From assembly GCA_017642445.1 (NCBI GenBank), contig JAGCPA010000092.1:1655-65654 (forward strand): a stretch of DNA of 64,000 bases, read 5' to 3'. This document shows positions 1 through 64,000 of this stretch, in pieces. Position 1 is the first letter of the stretch; each line of letters opens with the position of its first letter. This DNA comes from Spirochaetia bacterium. GTDB lineage: Bacteria; Spirochaetota; Spirochaetia; CADAEX01. Below the pieces are notes generated by a model. That model worked only from the letters and a program-made list of their open reading frames with translations. It searched no databases and was not told the DNA's origin. Position numbers and translations under genes: made by a program.

Positions 1-1628
1 AGCTTGTTCGCGATAAAGCTCTGGAAGGAATTTCCGATGCCAACGACGAGTCATCGGACCGCACAGGAATGCGCCTTGTAATCGGCCTTAAGCGGGATGC
101 CAGCCCGATGGTTGTGCTGAACCAGCTTTATGCAAAGACAGACCTGCAGGCCAACTTCGGTATCATCAACCTGGCGCTAGTGGATGGCCGCCCGCAAATC
201 CTTACATTAAAAGAACTTATACAGAATTTCGTAAAGCACCGCGACATTGTAGTGACCCGCCGTACCCAGTTTGAGCTCAAGAAGGCCAAGGAGCGGGCTC
301 ACGTCTTGGAAGCTCTTATCGTGGCAGTGGACAACATCGACGAGGTTGTGGCTATTATCCGCGCCAGCAGCGATGTTGCCGATGCAAAGGCAGCCCTCTG
401 CAAGCGGTTCGGCTTCGACGACATCCAGGCTCAGGCTATTGTTGATATGCAGCTCAAGCGGCTTACCCATCTGCAGATAGACGAGCTCAAGAAGGAGATG
501 GAGGAGCTTATGGCTCTTATCCGTCACCTGGAAGACCTTCTGGCACACCACGAGAAGATTCTGGAAGTGGTAAAGAACGAGACCAACGATATAGCTGCCC
601 GCTACGGCGACGACCGGAAGACAGAGATTGTACAGAGCGAGCTTGAGGGCTTCAATATCGAAGATCTTATCGAGCGGGAGGATATGGCTGTCCTTATCTC
701 CAACCAGGGCTTCATCAAGCGTGTTCCTGTATCTGCATACAAGAGCCAGAGCAGGGGAGGCAAAGGCTCCATGGTATCAAAGATCAGGGGCAGAGAAGAC
801 TTTGTGGAGCACCTCTTCATAGCCTCCACCCACGACTATATCTTCTTTGTCACCAACCGCGGCCGGGCATTCTGGCTCAAGGTGCACGAGATTCCTGAGC
901 TGGCAGGCAAGGGTTCCAGGGGTGTTCTTGTCCGGACTCTGTTCAACATCGATGCAGACGAGGAGATTGAGACAATCATCAACCTTCAGGACTTCAATGA
1001 CGAGACTTTCATCCTGTTCTGCACTGCAAAGGGTATTGCAAAGAAAGTTGCGACCAGCGCCTTCCGCAACGCCAAGACCAAAGGTATCCGGGCCATCGAG
1101 ATCCGCGAGGACGACAGGCTTGTCAGGGCAATCCTCACCACCGGCAATGATGATATCCTGGTGGTATCCAAATCTGGCAACGCACTGCGTTACAACGAAA
1201 GCGCTATCCGTGCTATGGGGCGTACGGCCATGGGTGTTATCGGCATGAGAGTGCAGGGCGACGACGAGGTTGCCGGCGTAATGCGGGCCGAAGAAGGGAA
1301 GATGATGCTTCTTATCACAACCCAGGGCTATGGAAAGAGGACAGATTACCAGCTCTTCAAGCCGCACGGCCGCAGCACCAAAGGGCAGATCGCCTATGCA
1401 ATCAACGATAAGACCGGCCAGGTTGCCGGCGTAGTATCGGTAGCCGAAGAGGATGAGCTTATGTGCATCACCTCCAAGGGCAACACCGTAAAGGTCAAGG
1501 TAAACGAGATCTCTACCCAGGGAAGGAACTCCATGGGAGTCAAGGTGGTCAATGTGGCAGAGGGCGATTACATCATCAGCCTGGCCAGCGTCTCACCGGA
1601 CGAGGAAGACGAAGGTGCCGAGGAATAA
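1..1628 (+). CDS. gyrA: DNA gyrase subunit A, 5'-truncated by the window edge
   Basis: Frame open from position 3 (LVRDKALEGISDANDESSDRTGMRLVI); GyrA-box QSRGGKG and C-terminal beta-pinwheel repeats (MGRTAMGV, QGRNSMGV). Confidence 0.95.
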   Translation, partial: LVRDKALEGISDANDESSDRTGMRLVIGLKRDASPMVVLNQLYAKTDLQANFGIINLALVDGRPQILTLKELIQNFVKHRDIVVTRRTQFELKKAKERAHVLEALIVAVDNIDEVVAIIRASSDVADAKAALCKRFGFDDIQAQAIVDMQLKRLTHLQIDELKKEMEELMALIRHLEDLLAHHEKILEVVKNETNDIAARYGDDRKTEIVQSELEGFNIEDLIEREDMAVLISNQGFIKRVPVSAYKSQSRGGKGSMVSKIRGREDFVEHLFIASTHDYIFFVTNRGRAFWLKVHEIPELAGKGSRGVLVRTLFNIDADEEIETIINLQDFNDETFILFCTAKGIAKKVATSAFRNAKTKGIRAIEIREDDRLVRAILTTGNDDILVVSKSGNALRYNESAIRAMGRTAMGVIGMRVQGDDEVAGVMRAEEGKMMLLITTQGYGKRTDYQLFKPHGRSTKGQIAYAINDKTGQVAGVVSVAEEDELMCITSKGNTVKVKVNEISTQGRNSMGVKVVNVAEGDYIISLASVSPDEEDEGAEE

Positions 1629-1646
1629 TCCCCGGGCCAAGGCAAT

Positions 1647-1677
1647 AAAAAAAGGGCGTCACAACGACGCCCTTTTT
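1647..1677. terminator. Bidirectional intrinsic terminator between gyrA and the convergent nifU-like gene
   Basis: AAAAAGGGCGTC-ACAAC-GACGCCCTTTTT hairpin with A and T tracts. Confidence 0.9.
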
Positions 1678-1692
1678 GTTTCACGTGAAACA
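1677..1692. promoter_or_regulatory. parS: parS centromere site (perfect consensus)
   Basis: TGTTTCACGTGAAACA perfect palindrome about 300 bp upstream of parA. Confidence 0.95.
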
Positions 1693-1697
1693 GATGG

Positions 1698-1922
1698 TCA
1701 GGCCTCTTCAACCACCAGCTTGTCAGAGATAGTTTTTCTCATGTAAGACTCAACTCCGTTCTTCAGAGTAAGTTTTGCCATAGGGCAGCCGTTGCAGGCA
1801 CCCTTAAGCTTAACAAGCACCAGGTTCTCTGCCTCTTTGAAATCAACAAACTCAATATCGCCACCATCTGCCTGGAGGCTAGGGCGGATATTATCTATTG
1901 CCATTTTAATCTGTTCAATCAT
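1698..1922 (-). CDS. NifU-C/NfuA-like Fe-S cluster carrier
   Basis: IRPSLQADGGD and GACNGCP (CxxC) motifs; SD AGGAG upstream. Confidence 0.9.
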   Translation of the reverse strand: MIEQIKMAIDNIRPSLQADGGDIEFVDFKEAENLVLVKLKGACNGCPMAKLTLKNGVESYMRKTISDKLVVEEA

Positions 1923-1950
1923 CTTTGACTCCTTCTACCTATAAATATAC

Positions 1951-1978
1951 TTGAAGAAAAAAAATAATCAAGTATAAT
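1951..1978 (+). promoter_or_regulatory. Putative sigma70 promoter of parAB, probably leaderless transcript
   Basis: TTGAAG-16 nt-TATAAT, 7 nt before the parA ATG, no clear SD. Confidence 0.6.
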
Positions 1979-1985
1979 ATGAGCG

Positions 1986-2744
1986 ATGGGAAAAATAATT
2001 GTATTTTCTAACCAGAAGGGTGGAGTAGGAAAAACCACCACCGCAGTAAACCTTGGGGCATATATCGCCGACATGGGGAAAAAAGTGCTCCTTATCGACT
2101 TCGACCCCCAGGGAAACCTCTCGACTTTCGCAGGGCTGGACAAGGATGCTCCCGGCATCTACGAGGCAATTGCAGGCATTAAAGATATCAAGGATGTGAT
2201 CCAGAAGACCCCGGTTGAGAATCTCTATGGAATAGGATCGAATGTGAACCTCTCGGGAGCAGCCATCGAGCTGGCTACAGTTGACCACAGGGAAGAATAT
2301 CTCAAGACAGTCCTGGAGGAGATAAAAGAGGAATGGGATTATATCTTTATTGACAGCCCGCCGTCATTAGGACTTCTCTCCCTCAACTGTCTGGTGGCCT
2401 CTGACTTCATCATCATACCGATGCAGTGCGAATATTTTGCAATGGAGGGCTTAAGCCTTCTTATCCAGACTATCAGCTCTGTGCAGCACAGCCTGAACCC
2501 GAACCTCCGCATCGGCGGCATACTCTTTACAATGTACGATTCACGCATAAAGCTGGCCAACGAGGTGGTGCGCAATGTCACCTCCTACTTTGGCGACAAG
2601 GTGTTCCGGACAGTGATTCCCCGGAACGTGGCCCTCTCCGAGGCTCCCTCCCATTCAGTCCCTATAAATATTTATCGGGAAAACTGCCAGGGTGCATTCG
2701 GATATAAAAAATTAGCAGAAGAGGTGATTAACCGTGTCAAATGA
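1986..2744 (+). CDS. parA: Chromosome partitioning ATPase ParA/Soj
   Basis: Deviant Walker A NQKGGVGKTT, DFDPQGN, DSPPSLG, IPRNVALSEAPS. Confidence 0.96.
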   Translation: MGKIIVFSNQKGGVGKTTTAVNLGAYIADMGKKVLLIDFDPQGNLSTFAGLDKDAPGIYEAIAGIKDIKDVIQKTPVENLYGIGSNVNLSGAAIELATVDHREEYLKTVLEEIKEEWDYIFIDSPPSLGLLSLNCLVASDFIIIPMQCEYFAMEGLSLLIQTISSVQHSLNPNLRIGGILFTMYDSRIKLANEVVRNVTSYFGDKVFRTVIPRNVALSEAPSHSVPINIYRENCQGAFGYKKLAEEVINRVK

Positions 2745-3594
2745 GAAATTAACCCGGCTGGGCAGGGGATACGATGCCCTTATTCCAAACGCAGGAACAA
2801 TCAAGAACCAGGAGACCAACTTCATCGATATACAGCTGATTATCACGAATCCAGATCAGCCTAGAAAGGATTTTGACCCGACCGCGCTCCAGGAGCTGGC
2901 CAACTCTATTAAAGAGAAGGGAATCCTTCAGCCTATCCTGGTTGAGAAAATTGCAGAAAAGTATCAGATTATAGCGGGTGAGCGGCGTTACAGGGCAGCT
3001 CTTCTGGCACATCTTACTAAAGTGCCTATCATCACTGGCCATTTCTCTAAACAGGAGAAGCTGGAGATTGCTCTTATAGAGAATATCCAGCGGAAAGACC
3101 TGACTCCGATAGAGGAGGCGCTGGCCTATGAAGCTCTTATGAAGAACAGCAATCTGAATCAGGATGAGCTGGCTAAAAAAGTGGGTAAAAACCGCTCCAC
3201 AATAGCAAATGCCCTCCGCCTCCTCAAGCTTAATGATGAGATGAAGGATGCTGTTTCACGTGGAACACTCACCGCAGGACACGCCCGGGCCATCCTTTCT
3301 GTGGACTCTAAAGAGAATCAGCAGAAGCTTTTTGAGGCGATAGAGAAGAAGGGTCTTTCGGTCCGCGAGGCAGAGGCTATGGCTGCAAAACTGAACCAGG
3401 AAGATGCGAATGCAGTCAATCCAAAGCTCTATAACAGCAAAAAAGATCCTGAAATGGCTGCCACAGAGCAGAAATTTGCAGAAAAACTTGGAACAAAGGT
3501 TACCCTTAAGGGTACAATGAAGAAAGGAAAGCTGGAAATCTCATATAAAACCAAAGAAGAACTCCTGCACCTGTACGCAATGCTTGGAAGATGA
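2734..3594 (+). CDS. parB: Chromosome partitioning CTPase ParB/Spo0J
   Basis: NPDQPRK, GERRYRA arginine patch, [22 protein letters not shown]; overlaps parA stop. Confidence 0.96.
3252..3267. promoter_or_regulatory. parS: parS site inside parB
   Basis: TGTTTCACGTGGAACA, one mismatch to consensus; encodes VSRGT. Confidence 0.88.
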
Positions 3595-3604
3595 GGTAAA
3601 TAAA

Positions 3605-5281
3605 GTGGAAGAGGAAAAAAACGAGGTAGTCTTAAAGAATTTCATACAGAAAATAATAGAAGAGGACATAAAAAACGGCAAGAACGGAGGAGCTGTAATC
3701 ACCAGATTCCCTCCGGAGCCTAACGGCTATCTTCATATAGGGCATGCCAAGTCTATCTGCCTTAACTTCGGGCTGGCCAAGCAATATGGCGGGCGGACAA
3801 ACCTCCGTTTCGACGACACCAACCCGGCCAAGGAGGAGAACGAGTATATCGACTCTATCCAGGCCGATGTAAAGTGGCTGGGCTTCGACTGGGGCGGCAA
3901 GCCTTGCTATGCCTCCGACTATTTCGAAAAGATGTACCAGCTGGCAGTACAGCTTATCAAAGCTGGAAAAGCCTATGTGGACGACCTTTCGGCCGATGAG
4001 ATCCGGGAGTACCGGGGCACCCTCACCGAGCCGGGAAAAGAGAGCCCGTACCGCAACCGCACAGTTGAGGAGAACCTTGACCTCTTTGAGCGGATGAAGA
4101 ATGGCGAGTTCCCCGACGGCTCCAAGACACTCCGGGCTAAAATAGACATGGCATCAGGAAACCTGAACCTGCGGGATCCCGTGATGTATAGAATTGTAAG
4201 GGTAGAACACCCAAGACAGGGGAACAAATGGTGTATCTACCCCATGTACGACTGGGCCCACGGCCTTGAGGACTCCATAGAGGGAATAACTCATTCCATC
4301 TGCACCCTGGAGTTCGAGAGCCACAGACCTCTTTACGACTGGTTCCTGGACCAGCTGCCGGAGATGCACCATCCACAGCAGATCGAGTTTGCCCGCCTTA
4401 ACCTTAACTACACAGTAATGAGCAAGCGGAAGCTTCTCCGGCTGGTTAAGGAAGGCTATGTGAAAGGGTGGGACGACCCCCGTATGCCTACAGTATCAGG
4501 CCTTAGGAGAAGAGGCTATTCCCCTGAGTCTATCCGGGAATTTGCAGCCCGCATCGGTGTGGCTAAGATGGACAGCATCGTGGATATTGCAATGCTGGAA
4601 TTCTGTCTCCGGGAAGACCTGAACAAGCGGGCCCTCCGCCGGATGGTGGTTCTGGATCCCCTCAAGGTGATAATCGACAACTACCCCGAAGGGCAGGTTG
4701 AATGGTTCGATGGCGAGAACAACCCGGAGGAAGAGAATTCCGGAACCAGAAAAATTCCGTTCACCAAAGAGCTCTACATAGAGCGTGAAGACTTTATGAT
4801 CGACCCGCCGAAGAAATATTTCCGCCTCTCACCAGGCAAGGAGATAAGGCTTAAGCACGCCTACTATATCACTTGCAATAGCTACAAAACTGACGAGAAC
4901 GGCAAGGTTACAGAGGTGCACTGCACCTACGACCCTGCAAGCAAGGGGGGCTGGACTGAGGACGGCCGCAAGGTCAAGGGAACTTCCCACTGGGTAAGCG
5001 CACAGGAGAACATAAAGGTGGATGTGCGGCTCTACGACAGGCTCTTTACAAAGGAGAACCCGGACGAGGACGGCGACTTCATCAGCTGCATCAACCCCGA
5101 TTCCTGCAAGGTTCTGGAGGGGTGCCTGGCCGAAGTTTCCCTTAAAGAGGCAAAACCAGGAGAGTACTACCAGTTCCTGCGGCAGGGCTACTTCTCTCCA
5201 GATCCGGATTCCACAGAAGAGAAGCTTGTGTTCAACCGCAGCGTCTCACTCAAGGACAGCTGGACGCCTCCGCGCTCATGA
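3605..5281 (+). CDS. glnS: Glutamine--tRNA ligase
   Basis: [28 protein letters not shown]; GTG start after SD GAGGT (alternative TTG at 3584). Confidence 0.96.
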
Positions 5282-6153
5282 GCCTGACGATTTTTCTTCT
5301 TGCGATTTTTTCCGGAGCACTGAACTCAACCTGGAACTTCTTCATCAAGAAGAATGCCTCAGATTATTCAGTCATGATAACCGGTGTTTGTGTGGCAAAC
5401 CTCACGGTGCTGCCTATAACTATCCTTATCATCGGCTTACATGGATTTGACTACCATGCTATTCCGTTCCTGATTGCAACAGGGGCAATAGAGGCGGTCG
5501 ATTTCTATATGCTGACAATAATTTACAAGGTGTCGGACATCTCTATGGCATACCCTGTTTCACGTGGAACAGGTGTCATGCTTACCGCTCTTTTCAGCGC
5601 TCTTATCCTCAAGGAGCATATTTCGGGAATAGCAATCATCGGAATAATCACAGTCCTTTTCGGAGTCTTTTTCTTCGCTTTGAACAAGGGAACCAACCCA
5701 AAAATGATCTGGGAAAGCCTCAAGGCCCAGAAGCTTGCTCTAATCAAAGGGTTCACAATAGTTGCATACACACTGGTGGACAGGGTGGGGGCCAAGTATG
5801 CCAACCCTCTGGTCTACTTCAATTTCAAGGAAGTGGTCGCCATGTCCCTTCTGATTCCATTCCTGGCCCACGGGGGAACCCTTACCTTCAGGCACATGAA
5901 GGAGACTTTCAAGAATCATGGTAAGGCAGCTCTTGCCATCGGATACGGAATTATCTGCTCCTATGTCCTTATCCTTATAATCTACAACGTGTTTGCCGAA
6001 GCCAAGGCAAGCTATGTCACTGTAATCCGGGAAAGCGCAGTAGTTTTCGGCGCCCTTCTGGGCTTCATCTTCCTGCGGGAGAAGGCTACCCCAAACAAGA
6101 TTGCAGGTATTCTGACCATAGTATTGGGTGTAATCCTGATCAAGGTGGGCTGA
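5278..6153 (+). CDS. EamA/DMT-family transporter (paralog 1)
   Basis: 291 aa, about 10 hydrophobic helices, YPxxRG and RE-x-x-VV motifs. Confidence 0.85.
5556..5571. promoter_or_regulatory. parS: parS site inside EamA paralog 1
   Basis: TGTTTCACGTGGAACA, identical to the parB-internal site. Confidence 0.85.
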
Positions 6154-6156
6154 TAG

Positions 6157-7032
6157 GTGAACCTGACCATATTCCTCCTGGCCTTAGGCTCCGGCACCCT
6201 CCATGCGGTCTGGAACTTCTTCAGCAAAAAGAAGGCCGACAACATGGCTATAATGCTCCTGGGGGTCTGGTTTGCCAACATCACTCTGTTGCCGTTCTCC
6301 CTCTATATCATAGCCAAAAGCGGCTTTTCCCTGGGAATCTTCGCATTCGCAATAATCTCGGCACTTTCAGACATAGCCTACTATTTCTGCGTAATGTATT
6401 CCTACAGGGAGGGGGAGCTCTCCCTTATGTACCCGGCAGCCCGGGGTACAGGCGTGGTTCTGGTGGCTATATTCAGCATGATCATATTCCACGACCAGAT
6501 ATCAGCCTGGGCTGTAGCGGGGATAATGATGGTAGTTGTTGGAATCTTCAGCTTTGCACTTAAGGATGGCCTTAACCGGAAAGTGCTTGCCGGCAGCATA
6601 AAATCGATGAAATATGCACTTCTGCTGGGGTGCACGGTGGTGATCTACACCCTCATAGACAGGGCGGGGGTGCAGCAGTACAACCCTATTCTCTACCTGA
6701 ACCTGACAGGAGTTCTCTCGGCCACAATCTTTACACCGTTCATCGTTAAGGGAGAGCTGGGAACTGCAAAAGGGGTTAGAAATTTCATACGTCAGGAAGG
6801 GAAGTATGCCGCAATAATCGGGTACGGAATCACAGTCTCCTACCTGATAATCCTCTTCATCTACGCCACATTTGCCGAGGCCAAGAGCAGCTATATAACC
6901 CCAATCCGGGAATTCTCGGTGGTGATCGGCTCTATCCTGGGTTTTGTCTTCCTCAAGGAAAAAATCACAACAAATAAGATAATCGGGATAGTGACAATTC
7001 TCCTCGGTGTGATTATGATAAAGATAGGGTAG
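6157..7032 (+). CDS. EamA/DMT-family transporter (paralog 2)
   Basis: 291 aa, clearly similar to the preceding gene at both termini. Confidence 0.85.
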   Translation: MNLTIFLLALGSGTLHAVWNFFSKKKADNMAIMLLGVWFANITLLPFSLYIIAKSGFSLGIFAFAIISALSDIAYYFCVMYSYREGELSLMYPAARGTGVVLVAIFSMIIFHDQISAWAVAGIMMVVVGIFSFALKDGLNRKVLAGSIKSMKYALLLGCTVVIYTLIDRAGVQQYNPILYLNLTGVLSATIFTPFIVKGELGTAKGVRNFIRQEGKYAAIIGYGITVSYLIILFIYATFAEAKSSYITPIREFSVVIGSILGFVFLKEKITTNKIIGIVTILLGVIMIKIG

Positions 7033-7036
7033 CAGT

Positions 7037-7888
7037 ATGCCGTTGCAGTGGTTTCCCGGTCACATGACCAAGGCCGTAAGGCAGATAAAAGAGAATCTCA
7101 GCCGTGCAGACATCGTGATTGAGGTGCTGGATGCCCGCATACCTATGTCCAGCCGGAACCCTATGATAGACGATATCGTTGGAAAGATGCCCCGTCTTAT
7201 AGTGCTCAATAAAGCAGATCTGGCCGATCCGAACCTCTTGGGCCAGTGGGAAAAAGCGCTTAAAAAGGGCGTCGAATCCATCGAAGTGGTGCAGATATCG
7301 GCCAAGACCGGTAAAAACCTGCCCCAGCTTATAGAAAAAGCCAAATATCTATGCCGCAACGCCAGCTGGGCAGGGCGCCGGGCGGTCCGCGCCATGGTGC
7401 TGGGCGTGCCCAATGTAGGCAAATCTGCAATCATAAACTACCTGTCGGGCAGGAAAAGCCGCAATGTGGAGAACCGCCCCGGTGTGACCCGCGATGTATC
7501 ACAGAGCATAAAAATATCGGCATCGCTCAAGGTGATCGACACCCCGGGCATCCTATGGCACAAGTTCGAAGACCAGGCTGTAGGTGAAAAACTGGCTATC
7601 CTGGGAAGCATCAACGACGAAATACTGTTCCGTGAGGACATTGCAATCAAAGGGTTGGAGTACTTTTATCAGAATTACCTTAAAAAGCTCCAGGAGCGCT
7701 TTAATTTGGCCCCAGAAGAGATTTCCTGCAGCGACATGTTTGCCCTGTTGGAAACAATAGGGCGCAAACGGGGCTGCTTAGTGCCTGGTGGAAAAGTAGA
7801 TACAGAAAGGGTTGCCAGAGTAGTGTTGACCGAGATACGGGACGGCAGGATATGCCGCTTCTGCCTGGAAAAGCCGTCAGCTCTTTGA
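7037..7888 (+). CDS. rbgA: Ribosome biogenesis GTPase RbgA/YlqF
   Basis: N-terminal QWFPGHM; circularly permuted G motifs NKAD, GVPNVGKS, DTPG. Confidence 0.95.
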   Translation: MPLQWFPGHMTKAVRQIKENLSRADIVIEVLDARIPMSSRNPMIDDIVGKMPRLIVLNKADLADPNLLGQWEKALKKGVESIEVVQISAKTGKNLPQLIEKAKYLCRNASWAGRRAVRAMVLGVPNVGKSAIINYLSGRKSRNVENRPGVTRDVSQSIKISASLKVIDTPGILWHKFEDQAVGEKLAILGSINDEILFREDIAIKGLEYFYQNYLKKLQERFNLAPEEISCSDMFALLETIGRKRGCLVPGGKVDTERVARVVLTEIRDGRICRFCLEKPSAL

Positions 7889-8968
7889 AGTCCCGCGCTT
7901 CTTGAAAGCCCTGTACTTCTTGTGCAGCAGTACAAACAGAAGACCAAAGAAAACCCACACCGCAAAGAAGAAAAGGATAGCCACGGTCCCTTTCATAAGC
8001 CAGTACATAAGAGCACAACTTCCGGCAATAACAGAGAAGGAGTAGACTACAGCCAGCACCTGGTTAGGGGTAAGGCCAAAGTCCTGGAGCTTATGGTGCA
8101 GATGTTCCCGGTCGGGGGAGAATATAGGGCGTCCACGGCGCTTACGGCGCAGAATAGCACCCGCCATATCCAGAATAGGAATAATGAAAATCAACAATGC
8201 AGGGAACAGCACATCGGTGCTAACGGGAGGGGCGTTGTGGATCAGTGGGATCACGGCCATGGAGAAGCCCAAAAGCAGGCTGCCCGAGTCTCCCATATAA
8301 ATCTTGGCAGGGGGGTAGTTGAACACCAGGAAAGCCACAATTGAGCCCAGGATACAGGCCGACACAGCCACTGCAGTAAAGTTGCCGGCTAGGGCAAAGA
8401 TAATTATGTAGAACACAGCGCCTATAGAAGCAATACCGCCGGCAAGACCATCCATGCCATCCATCAGGTTTATGGCGTTGCAGAAGCTTATTATCCACAG
8501 AATAGTCAGGGCGTGGGACCAGAATGCGTTCAGAGGGATTGCCACAGGAGTCCAGGCGATGGAAAAAATAGTGAACTTGAAGCCGCCCATGGTTATGCAC
8601 AGTGCAGCGATAATCTGAATAACAAATTTAACCCCTGCCTTAAGGTTGTAAAAATCGTCTGCAAGACCCATCAGCACAATGATCAGATAGCCTATGCTCA
8701 TAAGAAGGTGGGAGTACTTGGACAGATAGTTCAGCTCCTTGATATCCAGCACATGACAGCCAACAACATATACAAAGGCGGCAAGCGAGAAGCCTATGAA
8801 AATTCCAACACCGCCAATCCGCGGCATTTTATCGGGGTGGATCTTCCTCTCATCGATAAAATCGTACCATTTGTGTTTATGAGAAAGCCGTATCAGAAGC
8901 GGAGTTGCGACACCGTTTATGAGGAAGGCGAGGATAAGGACAACTGTGAATACCAACAATTGAAGCAT
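7877..8968 (-). CDS. WecA/TagO-like (MraY family) undecaprenyl-phosphate sugar-1-phosphate transferase
   Basis: RKIH, PRIGG, GLADD, NAINLMDGMDGL, YMGDSGS, DREHLHH. Confidence 0.9.
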   Translation of the reverse strand: MLQLLVFTVVLILAFLINGVATPLLIRLSHKHKWYDFIDERKIHPDKMPRIGGVGIFIGFSLAAFVYVVGCHVLDIKELNYLSKYSHLLMSIGYLIIVLMGLADDFYNLKAGVKFVIQIIAALCITMGGFKFTIFSIAWTPVAIPLNAFWSHALTILWIISFCNAINLMDGMDGLAGGIASIGAVFYIIIFALAGNFTAVAVSACILGSIVAFLVFNYPPAKIYMGDSGSLLLGFSMAVIPLIHNAPPVSTDVLFPALLIFIIPILDMAGAILRRKRRGRPIFSPDREHLHHKLQDFGLTPNQVLAVVYSFSVIAGSCALMYWLMKGTVAILFFFAVWVFFGLLFVLLHKKYRAFKKRGTSKS

Positions 8969-9030
8969 AATTAATAATAACACTTTTACTTTTTAAAATA
9001 AAGTGCTATTTTATAAGCGGAGAAAAGCGT

Positions 9031-10455
9031 ATGGATTATTTTGTAAAAGACATCAACCTGTGCGACTGGGGCAGAAAAGAGATCTCTATCTCCGAGTATG
9101 AGATGCCAGGCCTTATGGCAGCTCGGGAAAAGTTTGGAAAGAAAAAACCTCTCAAGGGTGTGCGGATCACAGGATCCCTGCACATGACTATCCAGACTGC
9201 AGTTCTTATCGAGACCCTCACTGCTCTTGGGGCCGAAGTCCGGTGGGCAAGCTGCAATATTTTCTCCACCCAGGATCATGCTGCCGCAGCTATTGCAGTA
9301 GGCAAAGGAACAGCAAAAAAGCCGGCAGGCGTATCTGTCTTTGCATACAAGGGGGAGACCCTGGAAGAGTACTGGGAATACCTGTACAACGCATTCTCCT
9401 TCCCCGGTGGAAAGGGGCCACAGCTTATAGTTGATGATGGTGGCGATGCCACTCTTATGGCCCATCTGGGATACGATATAGAGAACGATCCGTCCCTCCT
9501 TAGGAAAAAGCCGGAGAGCGAGGACGAGAAGTATCTGCTCAAGACCCTTGCAAAAGTCTACAAGAAAGATAAAAACCATTGGCATAAAATCGTAGCTGAC
9601 ATAAAGGGAGTTTCTGAAGAGACCACCACTGGTGTCCACCGGCTCTACAAGATGGCAGAACAGGGCAAGCTTCTTTTCCCAGCCATCAACGTGAACGATT
9701 CTGTCACCAAGAGCAAGTTCGACACCCTCCATGGCTGCCGTGAGTCCCTTCTGGACGGTATCAAGCGGGGTACCGATGTTATGGTTGCCGGCAAGGTTGC
9801 TGTAGTGTGCGGCTATGGTGATGTAGGCAAGGGTGTTGCCCAGTCTCTCCGAGGCATGGGCGCCAGAGTAATTGTAACCGAGGCAGACCCTATCTGCGCT
9901 CTCCAGGCTGCAATGGAGGGGTATGAGGTCAAGACAGTGGAAGATACATTGGGCTGGGCCGACATCTATGTGACTGCCACAGGCAATATTGACATCATCA
10001 CTGTAAAACATATGAAGAAGATGAAAGATCAGGCTATTGTATGCAACATCGGCCACTTCGACATGGAGATTCAGGTGAACCAGCTTAAGGCTGTTCCCGG
10101 CATAAAAGAGGTGAACATAAAGCCCCAGTACGATATGTACACATTCCCAGATGGCCACACAATCTATATTCTGGCACAGGGAAGACTGGTCAATCTTGGC
10201 TGTGCTACAGGCCATCCATCCTTTGTAATGTCCAACTCCTTCACTAACCAGGTGCTGGCACAGATAGAGCTGTGGGAAAAGCAGAAAGAGCTCAAACCCC
10301 AGGTTTATGTTATTCCAAAGAAACTGGACGAGGAAGTTGCAAGGCTCCACCTGGGCAAAATCGGCGTCAAGCTGACCAAGCTTTCCAAGGCTCAGGCAGA
10401 TTATATCGGAGTTCCTGTAGAGGGACCGTTCAAACCAGATTATTACAGATACTAA
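9031..10455 (+). CDS. ahcY: S-adenosylhomocysteine hydrolase
   Basis: [40 protein letters not shown]. Confidence 0.97.
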
Positions 10456-10467
10456 AAGGCAAATGCT

Positions 10468-11622
10468 ATGAAAAAATATCTTTTTACTTCAGAATCAGTG
10501 GGCGAGGGACATCCAGATAAGCTCTGCGACCAGATTTCAGACGGAATCCTGGATGCATGCCTTAAGGACGACCCTGAATCCAGAGTTGCCTGCGAATGCT
10601 TCTCCACCACCGGCATGGTGCTGGTAGGGGGCGAGATCACCACAAGCACTTATGTAGATGTACAGCATGTGGCCCGGGAAATAGCAAGAGGGATCGGCTA
10701 CACCAAGGCAGAATATGGCCTTGACTGCGATTCCATGGCAGTGCTCAATGTAATTCACAACCAGTCCCCCGATATCTCCCAGGGGGTGTCAGGAACAGGA
10801 CTTTATAAAGGAGAACAGGGTGCCGGCGATCAGGGCCTTATGTTCGGCTTTGCCTGCAACGAGACAGCCTCCCTCATGCCTGCACCAATCATGCTGGCTC
10901 ACAAGATTCTGCTCAAGGCAACAGAGCTTAGGAAAAGCGGTGCCATCAAATGGCTCCGGCCCGACGCAAAGAGCCAGGTTACCATCGAATACGAAGGCTA
11001 CACACCTAAACGCATCGACACAGTAGTTGTATCTCATCAGCATGACGACAACATCTCCTACGACCAGATAAAGAACACAATTATCTCAGAAATTATCAAT
11101 CCTGTTCTGGCAGAAGAAAAGTTTGACCAGAAGAACATCAAATATTTCATCAACCCCACAGGCCGTTTCGTAATCGGGGGACCACATGGAGACACAGGTC
11201 TCACCGGGCGCAAAATTATCGTAGATACCTATGGTGGAATGGGTCGCCACGGCGGCGGCGCTTTCTCCGGCAAGGACCCAAGCAAGGTGGACCGTTCTGC
11301 AGCTTACATGGCCCGCTATATTGCAAAGAATATCGTAGCTTCCGGCGCATGCACACGGTGCGAGGTTCAGCTGGCTTATGCTATCGGAGTGCCTTTCCCG
11401 GTATCTGTAATGGTCAACACCTTCGGTACAGCTCAGGTAGAGGAAAAGAAGATAGAAAAGGCAGTAAAAGAGCTGTTCGATTTAACCCCTGCAGGCATTG
11501 TAAAGACACTGGATCTTAAGAAGCCTATTTACCAGAAGACAGCATCATATGGCCACTTCGGACGGGATATCTTCTCCTGGGAGAAAACTGACAAAGCAGA
11601 AGCAATTAAAAAAGAGCTGTAA
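10468..11622 (+). CDS. metK: Methionine adenosyltransferase
   Basis: [28 protein letters not shown]. Confidence 0.97.
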
Positions 11623-11628
11623 TACCGC

Positions 11629-11653
11629 GTCACCTTGAACTCGTTTCAGGGGC
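11629..11653. repeat. REP-like small palindrome
   Basis: GTCACCTTGAACTCGTTTCAGGGGC, an imperfect hairpin just after metK, resembling GTCA-CCTGAAC-TGTTTCAGG-type extragenic palindromes. Confidence 0.5.
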
Positions 11654-11659
11654 TACAAT

Positions 11660-11690
11660 AAAAAAGCTGGATTTTTTAATCCAGCTTTTT
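11660..11690. terminator. Bidirectional terminator between metK and the kinase gene
   Basis: AAAAAAGCTGGATT-TTTT-AATCCAGCTTTTT; overlaps the kinase stop codon. Confidence 0.85.
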
Positions 11691-12665
11691 CTTTAATTCT
11701 TCGATTTCAGCTTTATTAAACTGGCCACCGAACTTTGCAATTATTGCTGATGCGGCGATTGAAGCGTAACTTCCAGCCTCTTCCAGAGATTTCTTTCGGT
11801 CAATACCATAGAGGAAGCCGGCTGCAAAGGTATCGCCTGCACCAGTAGTATCCACACACGTTGTGAAGCCTTTTACCGGGACAGGAATAGTCTCTTCTCC
11901 AGGTGCCTTAATCAAAGCCCCTTTATCACCAAGCTTTACAATTGCGGTGCAGCCCAGTTCAGAGAGCAGTTTTACGCATTCTTCAGGATTGTCGTTATCA
12001 AAGAGAGTGGAAGCCTCTTTTTTGTTGGCAAATACATAGTCGCAGTGCTGCTGGATAATGGTTAAATAATCATCCCGGTAACGCTGGATACTCAATTTGT
12101 CAGCCACATCAAAAGCAACCTTTATGTCGTTAAGTTTGCAAATATCCAGAGCTTTCATAACAGCCTGCTTCTGGTTCTCGGTATCCCACATATAGCCGGT
12201 AAAATAGAGCATCGAAGATTCTTTCAGCTCGTTTTCGTCAATATCCTCAGGAGAGAAGTTTTTGCAGATGCCTAAGTTTGTATTCATAGAACGCTCATAG
12301 TCTGGGGTAATCAGTACAATACTGGAGCCTGTGTCACCGTCTTCCCTTACAATGGCAGAGGTTAGGTTCTTCCGCTCAGAAAGCCTGTCTATATAAATCT
12401 GGCCAAAGGAATCGTTTCCTGCCCGGCCGCAGAGCACCGCTTTAGGCCCAAGTCCCGAGAGTGTGATCATGGTGTTTGCAGCAGAGCCACCGCAGTAATA
12501 CTTAGTTTTATATCCCTTAAGATAATCTAGGATAGCCTGTCCCTCTTTGTGGTCTATGATCTTCATTGTCCCCTTGTGGATATTCAAGGCTTTAAGATCT
12601 CTGTCTTCTACGCTTATAAGAATGTCTGTAAGGATGTTCCCCATGCTGAAAAAATCGTACTTCAT
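11676..12665 (-). CDS. PfkB-family kinase, adenosine kinase-like
   Basis: GGSAANT, FANKKEA, VDTTGAGDTFAAGF; ATG at 12665 chosen over the longer ORF start. Confidence 0.85.
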   Translation of the reverse strand: MKYDFFSMGNILTDILISVEDRDLKALNIHKGTMKIIDHKEGQAILDYLKGYKTKYYCGGSAANTMITLSGLGPKAVLCGRAGNDSFGQIYIDRLSERKNLTSAIVREDGDTGSSIVLITPDYERSMNTNLGICKNFSPEDIDENELKESSMLYFTGYMWDTENQKQAVMKALDICKLNDIKVAFDVADKLSIQRYRDDYLTIIQQHCDYVFANKKEASTLFDNDNPEECVKLLSELGCTAIVKLGDKGALIKAPGEETIPVPVKGFTTCVDTTGAGDTFAAGFLYGIDRKKSLEEAGSYASIAASAIIAKFGGQFNKAEIEELKKKLD

Positions 12666-12711
12666 AGATGATAGTGTATAGCTAAAAAGAGGAAAAAACA
12701 AGGTATAAATA

Positions 12712-12750
12712 CTCTTTTTGCTATATTGCAAAGCAATATAGCAAAAAGAG
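12712..12750. repeat. Perfect 18-bp inverted repeat with 3-nt loop at the island left boundary
   Basis: CTCTTTTTGCTATATTGC-AAA-GCAATATAGCAAAAAGAG. Confidence 0.9.
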
Positions 12751-12757
12751 AAATAAC

Positions 12758-12849
12758 CGCAAATCTCTTAAATAAAAGTGCACAAATTACTTAAATAAAA
12801 TGCCACAAATCTCTTAAACAAGATTGCGCAAATCTCTTAAATAATATAT
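12758..12849 (+). repeat. Four tandem 23-bp direct repeats (core CRCAAATCTCTTAAA)
   Basis: Units start at 12758, 12781, 12804 and 12827. Confidence 0.9.
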
Positions 12850-12852
12850 AAT
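12824..12852 (+). promoter_or_regulatory. sigma70-like promoter inside the repeats, leaderless
   Basis: TTGCGC-17 nt-TATAAT, 6 nt before ATG 12859. Confidence 0.65.
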
Positions 12853-12858
12853 GACTAT

Positions 12859-14139
12859 ATGAAATACAAGAAACGAATTATCGACGAGATTCTTTCCTTA
12901 AAAATGGAAGCCTTTGGTGCCGTTTGGATTCAGGGACCAAAAGGTTGCGGTAAAACAACTTCAGGGAAACAAAAAGCCAAAACAATAGTCGAATTTCAGG
13001 ACGAGGAAAAAAGAGATAACTTATTAAAAATTGCATCCATAGCACCCAGCAAGTTGCTTGTAGGGGAAAAACCCATTCTTTTTGATGAATGGCAGGATGC
13101 TCCTAAACTGTTTGGAATTATAAGAAAGGATGTGGATGATTCAGGGAAAAAAGGGCAGTATATTCTTACTGGATCAACATCAAATATTGCTCAAACACCC
13201 CACACGGGAACGCTTAGGATTAGCCGCCTGCAGATGTATCCTATGAGTCTATATGAAACAAAAGAATCAAATGGAACAGTTTCGTTGCTTGATTTATTCA
13301 ACAATCCAGGTTCTTTTGATAGTTGTAAATCAGACATGTCTTTGGATGATGTTATTTTTGCTATTTGCAGAGGAGGGTGGCCCAGTGTTTTAGGAATAAA
13401 AGCTAAAAAGGGTCAGCTTGAAATAGCAAAAGATTTATACAAACAAACATATTCCGTTGATATCTCAAAAATTGACAACGTAAAAAGAAATCCACTTTTG
13501 GCACAGACTATTTTGCGTTCATATAGCAGAAATATCTGCACTCTGGCCGAGATGAAGACTATAGTTGCCGATATAACAGCAAACTATGATGTAACAGAAC
13601 CCACTATATATGATTATATCAATGCACTTGAAAAGCTTTATATAATTGATGATATTGATGCTTGGTCGCCGGCAATTCGTTCAAAAACAGCAATTCGTTC
13701 ATCAAAAAAGAAAAACTTTATTGATCCTTCTATTGCCGTTGCGGCACTTGGTATTGCCCCAGATTATTTTAACAAAGACTTCAAGACATTAGGGTTCTTG
13801 TTCGAATCCCTTTGTATAAGAGATTTGAAAGTCTACAGTTCCCTCTATGATGGAAAGTTTTCATACTATCATGACCGATATGGTCTTGAAGCGGATGGGG
13901 TCCTGCATTTAAGCGATGGCCGTTATGCCTTGATTGAATTTAAATTGGGCGAAACAGAAATTGATGAGGGCGCAGCACACCTTTGCGAGATAGAAAAACT
14001 GATAAAGGAATATAATAAATCTGAAAAGCAATGCCCGCTCAGACTACCTGATTTAAAGATGGTAATTACTGCCACCCAGTTTGGCTATGCCCGCGAAGAT
14101 GGGGTTCTTGTAGTACCGATAGGGTGTTTAAAAAACTAA
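12859..14139 (+). CDS. AAA_14 ATPase with DUF4143 / PD-(D/E)xK-like C-terminus
   Basis: Walker A GPKGCGKTT, Walker B LFDEWQ, LTGS, GGWP, GFLFES, C-terminal EADGV...LIEFK. Confidence 0.88.
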   Translation: MKYKKRIIDEILSLKMEAFGAVWIQGPKGCGKTTSGKQKAKTIVEFQDEEKRDNLLKIASIAPSKLLVGEKPILFDEWQDAPKLFGIIRKDVDDSGKKGQYILTGSTSNIAQTPHTGTLRISRLQMYPMSLYETKESNGTVSLLDLFNNPGSFDSCKSDMSLDDVIFAICRGGWPSVLGIKAKKGQLEIAKDLYKQTYSVDISKIDNVKRNPLLAQTILRSYSRNICTLAEMKTIVADITANYDVTEPTIYDYINALEKLYIIDDIDAWSPAIRSKTAIRSSKKKNFIDPSIAVAALGIAPDYFNKDFKTLGFLFESLCIRDLKVYSSLYDGKFSYYHDRYGLEADGVLHLSDGRYALIEFKLGETEIDEGAAHLCEIEKLIKEYNKSEKQCPLRLPDLKMVITATQFGYAREDGVLVVPIGCLKN

Positions 14140-14180
14140 AACATTTATTATGCCAGTGCGGTTTAAAGAAGGAAAACAAA

Positions 14181-16466
14181 TTGAAAAAAGAAATACTATC
14201 TGACGAACCAATCAATAAACCAGAAGAAGATATATTGGGTCGTGAAAGTTTCGCTAAAAACCTAGCAGACTCTTTAATATCATGGAAAGAAGAGAAATCA
14301 TTAATCATAGGTCTTTTGGGCAAATGGGGCTCTGGAAAAACATCGGTTATAAATCTAACAGAATACTTTTTAAAAGATATATTACGAAGCCAGACAAAAG
14401 AAAAGAATAAACCAATAGTAATAAAATTTAACCCATGGGGATATTCCCAGACAGAAGATCTACTTATTTCTTTTATTAATCAACTATACTCATCAATAAA
14501 AGATAATAAAAAGATAAGAAAACTAACAAAAGTAATTAAGAAATATATAAATTTTTTTAAGGAAATTAAACCGCAAAAAACGATTAATACGGTATTAACG
14601 ATAACAGCTCTTGTTTTTACAATACTTGGAATAAGCCTTTCTCATATTTTCCAGCAATCACCAGAAATGGTAAACAGTTTAACAAAACGAACTATTATAT
14701 CTTTAGCAATATATGCAGTTGTCTATTTTTCATGGAGATGTTTAGCTTGTATTTTAACAAGGCAAGATAAATTGCCTATATCTGAAATAAAAGAAGAAAT
14801 AAGTAACATTATTATAAAAAACAAAATTAGAATGATAATTATCATCGATGATATAGATCGATTAACCTCAGTTGAAATAAAACAATTATTTAGAATTATA
14901 AGAATTAATGCAGATTTTCCTAATACTATATATTTGCTTTCTTTTGATAGAAATATAGCTGAAAAGAGTTTAACAGTACAAGATACAATTAGTGGGCATG
15001 ATTACTTGGAAAAAATAATAAATATTGAATATGATTTACCAGGGATATCACAATTTAAGCTTGAGAAATATTTCAAAAACAACCTTGAAAAATTAATTTC
15101 TGCTTTACCTGATAATACAGCGAATATTTTTGAAACAGATAATAAAAAATGGTCTCAAATTCATTCTATAATAATCTCAGAATTATCAAGCATAAGAAAT
15201 ATAAAACGCTATTTTAACTCAATTTCTTTTAAAATAAACCAATTTATTAAAGAAAATGTTTTAGAAATAAATCTAGTTGATTTTTTAGGAATAGAACTTA
15301 TTAGATTAAAGTATCCAGATTGCTATTCTTTTATTCGAGACAATAAGCAATGGTTCATATCTGATAAAATGTTGAAAGATGAACCAGGCGCAAAAGAAAA
15401 AGGAACTTATGCAAAATGGTATAAAGACAATGTTCAAAAATTTGGTTCCACTACAAACGAAAAGAATAATATCAATATAATTATAACAGAAATATTTCCA
15501 ATTACCTTTTTTGGTTCAAAAAACATTCAAATTAATTCTCTTTTTAATAAATCTGAAATTGACGCAACCAACTCAATTGCCTCTGAAAGATTTTTTGATA
15601 TATATTTTGACCATATTTCAAGCATTTCAGATGAAGAATGCTCAAATTATGATGCTCAACGAATAAAAGCAGTTTCAAATGATTATGATGCTTTAAAAAC
15701 ACTTTTAAGAGAGTATATTAACAATAATAAAATCCATAGCCTGCTTGATTTGCTGGAAAAACATTCTATTGAAGGAGATTTAATCCCCAAGGATAATTAT
15801 TTATCTTATTTTGCCGCCTTATTTGATATAATTAATGAGATTCCCGATGGACATGAAAGATTGCAATTTGGAAATGATACTATTATCCATAGAATAGTTT
15901 ATTTTTTAATAAGGTTTAATGATAAATATGAAAACGCAGATTTGTTTGAAAAGCTTATAGAAAATACAGAAGATCCGTTCATGTGTTGTGATTTTATTGA
16001 AAATGAAATTAACAACTATAAAGAGCAAAAAGAAGAGCTGGTTGCTCGCAACCGGATTCCTTATTTGCAGCAAAAAATGGTTAAAAAAATATATGAATAT
16101 AGGGATAAACTATTAGATTCCAAATATTTTATTCGTATGCTTTACTTCTGGAGAAAAAATGATTTCGCTAGCTATCAAAGATATATATATGATCTTGCAA
16201 GTGATATAAATAAGCTTTTACGAGCAATCGAAAGAACCTTTTATTTAAGTTATTCTAAATCTAACGATGGTACAGAAAAAGCAAAAAAAGAAATCCGTTA
16301 TGATGATGTAAAGCTACTTGGGGACTTAGAAAACATACGGAATAGACTTCATCTTATTCGCTTTGGCAACGGAGAACTCTACAGAACTAATAAAGAAATA
16401 ATAAATCTATTTTTGGATAATTATGAAAAAGATGGTGTTGCTAAAAAAATATTAATTAAAAAATAG
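14181..16466 (+). CDS. KAP-family P-loop NTPase with two transmembrane helices
   Basis: DEPI..DILGR, GKWGSGKTS, FNPW, TM hairpin insert, IIDDIDRL, DYLEKII; TTG start after SD GAAGGA. Confidence 0.88.
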   Translation: MKKEILSDEPINKPEEDILGRESFAKNLADSLISWKEEKSLIIGLLGKWGSGKTSVINLTEYFLKDILRSQTKEKNKPIVIKFNPWGYSQTEDLLISFINQLYSSIKDNKKIRKLTKVIKKYINFFKEIKPQKTINTVLTITALVFTILGISLSHIFQQSPEMVNSLTKRTIISLAIYAVVYFSWRCLACILTRQDKLPISEIKEEISNIIIKNKIRMIIIIDDIDRLTSVEIKQLFRIIRINADFPNTIYLLSFDRNIAEKSLTVQDTISGHDYLEKIINIEYDLPGISQFKLEKYFKNNLEKLISALPDNTANIFETDNKKWSQIHSIIISELSSIRNIKRYFNSISFKINQFIKENVLEINLVDFLGIELIRLKYPDCYSFIRDNKQWFISDKMLKDEPGAKEKGTYAKWYKDNVQKFGSTTNEKNNINIIITEIFPITFFGSKNIQINSLFNKSEIDATNSIASERFFDIYFDHISSISDEECSNYDAQRIKAVSNDYDALKTLLREYINNNKIHSLLDLLEKHSIEGDLIPKDNYLSYFAALFDIINEIPDGHERLQFGNDTIIHRIVYFLIRFNDKYENADLFEKLIENTEDPFMCCDFIENEINNYKEQKEELVARNRIPYLQQKMVKKIYEYRDKLLDSKYFIRMLYFWRKNDFASYQRYIYDLASDINKLLRAIERTFYLSYSKSNDGTEKAKKEIRYDDVKLLGDLENIRNRLHLIRFGNGELYRTNKEIINLFLDNYEKDGVAKKILIKK

Positions 16467-16499
16467 TTTTCATGTTATACTATCCATAGGAGTATACAT

Positions 16500-17843
16500 T
16501 TGTTTTCGCCAGGAACTATAATAGCAGGAAGATGGTCTAACCCTTACCTGAAAGATAAGAATTATTTTGGCAATCTTTTTATCTACGAAGAGAAGGCTGT
16601 TTTAAAAATTTATTTCTCCCAAGACCAACTTAAAGCCCAAGAATATAGAGAATTAATTGAACTTTTCAAAGATAACAAAAGTTCTATTTTTTATGGATAT
16701 CACGAGGCATTGCCTCATATATATGGTTATACCCTTGTTGACAATCATATTAAAGAGTCGGTAGCAAATGATGTTTATGTGTTTTATTATGGCGAATTGT
16801 GCATAGAAACAAGGGCCATATATGAAGGAATTATTCTAGAAAAATATGATGAAAAGATAATTGCAAAAGCCGTCTTAAAAACAAGTTATGCAAACAAGTG
16901 GATACCTTCATATGATATTAAAATGAATTCAAAAAAAGGGCGTTTACCAGAACAAATATCTTATTCATTAAAGCAAAAAACCTATCATATTTTTTCGACC
17001 AAAACACTAGATATTGACTTTATTTCTGGGCTTAATGTTAGAAAGGAATTCAATGTTGGTCAAAAAATAGTGCTACAAAACGAAGTCAGGATTGAGATAT
17101 CGGCGAAAACAAAAATAAACCTTGAAACAGTCATGAGATATATTACATATATCAATTCGTTCATTATGCTGTGCTCGGGAAATAATTCAGATATAACAGA
17201 TGTTGAATTATATTATGATTATAATCAAAAATTTCCTAATAAATGCTGGTTTAAAACCACAAAGGGCAGAGAAACTAAATATGATAATATAATTGACTTT
17301 AACACAATCACCCAATGGGATGTTGTATTTTCTCGATGGAATAACCTATGTCTAAAAAGAATTGAAATATTGAATATGCTTTTTTATATTCTTAGATTTC
17401 CAGAAAAGTTTATTCCAGAAATGAAAACTGAAAATCTAGTTCATATTTTCGAAGGATTGATGCGTTATAAATATGGCAAAATAGTTTCCGTTCAAGGTAA
17501 AAATTTAAAATTATTTAACCCTAATAAGAATTATACTCAAGAAATAATTTCAAGTGGCAATCTACTAGGCAAGTTCATTTTCTTTTTCTTGGAGAATAAG
17601 AGGCAGTTTTTTCATGAAGATTTTAAAAGGTTTGCATTAAGTGATACAGAAGCAACCTATGTTTCTTTTATACAAAACTGTATAACATTACGAGATTATT
17701 TTAGCCATGGTGGATTTGACGAGAGAATAAAAACAATTAACCCTATTCTGCTTAATGCATTTTTGCTGAAAGCAGTTAGAATTCTTTTGATTCATGATAT
17801 TTTGGGGATTTCTGATGCGGAAATACCGCTTGAGAGGATATAA
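16500..17843 (+). CDS. ApeA-like HEPN ribonuclease (putative anti-phage)
   Basis: N-terminal GRW..P....GNL pattern typical of the ApeA N-domain; C-terminal HEPN RxxxxH (RDYFSH); own TG-n-TATACT and SD AGGAG. Confidence 0.72.
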   Translation: MFSPGTIIAGRWSNPYLKDKNYFGNLFIYEEKAVLKIYFSQDQLKAQEYRELIELFKDNKSSIFYGYHEALPHIYGYTLVDNHIKESVANDVYVFYYGELCIETRAIYEGIILEKYDEKIIAKAVLKTSYANKWIPSYDIKMNSKKGRLPEQISYSLKQKTYHIFSTKTLDIDFISGLNVRKEFNVGQKIVLQNEVRIEISAKTKINLETVMRYITYINSFIMLCSGNNSDITDVELYYDYNQKFPNKCWFKTTKGRETKYDNIIDFNTITQWDVVFSRWNNLCLKRIEILNMLFYILRFPEKFIPEMKTENLVHIFEGLMRYKYGKIVSVQGKNLKLFNPNKNYTQEIISSGNLLGKFIFFFLENKRQFFHEDFKRFALSDTEATYVSFIQNCITLRDYFSHGGFDERIKTINPILLNAFLLKAVRILLIHDILGISDAEIPLERI

Positions 17844-17879
17844 ATGGTTTATTTGAAATAATAAAGGTATTATAAATAT

Positions 17880-19484
17880 ATGTTTGATATAGAAAATGCA
17901 ATAAAAGAAGCAAAACAAGAATATGCTAATAAAGATTTTGAATTGCTTTTAAAAGAAGGAAATATAGCCTTTTATAAAGGCTGTGAAGTGTCCCATATAT
18001 TTATATTTGATAAAGAAGAAAAAAAAGCTATAAATTATTTTACACTTTTTTCTTTTGACGAATTATCTTCTGTTGATAAAACCCCTAATTATTTATCAAA
18101 ACAACTTGATATAAACGATAGATATTTTTGTGGCATACAAAGAAAACGAATAAGCATAGAAAATGCTCAAAATTGTTTTATTAATATTCAAAAAGGAATC
18201 CTTAATTTTGACGAAGAATGTCTAACTGGTAGAAATTTATATTTGCTACCCAAGGCGTTTGTTCCTTGTGAATCAAATGAAAAAGCACTTCTAAATTCTA
18301 TTCTTAAACCAAATTACTGGGGTGATAATTATATCATTGAGTTTTTTGATGAAAAGAAAGAATTATTGACTGAAATTTTAAATATAAAGAATGTATCTGA
18401 AAAAATCTATGATTATATTAGAAAAACTCAAAGAATAAAAATGGATTTTTCAAAAATCTATGAGAGAATTGGTAATATTATCTTTCAGTTTCCAATAACA
18501 ATATGTAAAACGGGTATTTATTCAGAAAAGAACAGCAATGATATTCGTTTAAAGCTAGAATATCATCCAAGACAAAAAGCAGGTAAAAATATACATATAA
18601 TTATAACAGCATCTTTTGATGATACAATAACAGCTGCTGATTATTATGATTCATGCGATTTAAAAATTGATCATATCTTCCATTTAGGAGACGATTATAA
18701 TCTTACAACTACTATACTAGATAAAGATAATAATCTTTTTCTGCATAAATCAACAGTTAATTTTATAAAAAAAATAAGTATTTCGTCATCTTTGGGAATA
18801 ACCTATTCAGAACCGAGACTTTTAAAAACAGAAACGGGGCACAAAGAAATAGATTTAGTCCATCGTACATCTTTTGGAATAAACATTCAAAGAAAGGATT
18901 ATACAGATTATATTAATCAGCGGGTACGAAACAATGAAATAATAAGAAAAAGTAGTGATTTGGGAGTGTTTAAAAAGAAACAAAGACAAGAAGCTTTGAA
19001 ATTTATTCAAAATAGAATAAAAAACATTTCTTCAGATTTTATTGCTATATATCTATGGGATCCATATCTTTTACCAGCCGATATAATTAATACTTTATAT
19101 TATGAAAATTCAGGATTAATTTTTCAGTGCATTACAGATTACCAAAAAACAAGAAAAAAGTTAAAGGCTAATTGTTTTAGTGATTATATTCAAAAAGTTA
19201 AAGAAGAATTTTCAAGCTTGTCAAACAATCAAGGTGTACATTTAAAACTGGTGGCCAGATATGGTGGGCATGGCTGGGGGTTTCATGACAGATTTCTAAT
19301 ATTTGTTCCGAGAGATTCCTTTACTTTGCCAGAAGTTTATTCACTTGGAATTTCTGTAAATCAACTTGGAAAAAGCCACCATATTATTCAAAAAGTTCCT
19401 AATCCTCGTGTTATTTTAGATGACTTTGAGAAATTATGGAAAGAACTTGATAATTCAGATTGTTGCGTTATCCATATGCCATAA
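17880..19484 (+). CDS. VPA1262-like protein with C-terminal PLD-like (HDR) nuclease-type domain
   Basis: YLWDPY and FHDRFLIF....YSLGISVNQLGKSHHI motifs. Confidence 0.65.
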   Translation: MFDIENAIKEAKQEYANKDFELLLKEGNIAFYKGCEVSHIFIFDKEEKKAINYFTLFSFDELSSVDKTPNYLSKQLDINDRYFCGIQRKRISIENAQNCFINIQKGILNFDEECLTGRNLYLLPKAFVPCESNEKALLNSILKPNYWGDNYIIEFFDEKKELLTEILNIKNVSEKIYDYIRKTQRIKMDFSKIYERIGNIIFQFPITICKTGIYSEKNSNDIRLKLEYHPRQKAGKNIHIIITASFDDTITAADYYDSCDLKIDHIFHLGDDYNLTTTILDKDNNLFLHKSTVNFIKKISISSSLGITYSEPRLLKTETGHKEIDLVHRTSFGINIQRKDYTDYINQRVRNNEIIRKSSDLGVFKKKQRQEALKFIQNRIKNISSDFIAIYLWDPYLLPADIINTLYYENSGLIFQCITDYQKTRKKLKANCFSDYIQKVKEEFSSLSNNQGVHLKLVARYGGHGWGFHDRFLIFVPRDSFTLPEVYSLGISVNQLGKSHHIIQKVPNPRVILDDFEKLWKELDNSDCCVIHMP

Positions 19485-19497
19485 AAAAGAGTTGAAT

Positions 19498-20985
19498 ATG
19501 AAAATTGAATATTTATTAAACGATATAAAAAATGGTAATGAAAGTGCAGAACTGTTTGAAGCATTTAAACAAATATTAGAGAATCCAACAAAAGAAATTA
19601 ATATCGATTTTTTTAAACAAATCAATGCTATTATTTTTAATTATACAAAGATAAATAAAAATGAATTTTTACAAATTAATTTGCCAGAAGAAAAAATAAA
19701 AAAAATAAAAGAATGTCTCATTCTTTCTCGAAAACTATATACTGAAAGTGTCAATGAATTAAGCGAAAAAAAATTAATAATATCATTACTTCTTCTTAGG
19801 TTTTATGAGCAGAGTTTTTTGCTTTTATCGGATATTAAAGTTTCTAAAAACTTTTTAGATAAAATTATTGAAATGCTAAAAAATGTTTCTATAACTTTCA
19901 ATATAAAAGATGATGCACGCTATGGAGAAAAAAAGTGGTTAGATGCTATTAACGAGGCAAAGACTTTAAATGATTATTCTAAAATGTTAAAGATGATGGA
20001 TGAATTAAACAATAGTCCTTTTTTGTTCGAGGGAATTGAATCTTCCTGGACAATTATTTTTCAATGGATTTGGTTTATAAGGCATGAAATAATTATTGAG
20101 TTGATAACCACAATGTCGCCAGAAACAGTAGAAGTTGTATTTTATAGTTTAAAAGATGAAATACATAACATAGTTATTCATCTTCCGCAAAACAACCCCC
20201 AAAAAGCCTATCCTGTTTTAAGAGGGTTTATGCTCTTATTCCATTGTCTTGAAGAAAAAACCCGAGGAGAAAACGCCATTACTTTACAAGAATTACCAGA
20301 TTGTACGGATTGGATTATTGAAATGTTTCATAACAAAATAATTAATATCCCGGAATATATACCGGCAATGAGAATTGCGCATTTAAAATCGTTTAATTAT
20401 TATTTAGGGAAGGCTATTGCAAAGGATATATCACTATTTAATAAATTTCTATCGGCAATTGATTTGGATGCTGAAGTAAGCGTTGTTTTTTCAGAAAGCT
20501 TTTTAGACAATGTGAACCAGAATCGTAAAATATTATTTGTGGGTAATAAAATTATATATAAATATTTTAGTGAAAAAATAAATACATATGATTTTACTAA
20601 TAAAAACATTGGATGCTTAGGCATAATAATACAATATTTTTATTTAAAATATAAAACAAAAGAAAAATACATTAAAAAACTTAATAAAACATCTTCAATG
20701 ATAATTAAAATTCAAAGCAGTTGGGATTTTACAAACATCAAAAAATTCTGGATTTATTTATTTTATTTAGCAATGGCTAATAATTATTTAGAATATCATT
20801 TTACAGAAAAACAATTAAAGGAAATAATTCCGATTGTATTTGACGAGAGAGAAAGAATAAACCAAGGATATTATTGCATAGATACTATAATAGCATTATT
20901 AACTTCATTTGTTGAAAAAATTAAATTAAAGAAGATTAATAATGATGTTGTTGAATTTTCAAAAAAATCGGATAAAAACGAGTAA
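19498..20985 (+). CDS. Hypothetical protein, probable partner of the preceding gene
   Basis: 495-aa ORF 13 bp downstream of the PLD-like gene; no recognised motif. Confidence 0.7.
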   Translation: MKIEYLLNDIKNGNESAELFEAFKQILENPTKEINIDFFKQINAIIFNYTKINKNEFLQINLPEEKIKKIKECLILSRKLYTESVNELSEKKLIISLLLLRFYEQSFLLLSDIKVSKNFLDKIIEMLKNVSITFNIKDDARYGEKKWLDAINEAKTLNDYSKMLKMMDELNNSPFLFEGIESSWTIIFQWIWFIRHEIIIELITTMSPETVEVVFYSLKDEIHNIVIHLPQNNPQKAYPVLRGFMLLFHCLEEKTRGENAITLQELPDCTDWIIEMFHNKIINIPEYIPAMRIAHLKSFNYYLGKAIAKDISLFNKFLSAIDLDAEVSVVFSESFLDNVNQNRKILFVGNKIIYKYFSEKINTYDFTNKNIGCLGIIIQYFYLKYKTKEKYIKKLNKTSSMIIKIQSSWDFTNIKKFWIYLFYLAMANNYLEYHFTEKQLKEIIPIVFDERERINQGYYCIDTIIALLTSFVEKIKLKKINNDVVEFSKKSDKNE

Positions 20986-21099
20986 CGTCTTCAATCATAT
21001 TTCATATTAAGAAAATATAATAGATATTTGTATGCAACAAACACCAGATACATGTTATAATTTTCTGAAAAATAAAAAGAATTGTGGAGAACTATTTAA

Positions 21100-22116
21100 A
21101 TGGCAGAAAATGTTCTTTTGTTAATAGAAATTCTAAAAAGAAATGATTATGTTGGATATATTCAGTATTTACGAGCGAACTTGCCAGAAAAGCTTTATCG
21201 ATATTGCTCTCATACAAACCAAAATATTAGTACAATAACGTCATCAAAAATTCCTTTATCAAATCCACGTTATTTTAATGATCCATTTGATTCATTGTCA
21301 CAGGAGGTTTATAGGGTTTATACCCACTATTATAAAAAAATCGACAGAACAATTCAAAGAATTTTATATTCCCGAGATAAAAAGGTCAGGATACTAAGAG
21401 ATGCGATATTGCGCAGGAATATCTTAAGCAGAAAAGTTGCTTATAAAGAAAAGTTTAAAATATTAGAAGAAGAAAAGCAAAAGATAATTAAACCCAATGC
21501 AGATGTAGGCATTGAGGATATACATATTCACGGAATTCTTTGGGAAATGAAACAAATTTCTGGTTTTACAAATAGATATTTGGGTGATTTTGTGTCAGAT
21601 TCAGGAGTTTTTTGTCTCTCTGAAGAAAAAAACAATATAATTATGCATTCCCATTATGGAAATGCTCATAGTGGCTTTTGTATTGAATATAAAACAGATA
21701 ATATTATTCAAGATATATTAAATGGGAAATATTTTATAATTCCTTTATATTATTCTGATACAATATATACTGATTATTCTGAGCAGATTTACCCGGAGAG
21801 ATTAACATATTTGTGGAATCTTCCACAATTTATGTATAAGAAAAAACAATGGGAATATGAAAAAGAGTGGAGAATTGTTAAATTTGATTCATCTGACCAT
21901 CAATTAGATTTTGACTATATTAACACCATATATTTAGGCGCTTCTTTTGAAAATGTTGATTTTGTTTTTAACAATAATTCTGAAAGGGAAGAAAAGAAAC
22001 AAATTGATTATTTAATTAAATTATTCGACTATTGTAGTGAAAAGGGTATAAAAATTATCCCGCTTCGGGCGGCAACCCATAAATATGGACTTGAAGAACT
22101 TGATAAATACAAATAA
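21100..22116 (+). CDS. DUF2971 domain protein
   Basis: LYRY, FNDPFD, FCLSE, MHSHYGNAHSGFCIEY, WEYEKEWR; own TG-n-TATAAT at 21053-21061. Confidence 0.82.
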   Translation: MAENVLLLIEILKRNDYVGYIQYLRANLPEKLYRYCSHTNQNISTITSSKIPLSNPRYFNDPFDSLSQEVYRVYTHYYKKIDRTIQRILYSRDKKVRILRDAILRRNILSRKVAYKEKFKILEEEKQKIIKPNADVGIEDIHIHGILWEMKQISGFTNRYLGDFVSDSGVFCLSEEKNNIIMHSHYGNAHSGFCIEYKTDNIIQDILNGKYFIIPLYYSDTIYTDYSEQIYPERLTYLWNLPQFMYKKKQWEYEKEWRIVKFDSSDHQLDFDYINTIYLGASFENVDFVFNNNSEREEKKQIDYLIKLFDYCSEKGIKIIPLRAATHKYGLEELDKYK

Positions 22117-22319
22117 TCAATTTGTATATCAAGTAGAAAAACTGCCAGTAGCCAATATACCCTAAAAGGCTAACAACATCTGATATCTCTATTCTGGTCA
22201 TAAAGAGCGCCCCAGGTGATACAGGATTTTTCCTGGCTGAAAGAATCATCGCGGGAAAGAGAATGGGGCATTAATCCATTTGTTTTATAAAAAGCGATAA
22301 TTTTAACAATTTTTTCCGC

Positions 22320-22348
22320 TTGCATTATATAAATATATATATTATAAT
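22320..22348 (+). promoter_or_regulatory. sigma70 promoter heading the regulator/defence/polysaccharide operon
   Basis: TTGCAT-17 nt-TATAAT. Confidence 0.75.
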
Positions 22349-22354
22349 GTTCAA

Positions 22355-22465
22355 AAGTTGAACGAAAAATCTGCCTGGAGAGGGGACAGCAGGTTTCGGC
22401 GGCGTCTTTGGACACAGGTGGTCTATTTTTAGTTTACCATTTCTATGGGCGAGGTATGCCCACGC
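22355..22465 (+). promoter_or_regulatory. GC-rich structured 5' leader
   Basis: Several stem-loops, including TGGGC-GAGGTAT-GCCCA with the SD in the loop. Confidence 0.5.
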
Positions 22466-23002
22466 ATGTACACTTCCGATAAAGAAGCGATTATCCTAGA
22501 ACACATTTATAATGACGACTCACTAAAGCAAAGAGAACTTGCAGACAAAGCAGGCATCTCTCTTGGCATGGTCAATGCCATCCTGAAACGACTTATAGAA
22601 AAAGGCTGGCTCATGACCAAGCGTCTTAACCAGCGTAATATAAGTTATGTGGTTTCTCCGGCTGGAATAGAAGAGATATTCAAACGAAGTTATCGATATT
22701 TCATGCGGACTATTGATAATATAAACCTCTATAGAGAAAAAATAGAACAGCTTGTCGCAGAGGCCATGGAAGCCGGATATAATAGTATCACGTTGGTTGG
22801 TAAGAGCGATCTGGAATTCCTTGTGGAGTACACTTGTGGGAAAATGGGAATAGGCTTTAAAAAGGGAGATGCCAATCAGATAAATGGCAAGATGTATATC
22901 TTGTATGGAGAACAGTATGAACCAATTAACAAAATACAGGATAAACATTGGCTTCGAAATATTATAATAACTCAAAAGGCATCAGAAGATAATGACCTAT
23001 GA
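22466..23002 (+). CDS. MarR-like winged-helix regulator of the polysaccharide-locus-associated type
   Basis: QRELADKAGISLGMVNAILKRLIEKGW and ISYVVSPAG. Confidence 0.85.
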   Translation: MYTSDKEAIILEHIYNDDSLKQRELADKAGISLGMVNAILKRLIEKGWLMTKRLNQRNISYVVSPAGIEEIFKRSYRYFMRTIDNINLYREKIEQLVAEAMEAGYNSITLVGKSDLEFLVEYTCGKMGIGFKKGDANQINGKMYILYGEQYEPINKIQDKHWLRNIIITQKASEDNDL

Positions 23003-23037
23003 ATATAAAAAGATTGGTTTTTTAGTTTGGATTAGTG

Positions 23038-23877
23038 ATGTTTTATTCACCGCTTAGATATCCAGGAGGAAAAGGAAAGCTTACTCCTGTTATTGAAAAA
23101 TTGATAAATCAATATGGTCATAGAGGGGGCACATATATTGAACCTTTCGCTGGAGGAGCTGCTGTTGCTATTGAATTGCTCGAGAGAGGAGTCGTTTCTG
23201 AAATTGTAATCAATGACTTGGATAAAGGCATTTATTCTTTTTGGCGGGCAATTCTGGAGGATACAGAAAGATTTATCAAACAGATAAAAGCTGTTCCTTT
23301 AAATATTGATGAATGGAAACATCAGAGAGATATTTGTTTTAATCAAAACAAAAAATATAGTTTTGAGTTAGGTTTTGCAACTTTTTATATGAATCGAACT
23401 AATCGGTCAGGTATAATTAAGGGCGGCGTTATTGGTGGCCAGAATCAAGCGAGGGAATGGAAATTAGATGCTCGCTTTAATAGGAACAGATTGATTGAAA
23501 GAATAGAAAAGATAGCAAAGAATAAATCAAAAATCCATCTCTATAATAAAGATGTTGAATCATTTATTATAAATTATATTCCGCTTTATGGGGATAATTC
23601 GTTTATTTATTTTGACCCGCCATATTATAATAAGGGGAAACAATTATATTTGAATTTCTTTAATCACAATGATCATTTAAGAATTGCTAAACTGATAAAG
23701 GAAAAAGTAAATAGTGATTGGGTTATTACATATGATGAAGAACCACAAATAGCAGAAATATATAAAGAATATACTATTCGACCATATAAATTAAACTATA
23801 GTGTTTCAAAAAAAAGAACAGGAAAAGAAATAATTATATTTAAGACAACAGTAAATATGTATGAAGAAATTTCATGA
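23038..23877 (+). CDS. D12-class N6-adenine DNA methyltransferase
   Basis: SPLRYPGGK, EPFAGG, IND, DPPY. Confidence 0.92.
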   Translation: MFYSPLRYPGGKGKLTPVIEKLINQYGHRGGTYIEPFAGGAAVAIELLERGVVSEIVINDLDKGIYSFWRAILEDTERFIKQIKAVPLNIDEWKHQRDICFNQNKKYSFELGFATFYMNRTNRSGIIKGGVIGGQNQAREWKLDARFNRNRLIERIEKIAKNKSKIHLYNKDVESFIINYIPLYGDNSFIYFDPPYYNKGKQLYLNFFNHNDHLRIAKLIKEKVNSDWVITYDEEPQIAEIYKEYTIRPYKLNYSVSKKRTGKEIIIFKTTVNMYEEIS

Positions 23878-23904
23878 TTAGAAGACTCATAGGGAATATG
23901 AAGA

Positions 23905-25533
23905 ATGGAAGAATATAAGACAGCCGCAGATTTTGGATATGAAAGCAATAAAGATGTAATTATAGAAAAGATTGAAAAAATTATTATCGAAAAATTTAGA
24001 ACTATCGAAAACCAAGAAATACTTTTAGGAGACAACCTGACAATATTGTCTGGAAAAAACGGTACAATGAAATCTTCAATTCTTGGTTTAATTGCACATC
24101 CATTTTCATCCCCCAATGATGCGGTTGATTCTTTTGGTGTCAAACTAAAAACTGACATGAAAGATGTTTTTTATCTAAGTTTAGAGAAAGATAAAGAAAT
24201 CTACCGATACAATCTCGTATTAAAAACGGATAAGGCCGAATATATCTCTGAGCCAATTCGTGTTTATCCTCGTCCGAGCGAAAAGCGTCATCGAGTAACA
24301 GTTGGGAAAGATAATACAAAAGGATTAGGGAATTTTTCTCTTAATACCGCGTATATTAATTTAAAAAGGGTATATCCAATTGTTGAAACACAAGCTGAAT
24401 CAAATGATTCTTCACTTGGCACAGATGAGAAGAAGTTTATAGCTGAAGGATATTATAAAATACTTCAACGAGAAGATTTTTCGGAGCCAGTTGTGGTTGA
24501 AGAAAAAAGACGAAAAAACACTTTTGGGCCATCACCAACAGCAACTTATGATTTTAAGTCCATTTCATCGGGAGAAGATAATTTAGGACATATACTTAAT
24601 AAAATGTTTGCATTTATCAATTATCAATGCAAAGAACGAAAACTACAAGGTGTTTTGTGTATAGATGAAGTTGAAGCCGCATTACACCCAATTGCACAAA
24701 AATGTCTTCTTGAATATTTATTGTCGTGGTCAAAAAAATATAATATTCAAGTTGTTGTAACGTCTCATTCTCTTTATTTTATCCAATGCGCATTGGAGCA
24801 ACAAGAAAAAGAGAAAGATGCTATTTCAATAAATATGATAAGTACAGCACATGTTTCTGGGAAAAAATATCAAGTAATACATAATCCAACTTACTCAATG
24901 GCATATAAAGAACTTACCTTAGATGATTTAAACGGGTTAATGGAATCATATCTTATAGATATTTTGTGTGAAGATAAAGTTGCTGAATATTATTTGAAAA
25001 CTATCTTATCATCAAGAAATATTAAAAAACGACTTAATTTCATGCATGATATGTTCTTTGAACAGGAGGGAACTGGGTTTAAGACATATAAGGCTTTAAT
25101 AAAGAATGGTGAAAAACTTCTAGAAAATGCAATCGTTGTATTTGATTCCGATGTTGATATTTCAAGTTTAAAGGGAAATGTTAGTTTTTTAAAACTTCCT
25201 TCAAAATATGAAATGCCTTTAGAAAAAGAATTAGTAAAGTATATTCACGATTTAGAAGGAGACAATAATTTTTTTAAGAAATATAAAAGAGAAAAACAAT
25301 TTTTTTTGAGGGAGTTTGGAAAATATAATATTACTGATTATGATATTGATCATATGAAAAAGGACGATAGTTTGAAATATAAGAACTGGTTCAGGTCTGA
25401 CCCCAAAAGAAATCAATATATTAACTATTTCGCAAAAAATAATGATTCGTTCATTACCCCTTTTAGAAAAAAATTGATAATGCTTGTTAATGAGAAGTTA
25501 AAAAGGAAATCATTACCTATAATAGCAGAATAA
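23905..25533 (+). CDS. ABC-type (AAA_15/AAA_21-like) ATPase fused to a TOPRIM-like domain (OLD/PARIS-like)
   Basis: Walker A GKNGTMKSS, signature ISSGED, Walker B IDEVEAALHP, H-loop TSHS, then LCED...FDSD. Confidence 0.78.
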   Translation: MEEYKTAADFGYESNKDVIIEKIEKIIIEKFRTIENQEILLGDNLTILSGKNGTMKSSILGLIAHPFSSPNDAVDSFGVKLKTDMKDVFYLSLEKDKEIYRYNLVLKTDKAEYISEPIRVYPRPSEKRHRVTVGKDNTKGLGNFSLNTAYINLKRVYPIVETQAESNDSSLGTDEKKFIAEGYYKILQREDFSEPVVVEEKRRKNTFGPSPTATYDFKSISSGEDNLGHILNKMFAFINYQCKERKLQGVLCIDEVEAALHPIAQKCLLEYLLSWSKKYNIQVVVTSHSLYFIQCALEQQEKEKDAISINMISTAHVSGKKYQVIHNPTYSMAYKELTLDDLNGLMESYLIDILCEDKVAEYYLKTILSSRNIKKRLNFMHDMFFEQEGTGFKTYKALIKNGEKLLENAIVVFDSDVDISSLKGNVSFLKLPSKYEMPLEKELVKYIHDLEGDNNFFKKYKREKQFFLREFGKYNITDYDIDHMKKDDSLKYKNWFRSDPKRNQYINYFAKNNDSFITPFRKKLIMLVNEKLKRKSLPIIAE

Positions 25534-25613
25534 AATAATAATAAAAACATACGGGCAATTAGTAGTTAAATACCCATCCAGTTAATTAATTAAAGACCCT
25601 TTTGGAGGCTTTT

Positions 25614-28049
25614 ATGCATGAAATTATAATTGATTTAAATGAAGATAATATTATATTTACAAATGAACAAATAATTCATCAGGATGAACTTAAAAAAGCA
25701 AAGGAAATAATAAAAGAAACTCTTAGAACCTTAGGCAATGGAAAGCCCAAAGACATTCATTTTGACCAATCATTAGCTTTTAATAACACAATTCTCATAG
25801 AAGGAACAAGAGGTTCTGGAAAGACTTCTTTCCTGTTATCATTAATGCAGACATGTAAAGATAATTTTTCTAATTTGGAAATCCTCCCGCTCCTTGATCC
25901 AACCATGGCTGAAGAAAAAGCTCATATATTTTTAACAATCATAAGTATGATAAAAAATGTAGTGGAAAGAAAAATTGACAGTTTTGATGACAATACTAAT
26001 CTTGGAAAAAGAAAAGATTGGGAAAATAGATTAATTAAACTTTCAAAAGGACTTCCAATAATTGATGGAGTATCAGAAAAAAAACCAGATTATTGGGATG
26101 ATGCATCGCAGATAATGTATAAAGGGCTGGAGGATGTCGATGCTGCTTTTAGTTTGCGAAGCAATTTTAATGACTTTATAAGCGAAAGCCTTTCTATTTT
26201 AGGAAAGGATGCATTTTTGTTGGTTATTGATGATGTTGATACTGATTTTAATAAAGCATGGCCTGTTTTGGAGATGCTCAGAAAATATATTTGTACCAAT
26301 AAAATAATATCAATAGTTAGTGGAGATTATAATCTTTTTTCGTATGCTGTGCGAAAAAAACAATGGAAAAATTTTGGGGAATCGCTCCTAAAGAATGAAT
26401 ATGATAAATATATTGATAATTCAAATAAGTATCCCGTACAAGTTAACGATCTTGAAAACCAATATTTGAAAAAAATTCTTCCTGTTGAAAACCGTATTAA
26501 CCTTCATTCTATTTATGAATTAATAGCAGGGAAAAAAGAAATTAGAATAATAACTGTAAATACATCAAAGAAAACTGCAATAGAAGATTTTTATACTGAA
26601 ATACTACAGCACTTTGGAATAAGAAATGTTGGTCAACGACTATCGTATATCCGTTTTATTGAATCGTTGCCAATTCGAACCCAAATTCAGCTAATGAAAG
26701 TTTTAGGCAACAACAATTATGATATTATAAATACATTTATTACAGAATTATATTATTATAATATAAGGATAAACTTATTAAGCGATAATAAAGTATTTCT
26801 TATAATTTCTATACTCAGATTTCTTGCTGAAAATGATGAGTTATTTAATTATTATCAGCTTGAACCAATTAGCGATTCAATTATTAAAAATGCTTGTCTT
26901 TTAACATTTAGCCTTTTATTGTCTGAAAGCATAAAGGGCAATTCTTTGCAGCTTTTTAACTATATTATAAAAATAGGATATGTCCGCAACTTGATTCCCT
27001 ATTTTGATAATAAAATAGCTGACGATAATAAACGCGTAGGAATAAAAGATTTAATAAATTATACAAGTCTTTATAATGAAAATGATTTACACCTGATTAG
27101 TAGTAAAATTATTTCATATATGCGTTCTGTAATTGGAAAGGATTCAAAATCATTTGCAGGAACACTAGTACTGTCTGGTTTTGCTGCAAAGGCTAAAGAA
27201 AAACAAGAAAAACATGCCAATTCTTTTGATACCATTGTAAATGGGATACAGAACCCATTGCTAAAACAAATTGCCTGCCTTCCTCTTTCTGTTACTTCTT
27301 TTGAAAAAAAGACAGCAACGGTAAATGAATATTCCTTTTTTACTCTATTGGCGGGTATTTATGATATAGTAAATGAGTTTAAACAGATTGATGAAAAAAA
27401 ACGCGAAACAGAACTACCCGAAATTATTTACAAAGTTAGTCAAATTAGAAAATATCCAGGATTTGATTTTATCTCCAATAATTCTTTTAAGGAAAACGAA
27501 GAAAATATAGTGCCAGTTATTAAATCAAAAGAAATCAATATTAATAGTGAAGACTGGAAACATTTTTTCCAGGTCTTTGAAACATGGTTAAACAGATCAT
27601 CAAACGGCATCGTTGTTTCTTCATATGTGTTAGGAAAAATTTGTACTCGTTCCATGGTGGCTTTTGACGAAATAATCATTGCCAGCGGGAAGAAAACACT
27701 TGGTGAAATAATGCATTTGTTTATCTGCGCTTTCTTTAATGCTTGTATCATTGAAGAAATGCAAGATGTATTAGATAATGTTCCAATAATTAGTAGGGAT
27801 AATGTTCTTTCTAGCGAAGACGAACTAAAAAACAACTTGAAAGCAGTAATAAAATCGCTTAAAGAAAACAAATTGCCTGTTACAAGATTTTTCATAACTT
27901 GTCCATTTCTGTTGGTATTTATTAATAATAATTCTGGAATTTGGGAGCAACTGACTGACTTTACTGATATTGATAGTATGAAAAAAATACAAATATATTC
28001 TGACCTCTGTATAATTAATGTAAAAGATTTGAAGTCAGCAACAAATTGA
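25614..28049 (+). CDS. rdrA: RADAR ATPase RdrA
   Basis: Walker A GTRGSGKTS, LLDPT, Walker B IDDVD, QYLKKILP; upstream of a large adenosine deaminase; SD GGAGG. Confidence 0.82.
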   Translation: MHEIIIDLNEDNIIFTNEQIIHQDELKKAKEIIKETLRTLGNGKPKDIHFDQSLAFNNTILIEGTRGSGKTSFLLSLMQTCKDNFSNLEILPLLDPTMAEEKAHIFLTIISMIKNVVERKIDSFDDNTNLGKRKDWENRLIKLSKGLPIIDGVSEKKPDYWDDASQIMYKGLEDVDAAFSLRSNFNDFISESLSILGKDAFLLVIDDVDTDFNKAWPVLEMLRKYICTNKIISIVSGDYNLFSYAVRKKQWKNFGESLLKNEYDKYIDNSNKYPVQVNDLENQYLKKILPVENRINLHSIYELIAGKKEIRIITVNTSKKTAIEDFYTEILQHFGIRNVGQRLSYIRFIESLPIRTQIQLMKVLGNNNYDIINTFITELYYYNIRINLLSDNKVFLIISILRFLAENDELFNYYQLEPISDSIIKNACLLTFSLLLSESIKGNSLQLFNYIIKIGYVRNLIPYFDNKIADDNKRVGIKDLINYTSLYNENDLHLISSKIISYMRSVIGKDSKSFAGTLVLSGFAAKAKEKQEKHANSFDTIVNGIQNPLLKQIACLPLSVTSFEKKTATVNEYSFFTLLAGIYDIVNEFKQIDEKKRETELPEIIYKVSQIRKYPGFDFISNNSFKENEENIVPVIKSKEININSEDWKHFFQVFETWLNRSSNGIVVSSYVLGKICTRSMVAFDEIIIASGKKTLGEIMHLFICAFFNACIIEEMQDVLDNVPIISRDNVLSSEDELKNNLKAVIKSLKENKLPVTRFFITCPFLLVFINNNSGIWEQLTDFTDIDSMKKIQIYSDLCIINVKDLKSATN

Positions 28050-28267
28050 ATAACGTTAAAATTGAATTTAGAGAATGGAACAGTGAATATATTTTTGCAA
28101 AGTTAAAAGAAGAGCATTATCCACTTCAAGCATTTATGGATAAGGCTTCAGATGATTTAAGAAAGGATATAAAAGGCTATTTTGAAAAATGTTCAAGGAT
28201 GACTAAAACATTTGAATATCATCTAAATAAGTTAAGAATGAAATTAAAGGGACAGAATTCTTATTAA
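28046..28267 (+). CDS. Small 73-aa protein between rdrA and rdrB
   Basis: TTG overlaps the rdrA stop (TTGA) and its TAA overlaps the rdrB ATG (TAATG). Confidence 0.6.
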   Translation: MNNVKIEFREWNSEYIFAKLKEEHYPLQAFMDKASDDLRKDIKGYFEKCSRMTKTFEYHLNKLRMKLKGQNSY

Positions 28268-30546
28268 TGGAATCGCAGATTAAGTTTTTTCAATGCGATA
28301 TGATTTCTCTTAATGATTATCATCATGGATACAGAGTATCTTTTGATGATGTAAAGCGCAGATTACTTTTGAAACAACGTGAATTAAATGTTGGAATATC
28401 AGATAACTGCTATAAATTGAATCAAAAGAAATCATTTTATGGAATTGACAGTTTTATTTCATTTTTTACGAAAGCCATTCCAGACTATATAAAAAAATAC
28501 TTATATATTAATCAAACAAAAATATATGTTAAAGAAGATTATTTTATTGAATGGCAAGACTTAATAACAAATTGTTCGCCGCTATTTCTAATGGCTGAAT
28601 TTTTGCATAGTTTACATATTCTTTCTAATTTTGACTGGCAAGAAGTTCAACACATTTTTTCTTTATATATTCTAGAAAATTCTAGATACACTGCACTTGT
28701 TTCACCGAACATAAAACCATTGGATGATTTCTTTGAACAGAACAAAGGATTTTATGACTTACACATTCATTTAAATGGAATCACAGAAAGCGATGCAGTC
28801 TGGCAGAGTTTTTTATCAGATAAGTATCATAATTTATATAATATTTCTAAAAAAATTAATACTGATTCGTTTAAACAACAGTTAGAACAAATGGGGCTTG
28901 ATTATTCTCTTAATGATTTTTTATCCTTGATTAATAGGGCAAAAGCAATTCGAGAATATTTTTTTAGAAAAATTTTTTGTGACAGCAAACATTATATGCA
29001 GGAACGAATTAGTAGTGATAGTTTTTATAATCCTTTTTTGATGCTTGTTGGCAAACCAGAAATACCCATGCATCCGAACAGACAACTTCGCTATGAACTA
29101 TTAATGTATATCATCGTTCTTAAATATCTTGAGAAGGAACAAGACGAACATATGGCTATGTGTTTGCATGAATACTTACTTATTGCAGGTTTCTTTCATC
29201 AATTACTTGTTCAAAATTCAATGCAATTTGGTTTTACACAGTTTCAGAATATAACATTGAATGATATCCGTGCAGAAACAGACAGAAATCAGTTAAATAA
29301 ATTTTTACAAATCTGTGGAAATAATTTAAAAAATATTAATACAATTGAACTTCGTTTTTCTCCCAAGGATTCAATTGATAAGCAGATGCCGATTCTTAGG
29401 CAAATAAAACGGGATTGGGAAAAATTACAAGAAATTGTAACCCATAAAGATCCCTCTTATGATTTTAAACCCAATTATGTATTAATAGCTCATTTTATTA
29501 AACAGAAAGATAAAGATTCCATAAATATACCTTTCGAGAAACTACGGACCAACCTTGAAAAGAAAAAATTAATGTTACAATCATTGAAGAACATGGGCTC
29601 TGCTCTTTCTAAGAAAATAGTTGCTATTGACGCGGCTTCAAGCGAATTTGATACACCTCCAGAGGTCTTTGCTCCGTTTTTCAACGAGTTAAGAGAAAAA
29701 CAATGCTTCAATCATATGACATATCATGCGGGGGAAGATTTTTATCATATTCTTAGTGGTCTTAGAGCAATTTACGAAGTAATAATGTTTATGCAAATGA
29801 AAAATGGCGATAGAATAGGGCATGCAACAGCTACTGGAATTGATATAGAGACTTGGTTGTCAATTGTTGGAAAGCAAATACTTCTTCCGAAAGGTGAATA
29901 TTTAGATGATCTTGTTTTTGCTTATAATTTAATTAATGAAGAACATATTGAAGAGTTGTTTCATATTCTTCAATTTCTTAACATGAACATAGAAAAATTA
30001 AGTTATGAAGTTTATGATGAAGCATATAATGTTTCGTTGTTGATTGATTGTTGGAAAATGAGAAACCAAGAACCTAGAAATATTAAATTTGATGGGGACA
30101 AAAAGAAAAAAGATTATTTTGAAAAATATAATAATAAAATAATTCGTAAAAAATATAATGAACCTGTTGAGATTAATGTTACAGATGTTTTTAATGTCGA
30201 TCAACTTGTTAAATTGCAACAGGCTATTTTGTGCCTAATGCAAAGAAAAGAGATTATAATAGAAACTTTACCAACAAGTAACCTTCGAATTGGATATCAT
30301 AAGACATTAGAGAGTTATCAACTATTTAATTGGTTTAAATGGAGAAAAAAGGGCATACCTATTCCCCCGATTATACTTGGAACCGATGACCCGGGGATTT
30401 TTTCGACAAATATATATAATGAGTTTGCTCTAATATATTGCTATATGGTTTATAAAGAAAACTTGTCGCGCTCGGAAACGATGACTTTCTTACAAGAAAT
30501 AAATGCTAATAGTAGAATATATTCATTTTCAGGAGAAAAACTCTAA
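28267..30546 (+). CDS. rdrB: RADAR adenosine (ATP) deaminase RdrB
   Basis: 759 aa; DLHIHLNG, HAGEDF, RIGHA, ETLPTSN, GTDDPGIF. Confidence 0.85.
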   Translation: MESQIKFFQCDMISLNDYHHGYRVSFDDVKRRLLLKQRELNVGISDNCYKLNQKKSFYGIDSFISFFTKAIPDYIKKYLYINQTKIYVKEDYFIEWQDLITNCSPLFLMAEFLHSLHILSNFDWQEVQHIFSLYILENSRYTALVSPNIKPLDDFFEQNKGFYDLHIHLNGITESDAVWQSFLSDKYHNLYNISKKINTDSFKQQLEQMGLDYSLNDFLSLINRAKAIREYFFRKIFCDSKHYMQERISSDSFYNPFLMLVGKPEIPMHPNRQLRYELLMYIIVLKYLEKEQDEHMAMCLHEYLLIAGFFHQLLVQNSMQFGFTQFQNITLNDIRAETDRNQLNKFLQICGNNLKNINTIELRFSPKDSIDKQMPILRQIKRDWEKLQEIVTHKDPSYDFKPNYVLIAHFIKQKDKDSINIPFEKLRTNLEKKKLMLQSLKNMGSALSKKIVAIDAASSEFDTPPEVFAPFFNELREKQCFNHMTYHAGEDFYHILSGLRAIYEVIMFMQMKNGDRIGHATATGIDIETWLSIVGKQILLPKGEYLDDLVFAYNLINEEHIEELFHILQFLNMNIEKLSYEVYDEAYNVSLLIDCWKMRNQEPRNIKFDGDKKKKDYFEKYNNKIIRKKYNEPVEINVTDVFNVDQLVKLQQAILCLMQRKEIIIETLPTSNLRIGYHKTLESYQLFNWFKWRKKGIPIPPIILGTDDPGIFSTNIYNEFALIYCYMVYKENLSRSETMTFLQEINANSRIYSFSGEKL

Positions 30547-31338
30547 ATGAAAACATTGATTCTTGCCGGTGGTTTAGGGAGTCGATTGGGAGAAGAAACA
30601 CAGAGAATTCCCAAGCCTATGGTTGAAATAGGTAATTACCCGATTCTTTGGCATATAATGAAAATCTACAGTCACTATGGCTTTAACGATTTCATTATTC
30701 TGACTGGGTATAAAGGTCATGTTATAAAAGACTTCTTCTTGAATTATTACAATCGTTATTCTGACATCACCATTGATATGTCGAACAATGATGTTCAGAT
30801 TCACAAAATGCGGACCGAGCCATGGACCGTGACCATGCTTTACACTGGGCAGACAACTATGACAGGTGGCAGAATTAAAGCGGCCCAGAGATATATTGGA
30901 AACGAACCATTTATGCTTACCTATGGTGATGGTGTTGCGGATATAGATATTGGAAAGCTTATAGAATGCCATGAAAAATCTAATAAACTTGTTACTTTGA
31001 CTGCAGTTCAGCCTTCTGGTCGGTTTGGGGCATTGGATATCGTTGATGACAACAAAATAAAAAACTTCAAAGAAAAACCCACAGGGGATGGCAATTGGAT
31101 AAACGGCGGATTCTTCGTATGTGATAATAAGGCTTTTGACTATATCAAAGAAAATGACCCAACTGTCATTTGGGAAAAAGAGCCACTTCAGAGCTTGGCA
31201 AAGGATGGGCAGCTCAATGCCTATAAGCATTCTGGATTTTGGCATCCTATGGATATGCTTAAAGATAAACAAGAATTAACAGAACTTTGGGTAAACCACA
31301 AGGCTCCTTGGATGATATGGAATCAGTGGCAGAAATAA
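30547..31338 (+). CDS. rfbF: Glucose-1-phosphate cytidylyltransferase
   Basis: LAGGLGSR, PKPMVEIG, TGGRIK, TYGDG, WINGGFF. Confidence 0.95.
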   Translation: MKTLILAGGLGSRLGEETQRIPKPMVEIGNYPILWHIMKIYSHYGFNDFIILTGYKGHVIKDFFLNYYNRYSDITIDMSNNDVQIHKMRTEPWTVTMLYTGQTTMTGGRIKAAQRYIGNEPFMLTYGDGVADIDIGKLIECHEKSNKLVTLTAVQPSGRFGALDIVDDNKIKNFKEKPTGDGNWINGGFFVCDNKAFDYIKENDPTVIWEKEPLQSLAKDGQLNAYKHSGFWHPMDMLKDKQELTELWVNHKAPWMIWNQWQK

Positions 31339-32399
31339 GTTCTTTTTACAATAATAAAAGAGTTTTCATCACTGGACATACCGGTTTTAAGGGAACTTGG
31401 CTTACTAGAATCCTGATGATGTTCGGAGCAGATGTTGTTGGATATTCTTTAGAGCCACCAACAAACCCCTCTCTCTTTAATCAGACTAGGACGGGTAATC
31501 AGATTCATTCAGTTATTGGTGATGTAAGGGACAGAGCCAAACTGACCACAGTAATGCAAGAAGCTCGACCTGATATAGTCCTGCATCTTGCCGCTCAACC
31601 TATTGTTAGAACATCATATAAAGAACCAGTCTTAACATACGAAACTAATGTTATGGGAACAGTTAATGTTCTAGAAGCTGTCAGAGAGGTAAAAAGCATA
31701 AGATCCGTTGTCAATGTTACTACCGATAAGGTCTATCTAAACAGAGAAAGAGAAGCAGGATATAGAGAAGATGAAGAACTTTGCGGTTACGATCCTTATT
31801 CTAATAGTAAAAGCTGTAGTGAACTTGTGACATATAGCTATAGAAATTCCTTTTTTGCTGACAAAAGTGCTCCCGCAATATCTACGGCACGGAGCGGCAA
31901 TGTGATTGGCGGTGGAGATTATGCAGCTGATAGAATAATCCCAGATTGCATACGAGCCGTAGAGCAAGGACAACCAATAATGTTACGTAACCCGAATTCA
32001 ACAAGACCTTATCAGCATGTTCTGGAATGCCTTAGAGGATATCTAATACTTGCCCAAAAACAATATCTGGATAAAACAATTACTGGTGCCTATAACTTTG
32101 GACCTGATGATGAAAGTTGCGTTACCACAGGAGAGTTAGCAACTTTGTTTTGTGATAAATGGGGTGATGGGGTATATTGGGAAAGCAAAAAGGAACTCTT
32201 CCCCCCCCCCTATGAAGCAACTTTCTTGAAATTGGACAACACAAAGGCAAAAAAGATCTTGAATTGGTTTCCAAAGTGGGATATTAAAATAGCGGTTGAA
32301 AAAACAATTGAGTGGGAAAAAGCCGTAAAAAAGGGTATTAGTGCTGCTGAAATCACAGACAACCAAATAAAAGAATATTTAATTTATCTTTATGAATAA
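31317..32399 (+). CDS. rfbG: CDP-glucose 4,6-dehydratase
   Basis: TGHTGFKG, HLAAQP, TTDKVY, YSNSK, GNVIGGGD, HVLE. Confidence 0.95.
   Translation: MESVAEISSFYNNKRVFITGHTGFKGTWLTRILMMFGADVVGYSLEPPTNPSLFNQTRTGNQIHSVIGDVRDRAKLTTVMQEARPDIVLHLAAQPIVRTSYKEPVLTYETNVMGTVNVLEAVREVKSIRSVVNVTTDKVYLNREREAGYREDEELCGYDPYSNSKSCSELVTYSYRNSFFADKSAPAISTARSGNVIGGGDYAADRIIPDCIRAVEQGQPIMLRNPNSTRPYQHVLECLRGYLILAQKQYLDKTITGAYNFGPDDESCVTTGELATLFCDKWGDGVYWESKKELFPPPYEATFLKLDNTKAKKILNWFPKWDIKIAVEKTIEWEKAVKKGISAAEITDNQIKEYLIYLYE
32201..32210 (+). repeat. C10 homopolymer tract within rfbG
   Basis: Ten consecutive C in AT-rich DNA, currently in frame (FPPPY). Confidence 0.85.
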
Positions 32400-33420
32400 T
32401 ATTAAATTATTAGACTGCACATTACGCGATGGAGGATTAGGTCTTGATGATATCCAACAGTATGGTTATTCTTGTTCTTTTACGGCCAATCAAATAAGTA
32501 CAATTTATAATAATCTACTTGAATCTAATGCAGATTTAATTGAATGTGGTTCAATAGAAATATCAGATAACGATAAAACAAAATTTGCAATTTATAAAAA
32601 TATTGAAAATATTTCAAAAGGCGCAATTCCATTATCTAAAAGGCGCGTAGCTTTATATCGGGGACCCGATACACCAATTGAAGATATTCCGCGTTGGACT
32701 AAAAGCCTAATTAAAAATATTCGTGTAATTATTCGCTATTCGGAACTAGAAAAATCCATGCTTTTCTGTAGGGACTTGGCTGCAAAGGGATATAATGTTT
32801 TTATACAACCCATGGTAACAGCTCGTTATACTGATAAAGAAATCAAATATATGATATCAATGGCAAATGAAATGAAAGCTTTTGCTATCTATTTTGTTGA
32901 TAGCTATGGATATTTGACCTATAATGAAATAAAAAAATATTTTAACTTATATAATAAATATTTAAAAAATACTATTTATATTGGTTTTCATGCTCATAAT
33001 AATATCAATATGGCATTTGCAAATGCACAATTTTTTATTGGTTTAGCTCGCAAAGAAAACCGTAAGGCTATCATTGATTCATCCTGCTTTGGAATGGGAC
33101 AAGGGGCTGGAAATTTACAAACAGAACTCATATCAAATTATTTAAATAAAGAAGTAGGGACCAAATATAAGATAGATAAAATTTTAACAGTATGTGATCT
33201 GCTTGAACCATTATATAAATTACAGATCTGGGGATATTCTCCAATGTATCTTATTCCAGCCCAAAATAGGGCCGCATATAAGTTTTCAGTAGCGCTGCGC
33301 AAGAGGTATAATTATTCATATCCAGATATTTCTGAGTGTCTTAAGGATATTCCAGATGTATTAAGGCATCGTTATTCCAAAGAGAATCTAAATGCTTTGT
33401 TTAAATTGAGATCAGAATAA
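32392..33420 (+). CDS. DRE-TIM (4-hydroxy-2-oxovalerate aldolase-like) enzyme
   Basis: DCTLRDGG, VDSYG, GFHAHNN, GMGQGAGN. Confidence 0.82.
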   Translation: MNNIKLLDCTLRDGGLGLDDIQQYGYSCSFTANQISTIYNNLLESNADLIECGSIEISDNDKTKFAIYKNIENISKGAIPLSKRRVALYRGPDTPIEDIPRWTKSLIKNIRVIIRYSELEKSMLFCRDLAAKGYNVFIQPMVTARYTDKEIKYMISMANEMKAFAIYFVDSYGYLTYNEIKKYFNLYNKYLKNTIYIGFHAHNNINMAFANAQFFIGLARKENRKAIIDSSCFGMGQGAGNLQTELISNYLNKEVGTKYKIDKILTVCDLLEPLYKLQIWGYSPMYLIPAQNRAAYKFSVALRKRYNYSYPDISECLKDIPDVLRHRYSKENLNALFKLRSE

Positions 33421-33422
33421 AG

Positions 33423-34367
33423 ATGAATATAGTTTCAACCGTTCAATTGTCAGATGAAAATATTGAATATATTTACTCAAAAACCCATGAAAGAGTTTCT
33501 TATATTGATAAAATGATATCCTCTCTAATGTCGATTGAAAACATAGAAATACTTCTTGCCCGTGATAGAGATATAACTATTTCACTTTTGGAAGAAATGA
33601 TTTCGCTAAAAATGATTTTCATAGTTAGTACAGGTGTTGAAAAAATACCATTTAAATATTTGCAAGAAAGAAATATTATGGTTGCTAATACGACAGGGGT
33701 AAGCGAAGAGGCGATGTCTAATTATGTAATTGGGGCATTGCTAAGCTTTTCAAGTAATTTTCTAAATTGTTTTCACTATAAAAATCAGCGGCATTGGCAG
33801 AAATATTTATGTACAGAACCATTGGTAGAAAAAAAATTATTAATTTGTGGCGCTGGAAAAATAGGTAGAAAAATAGCAGAAAAGGCGAAAGCTTTTAAAA
33901 TACGAACAATTGGTATTAAAACAAAAATTGAACAAGTTAGTTATTTTGATGAAATATACGATATGACAGCTTTCGAAAAACAACTTAGGGAAGCAGACTA
34001 TACCGTTTGTTGTTTGCCTTTAACAAAACAGACTTATAAACTTTTTAACGCCAATGTTTTTTCAATGATGAAACAAAGTTCTGTTTTTATTAATATATCG
34101 AGAGGTGGTCTTGTTGATGAAGATGCGCTAATTGTTGCCTTGGAGGATAATCAAATAAAAGGGGCTGTTCTTGATGTATTTGAAACAGAACCTTTGCCCA
34201 AAGAAAGCAAATTATGGGATTTAGATAATGTCATATTAACACCACATTCTAGCGGAAGAATACATAATTTTTTAGATTATTCAATTCATTGTTTTTGTAA
34301 CAACTTAATATCTTATAAAACGACTGGCAGGCTTGTTTCTCCCATTGATTTAGACAAGGGGTATTGA
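33423..34367 (+). CDS. D-isomer-specific 2-hydroxyacid dehydrogenase
   Basis: GAGKIG, INISRG, LDVFETEP, TPHSSG. Confidence 0.9.
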   Translation: MNIVSTVQLSDENIEYIYSKTHERVSYIDKMISSLMSIENIEILLARDRDITISLLEEMISLKMIFIVSTGVEKIPFKYLQERNIMVANTTGVSEEAMSNYVIGALLSFSSNFLNCFHYKNQRHWQKYLCTEPLVEKKLLICGAGKIGRKIAEKAKAFKIRTIGIKTKIEQVSYFDEIYDMTAFEKQLREADYTVCCLPLTKQTYKLFNANVFSMMKQSSVFINISRGGLVDEDALIVALEDNQIKGAVLDVFETEPLPKESKLWDLDNVILTPHSSGRIHNFLDYSIHCFCNNLISYKTTGRLVSPIDLDKGY

Positions 34368-35446
34368 TTTTGGAAGAGCAACGCTTAGATTGGATTGATA
34401 TGTCAAAAGGAATCGGAATAATTCTTGTTGTTTTAGGGCATTGTTTTAACAAAGGAAATCCTATCCATAATTGGATTTTTAGTTTTCATATGCCACTTTT
34501 TTTTATTCTTTCTGGTTTCTGTTTCCATATTGAAAAATATCCCGAGTTTAACATATTGTTAAGAAAAAAGATTTCAAGACTTATCGTTCCTTTCATAAAG
34601 TTTTGGGTGTTAGCATTGTTCGTGTCGCTTCTAATTCCATATATGCGAAAAGATATCACTTTAAGTACAGTGCTAACTGTGTTATATACAGGGTGGCCTG
34701 GTCCAATTCATATGGGATCAATATGGTATTTATTAAGCCTTTTCATATGTATGTGTGCCTTTTGGATATTAACTAGAATAGAAACAGAGTTGAAGCTAAA
34801 AAAAATTGTTGTTGTTATGATTATTTTAAGCGGATTATTGGGATGTATTATCAGCAAGCTTAAATCACAATTCTATGATACAGGTCGGGTTGCAGAAGAA
34901 TTTCATTATTTTTTACCAGGTAATAGGTTACCTTTAACAATTGACGCTACATTTACATCAATTGTCTTTTTTTATATTGGGGTTTTGTTGCAAAAGAAAG
35001 AATTATTAATATTTAATTTAGATAATTATTTGATAAAAATTGGTATAGGAATTGTAATAAGCATTATAGTATCACTTTTCCTAAATTCAAGAGTTAATTT
35101 ACATGGGTGTACATTGGGGAATTGTTTCTACTTTTATTTAGCCGCCCTTGCTGGAAGTTTTGTGGTAATGATTTTTTCTCGAAAGATTTGTAAAAAAAAT
35201 TTTTTCAATTATATTAAATCTTGTTTCATTTTTTTGGGGAAAAACAGCCTTTTAATGCTCGGCGTACAGTCGTTGGGAATAAATATATATGTATCAACAA
35301 TAAATCAAATCTTAAATAAAAACTATATATTGTTTGAAACAGTGCCTGTAAAACATGGTGTGATTATGTTTTTTGTAGTCACATTGATTTTTTTCCCAAT
35401 ATTATACGTGTTAAATAAAAGGTTGCCAGAGTCTATAAAAATATGA
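34364..35446 (+). CDS. Acyltransferase-3 family membrane O-acyltransferase
   Basis: WIDMSKGIGIILVVLGH, SFHMPLFFILSG, WYL; multi-TM. Confidence 0.88.
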   Translation: MILEEQRLDWIDMSKGIGIILVVLGHCFNKGNPIHNWIFSFHMPLFFILSGFCFHIEKYPEFNILLRKKISRLIVPFIKFWVLALFVSLLIPYMRKDITLSTVLTVLYTGWPGPIHMGSIWYLLSLFICMCAFWILTRIETELKLKKIVVVMIILSGLLGCIISKLKSQFYDTGRVAEEFHYFLPGNRLPLTIDATFTSIVFFYIGVLLQKKELLIFNLDNYLIKIGIGIVISIIVSLFLNSRVNLHGCTLGNCFYFYLAALAGSFVVMIFSRKICKKNFFNYIKSCFIFLGKNSLLMLGVQSLGINIYVSTINQILNKNYILFETVPVKHGVIMFFVVTLIFFPILYVLNKRLPESIKI

Positions 35447-35485
35447 TTTATGGTTTCTAGCTATAAAATTATGGAGAAATATACC

Positions 35486-36421
35486 ATGAAGAAAGTATCT
35501 ATAGTTGTAGCATGTTACAATGAAGAAAAAAATGTAATTCCATTAGTTGCTTCAATTAAGAAACTGTTTTCCGAAAAACTTTACAATTATGCTTATGAAA
35601 TTATATTTATAGACAATGATTCTACAGATAATACACAGCAGCAAATAATTGCATTGTGCCAAGGAGATAAATGTATTAAGGCAATTTTCAATTCTCGCAA
35701 TTTCGGATCAATCCGCTCGTCAGTTTATGGTTTATTAAATGCTTCTGGGGATTGCGTTATTAAGATGTGTGCTGACTTTGAAGATCCTCCAGAGTTAATA
35801 GTGAATTTTGTAAATGAATGGGAAAAGGGAAGCAAAATAGTTTTAGGTATAAAAAACAAAACAAAAGAAAAGTTTCCAATGTCATTTATTCGTACAGTTT
35901 ATTATAAATTTATAAAAAAAATTACAGATATTAATCATATTGATAATTTTGTTGGATATGGGCTTTACGATAAAAAGTTTATAGATATAGTGAGAGAATT
36001 AAAGGATCCTATGCCTTATTTTAGAGGAATTGTGGCGGAACTTGGATTTAAACATAAAACAGTATTTTATACACGACCTGTGCGAAAATGTGGTAAAAGC
36101 AAATATAACTTTTATAGATTATATGACTATGCAATGCTTGGTATAACAGCATATTCTAAGATTCCGTTGCGCATTCTTTGTTTTATAGGTGGAATATGTG
36201 CTTTGGGCAGTATTTTTACAGCTTTTGGTTATACTGTGTATAAAATATTTAATTGGCATAGTTTTTCTATGGGGATGGCTCCTGTTATAATAGGAATATA
36301 TTTTCTTGGATCAATGCAATTGTTATTTCTTGGAATTATGGGTGAATATATTCTTAACATTAATACACGAGTGTTAAATAGGCCGCTTATAACTGAAGAG
36401 CGGAGAATTAATTTTGAATAA
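35486..36421 (+). CDS. GtrB-like GT2 polyprenyl-phosphate glycosyltransferase
   Basis: YNEE, DNDSTD, SRNFG, ADFEDPP, two C-terminal TMs, GIMGEY. Confidence 0.9.
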   Translation: MKKVSIVVACYNEEKNVIPLVASIKKLFSEKLYNYAYEIIFIDNDSTDNTQQQIIALCQGDKCIKAIFNSRNFGSIRSSVYGLLNASGDCVIKMCADFEDPPELIVNFVNEWEKGSKIVLGIKNKTKEKFPMSFIRTVYYKFIKKITDINHIDNFVGYGLYDKKFIDIVRELKDPMPYFRGIVAELGFKHKTVFYTRPVRKCGKSKYNFYRLYDYAMLGITAYSKIPLRILCFIGGICALGSIFTAFGYTVYKIFNWHSFSMGMAPVIIGIYFLGSMQLLFLGIMGEYILNINTRVLNRPLITEERRINFE

Positions 36422-36839
36422 TAGAATAGCAAGATATATACAGTTTATAAAATTTGGGCTGGTTGGCATCTCTAATACAATTGTTTTTTATATTACCTAT
36501 TGCTTGCTTATTTTTTTAGGTTTTCATTATCTTATAGCAAGTCTTTTAGGTTTTCTTTTTGGTGTGTTAAATTCATTTTATTTTAATAATAAATTTGTTT
36601 TTAAAAAAGGAAAATTAGAAGCACGTAATCCGTGGTTAGTACTAATAAAAACACTTATTTCATATGGTCTAACAAGTTATGTAATTGGCAGTATTTTATT
36701 AGTGCTGTTTATTGAAGGTTTGGGAATATCTAAATATATTGCTCCTTTTTTAGGTTTGATGGTAAAAATTCCATTAAATTTTATTTTAAATAAAAACTGG
36801 GCATATAAATCTTCTAAAATGGAGGAAAAATCAGACTAA
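36414..36839 (+). CDS. GtrA-like flippase
   Basis: QFIKFGLVG, NSFYFNNKFVF, NFILNKNW; 4 TMs. Confidence 0.88.
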   Translation: MNNRIARYIQFIKFGLVGISNTIVFYITYCLLIFLGFHYLIASLLGFLFGVLNSFYFNNKFVFKKGKLEARNPWLVLIKTLISYGLTSYVIGSILLVLFIEGLGISKYIAPFLGLMVKIPLNFILNKNWAYKSSKMEEKSD

Positions 36840-36840
36840 A

Positions 36841-37587
36841 ATGGCAATAAAAAGTTTTAATGAAATCGCAGAAATATATGATAAGAACTTGGAAGAACTT
36901 CTTGGTAAGTATATGAAGGGAGGAACAGAAAAGTATGCGGAATATAAAGTGCAACTAATTCATAACCTGCTGAAAACACATAATATTAATTCCATTCTTG
37001 ATTTTGGATGTGGAGTAGGTCGGAGTTTAAAATACTTGACGAAATACTATCCTCAAGCAGAACTTTGGGGATGTGATATTGCAGATGAAGAATTGCAAAT
37101 TGCAAAAAAAATTTTTCCAAAAGTTTCTTTTTTTAATAATGGATATTTAGAAGAATTCTCTAGCGGAGAAAAAAGTTTTGACTTGATTTTTACATCATGC
37201 GTTATGCATCATATTAACCCAACGGAAAGAAAAGCGTGGGTCAAGGCTGTATTGAATAGATTGAATAAAGGAGGATATTGGGCTATTTTTGAGCATAATT
37301 TGATTAATCCCTATACGAAAAAAATTGTCATAGATAAAGATAATAAGTCTGATGATATCAATTGGATGTTTTCAAGAAAAAAGCTAATAAAGCTGTTTGA
37401 GGGTATAACAGATGTAAATATTTTTTGGCAAGGTTATACATTATTTTTCCCTTTTAGATTTACATCAATACAGTACCATGAAAATAGTTACGACTTTTCT
37501 TATTTTTTAACTAATTGCGAACGTCTCTTTAAATGGTGTCCTTTGGGTGCCCAGCAATGTATTATTGTGAAAAACAAGGGAGAATAA
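36841..37587 (+). CDS. Class I SAM-dependent methyltransferase
   Basis: ILDFGCGVG, FDLIF, MHHI. Confidence 0.88.
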   Translation: MAIKSFNEIAEIYDKNLEELLGKYMKGGTEKYAEYKVQLIHNLLKTHNINSILDFGCGVGRSLKYLTKYYPQAELWGCDIADEELQIAKKIFPKVSFFNNGYLEEFSSGEKSFDLIFTSCVMHHINPTERKAWVKAVLNRLNKGGYWAIFEHNLINPYTKKIVIDKDNKSDDINWMFSRKKLIKLFEGITDVNIFWQGYTLFFPFRFTSIQYHENSYDFSYFLTNCERLFKWCPLGAQQCIIVKNKGE

Positions 37588-37592
37588 CAAAA

Positions 37593-38978
37593 ATGACAAA
37601 AATATTCGCAATAATGGTTTTTGTTTTCTTAGTTGCTATATTGGCCATATTGTTCTTTGGTAAAAGATATGCATTTTTTCTCTTGAAAATAGGTATGGCA
37701 ACAAAAGATAAAATTTTTATCATTATTTTTCTATCTTTAACTTTTTTTTCTCTATTTCAATTATCTTTTGGAGATAAATATGGCTATTATTTTTTTGTAA
37801 ACCCAAACCCCTCCTATGAACTTCCCAGTAACACAAAAAGTGATTTGTATGTTTCTATAATCGATGAATCAGGTGGCAAATGGGGAGAAAAAATGATGAA
37901 GACTTATCCGCCTCTTGCAACCTTTCCATATCAAGTTCTTGCAAAAATGCTTCCATATGAGCTTGTGAAAAACGATAGAACTCGTAACTGGGAGAAAACA
38001 ATAATCTTGAGAGATACAATGCCTGGCTCGGTTATAGGTATTGTAAATAATTTGTTGTTTATACTTCCATTTGTTTTAATTTGTGTTTTTTTCATCCAAG
38101 GGGATAAAATACGAAAAATACTTTATACGAGTTTGCTTTCTATTTCTGGTGTAATGATCTGGGTTCTTGAACGAGGCAACTTAATTAGTTATTCTTTTCT
38201 TTTTCTCTTGTTATTTGTTATTTTATATGAGAATGGCAAAACAAGATCTTTAAAATTAGTTTCGTATTTTTTTCTTGCAATTTCCGCAAATTTAAAAATA
38301 TATCCAGCATGTTTTGGGATGCTTTTACTTATCAAAAAAGATTATAGGGGGGTTGCTTATTCAATTGTCATTTCAATAATTATTTATATTCTATCTTTCT
38401 TTTTGTGTGGATATGCCCCCTCTGAGTTCGGAAGAAATTTCTTAAATGTATTTTCTTATAGTGATTCATACACAGCTTTTCTTAACAATTATAATTTTTC
38501 TGCTAGAAACTTCTTGGCACTTCTAAATTATTTATTAGTAAAAATAGCAGGAAAGTTTCAATTGTTAGATTTGCATAACTTTATTTTTATTGCGTTCACT
38601 TTTTTAGAGTTTTTTATAGGATTATTCATTTCTTGGTACTCTTCATTATTCTGGAAAAGGCTGGCAGGACTTTCGTTGCTTTGTATACTTGTTCCAGTAA
38701 TGTCATGGCAGTATGCTTTAATTTTTCTGTTTATTCCATTACTTTATTTTATCAATGATTATGACGATTCTAAGTCAAGCAGGTTTTATGCGGTTTTATT
38801 TGCAATTATTATTTCTTTTTTGATAATCCCCATCAGCGCTTCATTGCAAAAACAACCTCTGACAGCTAATTTTGTGGTTCAGGATTTTGCGGTACAGTTC
38901 TTAATGCTTACGCTCTTTTTAGAATCATTACATAATTATTGGGAACAAAGGTCTTTAGCAAATAAAAAAATAATCTAA
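37593..38978 (+). CDS. GT-C membrane glycosyltransferase (GT87/DUF2029-like, GtrC role)
   Basis: YPP, ERGN, LKIYP motifs in a multi-TM protein. Confidence 0.72.
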   Translation: MTKIFAIMVFVFLVAILAILFFGKRYAFFLLKIGMATKDKIFIIIFLSLTFFSLFQLSFGDKYGYYFFVNPNPSYELPSNTKSDLYVSIIDESGGKWGEKMMKTYPPLATFPYQVLAKMLPYELVKNDRTRNWEKTIILRDTMPGSVIGIVNNLLFILPFVLICVFFIQGDKIRKILYTSLLSISGVMIWVLERGNLISYSFLFLLLFVILYENGKTRSLKLVSYFFLAISANLKIYPACFGMLLLIKKDYRGVAYSIVISIIIYILSFFLCGYAPSEFGRNFLNVFSYSDSYTAFLNNYNFSARNFLALLNYLLVKIAGKFQLLDLHNFIFIAFTFLEFFIGLFISWYSSLFWKRLAGLSLLCILVPVMSWQYALIFLFIPLLYFINDYDDSKSSRFYAVLFAIIISFLIIPISASLQKQPLTANFVVQDFAVQFLMLTLFLESLHNYWEQRSLANKKII

Positions 38979-39035
38979 GGGATTCAAGAATTAAAAAATG
39001 TAAATTTATTATAACGAGACAAAAGGGTATATTAT

Positions 39036-39836
39036 ATGGATAAATTACAGAAAATGATAAAAGGAGCTGTGAAAAACACTTATAGCTATAGGGGTTTATT
39101 AAAGCAGCTTGTAACACGAGATTTAAAGCTAAAATACAGAAGAAGTGTATTGGGATATCTGTGGAGTGTTCTAAACCCATTGTTGACAATGCTTATAATG
39201 ACTATTGTTTTTTCCCATATGTTTCGTTTTCAGATAGTTAATTATCCCGTATATTTGCTTTGTGGTAATATTATATTTGGTGTATTCAGTTCAACAACAA
39301 TCAAAAGCTGTCATGCTGTTTTGGATAATGCTGCTTTGATAAAAAAAGTATACTTACCCAAGTATATTTTTGTATTCAGCCGAGTCACAAGCGGTTTTGT
39401 AGATTTTTTATTTTCATTTGCTGCATTAATATTTGTTTTATTGATTACTAAATCAAAATTTAGTTTATATAATTTATTATTCTTTATTCCATGCATTGAA
39501 ATCTATTTGTTTAGTCTAGGGATGAGTTTGTTTCTTGCCCAGGCAAATGTTTTTTTCCGTGATATACAGTATTTATATGGTGTTTTTTGTACTGCGTTAA
39601 ATTATTTATGCGTTTTGTTTTATCCTATTGAAGCATTGCCGACAAATGTCCGTTTTTTTGTTGAGAACTTTAACCCTATTTATCTTTACATTACAATGTT
39701 TAGGCAATGTGTTCACTTAAATGTTCTAATTAGTCCTCAGATGGTCTTAAGAGGTTTACTTTGGGCATTATGTATGTTTGTTTTTGGGATTTTTTGTTTT
39801 AAACGAAGTCAAGAAAAATTTATTCTTTATATATAA
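39036..39836 (+). CDS. wzm: Polysaccharide ABC exporter permease
   Basis: RDLKLKYRRSVLGYLWSVLNP, FRDI, NP motif. Confidence 0.92.
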   Translation: MDKLQKMIKGAVKNTYSYRGLLKQLVTRDLKLKYRRSVLGYLWSVLNPLLTMLIMTIVFSHMFRFQIVNYPVYLLCGNIIFGVFSSTTIKSCHAVLDNAALIKKVYLPKYIFVFSRVTSGFVDFLFSFAALIFVLLITKSKFSLYNLLFFIPCIEIYLFSLGMSLFLAQANVFFRDIQYLYGVFCTALNYLCVLFYPIEALPTNVRFFVENFNPIYLYITMFRQCVHLNVLISPQMVLRGLLWALCMFVFGIFCFKRSQEKFILYI

Positions 39837-39864
39837 GAAATAGAATAGGCAGGGAGATAAAAGA

Positions 39865-40605
39865 TTGCAGTTAGAAGAGGAGCTAATAGTCGAAGTAAAT
39901 AATGTCTTTATTCAGTTTAATATGGCGACAGAACGAGTGAGTCATCTTAAAGAATATGTTATAAAACTTTTAAAACACCAGCTTTTATTCCAGAAATTTG
40001 AAGCCTTAAAGGGAATAACTTTTAATGTGAAAAAAGGAGAGGCTTGGGGGATTGTTGGGGCAAATGGATCTGGTAAATCCACCTTATTAAAAACTATAAG
40101 TGGTATTTTAAAACCATATAAAGGAAATGTAAAAATAAAAGGTACTGTTTCTCCATTGATAGAACTTGGCGCTGGTTTTGATGGGGAAATGACAGCCCGC
40201 GAAAATATTTTTCTTAATGGGTGCGTTCTTGGTTACACAGAAGAGTTCCTTAAAGAAAAGTTTGATGAGATTGTTGATTTTGCAGAAGTTAGAGAATTTC
40301 TTGATGTACCATTAAAAAATTTTTCAAGTGGTATGGCGGCACGCCTGGGGTTCGCAATTGCGACAACAGTTAAACCAGATATATTGATATGCGACGAGGT
40401 TCTTGCTGTTGGTGATTTTAAGTTCCAGGAAAAATGTGAAAAACGAATGAATGATCTTTTAAGCGGCGGAACAACCTTACTTTTTGTGTCTCATTCTATC
40501 GAACAAGTTAAGCGTATGTGCAAAAAAGCTATTTGGCTTGATCACGGCGAGATGAAAATGATTGGTGAAGCCGATGAGGTTTGTGACTTATATTCAAAAA
40601 GCTAA
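39865..40605 (+). CDS. wzt: Polysaccharide ABC exporter ATPase, short form without C-terminal CBM
   Basis: GANGSGKST, FSSGM, DEVLAVGD, VSH; 246 aa. Confidence 0.92.
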   Translation: MQLEEELIVEVNNVFIQFNMATERVSHLKEYVIKLLKHQLLFQKFEALKGITFNVKKGEAWGIVGANGSGKSTLLKTISGILKPYKGNVKIKGTVSPLIELGAGFDGEMTARENIFLNGCVLGYTEEFLKEKFDEIVDFAEVREFLDVPLKNFSSGMAARLGFAIATTVKPDILICDEVLAVGDFKFQEKCEKRMNDLLSGGTTLLFVSHSIEQVKRMCKKAIWLDHGEMKMIGEADEVCDLYSKS

Positions 40606-40641
40606 TATAACATTATTCTAATAAAAAGCAGAAGGTAAAAT

Positions 40642-42024
40642 ATGTCTAATACTGTACAATCCATATTAAAAAGTTGGTGCATAAACGAAAGTTCACTTAA
40701 TCCTACTGCAGAACTTCTTGCATGGATAAAAGAAAGAAATAACAATATATATGTAAATATAGAAAAAAAACCTCTTAAATCAATGAGTAATTGGTTTTAT
40801 GATGAAGCAACTGGAAAAATTTGTAATAAGAATAATAGTTTCTTCTCTATTTCTGGTATTCATTGTGAAAAAGAAGATGGTTCGGAGTGGGATCAGCCAA
40901 TAATTTTACAAAATGAAATTGGGTATCTTGGAATTATTTGCAAAAATTTTGACGGAATAATGCATTTTTTAATGCAGGCAAAAATTGAACCAGGAAATGT
41001 TAATAAGGTTCAAATTTCTCCAACAATACAAGCCACTAAAAGTAATTTTACACTGAAGCATGGAGGAGCAAAGCCACTTTACTTAGATTATTTTCAGGCT
41101 AGCTCAAAATATGAAATTATAGTTGATCAGATTCAATCAGAACAAGCATCTTGTTTTTATAAGAAACGAAATCGGAATATTATTATTCGTGTAGAAGGCG
41201 ATATTCCTGTTTACCCCTCTCATCGCTGGATGACATTGGGACAAATAAAAGCATTAATGCATATAGATAATCTTGTTAATATGGATACCCGAACAGTTTT
41301 ATCATGCATACCTTTTTGCAATTTAAATTTGTCATGTGATATTTCGGATATTAATAAAAGGATTAAAAACAAAACTCTTTTTCAGTCAATAATTGGATAC
41401 AGAGATAATAATGTTGAAAAAGCATATAATTATATAAATAATATTAAAATGTCAGGTGGTATTAAATCTGAACTTATTCCGCTTTCTATGATGAAAGACT
41501 GGGAGCTAAAAACCAATGAATTGGTGAATAATAATCCATGGCCATTTAAAGTTATTTTTTGTGATGTAACTATAGAGGGCCGAGAAGTAAAAAATTGGAA
41601 TCAGCCGTTTTTTGAGGCAACTGGAAGTTCGTTATTTGGTTTGTTGTGTGTAGAAGATAATGGTGTATTGAAATTTTTAGTTAAAGCTACAGTTGAAGTA
41701 GGATGTTTTGATTGTGTAGAACTTGGTCCTACCGTGAGATATATTGCATTTTCTTCAGAAAAAAAGAATGAAATTGACTTATTATTTGATAACCTAGTTA
41801 AAAATAGAGATTCTGTTATGTTTGATAATTATCTTTCTGAAGAGGGGGGGCGTTTTTATCATGAATGTAATCGCAATGTTATCGTTCGTATAAAAAAACA
41901 GGATTTGCCCATACTGCCTGATGGATATTTCCTTTTTGACTATAAAACATTAAATTCTTTAGTGCAGATAAATAATACACTGAATATACAATTACGAAAT
42001 CTTCTTTCATTATTGGAGGTGTAA
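40642..42024 (+). CDS. NDP-hexose 2,3-dehydratase
   Basis: WDQPII, QAKIEPGN, SPTIQAT, QSEQ, LSEEGGRF; two-domain repeat. Confidence 0.9.
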   Translation: MSNTVQSILKSWCINESSLNPTAELLAWIKERNNNIYVNIEKKPLKSMSNWFYDEATGKICNKNNSFFSISGIHCEKEDGSEWDQPIILQNEIGYLGIICKNFDGIMHFLMQAKIEPGNVNKVQISPTIQATKSNFTLKHGGAKPLYLDYFQASSKYEIIVDQIQSEQASCFYKKRNRNIIIRVEGDIPVYPSHRWMTLGQIKALMHIDNLVNMDTRTVLSCIPFCNLNLSCDISDINKRIKNKTLFQSIIGYRDNNVEKAYNYINNIKMSGGIKSELIPLSMMKDWELKTNELVNNNPWPFKVIFCDVTIEGREVKNWNQPFFEATGSSLFGLLCVEDNGVLKFLVKATVEVGCFDCVELGPTVRYIAFSSEKKNEIDLLFDNLVKNRDSVMFDNYLSEEGGRFYHECNRNVIVRIKKQDLPILPDGYFLFDYKTLNSLVQINNTLNIQLRNLLSLLEV

Positions 42025-42034
42025 TATAAAGACT

Positions 42035-43009
42035 ATGAAAATTGGATTAATAGGTGCTTCTGATATAGCATTTAGAAGATTTTTACCAGCATTAAAGAAA
42101 TGTACAGAAATTGAATATATAGGTGTGGCCTCGAGAAGTTTAGGAAAATCTGATAAATTTAAAGAAACATTTGGCGGGAAAATATATTCTTCTTATGAAT
42201 CTTTACTTAATGATAATAATGTTGATGCTGTTTATGTTTCTTTGCCGCCGGCATTACATTTTGAGTGGGGGAAAAAGGTTTTGCTTTCTGGTAAGCATTT
42301 GCTTATGGAAAAACCTTTTACAATTTCTTTTTCCCAAACAAAAGAGTTATTAGAAATTGCAAAAAATAATAACTTGGCTGTTCATGAAAATTATATGTTT
42401 TTATACCATAACCAGATGAAAAAAATAAAAGAAATAATCAATAATGGAGATCTTGGAGAATTAAGATTAATCAGGATGGCTTTTGGTTTTCCAAAACGTG
42501 CAGAAGGAGATTTTAGATATAATAAAGCCCTGGGAGGTGGTGCACTCTTTGACTGTGGCGGTTATCCTGTGCGACTTGCTTTAGATTTACTTGGAGAAGA
42601 TATACGAGCGACACAAGCTCGATTAATTCAACCACATAATTATAGTATTGATTTATATGGAAATGCTGTATTAGAAAGTAATAATGGGCTTTGTGCTCAA
42701 ATAACCTTTGGAATGGATAACAGTTATAAATGTGAACTTGAAATTTGGGGAAGCAAGGCAAATCTTTTTACAAATCGCATTTTTACCGCCCCGCCAGAGT
42801 TTGCTCCAAAGATTGAAATACAAGAAGCAAAAGGAGAAAGAGCATATAACTTGGATGCTGACAACAGTTTTATGAATTCAATTAGATTTTTTTTAGAATG
42901 CATCAAAGATAATTTGCTAAGAATAAAAGAAACATCACAAATTAAAAAACAAGCTGAATTAATAGAAAGTATTAATATTATTAATGCAAAAGGAGAAACC
43001 CAATGTTGA
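42035..43009 (+). CDS. Gfo/Idh/MocA oxidoreductase, probable NDP-hexose 3-ketoreductase
   Basis: GASDIAFRRFLPA, EKP, LGGGALFDCGGYP; follows the 2,3-dehydratase. Confidence 0.82.
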   Translation: MKIGLIGASDIAFRRFLPALKKCTEIEYIGVASRSLGKSDKFKETFGGKIYSSYESLLNDNNVDAVYVSLPPALHFEWGKKVLLSGKHLLMEKPFTISFSQTKELLEIAKNNNLAVHENYMFLYHNQMKKIKEIINNGDLGELRLIRMAFGFPKRAEGDFRYNKALGGGALFDCGGYPVRLALDLLGEDIRATQARLIQPHNYSIDLYGNAVLESNNGLCAQITFGMDNSYKCELEIWGSKANLFTNRIFTAPPEFAPKIEIQEAKGERAYNLDADNSFMNSIRFFLECIKDNLLRIKETSQIKKQAELIESINIINAKGETQC

Positions 43010-44136
43010 AAAAGATTGAAACACCAATTCCTATTATGAAACCATATCTTCCTCCAAAGGAAGCATTTATGAAGTATGCTGATTCAATATGGGAAACTAG
43101 ACATTTAACACACGGAGGACCACTCGTAAAAAAATTTTCTAATTTATTAAGCGAATATCTTAAAGTTGCTCATACTGTAGTATTTGCTAATGGTCATTTG
43201 GCCCTTGATTGTGCATTAAAAGCACTGGGAATAAAAGATGGAGAAGCGATAACTACTCCATATACATATATTTCTACATCAAATGCTTTATCAATGAATG
43301 GTTTAAAACCTGTATATTGTGATATAAAAGAAGAAGATTGTTCCATTGATGAAAATAAAATAGAAGCACTCATTACAGAAAAAACAAAGGTAATTGTTCC
43401 TGTGCATGTTTATGGATTCCCTTGTAAGTATAAAAAAATCCAAGAAATAGCGGATAAATATAATTTAAAAGTTGTTTATGATGCTGCTCATGCATTTGGT
43501 GTTGAGGTCGAAGGAAGAGGAATTGGATCTCTTGGAAATGCTTCAATGTTTTCTTTTCATGCGACCAAGGTTTTTCATACAGTAGAAGGTGGGGCAGTCA
43601 CAACAGAAGATGATTCTTTGGAGGAAAAGCTTATTGCCGCTAAAAATTTTGGTATGATAAATGCTGATGATGCCACAACAATTAGCTTTAATGCAAAAAT
43701 GACAGAAATTCACGCAGCCATGGGACTTGCTAATCTGGAAATTGTCGATTGGGAAATTTTGCAAAGAAAACAAATAATAGAACGATATATAGAAAATTTG
43801 AAAAATATTAATGGAATCCGTTTGTTCCACTGGGATAAAAAAGATGTTAAATATAACTATTCATATTTCCCTATTATTTTGGAAGAGAAAGTATTAGACA
43901 AAAATAGAGATTTTATCGCCGAGATATTAGCAACGAAATATAATATATTTACTAGAAGGTATTTTTACCCAATTTTAAGCGATATGTCTTGTTATAAAAA
44001 AACACATAATAGCAACCAGACTCCTATAGCAAAACATATTTCTGATCAAGTTTTGATGATGCCGTTATTTGTTGAAATGACCCCAAGTCAAATTGATTAT
44101 GTTTGCGATGCTATAAAAGAAATCTTAAATGGTTAA
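43003..44136 (+). CDS. DegT/DnrJ PLP aminotransferase (VioA-like sugar 4-aminotransferase)
   Basis: YDAAHAFG, SFHATK, EGGA, RRYFYP. Confidence 0.9.
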   Translation: MLKKIETPIPIMKPYLPPKEAFMKYADSIWETRHLTHGGPLVKKFSNLLSEYLKVAHTVVFANGHLALDCALKALGIKDGEAITTPYTYISTSNALSMNGLKPVYCDIKEEDCSIDENKIEALITEKTKVIVPVHVYGFPCKYKKIQEIADKYNLKVVYDAAHAFGVEVEGRGIGSLGNASMFSFHATKVFHTVEGGAVTTEDDSLEEKLIAAKNFGMINADDATTISFNAKMTEIHAAMGLANLEIVDWEILQRKQIIERYIENLKNINGIRLFHWDKKDVKYNYSYFPIILEEKVLDKNRDFIAEILATKYNIFTRRYFYPILSDMSCYKKTHNSNQTPIAKHISDQVLMMPLFVEMTPSQIDYVCDAIKEILNG

Positions 44137-45268
44137 ACCAAGTTTATTTTTTATTAAGCTGAAAAAGAAAATTAAGAATTCTCTCAAACCATATAGTTTT
44201 GAAGTAAGGAAAGCTATTTATATACAAAACCATTACAATTTAGATGCTTTAAAAAAAACAAAAAAAATTATAATTTTTCTTGTTCCAGCATCTACTTATG
44301 TAAATGGTGGAATTATGTCAATTTTTTCACTATGCCGATATTCAAGGTTAATAGCAAAAGATTATGTTTGTTTAATATCAACAGTACCAGGAAAAATTAC
44401 TTATGCATACAATAATATGTTTAAAAATAATGAAAAAGTTTTTAGATGGAAACAGATAATAGAAATATCTGATAGTTTGACAAATCTAATTATTCATATT
44501 CCTGAATATTATGCTAAAAAATTTTATAAAGATTTAGACAAATTAGACATTGATGTTTTAAAAAAAATACCAGAACTGCAAATCAATATAATGAATCAAA
44601 ATGTTGAATTGATGCCTAACCCTCAGGCGTTATCAGATTTATACAAACTTACAGATAATATTACACAGACTATATCAAATAATAAATATGTAAATCAAAG
44701 TATATCTGATAAGTGGAAAATTCCAACACATTATTTGCCAGTCTGGTTACCAACAGATCATTATAAAAAATATGATTTTGATGAAAAAGAAAAAATTATT
44801 GTTCTTTCTCATGATAAAAATATATATAAAAATAACATAATTAATATTTTAAAAATAAATTTACCCGATTGGAAAATAATTACTGTTAGAAATCTATCTT
44901 TTGATGAGTATATGGATTTAATTGCAAAAGCTTTTTTTACAATTTCCTTTGGGGAAGGTTTTGATTCATATTTTATACAACCAATAAGTGTAAGAAGTAT
45001 GGGGCTTACTGTATATAATGATGAATTTTTCCCAGATAAAAGTTGGCGCGAACTGGGGAATGTTTTTCTTTCTTACCATGAAATGCAAGAAAGAATTGTT
45101 TCAAAAATAATATATTTTTTTAATAATAAAAAAATATATTATGATACTATAAATATTATATTTGAAAAAATAAAAACGAAAAAAATTTATAATTATGATA
45201 TCTATATTGAAAGTCTAAAAAATTTCTACAATAAAAAATATGACTTTTCCCCATCATTTCAAAGTTAA
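44129..45268 (+). CDS. Putative GT-B-like glycosyltransferase of unassigned family
   Basis: NGGIMSIF, HIPEY, FGEGFD; paralog of the next gene's N-terminal domain. Confidence 0.55.
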   Translation: MVKPSLFFIKLKKKIKNSLKPYSFEVRKAIYIQNHYNLDALKKTKKIIIFLVPASTYVNGGIMSIFSLCRYSRLIAKDYVCLISTVPGKITYAYNNMFKNNEKVFRWKQIIEISDSLTNLIIHIPEYYAKKFYKDLDKLDIDVLKKIPELQINIMNQNVELMPNPQALSDLYKLTDNITQTISNNKYVNQSISDKWKIPTHYLPVWLPTDHYKKYDFDEKEKIIVLSHDKNIYKNNIINILKINLPDWKIITVRNLSFDEYMDLIAKAFFTISFGEGFDSYFIQPISVRSMGLTVYNDEFFPDKSWRELGNVFLSYHEMQERIVSKIIYFFNNKKIYYDTINIIFEKIKTKKIYNYDIYIESLKNFYNKKYDFSPSFQS

Positions 45269-45297
45269 TTGTTTTTATCAATCGAAGATGATATAAT
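45269..45297 (+). promoter_or_regulatory. Internal sigma70 promoter
   Basis: TTGTTT-17 nt-TATAAT with extended TG. Confidence 0.6.
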
Positions 45298-45325
45298 CAA
45301 ATAGAATAAAAGGAAAGGAAAGAAG

Positions 45326-47230
45326 ATGAACCATATTAATATTAGTGAAAAAATTATATTGTCATTAAATGCTTTTTATAAGAAAAATCATAAAAAGCAT
45401 AAAATTATTCATTCATTATTTCATCTTTTCCCTTTCAAAAACCGAATAAGAAAATATCGTAATGCAAGTTTACAGAAACAAGCTAAAAAAATTAGAGAAG
45501 AAGAAAATCAGAAGAGCATACTTTATCAAGATCAATATGATTTATCGTTTGCAAAGAAAGCGAAGAAAGTTGTTATATTTATAGAAATAGAACCATATCC
45601 TATGTGTGGTGGACAAATGAATTTATTTTCTTGTTGTAAATATTCACAACAAGTTTTAGGTGGTGATATACCAGTTTTAATGACAACAATGCCAGGTGAT
45701 AACACCTATCATCATAATAACTATTTTATAAACAACATAGATATTTGCAGGTGGTCACAAATAATAGATATTTTGGCAAATAAAGAAGAGGCAATTATAC
45801 ACATTCCAGAAGTTGACATTTTAAATCCCGAGACGGGCGAAGAAATGTTAAGGAGACGGTTGACAGTAGAAGATATAAAAGTACTAAAAAAAATTAATAA
45901 TCTTAGAATTAATATTTTTGTTCAAGAAATTAATAAAATGCCTCCAAAAGAAAAATATAAATATTTATTTGATATAACTAATAATATTTCAATGACAACA
46001 GCTCACCCTGGATATTCAACACAGGATTGTTCAACTAAATTTAACCTGCCATTAAAAAGACTTTCATGTTTTATTGACCTAACCCCTTATGAAAAGTTTG
46101 CAAAAAACAAAATTGAAAAGATAATAATTTTATCTCCAGATTATAATAATCCTTATCGCCAGTATATTGCACAAAAACTTAGAGAAAAGCTTGAAGGGTG
46201 GGAGATAATTGATTTTTACAGAATGACTTTTACCGAATGTATGGAATTAACTAGCCGATCTTTTGCAACAATTACTTTTGGGGAGGGGCTTGATGGTTAT
46301 TTTATTCACCCCATTGGCGTAAAACGTCTTGGATTTGCTGTATACAATGAACAGTTTTTCCCAGATAGCTCATGGAAAAAACTATTTTGTTGCTATTCAT
46401 CATGGGAAGAAATGGATGAAAAAATAGTAGATGATATAATCTTTTTATATAATAATCCTAAGAAATATGAAGAAGCCGTTGAGGAATTAACTAAAAAAAC
46501 AAAGAATGAATATGTTTTTGATGAATATATAAAATTTTTATCAGATTTTTATAAAAATAAGTTTGATTTTTATCCACATAAATTTGTTTATATTGTTGGT
46601 GGAAATGGTTTTGCACGTGAATGTTATATTCACTTAAATGAAATTATGGAAGAAAACCCTGAAATTAGCTTTGGTGGTTTTTTGGGGCACGGGGGATATG
46701 GTAAAACGGTTGATTATAAGGATTTTCAGATTTTTTATAAAGGAGAGGTCTCTGAGCATAAGTTCTTGGACAATGAATATGTTGTGATTGGTGCAGGATA
46801 TCCTAAATTAAGAAAACAGATTTATAATGACTTGAAAAAGATGAATTGTAAGTTTTATACATTGGTGTCTGGTTCAAAGACGATAAATAAATTTGTTGAT
46901 ATAGGCGAAGGAAATATATTTAATCATAGCTTCCCATCCCCAAATGTAAAGATTGGAAATGGAAATGTTTTTAATTATGAAGTAATTATTGCGCATGATG
47001 TTGAAATTGGGGATTTTAATTTTTTTGGTCCACGCAGTCAGATTTTAGGCGATGTTAAAATCGGAAACTCAAACACAGTTGGCGCAAATACCATTTTTTT
47101 ACCACATTCTAAAGTGGGCAATAGCAATTCTATTGCACCGTTATCCTGTATATATAAAGGTTGCAAAAATAATTGTTACATTCAAGGAAACCCTGCATTA
47201 AAAATAGGAGATATTCAAAGTGAAATGTAA
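45326..47230 (+). CDS. Fusion of putative glycosyltransferase and NeuD/PglD-like hexapeptide acyltransferase
   Basis: N-terminal part parallels the previous gene (CGGQMNLF, HIPEV, FGEGLD); C-terminal IVGGNGFARE, IAHDVEIG, hexapeptide repeats, GNPA. Confidence 0.72.
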   Translation: MNHINISEKIILSLNAFYKKNHKKHKIIHSLFHLFPFKNRIRKYRNASLQKQAKKIREEENQKSILYQDQYDLSFAKKAKKVVIFIEIEPYPMCGGQMNLFSCCKYSQQVLGGDIPVLMTTMPGDNTYHHNNYFINNIDICRWSQIIDILANKEEAIIHIPEVDILNPETGEEMLRRRLTVEDIKVLKKINNLRINIFVQEINKMPPKEKYKYLFDITNNISMTTAHPGYSTQDCSTKFNLPLKRLSCFIDLTPYEKFAKNKIEKIIILSPDYNNPYRQYIAQKLREKLEGWEIIDFYRMTFTECMELTSRSFATITFGEGLDGYFIHPIGVKRLGFAVYNEQFFPDSSWKKLFCCYSSWEEMDEKIVDDIIFLYNNPKKYEEAVEELTKKTKNEYVFDEYIKFLSDFYKNKFDFYPHKFVYIVGGNGFARECYIHLNEIMEENPEISFGGFLGHGGYGKTVDYKDFQIFYKGEVSEHKFLDNEYVVIGAGYPKLRKQIYNDLKKMNCKFYTLVSGSKTINKFVDIGEGNIFNHSFPSPNVKIGNGNVFNYEVIIAHDVEIGDFNFFGPRSQILGDVKIGNSNTVGANTIFLPHSKVGNSNSIAPLSCIYKGCKNNCYIQGNPALKIGDIQSEM

Positions 47231-48341
47231 TTTTAATCATGTCAAGATCAAAGGAATAAAGACGGTTATTCCAGAACATTATATTGATATTGCCGATGAA
47301 TTACAATATTTTGAAAACAATCCAAAAAAATTAGCTCGTGCTCAAAAAATGATAGGTTATGGTCGCCGTTATATTGCAGATGAGATGACAACAGTGACTG
47401 ATTTGGCAGTTGATGCAGCGGAAAAGCTTCTAAGAGAGATGAATATTAATCGAGAGGATATTGATTTATTGATATTTGTTAATCAGAAACCTGATTTTAA
47501 GGAACCAAATGATGCCTGTGTGGCTCATGGGAAATTGAATTTAAAGAAAACATGCTTCGCGCTGGATATTAATTCAGGGTGCACTGGATATATTCAAGGA
47601 TTGATTACTGCTCATGCTCTAATGTCTACAGAAGCCTTTGATACATGCCTACTCCTGGCTGGTGATTTATGTGGCAGAATGAATGATCAGAAAAATAGGA
47701 AAACAGCACCAGTCTTTGGAGATGCAGCATCAGCGACAATTTTGAAATATTCAGCTGATGAAATAAAATCTGCATTTGTAATGGGAACAGATGGTAAAGG
47801 ATATGATAAAATTATATATCCATTTGGCGGTACACACTTGCCATTTGATAAAGAATCTTTTGATATGACTGTTTTTGATGAGCAAGGAAATTATTGGAAT
47901 AATAAATATGGTATAATGAAAGGCGAAGATGTCTTCAAATTTACGATGGATGTTGCACCGCAATTGATTATTGATACAATGAAAGTGGCAAATTGGACAG
48001 CATCTGATGTAGATTTATTTGCTATCCATCAGGCCAACAAACAAATTATTGAAAATATTGTTGCTAAGGCGGGTATTCCTGTAGAAAAAGCTCCTGCTGA
48101 TGTTTTTTCAAAATATGCAAATAATTCAACAAATTCAGTTGTAACTGTTTTATCAGATCAAACAAAGACTTTAAATAAAGTAATTTTATGTGCTTTTGGC
48201 GTTGGACTGACTTGGGGAGGGGCAGCACTGGATTTGTCAGGGTGTTATAATGGAGGTATTTCAACGTTTATTCCTCCCAACGACAAACTGACAAAAGAAG
48301 AGCAAATTAACTATTGGATCAAATATTTTAAAGGAGAATAA
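47220..48341 (+). CDS. FabH-like ketoacyl-ACP synthase III (paralog 1)
   Basis: GCTG Cys, FGDAA, HQAN, N triad, FGVGLTW. Confidence 0.9.
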   Translation: MKCNFNHVKIKGIKTVIPEHYIDIADELQYFENNPKKLARAQKMIGYGRRYIADEMTTVTDLAVDAAEKLLREMNINREDIDLLIFVNQKPDFKEPNDACVAHGKLNLKKTCFALDINSGCTGYIQGLITAHALMSTEAFDTCLLLAGDLCGRMNDQKNRKTAPVFGDAASATILKYSADEIKSAFVMGTDGKGYDKIIYPFGGTHLPFDKESFDMTVFDEQGNYWNNKYGIMKGEDVFKFTMDVAPQLIIDTMKVANWTASDVDLFAIHQANKQIIENIVAKAGIPVEKAPADVFSKYANNSTNSVVTVLSDQTKTLNKVILCAFGVGLTWGGAALDLSGCYNGGISTFIPPNDKLTKEEQINYWIKYFKGE

Positions 48342-48342
48342 A

Positions 48343-48561
48343 ATGACTAGAGATGAATTTTTAAATGAAATGGTAGAAGTACTACAGACAGAAGATGATA
48401 TTTCGTTTGATACAGTTTTAGCTGATTTGGACGAGTGGGACTCTTTGTCTGTTATGGCAACAATGGCCTTTTTGGATAAATCTTTCGGAGTTAAGACTGA
48501 GATGAAAGATTATAAAATGATGAAAACAATTGGAGATATTGCAGCCAAGGCAGGATTATAA
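48343..48561 (+). CDS. Acyl carrier protein
   Basis: Acidic 72 aa, WDSL phosphopantetheine serine. Confidence 0.88.
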   Translation: MTRDEFLNEMVEVLQTEDDISFDTVLADLDEWDSLSVMATMAFLDKSFGVKTEMKDYKMMKTIGDIAAKAGL

Positions 48562-48564
48562 AAT

Positions 48565-49299
48565 ATGATTTCTTTTTATAGAGAACAGGGGTTTATTGTT
48601 ACAGGTGCATCTTCTGGGATAGGTGAAGGTGTGGCTTTGTTGCTAAATGAACTTGGGGCGACGGTTGTAGCGATTGCTAGACGTGAAGATAAACTCAATG
48701 AAATGAAATTAAAAGCCAAAAATCCTGAAAATATCTTTATTGAAGTTAAAGATTTGACAGAAGATATCGAGGGGCTGCCTCTTTATGTTAAAACTTTAAG
48801 GGCAAAATATGGCAAGTTTCAGGGAATGGCTTATTGTGCTGGTTTAGGTGGAATCCATCCATTGCGTTCCGTTGATATGGAAACAATGCAAAAAATATTT
48901 GCAATCAATTATTTTGCACCAGTTTTTATGGCTAAGGGTTTTGCTGATAAAAGAAACAATACAGGGCAAAGAAGTTCGATGGTATTTATAGCATCTGGAG
49001 GAGGTATTCATTGTGATCCAGGGATGACTTGTTATTCTGGTTCTAAGGGAGCATTGATTGCTACAATGCAATCAATTGCCAGAGAAATTGCACCGACTGG
49101 TGTTCGTGTTAATTGTGTATCACCATCATTAATTGAAACAAGTATGGCTGGTGAAATAGAACGCCAATATGCAGAAGGGAAATATCCTTTTGGACTAGGG
49201 AAGGTTTCTGATGTTGCCAATATGATTGTTTATTTGCTCTCTGAGCAATCTAAATGGATTACGGCACAAAACTACATTATTGATTGTGGAGCAATGTAA
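48565..49299 (+). CDS. SDR ketoreductase (FabG-like)
   Basis: TGASSGIG, YSGSK, RVNCVSP. Confidence 0.88.
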   Translation: MISFYREQGFIVTGASSGIGEGVALLLNELGATVVAIARREDKLNEMKLKAKNPENIFIEVKDLTEDIEGLPLYVKTLRAKYGKFQGMAYCAGLGGIHPLRSVDMETMQKIFAINYFAPVFMAKGFADKRNNTGQRSSMVFIASGGGIHCDPGMTCYSGSKGALIATMQSIAREIAPTGVRVNCVSPSLIETSMAGEIERQYAEGKYPFGLGKVSDVANMIVYLLSEQSKWITAQNYIIDCGAM

Positions 49300-49301
49300 A
49301 A

Positions 49302-50444
49302 ATGTCAAAGTCAACGTTCAACCATGTTAAAATCAGAGGTATTACATCTGTTGTTCCAGAAAAAGTTATTAATATTGATGATGAAATTGATTTTTTCAAC
49401 AATGATTTAAAGCTTCTTGAACGCAATAAAAAAATATTAGGCTTGGGCACAAGACATGTTACAGATGATTGCACAACCAACTGTGACTTGTGCGAAGCTG
49501 CTGCAAGGGATTTAATTGATGCTTTGGCCGTTGACAAAAGTACAGTTGATGCTTTGATTGTTGTATCCTCTTCACATGATTACCATTATCCTGCTGATGC
49601 ATGTATTTTACAAGGGCGGTTGGGCTTAAGCGAAGATTGTACTTGCTTTGATATTTCTGGTTTGGCATGTTCTGCTTATGTTCATGGATTGCTGCAGGCT
49701 CATGCTCTTATATCTACAGGTGTGGCAAAAAAAATATTGCTATTATCTGGCGATATTACCAGCACTCATTCTGATCGGCGCAACCGTAATTCAAATATGC
49801 TTTTTGGGGACGCTGGTACAGCAACACTTTTGGAATGGACGGACGAAGAAAATACCGCTTGGTTTTATACAGGGACTCGTGGAAAAGATTGGAATAAACT
49901 GATTGCTCCAGCCGGGGGGTATGCTTTGCCTATAAGGGGAGATATTGCTGATTTGGAAATAACAGATAATGTTGGCAATGTTTGGCGGATGTATGATGAT
50001 ATCATGAAAGGACTTGATGTGTTCAAGTTTACTACAGAAATTGGGCCCAAAGGCATAGCAAAAGTTATGGAAATGAGTGGCAAGTCGATAGATGATATTG
50101 ATTATTTCGCCTTTCATCAGGCGAATAAGCAAATTGTCAGAACGGTTGCAGGCTTTGCAAAACTGCCAAAAGACAAGTATTCCAGCGAAACATTCACACA
50201 GTATGGTAATTGTGGAGCAGCGGCAGTAACACTTGATATATGCCGTCATTTATCACAGCACAAAGTACAATCTCTTTGTTTGGCGACTTTTGGAGTTGGA
50301 TTGTCCTTTGGTTTTTCTTTATTAAAAACCCAAAATACTTATATTGGTAAAATTAAATTATATAGAACACCCACAGGGAAAATGAATCGTCAGGAAAAAA
50401 TAAAATATTGGATTTCTTACTTTAAAGAGGAAAACAATGCTTAA
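49302..50444 (+). CDS. FabH-like ketoacyl-ACP synthase III (paralog 2)
   Basis: LACSAY, FGDAG, HQAN, YGNCG, FGVGL. Confidence 0.9.
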   Translation: MSKSTFNHVKIRGITSVVPEKVINIDDEIDFFNNDLKLLERNKKILGLGTRHVTDDCTTNCDLCEAAARDLIDALAVDKSTVDALIVVSSSHDYHYPADACILQGRLGLSEDCTCFDISGLACSAYVHGLLQAHALISTGVAKKILLLSGDITSTHSDRRNRNSNMLFGDAGTATLLEWTDEENTAWFYTGTRGKDWNKLIAPAGGYALPIRGDIADLEITDNVGNVWRMYDDIMKGLDVFKFTTEIGPKGIAKVMEMSGKSIDDIDYFAFHQANKQIVRTVAGFAKLPKDKYSSETFTQYGNCGAAAVTLDICRHLSQHKVQSLCLATFGVGLSFGFSLLKTQNTYIGKIKLYRTPTGKMNRQEKIKYWISYFKEENNA

Positions 50445-51180
50445 TGGCAAAACAGCTTTAATAACAGGAACCAATAGGGGAATAGGTCATGCAATTTTAG
50501 AAAAATTTGCAGAAAATAAAGCAAACATTTTTGCCCATGCAAGAAAAGAAACCCCAGATTTTATAGAAAAGATAAGCAGGCTATCTGAAAAATATAATAT
50601 AACTATTACCCCCTTGTACTTTGATTTGTCTGACACCACAGCGTTAAAAGAAGAGATAAAAAATAAAATATTTAAAACAAACCAGAAAATAGATGTTTTA
50701 GTTAATACAGCAGGCATTGCCCACGGTGGGTTTTTTCAAATGACACCTATTTCAAAAATAAAAGAGGTCTTTGATATAAATTTATTTGCCCAGATGGAAA
50801 TAATTCAATTAATAATGAAAGTTATGATGAAAAACCAGAAAGGCAGTATTATCAACTTGGCTTCGGTTTTAGGTATTGATATAACAGCGGGCAGTTGTGC
50901 CTATGGGGTGTCAAAAGCCGCATTTATTGCTTTTACTAAAACACTTGCGGCTGAATATGCAAAATATAATATTAGAATTAATGCTGTTGCCCCTGGTTTA
51001 ATTGATACCGATATGGCAAAGTTAATGGAAGCAGGTGCAAAGGAGAGGTTGTTAAATCAGTCTGCTATGCATCGATTGGGAAAGCCGGATGAAGTGGCTG
51101 ATTTAGTTTTGTATTTGGCATCGGATAAATCTTCTTTTATCAATGGCCAGATAATAAGAGTTGATGGTGGAAAAGCATGA
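50437..51180 (+). CDS. SDR ketoreductase (FabG-like)
   Basis: TGTNRGIG, YGVSK, NAVAPG, VDGG. Confidence 0.9.
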   Translation: MLNGKTALITGTNRGIGHAILEKFAENKANIFAHARKETPDFIEKISRLSEKYNITITPLYFDLSDTTALKEEIKNKIFKTNQKIDVLVNTAGIAHGGFFQMTPISKIKEVFDINLFAQMEIIQLIMKVMMKNQKGSIINLASVLGIDITAGSCAYGVSKAAFIAFTKTLAAEYAKYNIRINAVAPGLIDTDMAKLMEAGAKERLLNQSAMHRLGKPDEVADLVLYLASDKSSFINGQIIRVDGGKA

Positions 51181-51986
51181 ATGATCTCAGGATAATCTCA
51201 AAAAGAATAAGAAAAGATATTTTATTAATGGGATTAAATACAGGTAATCAGGGTTCGCACCTTGGAGGTTCCTTGTCATTGGTTGAAATTATGGCAGTGC
51301 TCTACGCCAGGGTATTGAACTTGGAAGATTTCAATTCTGAAAGCCGGGATAGGGTGATTCTTAGTAAAGGCCATGGTGTTATGGCCCAATATGCTGCTAT
51401 GAAAGAAAACAACCTTCTTAAAGAAGATCTTCTGACTTTTAAACAGGATGGCAGCAAGCTTCCAGCTCATCCATCATTATTGCATAATCTACCAGGAATA
51501 GAATTCGCCACAGGTTCACTTGGACAAGGTTTATCTCTGGGAGTAGGCGTTGCCCTTGGCCTTAAGCGTAATAATAATGATAAATCAAAAGTTTATGTGG
51601 TCTTGGGTGATGGTGAGTGCAATGAAGGTTCTGTTTGGGAAGCTGCGATGTCTGCCGCACATTATAAACTAGATAATCTTATTGTCATTGTAGATAAAAA
51701 TGGACTTCAATATGATGGAAAGACAGATGACGTTATGTCGATGGGTCTTCTTGATAAAAAATTTATGGCGTTCGGTTTTAAAGCAGTGTCGGTTGATGGA
51801 CATAATGAGGAAGAAATATTGAATGCATTAAATATAGCACATGATAATCAGCCTATGGCAATAATTGCAAATACGATAAAAGGGAAAGGTGTTTCGTTTA
51901 TAGAGAATGATAAAACATGGCACAACAAGAGACTGACAAAAGAACAATATGAACAGGCTATAGCTGAAGTGGAGTTAGAACGATGA
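51177..51986 (+). CDS. Transketolase-like protein, N-terminal TPP-binding subunit
   Basis: SHLGGSLS, LSKGH, GSLGQG, GDGECNEG. Confidence 0.9.
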   Translation: MNDLRIISKRIRKDILLMGLNTGNQGSHLGGSLSLVEIMAVLYARVLNLEDFNSESRDRVILSKGHGVMAQYAAMKENNLLKEDLLTFKQDGSKLPAHPSLLHNLPGIEFATGSLGQGLSLGVGVALGLKRNNNDKSKVYVVLGDGECNEGSVWEAAMSAAHYKLDNLIVIVDKNGLQYDGKTDDVMSMGLLDKKFMAFGFKAVSVDGHNEEEILNALNIAHDNQPMAIIANTIKGKGVSFIENDKTWHNKRLTKEQYEQAIAEVELER

Positions 51987-52960
51987 TTGATTATACCCCT
52001 ATTAATATGAAGATTTGGTCAAGACTTGGTTCTTCTGGGGCTTACGGAATAGCAGCCGTTGAGGTGGTGCAGAATAATCCTAATATAGTTTTTTTAACAG
52101 CAGATGTATGTTCTTTTTCTGGCCTGGATAGATTAAGCGAGAATTATCCGAAAAATTTTTATAATGTTGGTATTTCTGAACAAAATTTAATAGGAATTGC
52201 GGCAGGCCTTGCAAAAGAAGGGTTTATCCCATTTGTGTCAACTTATGCCGCCTTTGACAGTTTAAGGGCTGCCGATCAAATAAAAGTTAATATGGGATAT
52301 ATGAATTTACCAGTAAAAATAGTTGGTTTGACCTCAGGACTTTCGGTTGGAATTCTAGGACCCACTCATTTCTGCAACGAGGATATTGCTTTAATACGAA
52401 GCCTCCCTAATATCATAATTATTTCTCCAGCTGATTGTACAGAAACAATCAAAGCAACGATTGCGTCGGCAAAGATTAATGCACCAGTATATTTGAGGCT
52501 TACTGGAGGAATTAATAATCCCCCGGTTTATAAAAGCGATTATGATTTCGAGATTGGAAAAGCAATAACAATTAAAGATGGAAATGATATTGCAATTATT
52601 GCGACAGGCTCAATGGTTTTCAATTCTTTGTCTGCAGCAAAGCTTCTTGAAGAAGAAGGGATTAGTGTTAAAGTAGTTAATATGCATACTATTAAACCTT
52701 TAGATGTTGATGCTGTGAGAGAATGTTTTAACACAAAGCTTATTATAACAGTTGAAGAACATTCTGTTTATGGAGGACTGGGAAGTGCTGTTTCCGAAGT
52801 GGTTGCCATGTCCCCCAACAGCCCTCCCCAAAGGATTTTAGGGTTGTCAGATGAGTATAAAGCAGCGGGCTCTTATACCTACCTGATTGATCAATATGAA
52901 TTGAATCTTAATCAAATAAAAGAAAAAATATTAAAAACTTATAAGGAGATTACAAAATGA
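51983..52960 (+). CDS. Transketolase-like protein, C-terminal subunit
   Basis: GISEQN, GPTH, PVYLR, EEHS..GGLGS. Confidence 0.9.
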   Translation: MIDYTPINMKIWSRLGSSGAYGIAAVEVVQNNPNIVFLTADVCSFSGLDRLSENYPKNFYNVGISEQNLIGIAAGLAKEGFIPFVSTYAAFDSLRAADQIKVNMGYMNLPVKIVGLTSGLSVGILGPTHFCNEDIALIRSLPNIIIISPADCTETIKATIASAKINAPVYLRLTGGINNPPVYKSDYDFEIGKAITIKDGNDIAIIATGSMVFNSLSAAKLLEEEGISVKVVNMHTIKPLDVDAVRECFNTKLIITVEEHSVYGGLGSAVSEVVAMSPNSPPQRILGLSDEYKAAGSYTYLIDQYELNLNQIKEKILKTYKEITK

Positions 52961-53199
52961 CAAATCTAGAGATTTATACAAAGGTATTTGTTGATACATT
53001 TGGAATTTCAGAAGAGGAGGCAAAGGTATTAAAATTTCAGGATATCAAGGCATGGGACTCTGTGGGACATATGGGGCTTATTGCAAACCTGGAAGAAGCT
53101 TTCAATATTATGATGGAGACCGATGATATCATCGACCTTAATTCTTTTGAGAAAGGAAAAGAACTATTAGCAAAATATGATATTGATTTTGCTAAGTAA
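52957..53199 (+). CDS. Acyl carrier protein
   Basis: WDSVGHM motif, acidic 80 aa. Confidence 0.88.
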   Translation: MTNLEIYTKVFVDTFGISEEEAKVLKFQDIKAWDSVGHMGLIANLEEAFNIMMETDDIIDLNSFEKGKELLAKYDIDFAK

Positions 53200-53201
53200 A
53201 T

Positions 53202-53909
53202 ATGGATTTTTTTCATATTGATGATTTAACAATATATCGGTCAGTCTATAAATATATTAATTCCAACATGTACATCCTTGTTGAGGAAGACAGGGCTTTT
53301 GTTGTTGATCCTCATGAGGATGTATATGCGATAAGTTTATTAGAAAAAGTAAAAAATGTAATTATACTACTGACCCATGAGCATACAGACCATACATCAG
53401 GTATATATTGGTTCCAGCAGAAATTTCCAAGTAAGCTTATTTGTACAAAAAAATGTTCGGATTATATTTCTTTGGAAGAAAATAGACGCCCCATCCTGAT
53501 CAGCTTTATTCTTGAGGAGCAGGATAGGTTAAATGGGACAAATCTTCTTGAAGAATTTAAAAAACAATATGTTCCCCAAACATATAAAGCAGATATAACT
53601 TTTGAGGATAGCCTTATAGAGCAATGGGGTAGCCATAAACTTGAGTTTTTTAAGGTTTTGGGGCACTCTCCGGGTTCCTGTGGTATAATTTTTGATAATA
53701 AGATTGCATTTATGGGGGATTCTTTGATGAAGGATTTACCTATAATTACCCGATTCCCCCGAGGAAACAAGAAAGTATATATAAACGAGACATTGCCATT
53801 CCTAGAACAGAAATTGAAAGAAGATATGATGATTATGCCAGGACATGGAAATCCTTTTTTATTGAGTGATATAATGAAAGGTGGAAAGATAAATGTGGAA
53901 TTTAGATAA
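53202..53909 (+). CDS. Metallo-beta-lactamase-fold hydrolase
   Basis: THEHTDH, GHSPG, GD, PGHG. Confidence 0.9.
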   Translation: MDFFHIDDLTIYRSVYKYINSNMYILVEEDRAFVVDPHEDVYAISLLEKVKNVIILLTHEHTDHTSGIYWFQQKFPSKLICTKKCSDYISLEENRRPILISFILEEQDRLNGTNLLEEFKKQYVPQTYKADITFEDSLIEQWGSHKLEFFKVLGHSPGSCGIIFDNKIAFMGDSLMKDLPIITRFPRGNKKVYINETLPFLEQKLKEDMMIMPGHGNPFLLSDIMKGGKINVEFR

Positions 53910-55308
53910 ATATGGACAAAATATAGCTGTAGTTACTGAAAATGGACAAAAAGTAACATACTCTGAATTTAATTCACACTGCAAAAATTTAACAATGAAT
54001 ATTCCATCTCGATGTCTTGTCTTTAACCTTTGCAGGAATGAAATCGGATCCTTGGTTGGTTATATTGGATTCTTAAACGCAAGAATAGTCCCTCTTATGC
54101 TAAAGGCAGACCTTGATGATGAACTGCTTGGACATTGTCTTGAAACATATAAGCCAGATTATATTTATGTTCCTAAAGATCAGAAGTCAAGATTCTCGGA
54201 TTATCGGTGTGTTTATGAAAAATTAGATTATGCACTTCTTAAAACCCCCTTTAATCACGAATATAAACTTTTTGATGACCTAGCACTGCTTTTGACAACA
54301 TCTGGCTCTACGGGTAGTCCTAAGTTGGTTCGGCAGAGTTACAGAAACATAGAGGCCAATACAAAATCGATAGTGGAATACTTGAAGCTGGATTCGACAG
54401 AACGTCCAATCACAACTCTTCCTATGAACTATACATACGGTATTTCCATTTTAAATACCCATCTATGGGTGGGTGCTAGTATTATCCTGACCGAAAAGGG
54501 ATTGATGCAAAAAGAATTCTGGCAGCAGTTCAAAGAGTATGAGGCAACATCATTTGGGGGCGTTCCATATACATACGAGATGTTGGCGCGGCTTCGGTTC
54601 TTTATGATGAGTTTACCATCTTTGCGGTACATGACCCAGGCAGGTGGAAAATTATCTCCAGAATTGCACGAAAAGTTTGCAGAATGGGCTTTAAAAAATG
54701 GAAAGAAGTTCATTGTTATGTATGGACAGACAGAAGCTACTGCAAGAATGAGCTATTTGCCAGCAGAGAAGTCCTTGGAGAAATATGGATCAATGGGAAT
54801 TGCAATTCCCAGAGGAAAGTTATCTCTTATAGATGTTGATGGCAAGACAATAACAGAGCCGGAAACGGTAGGCGAGCTGGTTTATGAAGGAGAAAACGTT
54901 ACCCTTGGGTATGCTCAGTGCGGAGAAGATCTTTCTCTTGGGGATGAGCGGCATGGCAGGCTTATTACGGGAGATATGGCAAAGTTTGATAACGACGGCT
55001 TCTTCTATATTGTTGGAAGAAAAAAACGGTTTCTGAAAATATATGGAAACAGGGTTAATCTTGATGAGACCGAGCGGTTGATAAAAGCACATTTCCCAGA
55101 AATTGAATGTGCTTGTGCCGGAGTTGACGACAATATGAAGATTTTCATAACAGACGATTCTTATAAAGATAAGATAATTACTTTTATATCTGAGAAGACA
55201 GGATTAAACAGAGCTGCTTTCGGAGTTAGTGTCATAAGCGAGATTCCCAAGAATGAGGCTGGAAAAACATTATATAGTGAATTAGAGAAGACAATTGGAA
55301 AAGCTTAA
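53893..55308 (+). CDS. AMP-dependent acyl ligase (ANL family)
   Basis: TTSGSTGSPK, YGQTE, TGD, GR, IPKNEAGK. Confidence 0.9.
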   Translation: MWNLDKYGQNIAVVTENGQKVTYSEFNSHCKNLTMNIPSRCLVFNLCRNEIGSLVGYIGFLNARIVPLMLKADLDDELLGHCLETYKPDYIYVPKDQKSRFSDYRCVYEKLDYALLKTPFNHEYKLFDDLALLLTTSGSTGSPKLVRQSYRNIEANTKSIVEYLKLDSTERPITTLPMNYTYGISILNTHLWVGASIILTEKGLMQKEFWQQFKEYEATSFGGVPYTYEMLARLRFFMMSLPSLRYMTQAGGKLSPELHEKFAEWALKNGKKFIVMYGQTEATARMSYLPAEKSLEKYGSMGIAIPRGKLSLIDVDGKTITEPETVGELVYEGENVTLGYAQCGEDLSLGDERHGRLITGDMAKFDNDGFFYIVGRKKRFLKIYGNRVNLDETERLIKAHFPEIECACAGVDDNMKIFITDDSYKDKIITFISEKTGLNRAAFGVSVISEIPKNEAGKTLYSELEKTIGKA

Positions 55309-55963
55309 AATAATCAACAATACTACAATTATAGAGGCCGATACTGCAGATGTTGTTTCTAAAGGCGATATTGTTAAAATATCTTTACCAACGTCCAACG
55401 AGAATGAGATTTTGATGTTCAATAATGGATTTAAGCTGGTGGAACGTACTATCCAGACCGATATTCATGTTTTGAAGATTGATTTGAATCTTGATAAACT
55501 AATCAGATTAAATGTGGAAGAAACAACCAAATATAAAAAGGAAATAGAAAATATTGCATTAAAGTCTTTTCCTTATGACAGAAGATTTCATCTGCGAATA
55601 AATTTTGATGATGAGGATCTATTTGAGTCAATCATGAAAGAATGGATAGATGACTTGGAGTCTGTCTTGGTTGCTAAATTCAAAGATACTGTTGTGGGCT
55701 TTCTGGCATTGAAAGAAACAGCAGAAGATACATTATTTGTTCATCTGGCTGCGGTTGACGAGAAGTATAGATTGACCGGGGCAGCCATGTCTCTTTATTC
55801 AAAAGCGGTTCAGATTGCAAAAGATAAGGGCTATAAAACACTTGAGGGGCGGATCAGCACAAGAAATACAGCTGTTATGAATCTATATTCATATTTTGAT
55901 GCTCATTTTGAAAACCCTATAGATATTTACCTACGGGAATATGACAAGGAAAATCAACAATGA
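55295..55963 (+). CDS. GNAT-family acyltransferase (WecD-like)
   Basis: HLAAVDEKYRLTGAA, NTAVMNLY. Confidence 0.72.
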   Translation: MEKLKIINNTTIIEADTADVVSKGDIVKISLPTSNENEILMFNNGFKLVERTIQTDIHVLKIDLNLDKLIRLNVEETTKYKKEIENIALKSFPYDRRFHLRINFDDEDLFESIMKEWIDDLESVLVAKFKDTVVGFLALKETAEDTLFVHLAAVDEKYRLTGAAMSLYSKAVQIAKDKGYKTLEGRISTRNTAVMNLYSYFDAHFENPIDIYLREYDKENQQ

Positions 55964-57036
55964 ATTTAGAAAAATTTCATGAAATTGAACCATATGGATT
56001 AAGCAAAACTGAAAAAGAAAAAATATTCTTTGACGAGATGCTTGCTTTGACAGAATATCATGCAAGTAAATGCAACGAGTATAACAATATTTTGTGTAAA
56101 CTTGGTATTGATATAAATTCCATTAAGAATATTGAAGAGATTCCTTATATTCCTGTCAGATTGTTTAAGATGTTTGACCTGAAAAGCATAACCGCTGAAG
56201 AAATCTTTAAGACAATGACATCTTCCGGAACAACAGGCCAGTCTGTATCAAAAATATTTTTAAGTAAGGAAAATACACTTAATCAGACAAAGACATTGAC
56301 CCATATTATTTCATCTTTCATCGGCAAGCAGAGATTGCCACTGCTTCTTCTGGATACTGAAATGGTAAAGAAAGACCGCAGCATGTTTTCTGCCCGCGGA
56401 GCTGGAATCATAGGGTTTACAACCTTTGGAAGAAATATAACCTATGCCCTTGATGAAAATATGCAGTTAGATATTAATAAGGTTGAGCAGTTTTTGGCAG
56501 AACATAATGACGAAACCATCCTGATGTTTGGATATACATATATGATCTGGCAGTTTGTTGTCAAAGAACTGGAAAAACAGAACAAGCATTTTAATATTAA
56601 AAACGGAATTCTATTCCATATCGGAGGCTGGAAAAAGCTTAAGGCCGAGGCAATTGATACAATATCATATAACAAACGCATCCAGTGTGTTCTGGGAAAT
56701 GTTCATGTTTATAACTATTATGGTATGGCAGAGCAGCTGGGTTCTGTATTTGTAGAGTGTGAACATGGTCATATGCATTGTTCAAATTATTCAGATATAA
56801 TAATTCGTAAACCACAGGATTTCTCTGTTTGCCCAACGGGGGAAAGAGGACTTATTCAGTTGTTATCCGTTTTGCCATCCAGTTATCCAGGGCATTCTAT
56901 TCTGACAGAAGATGAGGGAATTGTTCTTGGAGAAGATGATTGTCCTTGTGGAAGAAAGGGTAAATATTTCAAAATACTTGGACGCATTAAGAATGCAGAA
57001 ATAAGAGGATGTTCAGATACATATGAAAAACATTGA
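55960..57036 (+). CDS. LuxE-like acyl-protein synthetase
   Basis: TSSGTTG, GGWK, YYGMAEQ, YPGHSILTED, C-terminal RGCS. Confidence 0.9.
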   Translation: MNLEKFHEIEPYGLSKTEKEKIFFDEMLALTEYHASKCNEYNNILCKLGIDINSIKNIEEIPYIPVRLFKMFDLKSITAEEIFKTMTSSGTTGQSVSKIFLSKENTLNQTKTLTHIISSFIGKQRLPLLLLDTEMVKKDRSMFSARGAGIIGFTTFGRNITYALDENMQLDINKVEQFLAEHNDETILMFGYTYMIWQFVVKELEKQNKHFNIKNGILFHIGGWKKLKAEAIDTISYNKRIQCVLGNVHVYNYYGMAEQLGSVFVECEHGHMHCSNYSDIIIRKPQDFSVCPTGERGLIQLLSVLPSSYPGHSILTEDEGIVLGEDDCPCGRKGKYFKILGRIKNAEIRGCSDTYEKH

Positions 57037-58198
57037 ATATTTAATTGGCAATGATAATATTAATGTGAAACCACTGCAGACTTTCTCTCCCGAGGCATGT
57101 AGTTTTTTGAATGAATTGTCTTCTGTAATACTAAAATCTCCGGCAGCAAGACAGTATCCTGACTTGTCTGCAGTTGCATTCTGGTGCCGTAAGGCAAATA
57201 TAGATAAGAAAAAGAGCATTGTTAATGATTATAGCTGTCGCCTTGGCCGTGGGCTGTGTTTTCATATAGCACCTTCTAATATCCCGGTTAATTTTGCCTT
57301 CTCGTTCTTTTTCAGTCTGTTGTCAGGGAACGCAAACATTGTCCGGATTCCAAGTAAAGAGTTTGAACAAGTAAGTGTTCTAATTAGTTTTATTAAGGAT
57401 GTGTTAGAAAAATACCCAGCAATCAAAGAGAGAACAGCATTTGTCAAATACGAGCGGGACAATGAGATTTCCGAGAGTTTCTCTATGATAGCAGATGCAA
57501 GAATGATTTGGGGTGGAGATAAGACGATAGAGATAATGAGGAATTTGAAAACAAAACCAAGGTGTATTGATATAACCTTTGCAGACAGATATTCAATTTG
57601 TATTATTGATGCAGAAAAAGTTTTATCCCTTGATGATGTAAAGTTGAAGCGACTGTCTGAGAATTTTTATAATGATACTTTTCTAATGGATCAGAATGCA
57701 TGTTCTTCTCCCCAGATGATTTATTGGGTCAATGATAATGAACAAGGACGCAGAATCTTCTGGAATGCCGTTGAGAAAACTGTAAAAAACAAATATCATC
57801 TTCAGGATGCCGTTTGTGTTGACAAGTATACAAAAGCCTGTGAGGATTCAATAAAAAGCGGCGATATCATTGATAAAATAATGTACGATGATAATTACCT
57901 TTACCGATGTGAAATCAAGGAGATTATCCCCAATGTTGAAAACTTAAGAGGGAAGTGTGGATATTTCTATGAATACTCCTTGAACGGTTTCAACAATCTG
58001 TTTGATGTTGTCGATTCAAAATATCAAACTATTACTTATTTCGGTATTGATCCAGAAAAGTTGTTACAGGCGGTTGTTGAAAACAAGCTTGTAGGAATAG
58101 ATAGGATTGTTCCTATTGGAAAAGCAATGGATATAGATGCAATTTGGGATGGTCATAATCTTGTTGCAGAGCTATCAAGATTTATTAATATAGAATAA
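57023..58198 (+). CDS. LuxC-like acyl-CoA reductase
   Basis: GRGLCFHIAPSN, WGG, DQNACSSPQ, GIDRIVPIG, WDG. Confidence 0.9.
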   Translation: MKNIEYLIGNDNINVKPLQTFSPEACSFLNELSSVILKSPAARQYPDLSAVAFWCRKANIDKKKSIVNDYSCRLGRGLCFHIAPSNIPVNFAFSFFFSLLSGNANIVRIPSKEFEQVSVLISFIKDVLEKYPAIKERTAFVKYERDNEISESFSMIADARMIWGGDKTIEIMRNLKTKPRCIDITFADRYSICIIDAEKVLSLDDVKLKRLSENFYNDTFLMDQNACSSPQMIYWVNDNEQGRRIFWNAVEKTVKNKYHLQDAVCVDKYTKACEDSIKSGDIIDKIMYDDNYLYRCEIKEIIPNVENLRGKCGYFYEYSLNGFNNLFDVVDSKYQTITYFGIDPEKLLQAVVENKLVGIDRIVPIGKAMDIDAIWDGHNLVAELSRFINIE

Positions 58199-58205
58199 AA
58201 AAGAT

Positions 58206-59150
58206 ATGTACATAGTTAACAAAATTGGTAATAGAAAAGTGGCAATTATTGGAGCCGGCTTTGTTGGTAGTTCTATTGCCTATGCTCTGGCATTACGAGA
58301 TATTGCTAGAAAAATCGTCTTAGTAGATGTTGTTCAGGAAAAAGCTGCAGGAGAAGCTAAGGATATTCGGCATGGAATCCCTAACATGGGAACCGTTGAT
58401 TTATATGCAGGTGATTATTCAGACTGTAAAGATTGTGATTTAATTGTTATTACTGCTGGCCGTAACCGAAGAGACGGAGAATCCCGCCTTGATATGGCCA
58501 ATGAGAATATAACAATAATGAAAGATGTTATTACATCTATTAAACAATATTATACCAGAGGAGTTCTTCTAATTATCTCTAACCCTATAGATATTCTTGT
58601 TCAAAAAGTATCTGAATGGATGGACCTTCCAAATGGAATGATAATGGGTTCTGGCTGCGTTCTTGATACTTCAAGATTTATCCGGTCAATTGCAGATTAT
58701 GTTGGCTTGAGTACTGGTGTAGTCAGTGGTTATGTTGTAGGAGAACATGGAGATAGTCAGGTGCCGCTTTGGAGCAGCGTAAGGATTGGAGGCATCCCAA
58801 TTCAAGAGTATTGTTCTGCATGCAATATTAAATGGAATGATGAGATTAAGAATAAAATTGCTTTGCAAACAAAGAAAATGGGAACAGAAATAATCAAGGC
58901 AAAAGGAAAGACTCATTACGGAATTGCCACATGTGTTTGCTATTTAGCAGATGCAATTATTAATCAAAAGCCGACTATTGCATCGGTATGTTCTCCGCTT
59001 ATGGGCGAGCATGGGGTAAGGGGGGTTTCTCTGTCTGTTCCTTCTGTAGTTGGAGCAGCTGGTGTTCAGCAGCGAATTCGGGAGCGTTGGGCTCCAGATG
59101 AATATAAAAAGTTTTTTGAATCTGTAGAACAGGTTAGAAATAGTCTTTAA
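58206..59150 (+). CDS. L-lactate/malate dehydrogenase family protein
   Basis: GAGFVG, SNPID, LDTSR, GEHGDS. Confidence 0.88.
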   Translation: MYIVNKIGNRKVAIIGAGFVGSSIAYALALRDIARKIVLVDVVQEKAAGEAKDIRHGIPNMGTVDLYAGDYSDCKDCDLIVITAGRNRRDGESRLDMANENITIMKDVITSIKQYYTRGVLLIISNPIDILVQKVSEWMDLPNGMIMGSGCVLDTSRFIRSIADYVGLSTGVVSGYVVGEHGDSQVPLWSSVRIGGIPIQEYCSACNIKWNDEIKNKIALQTKKMGTEIIKAKGKTHYGIATCVCYLADAIINQKPTIASVCSPLMGEHGVRGVSLSVPSVVGAAGVQQRIRERWAPDEYKKFFESVEQVRNSL

Positions 59151-59173
59151 AATAAGGGGTGGAGGATTATTAA

Positions 59174-60052
59174 ATGAAAGGAATTATTCTTGCTGGAGGA
59201 TCTGGAACAAGATTATACCCTATTACAAAAGCAGTATCTAAACAACTTCTTCCAGTATATGACAAACCAATGGTTTATTATCCTTTGTCGGTTTTGATGC
59301 TGGCAGGAATAAAAGATATTCTAATTATTTCAACCAGAAGCGACTTGTTCCTGTATGAGAAACTTCTTGGCAGTGGTGAGAATCTGGGCATGAATTTCCA
59401 GTATAAGGTTCAGGATACTCCTCGTGGACTCGCTGATGCTTTTATTATAGGCAAAGACTTTATTGGGCAGGATTCTGTTGTGATGATATTAGGTGACAAT
59501 ATCTTCTATGGACAGGGGTTGCCAACCATATTAAGGCAAGGTCGCGAAACAGTTGAAAAAACAAATAATGCAGTAATATTCGGCTATTTTGTAAAAGATC
59601 CAACAGCATATGGAGTTGTCGAGTTTGATGATAGTTGGAAAGCTATTTCTATAGAGGAGAAACCTTCCAAACCGAAATCTAATTATGCAGTTCCCGGATT
59701 ATACTTCTATCCTAATGATGTTATCCAAAAAGCAGAAAACACTAAACCTTCAGCCAGAGGTGAAATAGAAATAACCTCAATAAACAATGACTATATAGCA
59801 GAAAATAAGCTTAAGGTTCAACTCTTGGGGCGTGGTTTTGCTTGGCTTGATACAGGAACTTATGATGGTCTTTTGGAGGCTTCAAATTATGTAGCTACAA
59901 TTCAGAAGCGACAGGGTCTTTATGTTTCCTGTATTGAGGAAATTGCATATCGCAAAAAATGGATATCTAAAGAACAGTTGTTGAATTTGGCAGCTGGTTA
60001 TAAAACAGATTATGGTACATATTTAAAGTATATTGCAGAGTATTTATCATGA
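59174..60052 (+). CDS. rmlA: Glucose-1-phosphate thymidylyltransferase
   Basis: [34 protein letters not shown]. Confidence 0.96.
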
Positions 60053-61119
60053 AGTACAATAACATCCTTATTACTGGTGGAGCTGGCTTTATTGGCAGCA
60101 ACTTAATACGCTATATTTTTGAGAAAACCGATTTTGATGGACGAATAATCAATCTTGACAAGTTGACTTATGCTGGAAACCCGTTGAATATTGTTGATAT
60201 TGAGAAAAAAGAGAAGGGAAAGAGGTATTTTTTTGAGCATGGCGATATCTGCAATTTTGACAATAATGTACGTATATTCAAGCAATATGATATAGACGCA
60301 GTCATCCATCTGGCGGCAGAGAGCCATGTGGATAGAAGCATACTTGGCCCGGGAGAGTTCATTCAGACCAATATTAATGGTACATTTTCTTTACTTGAGG
60401 CTTGTCGTTCTGTTTGGAAGGATAGAAAAGATGTACGGTTCCACCATGTCAGCACAGATGAGGTCTTTGGTAGCCTTGGCTCGACAGGCTATTTTACAGA
60501 AACAACACCATATTACCCCCGGAGTCCATACAGCTCCTCAAAGGCTTCCAGCGATCATTTGGTAAGGGCTTATTTTCATACATATGGTTTGCCTATTACT
60601 CTTACCAATTGTTCAAATAATTATGGATCATACCAGTTCCCAGAAAAGCTTATTCCTGTAATGATTTATAATATGCGGGACAGAAAACCGCTTCCAGTTT
60701 ATGGCGACGGAAAAAATATCAGGGATTGGCTCTATGTTGAAGATCACAACAGTGCAGTTTGGACTGTTCTTCAGAATGGAAAAGTTGGAGATAGTTACAA
60801 TATTGGTGGTGAGAATGAGTGGGAAAATATCAAGTTGGTGAACACCCTATGCGAGATATTTGCCCAGGATACAGGTGCTGACGAAGCAGAAATAAAGGGA
60901 CTTATAACCTTTGTAAAGGATAGGCCAGGGCATGACCGCCGTTATGCTATAGATTGTTCAAAACTTAAAAAAGAGCTTGGCTGGAAACAGTCGGTAGATT
61001 TTGGACAGGGGCTTAGAAAGACTGTACAATGGTATTTGGAAAATATTAAATGGGCAGAATCTATCCGTTCTGGAGAATATCTTAAATGGATAGAAAAGAA
61101 CTATGTTAATAGGAAATAA
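60049..61119 (+). CDS. rmlB: dTDP-glucose 4,6-dehydratase
   Basis: [35 protein letters not shown]. Confidence 0.96.
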
Positions 61120-61668
61120 ATGAGATACATAAAAACAAAACTTGATGGTGTTGTTATATTAGAACCCAGAGTTATCAAAGATAATCGAGGTTATTTCTTT
61201 GAAAGCTTCCGCCAGGATGAGTTTGAAGCAAATGTTTCAAAAACAACCTTTGTTCAAGATAACGAATCAAAGTCATCATATGGAGTTCTCAGAGGACTTC
61301 ATTTTCAGAAACCACCTTATACACAGGCAAAGTTAATCCAAGTTGTAAAAGGAAAAGTATGGGATGTTGCTGTCGATATACGTAAATCTTCTCCTACCTT
61401 TGGCCAATATGTTGGTGCCGAGCTCTCGGCGGCTAATCATTTGATGATGTTTATTCCCAAAGGTTTTGCACATGGCTTTGTTGTTTTAAGTAAAGAAGTT
61501 GTTTTTCAATATAAATGTGACAGTTATTATAATCCTCAGAGTGAAGGTGCCATCGCTTGGGATGATCCTGATTTAGCTATAGATTGGAAAGTACCAGTAA
61601 AGGATATCATCCTTTCAGAAAAGGATAAAAAGCATCCTCTTCTAAAAGATGCTTGGGTTTTTGAATAA
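61120..61668 (+). CDS. rmlC: dTDP-4-dehydrorhamnose 3,5-epimerase
   Basis: DNRGYF, QDNES, LRGLHFQ, FAHGF. Confidence 0.96.
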   Translation: MRYIKTKLDGVVILEPRVIKDNRGYFFESFRQDEFEANVSKTTFVQDNESKSSYGVLRGLHFQKPPYTQAKLIQVVKGKVWDVAVDIRKSSPTFGQYVGAELSAANHLMMFIPKGFAHGFVVLSKEVVFQYKCDSYYNPQSEGAIAWDDPDLAIDWKVPVKDIILSEKDKKHPLLKDAWVFE

Positions 61669-61673
61669 ACGAT

Positions 61674-62534
61674 ATGAATATTCTTATAACTGGTGCAAAT
61701 GGACAGCTTGGTAATGAAATACATAACTTAGAAAAAGATTCAAAGAATAATTATTTTTTTACCAGTAGAGAAAATCTTGATATAACAGATAAAGGAAGAA
61801 TCCAAAAATATATTTCTGATAATAGAATTGAAATAATTATTAATTGTGCTGCATATACTGCTGTCGAAAAAGCAGAAGAAGAGTTTAAAAGGGCAGATTT
61901 AGTAAATCATATAGCTGTAAAAAATCTTGCAGAAGTTTCAAAAGAAAATAGTGTATTTTTAATTCATATTTCAACAGACTATGTATTTGGTGGAGTCGGG
62001 AATCTGCCTTATAAAGAGGATGATATAGCTAATCCACTTGGTATCTATGGAAAAACAAAGTTTGCCGGAGAACAGGCGATAAAGGATATAGGCTGTAAAG
62101 CATTAATTATTAGGACTGCATGGCTGTATTCCTCTTTTGGCAACAACTTTGTTAAAACAATGATTAGGCTAATCTCTGAAAAAGAAAGTATAAAAGTAGT
62201 CTATGATCAGATTGGTTCTCCTACATATGCAGGTGATTTGGCAAAAATTATTATTGATATAGTCGAAACAAGAAAGTACATAGACAACGAAGGAATATAT
62301 CATTTTACTAACGAGGGTGTTATTTCCTGGTATGATTTTGCAGTTGAAATCGCAAACCAGGTAAACAATATTAAATGTAGGATATTACCTTGCCGTTCAG
62401 ACGAATTTCCGACAAAAGTAAAACGTCCTGCATATTCAGTTTTAGATAAAGCAAAAATAAAAGAAACTTTTAATATTGATATTCCATATTGGAAAGAATC
62501 TCTTACTAAATGTATTAAAAAAATAGGTTTTTAA
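61674..62534 (+). CDS. rmlD: dTDP-4-dehydrorhamnose reductase
   Basis: GANGQLG, STDYVF, YGKTK, DQIGSPT, RP. Confidence 0.96.
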   Translation: MNILITGANGQLGNEIHNLEKDSKNNYFFTSRENLDITDKGRIQKYISDNRIEIIINCAAYTAVEKAEEEFKRADLVNHIAVKNLAEVSKENSVFLIHISTDYVFGGVGNLPYKEDDIANPLGIYGKTKFAGEQAIKDIGCKALIIRTAWLYSSFGNNFVKTMIRLISEKESIKVVYDQIGSPTYAGDLAKIIIDIVETRKYIDNEGIYHFTNEGVISWYDFAVEIANQVNNIKCRILPCRSDEFPTKVKRPAYSVLDKAKIKETFNIDIPYWKESLTKCIKKIGF

Positions 62535-62537
62535 TTA

Positions 62538-63503
62538 ATGAATCCACTGATTTCTATCGCAATGACGACCTATAATGGAGAGAAATATCTTGCTGAACAG
62601 CTTGATTCAATTCTTTCTCAGACCTATTCTAATTTTGAATTAATTATTTGTGATGATTGCTCGAAAGACTCAACTGTTGAAATAATTCAGGAATACTGTA
62701 AAAAAGATAGCCGTATAAAACTTTTTATAAATAGGGAAAATCTTGGATTTAAAAAGAACTTTGAAAAAGCAATATCACTTTGTTCAGGGGAGTATATAGC
62801 TTTAAGTGATCAGGATGATATTTGGACCCTTGACCATCTGGAGAAGTTGTTTAAATTAATCCAAGGGCATAAATTAGCATGTGGCAATGCTGAATTAATA
62901 GACGAGCAGGGAAAAACACTAAGGATAAAGTTGAATGAGGTTGATGAATTATATTGTTTTAATGATTCAGATAATCTCTTGTACAAGATGCTGTGTTCCC
63001 GAAACGCATTTCAAGGTGCATCAATGTTAATGCATAAATCTTTTTTATCCAAAGCAATGCCTATCCCAGATATTATTCCATTCCATGACACATGGTTTGC
63101 ATTATGTTCTTGTTTTGAAGATAGAATTAGATATACTTTTGAAATTATAACTTTTTACAGACAACATTTAAAACAAACAACTACACATACCAAAAGAAAT
63201 ACATTTCAGAGAATTCTTAATTCTATAATAAAAATATTCCGTGGAAAAAAATATTCGCCTGAAAGATTCAAGTATATTAACGAAATAAAAAAGCGTTATA
63301 ATATTTCAAGAGAACAAGAAGAAATAATTAAAAACAGTACATTGTTTCTTAACATGAAAAGTGGAAAATTAGGTTTAAAAGATAAAATTAAAGCAATAAA
63401 GTTCTATTGGAATAAATATGATTATATTCATACATTCCCAAATCATAAGTATAGACTAGTAAGAATAATTAAAAATGCAATATTAGGATTGACAAATGAA
63501 TAA
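62538..63503 (+). CDS. GT2 glycosyltransferase (rhamnosyltransferase-like)
   Basis: TYNGEKYL, DDCS, SDQDDIW, HD, YRQH. Confidence 0.9.
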   Translation: MNPLISIAMTTYNGEKYLAEQLDSILSQTYSNFELIICDDCSKDSTVEIIQEYCKKDSRIKLFINRENLGFKKNFEKAISLCSGEYIALSDQDDIWTLDHLEKLFKLIQGHKLACGNAELIDEQGKTLRIKLNEVDELYCFNDSDNLLYKMLCSRNAFQGASMLMHKSFLSKAMPIPDIIPFHDTWFALCSCFEDRIRYTFEIITFYRQHLKQTTTHTKRNTFQRILNSIIKIFRGKKYSPERFKYINEIKKRYNISREQEEIIKNSTLFLNMKSGKLGLKDKIKAIKFYWNKYDYIHTFPNHKYRLVRIIKNAILGLTNE

Positions 63504-64000
63504 TGTATTGATTTTTGCAGGTGGAGCAGGTCGCCGCATGAACAGCCGATCTAAGCCGAAGCAGTTTCTTAAATTGTATGGCAAGGAGATTATCATTCAT
63601 ACTCTGGAGAACTTCCAGAATCATCCCGAGGTAGACAACATAGTGGTTGTCTGCATCAAGGGATGGATCAACTATCTTCAGAGATTGCTGGCTCAGTATG
63701 GTATGGACAAGGTTCGTATTATTGTTGCTGGTGGGAAGACAGGACAGGAATCTATATATAATGGGCTCTGCGCTCTGTCTGACTTCGCCCCAGAGGATTC
63801 CATTGTACTTGTACATGACGGTGTGCGGCCATTTGTCACCGATACGCTTATATCCGATTGCATCAAGTCGGTCAAGAAAAATGGTTCGGCTATTACAGTA
63901 ACTCCAGCTATTGAAACTATAGTGGAACTGAATGGGAAAAAAGTGGAGTCAATAACAGACAGGAGCAAGTGTTATCATGCCAAGGCTCCCCAGTGCTTCT
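63496..64000 (+). CDS. IspD/TarI-family cytidylyltransferase, 3'-truncated by the window edge and absent from the ORF track
   Basis: Translates as MNNVLIFAGGAGRRMNSRSKPKQFL...GQESIYNGL...VHDGVRP...KAPQCF. Confidence 0.88.
   Translation, partial: MNNVLIFAGGAGRRMNSRSKPKQFLKLYGKEIIIHTLENFQNHPEVDNIVVVCIKGWINYLQRLLAQYGMDKVRIIVAGGKTGQESIYNGLCALSDFAPEDSIVLVHDGVRPFVTDTLISDCIKSVKKNGSAITVTPAIETIVELNGKKVESITDRSKCYHAKAPQCF

Follow-up and report, generated by a model that had tools for sequence, protein, structure and literature searches.

A small open reading frame between rdrA and rdrB in a gut Spirochaetia bacterium is very probably the RdrA C-terminus separated by a frameshift

Described RADAR systems and the present locus

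In E. coli RADAR, RdrA forms an AAA+ heptamer, which sits like a funnel on a dodecamer of RdrB. When phage infect the cell, RdrA stimulates RdrB, which converts ATP and dATP to ITP and dITP and so poisons the nucleotide pool; the terminal four-helix module of RdrA is mobile in the RADAR structure and forms part of the putative sensor (PMC9994260). The closest described system to the locus analyzed here is the stand-alone rdrAB pair of E. coli (PDB 8fnt/8fnw and 8hr7-8hrb; Duncan-Lowey et al. 2023, PMC9994260). Both loci have the same two genes in the same order, encoding a P-loop/AAA+ ATPase with a helical C-terminal lobe and an adenosine deaminase with all catalytic motifs, and the pair has neither a Csx27 nor a SLATT accessory gene as neighbor in the window (the whole 64,000-nucleotide stretch of DNA that was analyzed). 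The locus differs from that of E. coli in that RdrA is only about 18-19% identical and rdrA is split by a frameshift, with the last four-helix module left as a separate 73-residue frame.

Full-length metagenomic RdrA proteins (P0005 and P0130, 894 residues; P0006, 901 residues) carry body and tail in a single frame. In contrast, the protein of the window and its close alleles P0004 and P0127-P0129 stop at ...KDLKSATN. RADAR genes split into two frames were also found in L008 (Chryseobacterium sp.) and in L035 and L041 (Bacteroidales MAGs), where rdrA and/or rdrB is affected, so disrupted RADAR genes are not rare. Those breaks are mid-gene, unlike the break in the window, which falls at the linker before the terminal module.

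RADAR subtypes with accessory genes, Csx27-associated (rdrABC) and SLATT-associated, are described in the part of PMC7699616 that summarizes Gao et al. 2020, and on that summary they likewise hold a small extra frame in the operon. The 73-residue frame differs from these accessories in lying between rdrA and rdrB, in consisting of RdrA sequence and in having no Pfam match to either; Pfam and PADLOC gave no Csx27 or SLATT domain in it or in the flanking genes. The text of PMC9994260 makes no mention of truncation, RdrC, RdrD, accessory or SLATT. No report of a split rdrA was found among the RADAR papers listed in literature searches; Table S1 of PMC9994260 (270 RADAR systems) might list short or split RdrAs.

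Locus organization

In this metagenome-assembled genome of a low-GC animal-gut bacterium, rdrA and rdrB form a stand-alone RADAR operon of two genes, located where a defence island ends. A search of 19 other genomes from the same family found RdrA in none, a patchy, island-like distribution. The features are as follows.

25614..28049, + strand, rdrA body; 811 residues from ATG 25614, or 815 residues from the in-frame TTG 25602 upstream
28029..28057, + strand, frameshift zone between the conserved KDL and KIEF; the rdrA frame passes to the -1 frame
28046..28267, + strand, 73-residue ORF with a TTG start; very probably the orphaned RdrA C-terminal module
28267..30546, + strand, rdrB; 759 residues, RADAR adenosine deaminase, full length and intact

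The original prediction had placed three ORFs here with TTGA and TAATG overlaps. All three are present on the plus strand at the positions given, and both overlaps are read directly from the sequence. The TTG of the 73-residue ORF (28046-28048) lies across the rdrA TGA (28047-28049), and its TAA (28265-28267) lies across the rdrB ATG (28267-28269). A GGAGG stands 6-7 nt 5' of ATG 25614, the start used in the original prediction, and the 811-residue form of RdrA is on record as P0127. The TTG start of the 73-residue ORF is without a Shine-Dalgarno motif. Promoter and terminator scans returned the level of shuffled sequence (33 found against 35.4 expected, and 3 against 1.8, respectively).

Assignment of RdrA and RdrB

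The rdrA product was matched to RdrA by PADLOC (1e-29). A profile of RdrA relatives that included the protein of the window was aligned with solved E. coli RdrA (8hr7_A/8fnt_B) at E 1.3e-74, over profile positions 5-853 of 891 and chain residues 13-928 of 947. The two Walker motifs are intact (A, GTRGSGKTS; B, LLVIDDVD); across 93 homologs, Walker A never varies at its G, R, G, G and K, nor Walker B at its DD.D. The call of an RdrA-type ATPase is thus upheld. The body is 86% identical to P0005 and 59% identical to P0006. The cut-off of the NCBIfam RdrA equivalog NF041743 was missed (135.8 against 600 bits, measured on the intact homolog P0005), and the clade is divergent relative to that model.

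The fold was assessed on P0005, the 86%-identical intact homolog, rather than on the split protein of the window. Its AF2 model (pLDDT 86.4, pTM 0.81) was matched to 8hr8_G by Foldseek with E 7.7e-34, TMq 0.71 and TMt 0.76, and TM values against solved RdrA ranged from about 0.70 to 0.77.

The rdrB product was matched to RdrB by PADLOC (2.6e-27), to Pfam A_deaminase PF00962 above its cut-off (4e-10) and to solved E. coli RdrB, 8fnw_A (E 7.2e-60, query 154-755 on chain 141-796). The segments HIHLNG, YHAGED, DRIGHA and GTDDPG align with the motifs of E. coli RdrB, and the metal-binding and catalytic motifs (HxH, HxGE, H, DD) are all present; intact metal-binding motifs had been noted in the original prediction of an RdrB-type deaminase. 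Its 759 residues compare with 758-873 in the 46 unsplit, complete relatives from 52 other RADAR loci, where the relatives align from residues 1-14. The cut-off of the NCBIfam RdrB equivalog NF041744 was missed (164.6 against 800 bits).

The 73-residue ORF corresponds to the RdrA C-terminus

The 73-residue ORF was aligned with the C-termini of RdrA homologs, as the original prediction had proposed. It matches residues 823-894 of P0005, the extreme C-terminus, with 65 of 72 residues identical (90%, E 9e-44), and residues 833-901 of P0006, also C-terminal, with 38 of 69 identical (55%). An HMM of the RdrA C-terminus (86 positions, 85 sequences) matches the ORF (E 1.7e-9). Its matches in 24 other loci all fall at the extreme C-terminus of a long rdrA ORF and nowhere else. 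Of the two possibilities that had been raised, it is the split or frameshifted RdrA C-terminus that holds, the ORF corresponding residue for residue to the last 72 residues of full-length homologs.

The lengths agree with this assignment. At least 860 residues are present in 109 of the 120 homologs listed, against 815 in RdrA of the window; 815 + 73 gives 888, compared with 894, 901 and 916 residues in the three closest full-length homologs listed. The distance from rdrA stop to rdrB start is -71 to +52 nt in 52/52 other loci with both genes and 217 nt in the window. There is no single continuous RdrA ORF with a terminal helical module here: the body is closed by a stop at 28049, and its tail follows in the -1 frame. 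Fewer than 40 residues lie past the break point naturally in 8 of 93 aligned homologs.

The other possibility, a new third subunit or regulator, found no support as a separate gene family. Position alone speaks for an accessory protein unrelated to RdrA, and the 90% identity to the RdrA C-terminus refutes it. An exhaustive HMMER search of 1.84e9 representatives with the 73-residue ORF returned only P0006, where the segment is fused and C-terminal, and one weak match of 582 residues. Among proteins of 40-128 residues only its own cluster was found, and neither search showed a stand-alone small family; none of the 52 other loci has a gene at this position, and neither Pfam nor PADLOC gave a match (best Pfam E 0.14, an unrelated family). 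A genuinely new accessory protein is accordingly given almost no credence. The ORF, described as charged in the original prediction, is rich in lysine and glutamate. We conclude, with high confidence, that the ORF is the RdrA tail cut off by a one-base frameshift and that the system has just the usual two RADAR genes, with rdrA broken or split.

Position and recurrence of the frameshift

The conserved KDL and KIEF are separated by 26 nt in the window and by 9 codons (27 nt) in P0005. This difference implies that one base was lost within 28029-28057, as judged from protein spacing rather than from a DNA alignment. A search of genome contigs with P0005 found no DNA of a close full-length rdrA allele, and the closest locus found is 39% identical.

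Four RdrA variants end at the same ...KDLKSATN: P0004 (806 residues), P0127 (811 residues) and the partial P0128 and P0129, carried on 2, 6, 1 and 2 contigs, respectively. Exact copies of the 73-residue ORF are recorded from 5 contigs, together with one variant of 3 substitutions. Sequencing runs were compared throughout as Logan contigs, not reads. Contigs of runs X6 and X7 cover 28016-28112 and show the junction without an indel; these runs come from two further studies, different from those that produced X1 and X3, the possible source runs. In X1 and X3 only short unrelated pieces were found, and the junction was not covered by any contig.

A sequencing or assembly artefact, with one continuous rdrA in the real genome, might be suspected since the window comes from a metagenome-assembled genome in 103 contigs and the possible source runs lack a contig across the junction. 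It is very improbable: the four protein variants with the same end-point come from other assemblies, the contigs of X6 and X7 have the same junction letters, and the junction is not a long homopolymer. A sequencing indel joining the ORF to rdrA, named in the original prediction as the result that would overturn it, was therefore not borne out. Because other assemblies and samples show the frameshift too, it is a real, inherited allele.

All the split alleles fall within a single narrow clade and share at least 96% identity. The truncated RdrA alleles differ at just 5 amino-acid positions, too few for relaxed selection to be inferred. All four substitutions of X6 and X7 in the rdrA 3' end and tail are synonymous in their own frames, including both of those in the tail. 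The X6 contig (one contig, depth 6.4) also has an extra T after 28091 and a replaced stretch of 89 to 90 letters inside the tail.

Programmed frameshifting was considered as a means of restoring full-length RdrA, for example by P-site slippage of tRNA-Asn at A-AAU before UGA. The shift needed is -1, and slippage at the stop would yield a linker of 9 residues, the length found in P0005. Slow decoding of a stop codon can make slippage more likely. The junction has no slippery heptamer of the form X XXY YYZ, no SD-like stimulator upstream and no stimulatory structure downstream (MFE -7.5 kcal/mol, z +0.75, with 153/200 shuffles folding at least as well). Nor is the arrangement conserved, the tail being in frame in 24/24 other loci with a detectable tail. 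The -1 frame is closer to P0005 from just after KDL, where 3/9 linker residues are identical against 1/9 for a slip at the stop, and this places the lesion upstream of the stop. Programmed frameshifting is accordingly regarded as highly unlikely.

Predicted structure of the terminal module

The only low-confidence segments of the P0005 model are 44-53 and 817-825, the latter a linker with pLDDT<50 that corresponds to the frameshift zone. Helices follow the break site at 831-843, 848-853, 856-863 and 875-889. Modeled alone with AF2, the 73-residue tail gave a compact helical domain (pLDDT 89.9, pTM 0.77) with a predicted beta-alpha3-beta-alpha topology and four helices. The models therefore place the break in a predicted disordered linker ahead of what appears to be an autonomous four-helix module. 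Foldseek of the tail model against the PDB gave no match at E <= 0.001 (best 2.8). In a wide VIA-align search the top match was to FF domains (Z 4.5, 58 aligned, rmsd 3.1); this lies within the noise for a small helical domain, and no fold was assigned. Prediction of a complex between RdrA 300-815 and the 73-residue tail gave no verdict for or against contact (score 0.00, mark 0.32).

Proposed explanation and consequences

The proposed explanation is that loss of a single base shifted the rdrA frame in the disordered linker before the last self-contained four-helix module. RdrA would then terminate after 811 or 815 residues, at an out-of-frame TGA created by the frameshift, and the severed 73-residue module would remain as a separate open frame running to the normal rdrA/rdrB junction.

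For the function of the system we lean towards RADAR being disabled or attenuated here, through loss of the terminal module and uncoupling of rdrB from a well-translated upstream frame. Several observations weigh against a disabled system: two variants retain an open tail frame, the four substitutions described above are synonymous, rdrB is intact, and some aligned homologs (the 8 of 93) have fewer than 40 residues beyond the break point. A less probable outcome, still to be taken seriously, is that truncated RdrA can dispense with the module, which may also be true of some natural short RdrAs.

Functional gene fission is an unlikely further outcome. The tail, translated from UUG by termination-reinitiation at UUGA, would then serve as a small third subunit acting in trans. 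It would be a detachable sensor or interface module of RdrA; protein-protein contact or sensing is the role proposed for this mobile part. The position of the break exactly in the predicted disordered linker and the autonomous folding of the tail in the model are consistent with fission, as are the persistence of the split allele, its tail frame open, in several strain variants, the synonymous tail substitutions (2/2) and the overlapping stop and start, which permit coupling. Against continued use of the tail stand the weak TTG start with no SD motif and the extra letters of the X6 contig, which would break the tail frame (again one contig at depth 6.4). The split is also limited to a single narrow clade, leaving little time for selection to show, and a split tail was found in 0/52 other RADAR loci. 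If fission were true, continued defence, or defence of a different kind, would explain why several gut strains keep the split allele.

On the preferred reading of a frameshifted rdrA, the locus should be annotated as rdrA (frameshifted) and rdrB, not as a three-gene RADAR variant. Since the break falls exactly at the predicted flexible linker before the module, the split allele and its intact 894-residue relative form a natural pair for testing the role of the terminal module. RADAR also gains a divergent clade from gut bacteria, whose RdrA is about 18-19% identical to that of E. coli.

Organization and genomic context of the locus

Three overlapping frames were present at the positions of the original prediction, together with the overlaps TTGA (rdrA stop and start of the 73-aa ORF) and TAATG (stop of this ORF and rdrB start). 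The two families were matched by PADLOC and, for RdrB, also by Pfam.

Frames of the RADAR locus
25602..28049, + strand: rdrA-like body, 815 aa from TTG; RdrA, PADLOC 1e-29
28046..28267, + strand: 73-aa ORF, TTG start
28267..30546, + strand: rdrB-like, 759 aa; RdrB, PADLOC 2.6e-27; Pfam adenosine deaminase 4e-10

An alternative rdrA start at ATG 25614, the one chosen in the original prediction, has GGAGG 6-7 nt upstream and gives 811 aa. This start, as opposed to TTG 25602 of the longest frame, is used in the database record P0127 (811 aa).

Sequence comparison supports RADAR membership of both genes well. The RdrA profile matched the solved E. coli protein (E 1.3e-74), and the window's RdrB matched its own solved E. 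coli counterpart (E 7.2e-60) in an alignment that includes every catalytic motif. Both proteins scored under the narrow NCBIfam equivalog cut-offs, which indicates a divergent RADAR clade. No Csx27 or SLATT gene was found near the operon, which assigns it to the stand-alone rdrAB subtype, as the subtypes are summarised in PMC7699616.

The operon forms the end of a dense defence island, the upstream part of which occupies 12859-25533.

Genes of the upstream island
12859-14139: PDC-S01-like AAA_14/DUF4143 ATPase (5.5e-49)
14124-16466: PifA-like KAP NTPase (2.4e-74)
16500-17843: ApeA-like protein (ApeA_NTD1)
17880-19484: VPA1262-family N-terminal domain protein (2.8e-46)
19420-20985: 521-aa frame without assignment
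21100-22116: PDC-S31/DUF2971 protein (1.3e-33)
22445-23002: winged-helix (wHTH) regulator
23035-23877: D12 methyltransferase, PD-Lambda-5_B-like (1.4e-115)
23905-25533: OLD/ABC-type ATPase, 542 aa

From 30547 onwards the genes are of sugar-nucleotide/polysaccharide type with higher GC. GC is ∼0.27-0.31 within the island and climbs to 0.38-0.40 where the downstream genes begin (nucleotidyl transferase and GDP-mannose-dehydratase-like; 30500-32500), which marks the right border of the island. Of 19 other genomes in the same family none had an RdrA match, a distribution that fits a mobile island.

Identity of the 73-aa ORF

A total of 179 relatives of the 815-aa protein were found at E <= 1e-5. 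120 of these were listed, and 109 of the 120 are at least 860 aa long. The nearest full-length homologs among the matches listed were P0005 (894 aa, 86% identical), P0006 (901 aa, 59%) and P0007 (916 aa, 55%), and relative to full-length homologs the window's RdrA is ∼80 residues too short. The extreme C-termini of P0005 (823-894; 65/72 identical, E 9e-44) and P0006 (833-901; 38/69 identical) aligned with the 73-aa ORF, and in a 13-sequence alignment the conserved ∼70-residue tail of other RdrAs began exactly where the window's RdrA ends. Against a profile built from the tails of 85 of 93 aligned RdrAs the ORF scored E 1.7e-9; elsewhere, in 24 genomic loci, this profile matched nothing but the extreme end of the long rdrA frame. 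Exhaustive HMMER searching of 1.84 billion representatives returned the P0006 C-terminus and one weak 582-aa match only, and a word-indexed search of proteins of 40-128 aa gave no match beyond the ORF's own cluster. Taken together, the C-terminal homology, both searches and the tail profile identify the ORF as RdrA sequence and not a separate family. Of the two proposals of the original prediction, a split or frameshifted RdrA C-terminus is therefore correct, and a new third subunit or regulator is not. The "extra gene" is the last module of RdrA, severed by a frameshift.

The frameshift

The interval from the conserved KDL to KIEF comprises 9 codons in P0005 versus 26 nt in the window, so that one base would have been lost within 28029-28057, moving reading to the -1 frame. 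Similarity of this frame to P0005 starts just past KDL, which hints that the lost base lay near the 5′ end of the interval, although the linker is variable and the position comes from protein comparison. No DNA of a close full-length allele for aligning the lesion was found in the genome contigs searched. Programmed -1 frameshifting could in principle restore full-length RdrA, but is unlikely, since the junction has no X XXY YYZ heptamer, the 96 nt past it show no stronger folding than shuffled sequences do (z +0.75) and the tail is in frame in all relatives with a detectable tail.

The window's genome (1.70 Mb, 103 contigs) has one rdrA copy, and the sequencing runs containing the stretch are gut metagenomes. 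Exact look-up returned four distinct truncated RdrA variants with identical end residues.

Truncated RdrA variants
P0004: 806 aa, different N-terminus; 2 contigs
P0127: 811 aa, identical to the window's own RdrA from ATG; 6 contigs
P0128: partial; 1 contig
P0129: partial; 2 contigs

The 73-aa ORF was recorded on 5 contigs, and another variant carries 3 substitutions and is still 73 aa. Four runs were compared with the window as assembled contigs, not raw reads: X1 and X3, the likely source runs, and X6 and X7, which come from differing studies, neither being that of X1 or X3. One X6 and one X7 contig span 28016-28112 and have the junction zone without an indel; neither X1 nor X3 had a contig over this region. 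A one-off assembly error at the junction is very improbable given these contigs and the common end of the four variants. A sequencing indel, which the original prediction had named as a possible source of the split, does not account for a junction that recurs in this way. At contig level, the frameshift is a heritable allele within a narrow clade.

The X6 contig (992 letters, depth 6.4), which has the same frameshift junction as the window, also carries one additional T, in the T5 run that follows 28091, and within the tail an 89-to-90-letter replaced stretch (28091-28201). The two changes combined would put the tail of that strain out of frame; the extra letters could be remnant decay or a low-depth contig error. 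In P0004, a 96%-identical truncated allele, the first ∼60 residues are quite unlike window 25614-25800 and resemble the P0006 N-terminus, which suggests recombination among rdrA alleles at the 5′ end.

Comparison with other RADAR loci

The RdrA alignment was scanned against species-representative genomes, giving 61 loci, 52 of which hold both rdrA and rdrB. Under a first-start rule, the distance from rdrA stop to rdrB start was -71 to +52 nt in all 52, with overlap in 29. The window's gap of 217 nt is unique against this set and is filled exactly by the tail. The TAATG between tail and rdrB is an ordinary rdrA/rdrB junction, and the same -1 overlap was found in 5 other loci. The locus represents a divergent clade; it is an ordinary RADAR operon of the stand-alone type whose rdrA carries a frameshift that is real and inherited.

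Disrupted RADAR genes are not rare among the 61 loci: L008 has rdrA in two frames (422+495 aa) and rdrB likewise (569+188 aa), and rdrB is split in L035 (479+363 aa) and L041 (456+201 aa). In L033 the rdrA match is only 675 aa and begins close to where the retrieved sequence starts. Fewer than 40 residues past the window's break point were present in 8 of 93 aligned homologs (P0008, P0009, P0010, P0012, P0046, P0047, P0071, P0089), and L038 has an 809-aa rdrA with rdrB starting 38 nt beyond it. The terminal module may thus be naturally absent from some RdrAs.

Predicted structure

The AF2 model of intact P0005, from a 93-row alignment, had pLDDT 86.4 and pTM 0.81 and matched the solved RdrA ring 8hr8_G (E 7.7e-34, TMq 0.71, TMt 0.76), with a weaker match to S. 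suis RdrA 8fnu_A (E 3.2e-12). Its pLDDT fell below 50 only at 44-53 and 817-825, the latter being the break site, past which four helices were predicted (831-843, 848-853, 856-863, 875-889). The 73-aa ORF modelled alone gave a confident fold (pLDDT 89.9, pTM 0.77) of beta-alpha-alpha-alpha-beta-alpha order, without a significant match among solved structures.

The RADAR cryo-EM study (PMC9994260) describes RdrA as a two-layered heptamer, with the AAA+ layer on top and a four-helix 'crown' insertion at the heptamer top. The helical C-terminal domain is described as unique, and phage sensing is put forward as its hypothetical role (PMC9994260). For S. suis RdrA the study reports that the 'final four alpha helices' turn ∼120 degrees and form a protein-protein interface. 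By helix count and position, at a level coarser than residue superposition, the window's tail is probably their counterpart. The same study reports deamination of ATP/dATP to ITP/dITP by RdrB, an in vivo need for the active sites of both proteins and toxicity on RdrB over-expression (PMC9994260).

Functional consequence

The RdrA body of this allele retains the ATPase together with the greater part of the C-terminal lobe, and has no covalently attached terminal module. RADAR here is somewhat more probably disabled or attenuated than active: the lost module is conserved in 85 of 93 relatives, the tail starts at a weak TTG with no SD motif, rdrB is now coupled to this poorly initiated frame, extra letters break the tail frame in one X6 contig, and RADAR genes are also broken at L008, L035 and L041. 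Retained function is favoured by the split falling on a domain boundary, the variant that keeps the tail frame open, the synonymous nature of the substitutions (4/4) at the 3′ end of rdrA and within the tail, and an intact rdrB. The 8 of 93 naturally short homologs, and short forms such as L038 that directly precede rdrB, point the same way. An RdrA functional without its tail is less likely than a disabled or attenuated system, and a tail acting in trans, as a functional gene fission, is unlikely. If true, such a fission would be a useful natural tool for study of the RdrA terminal module.
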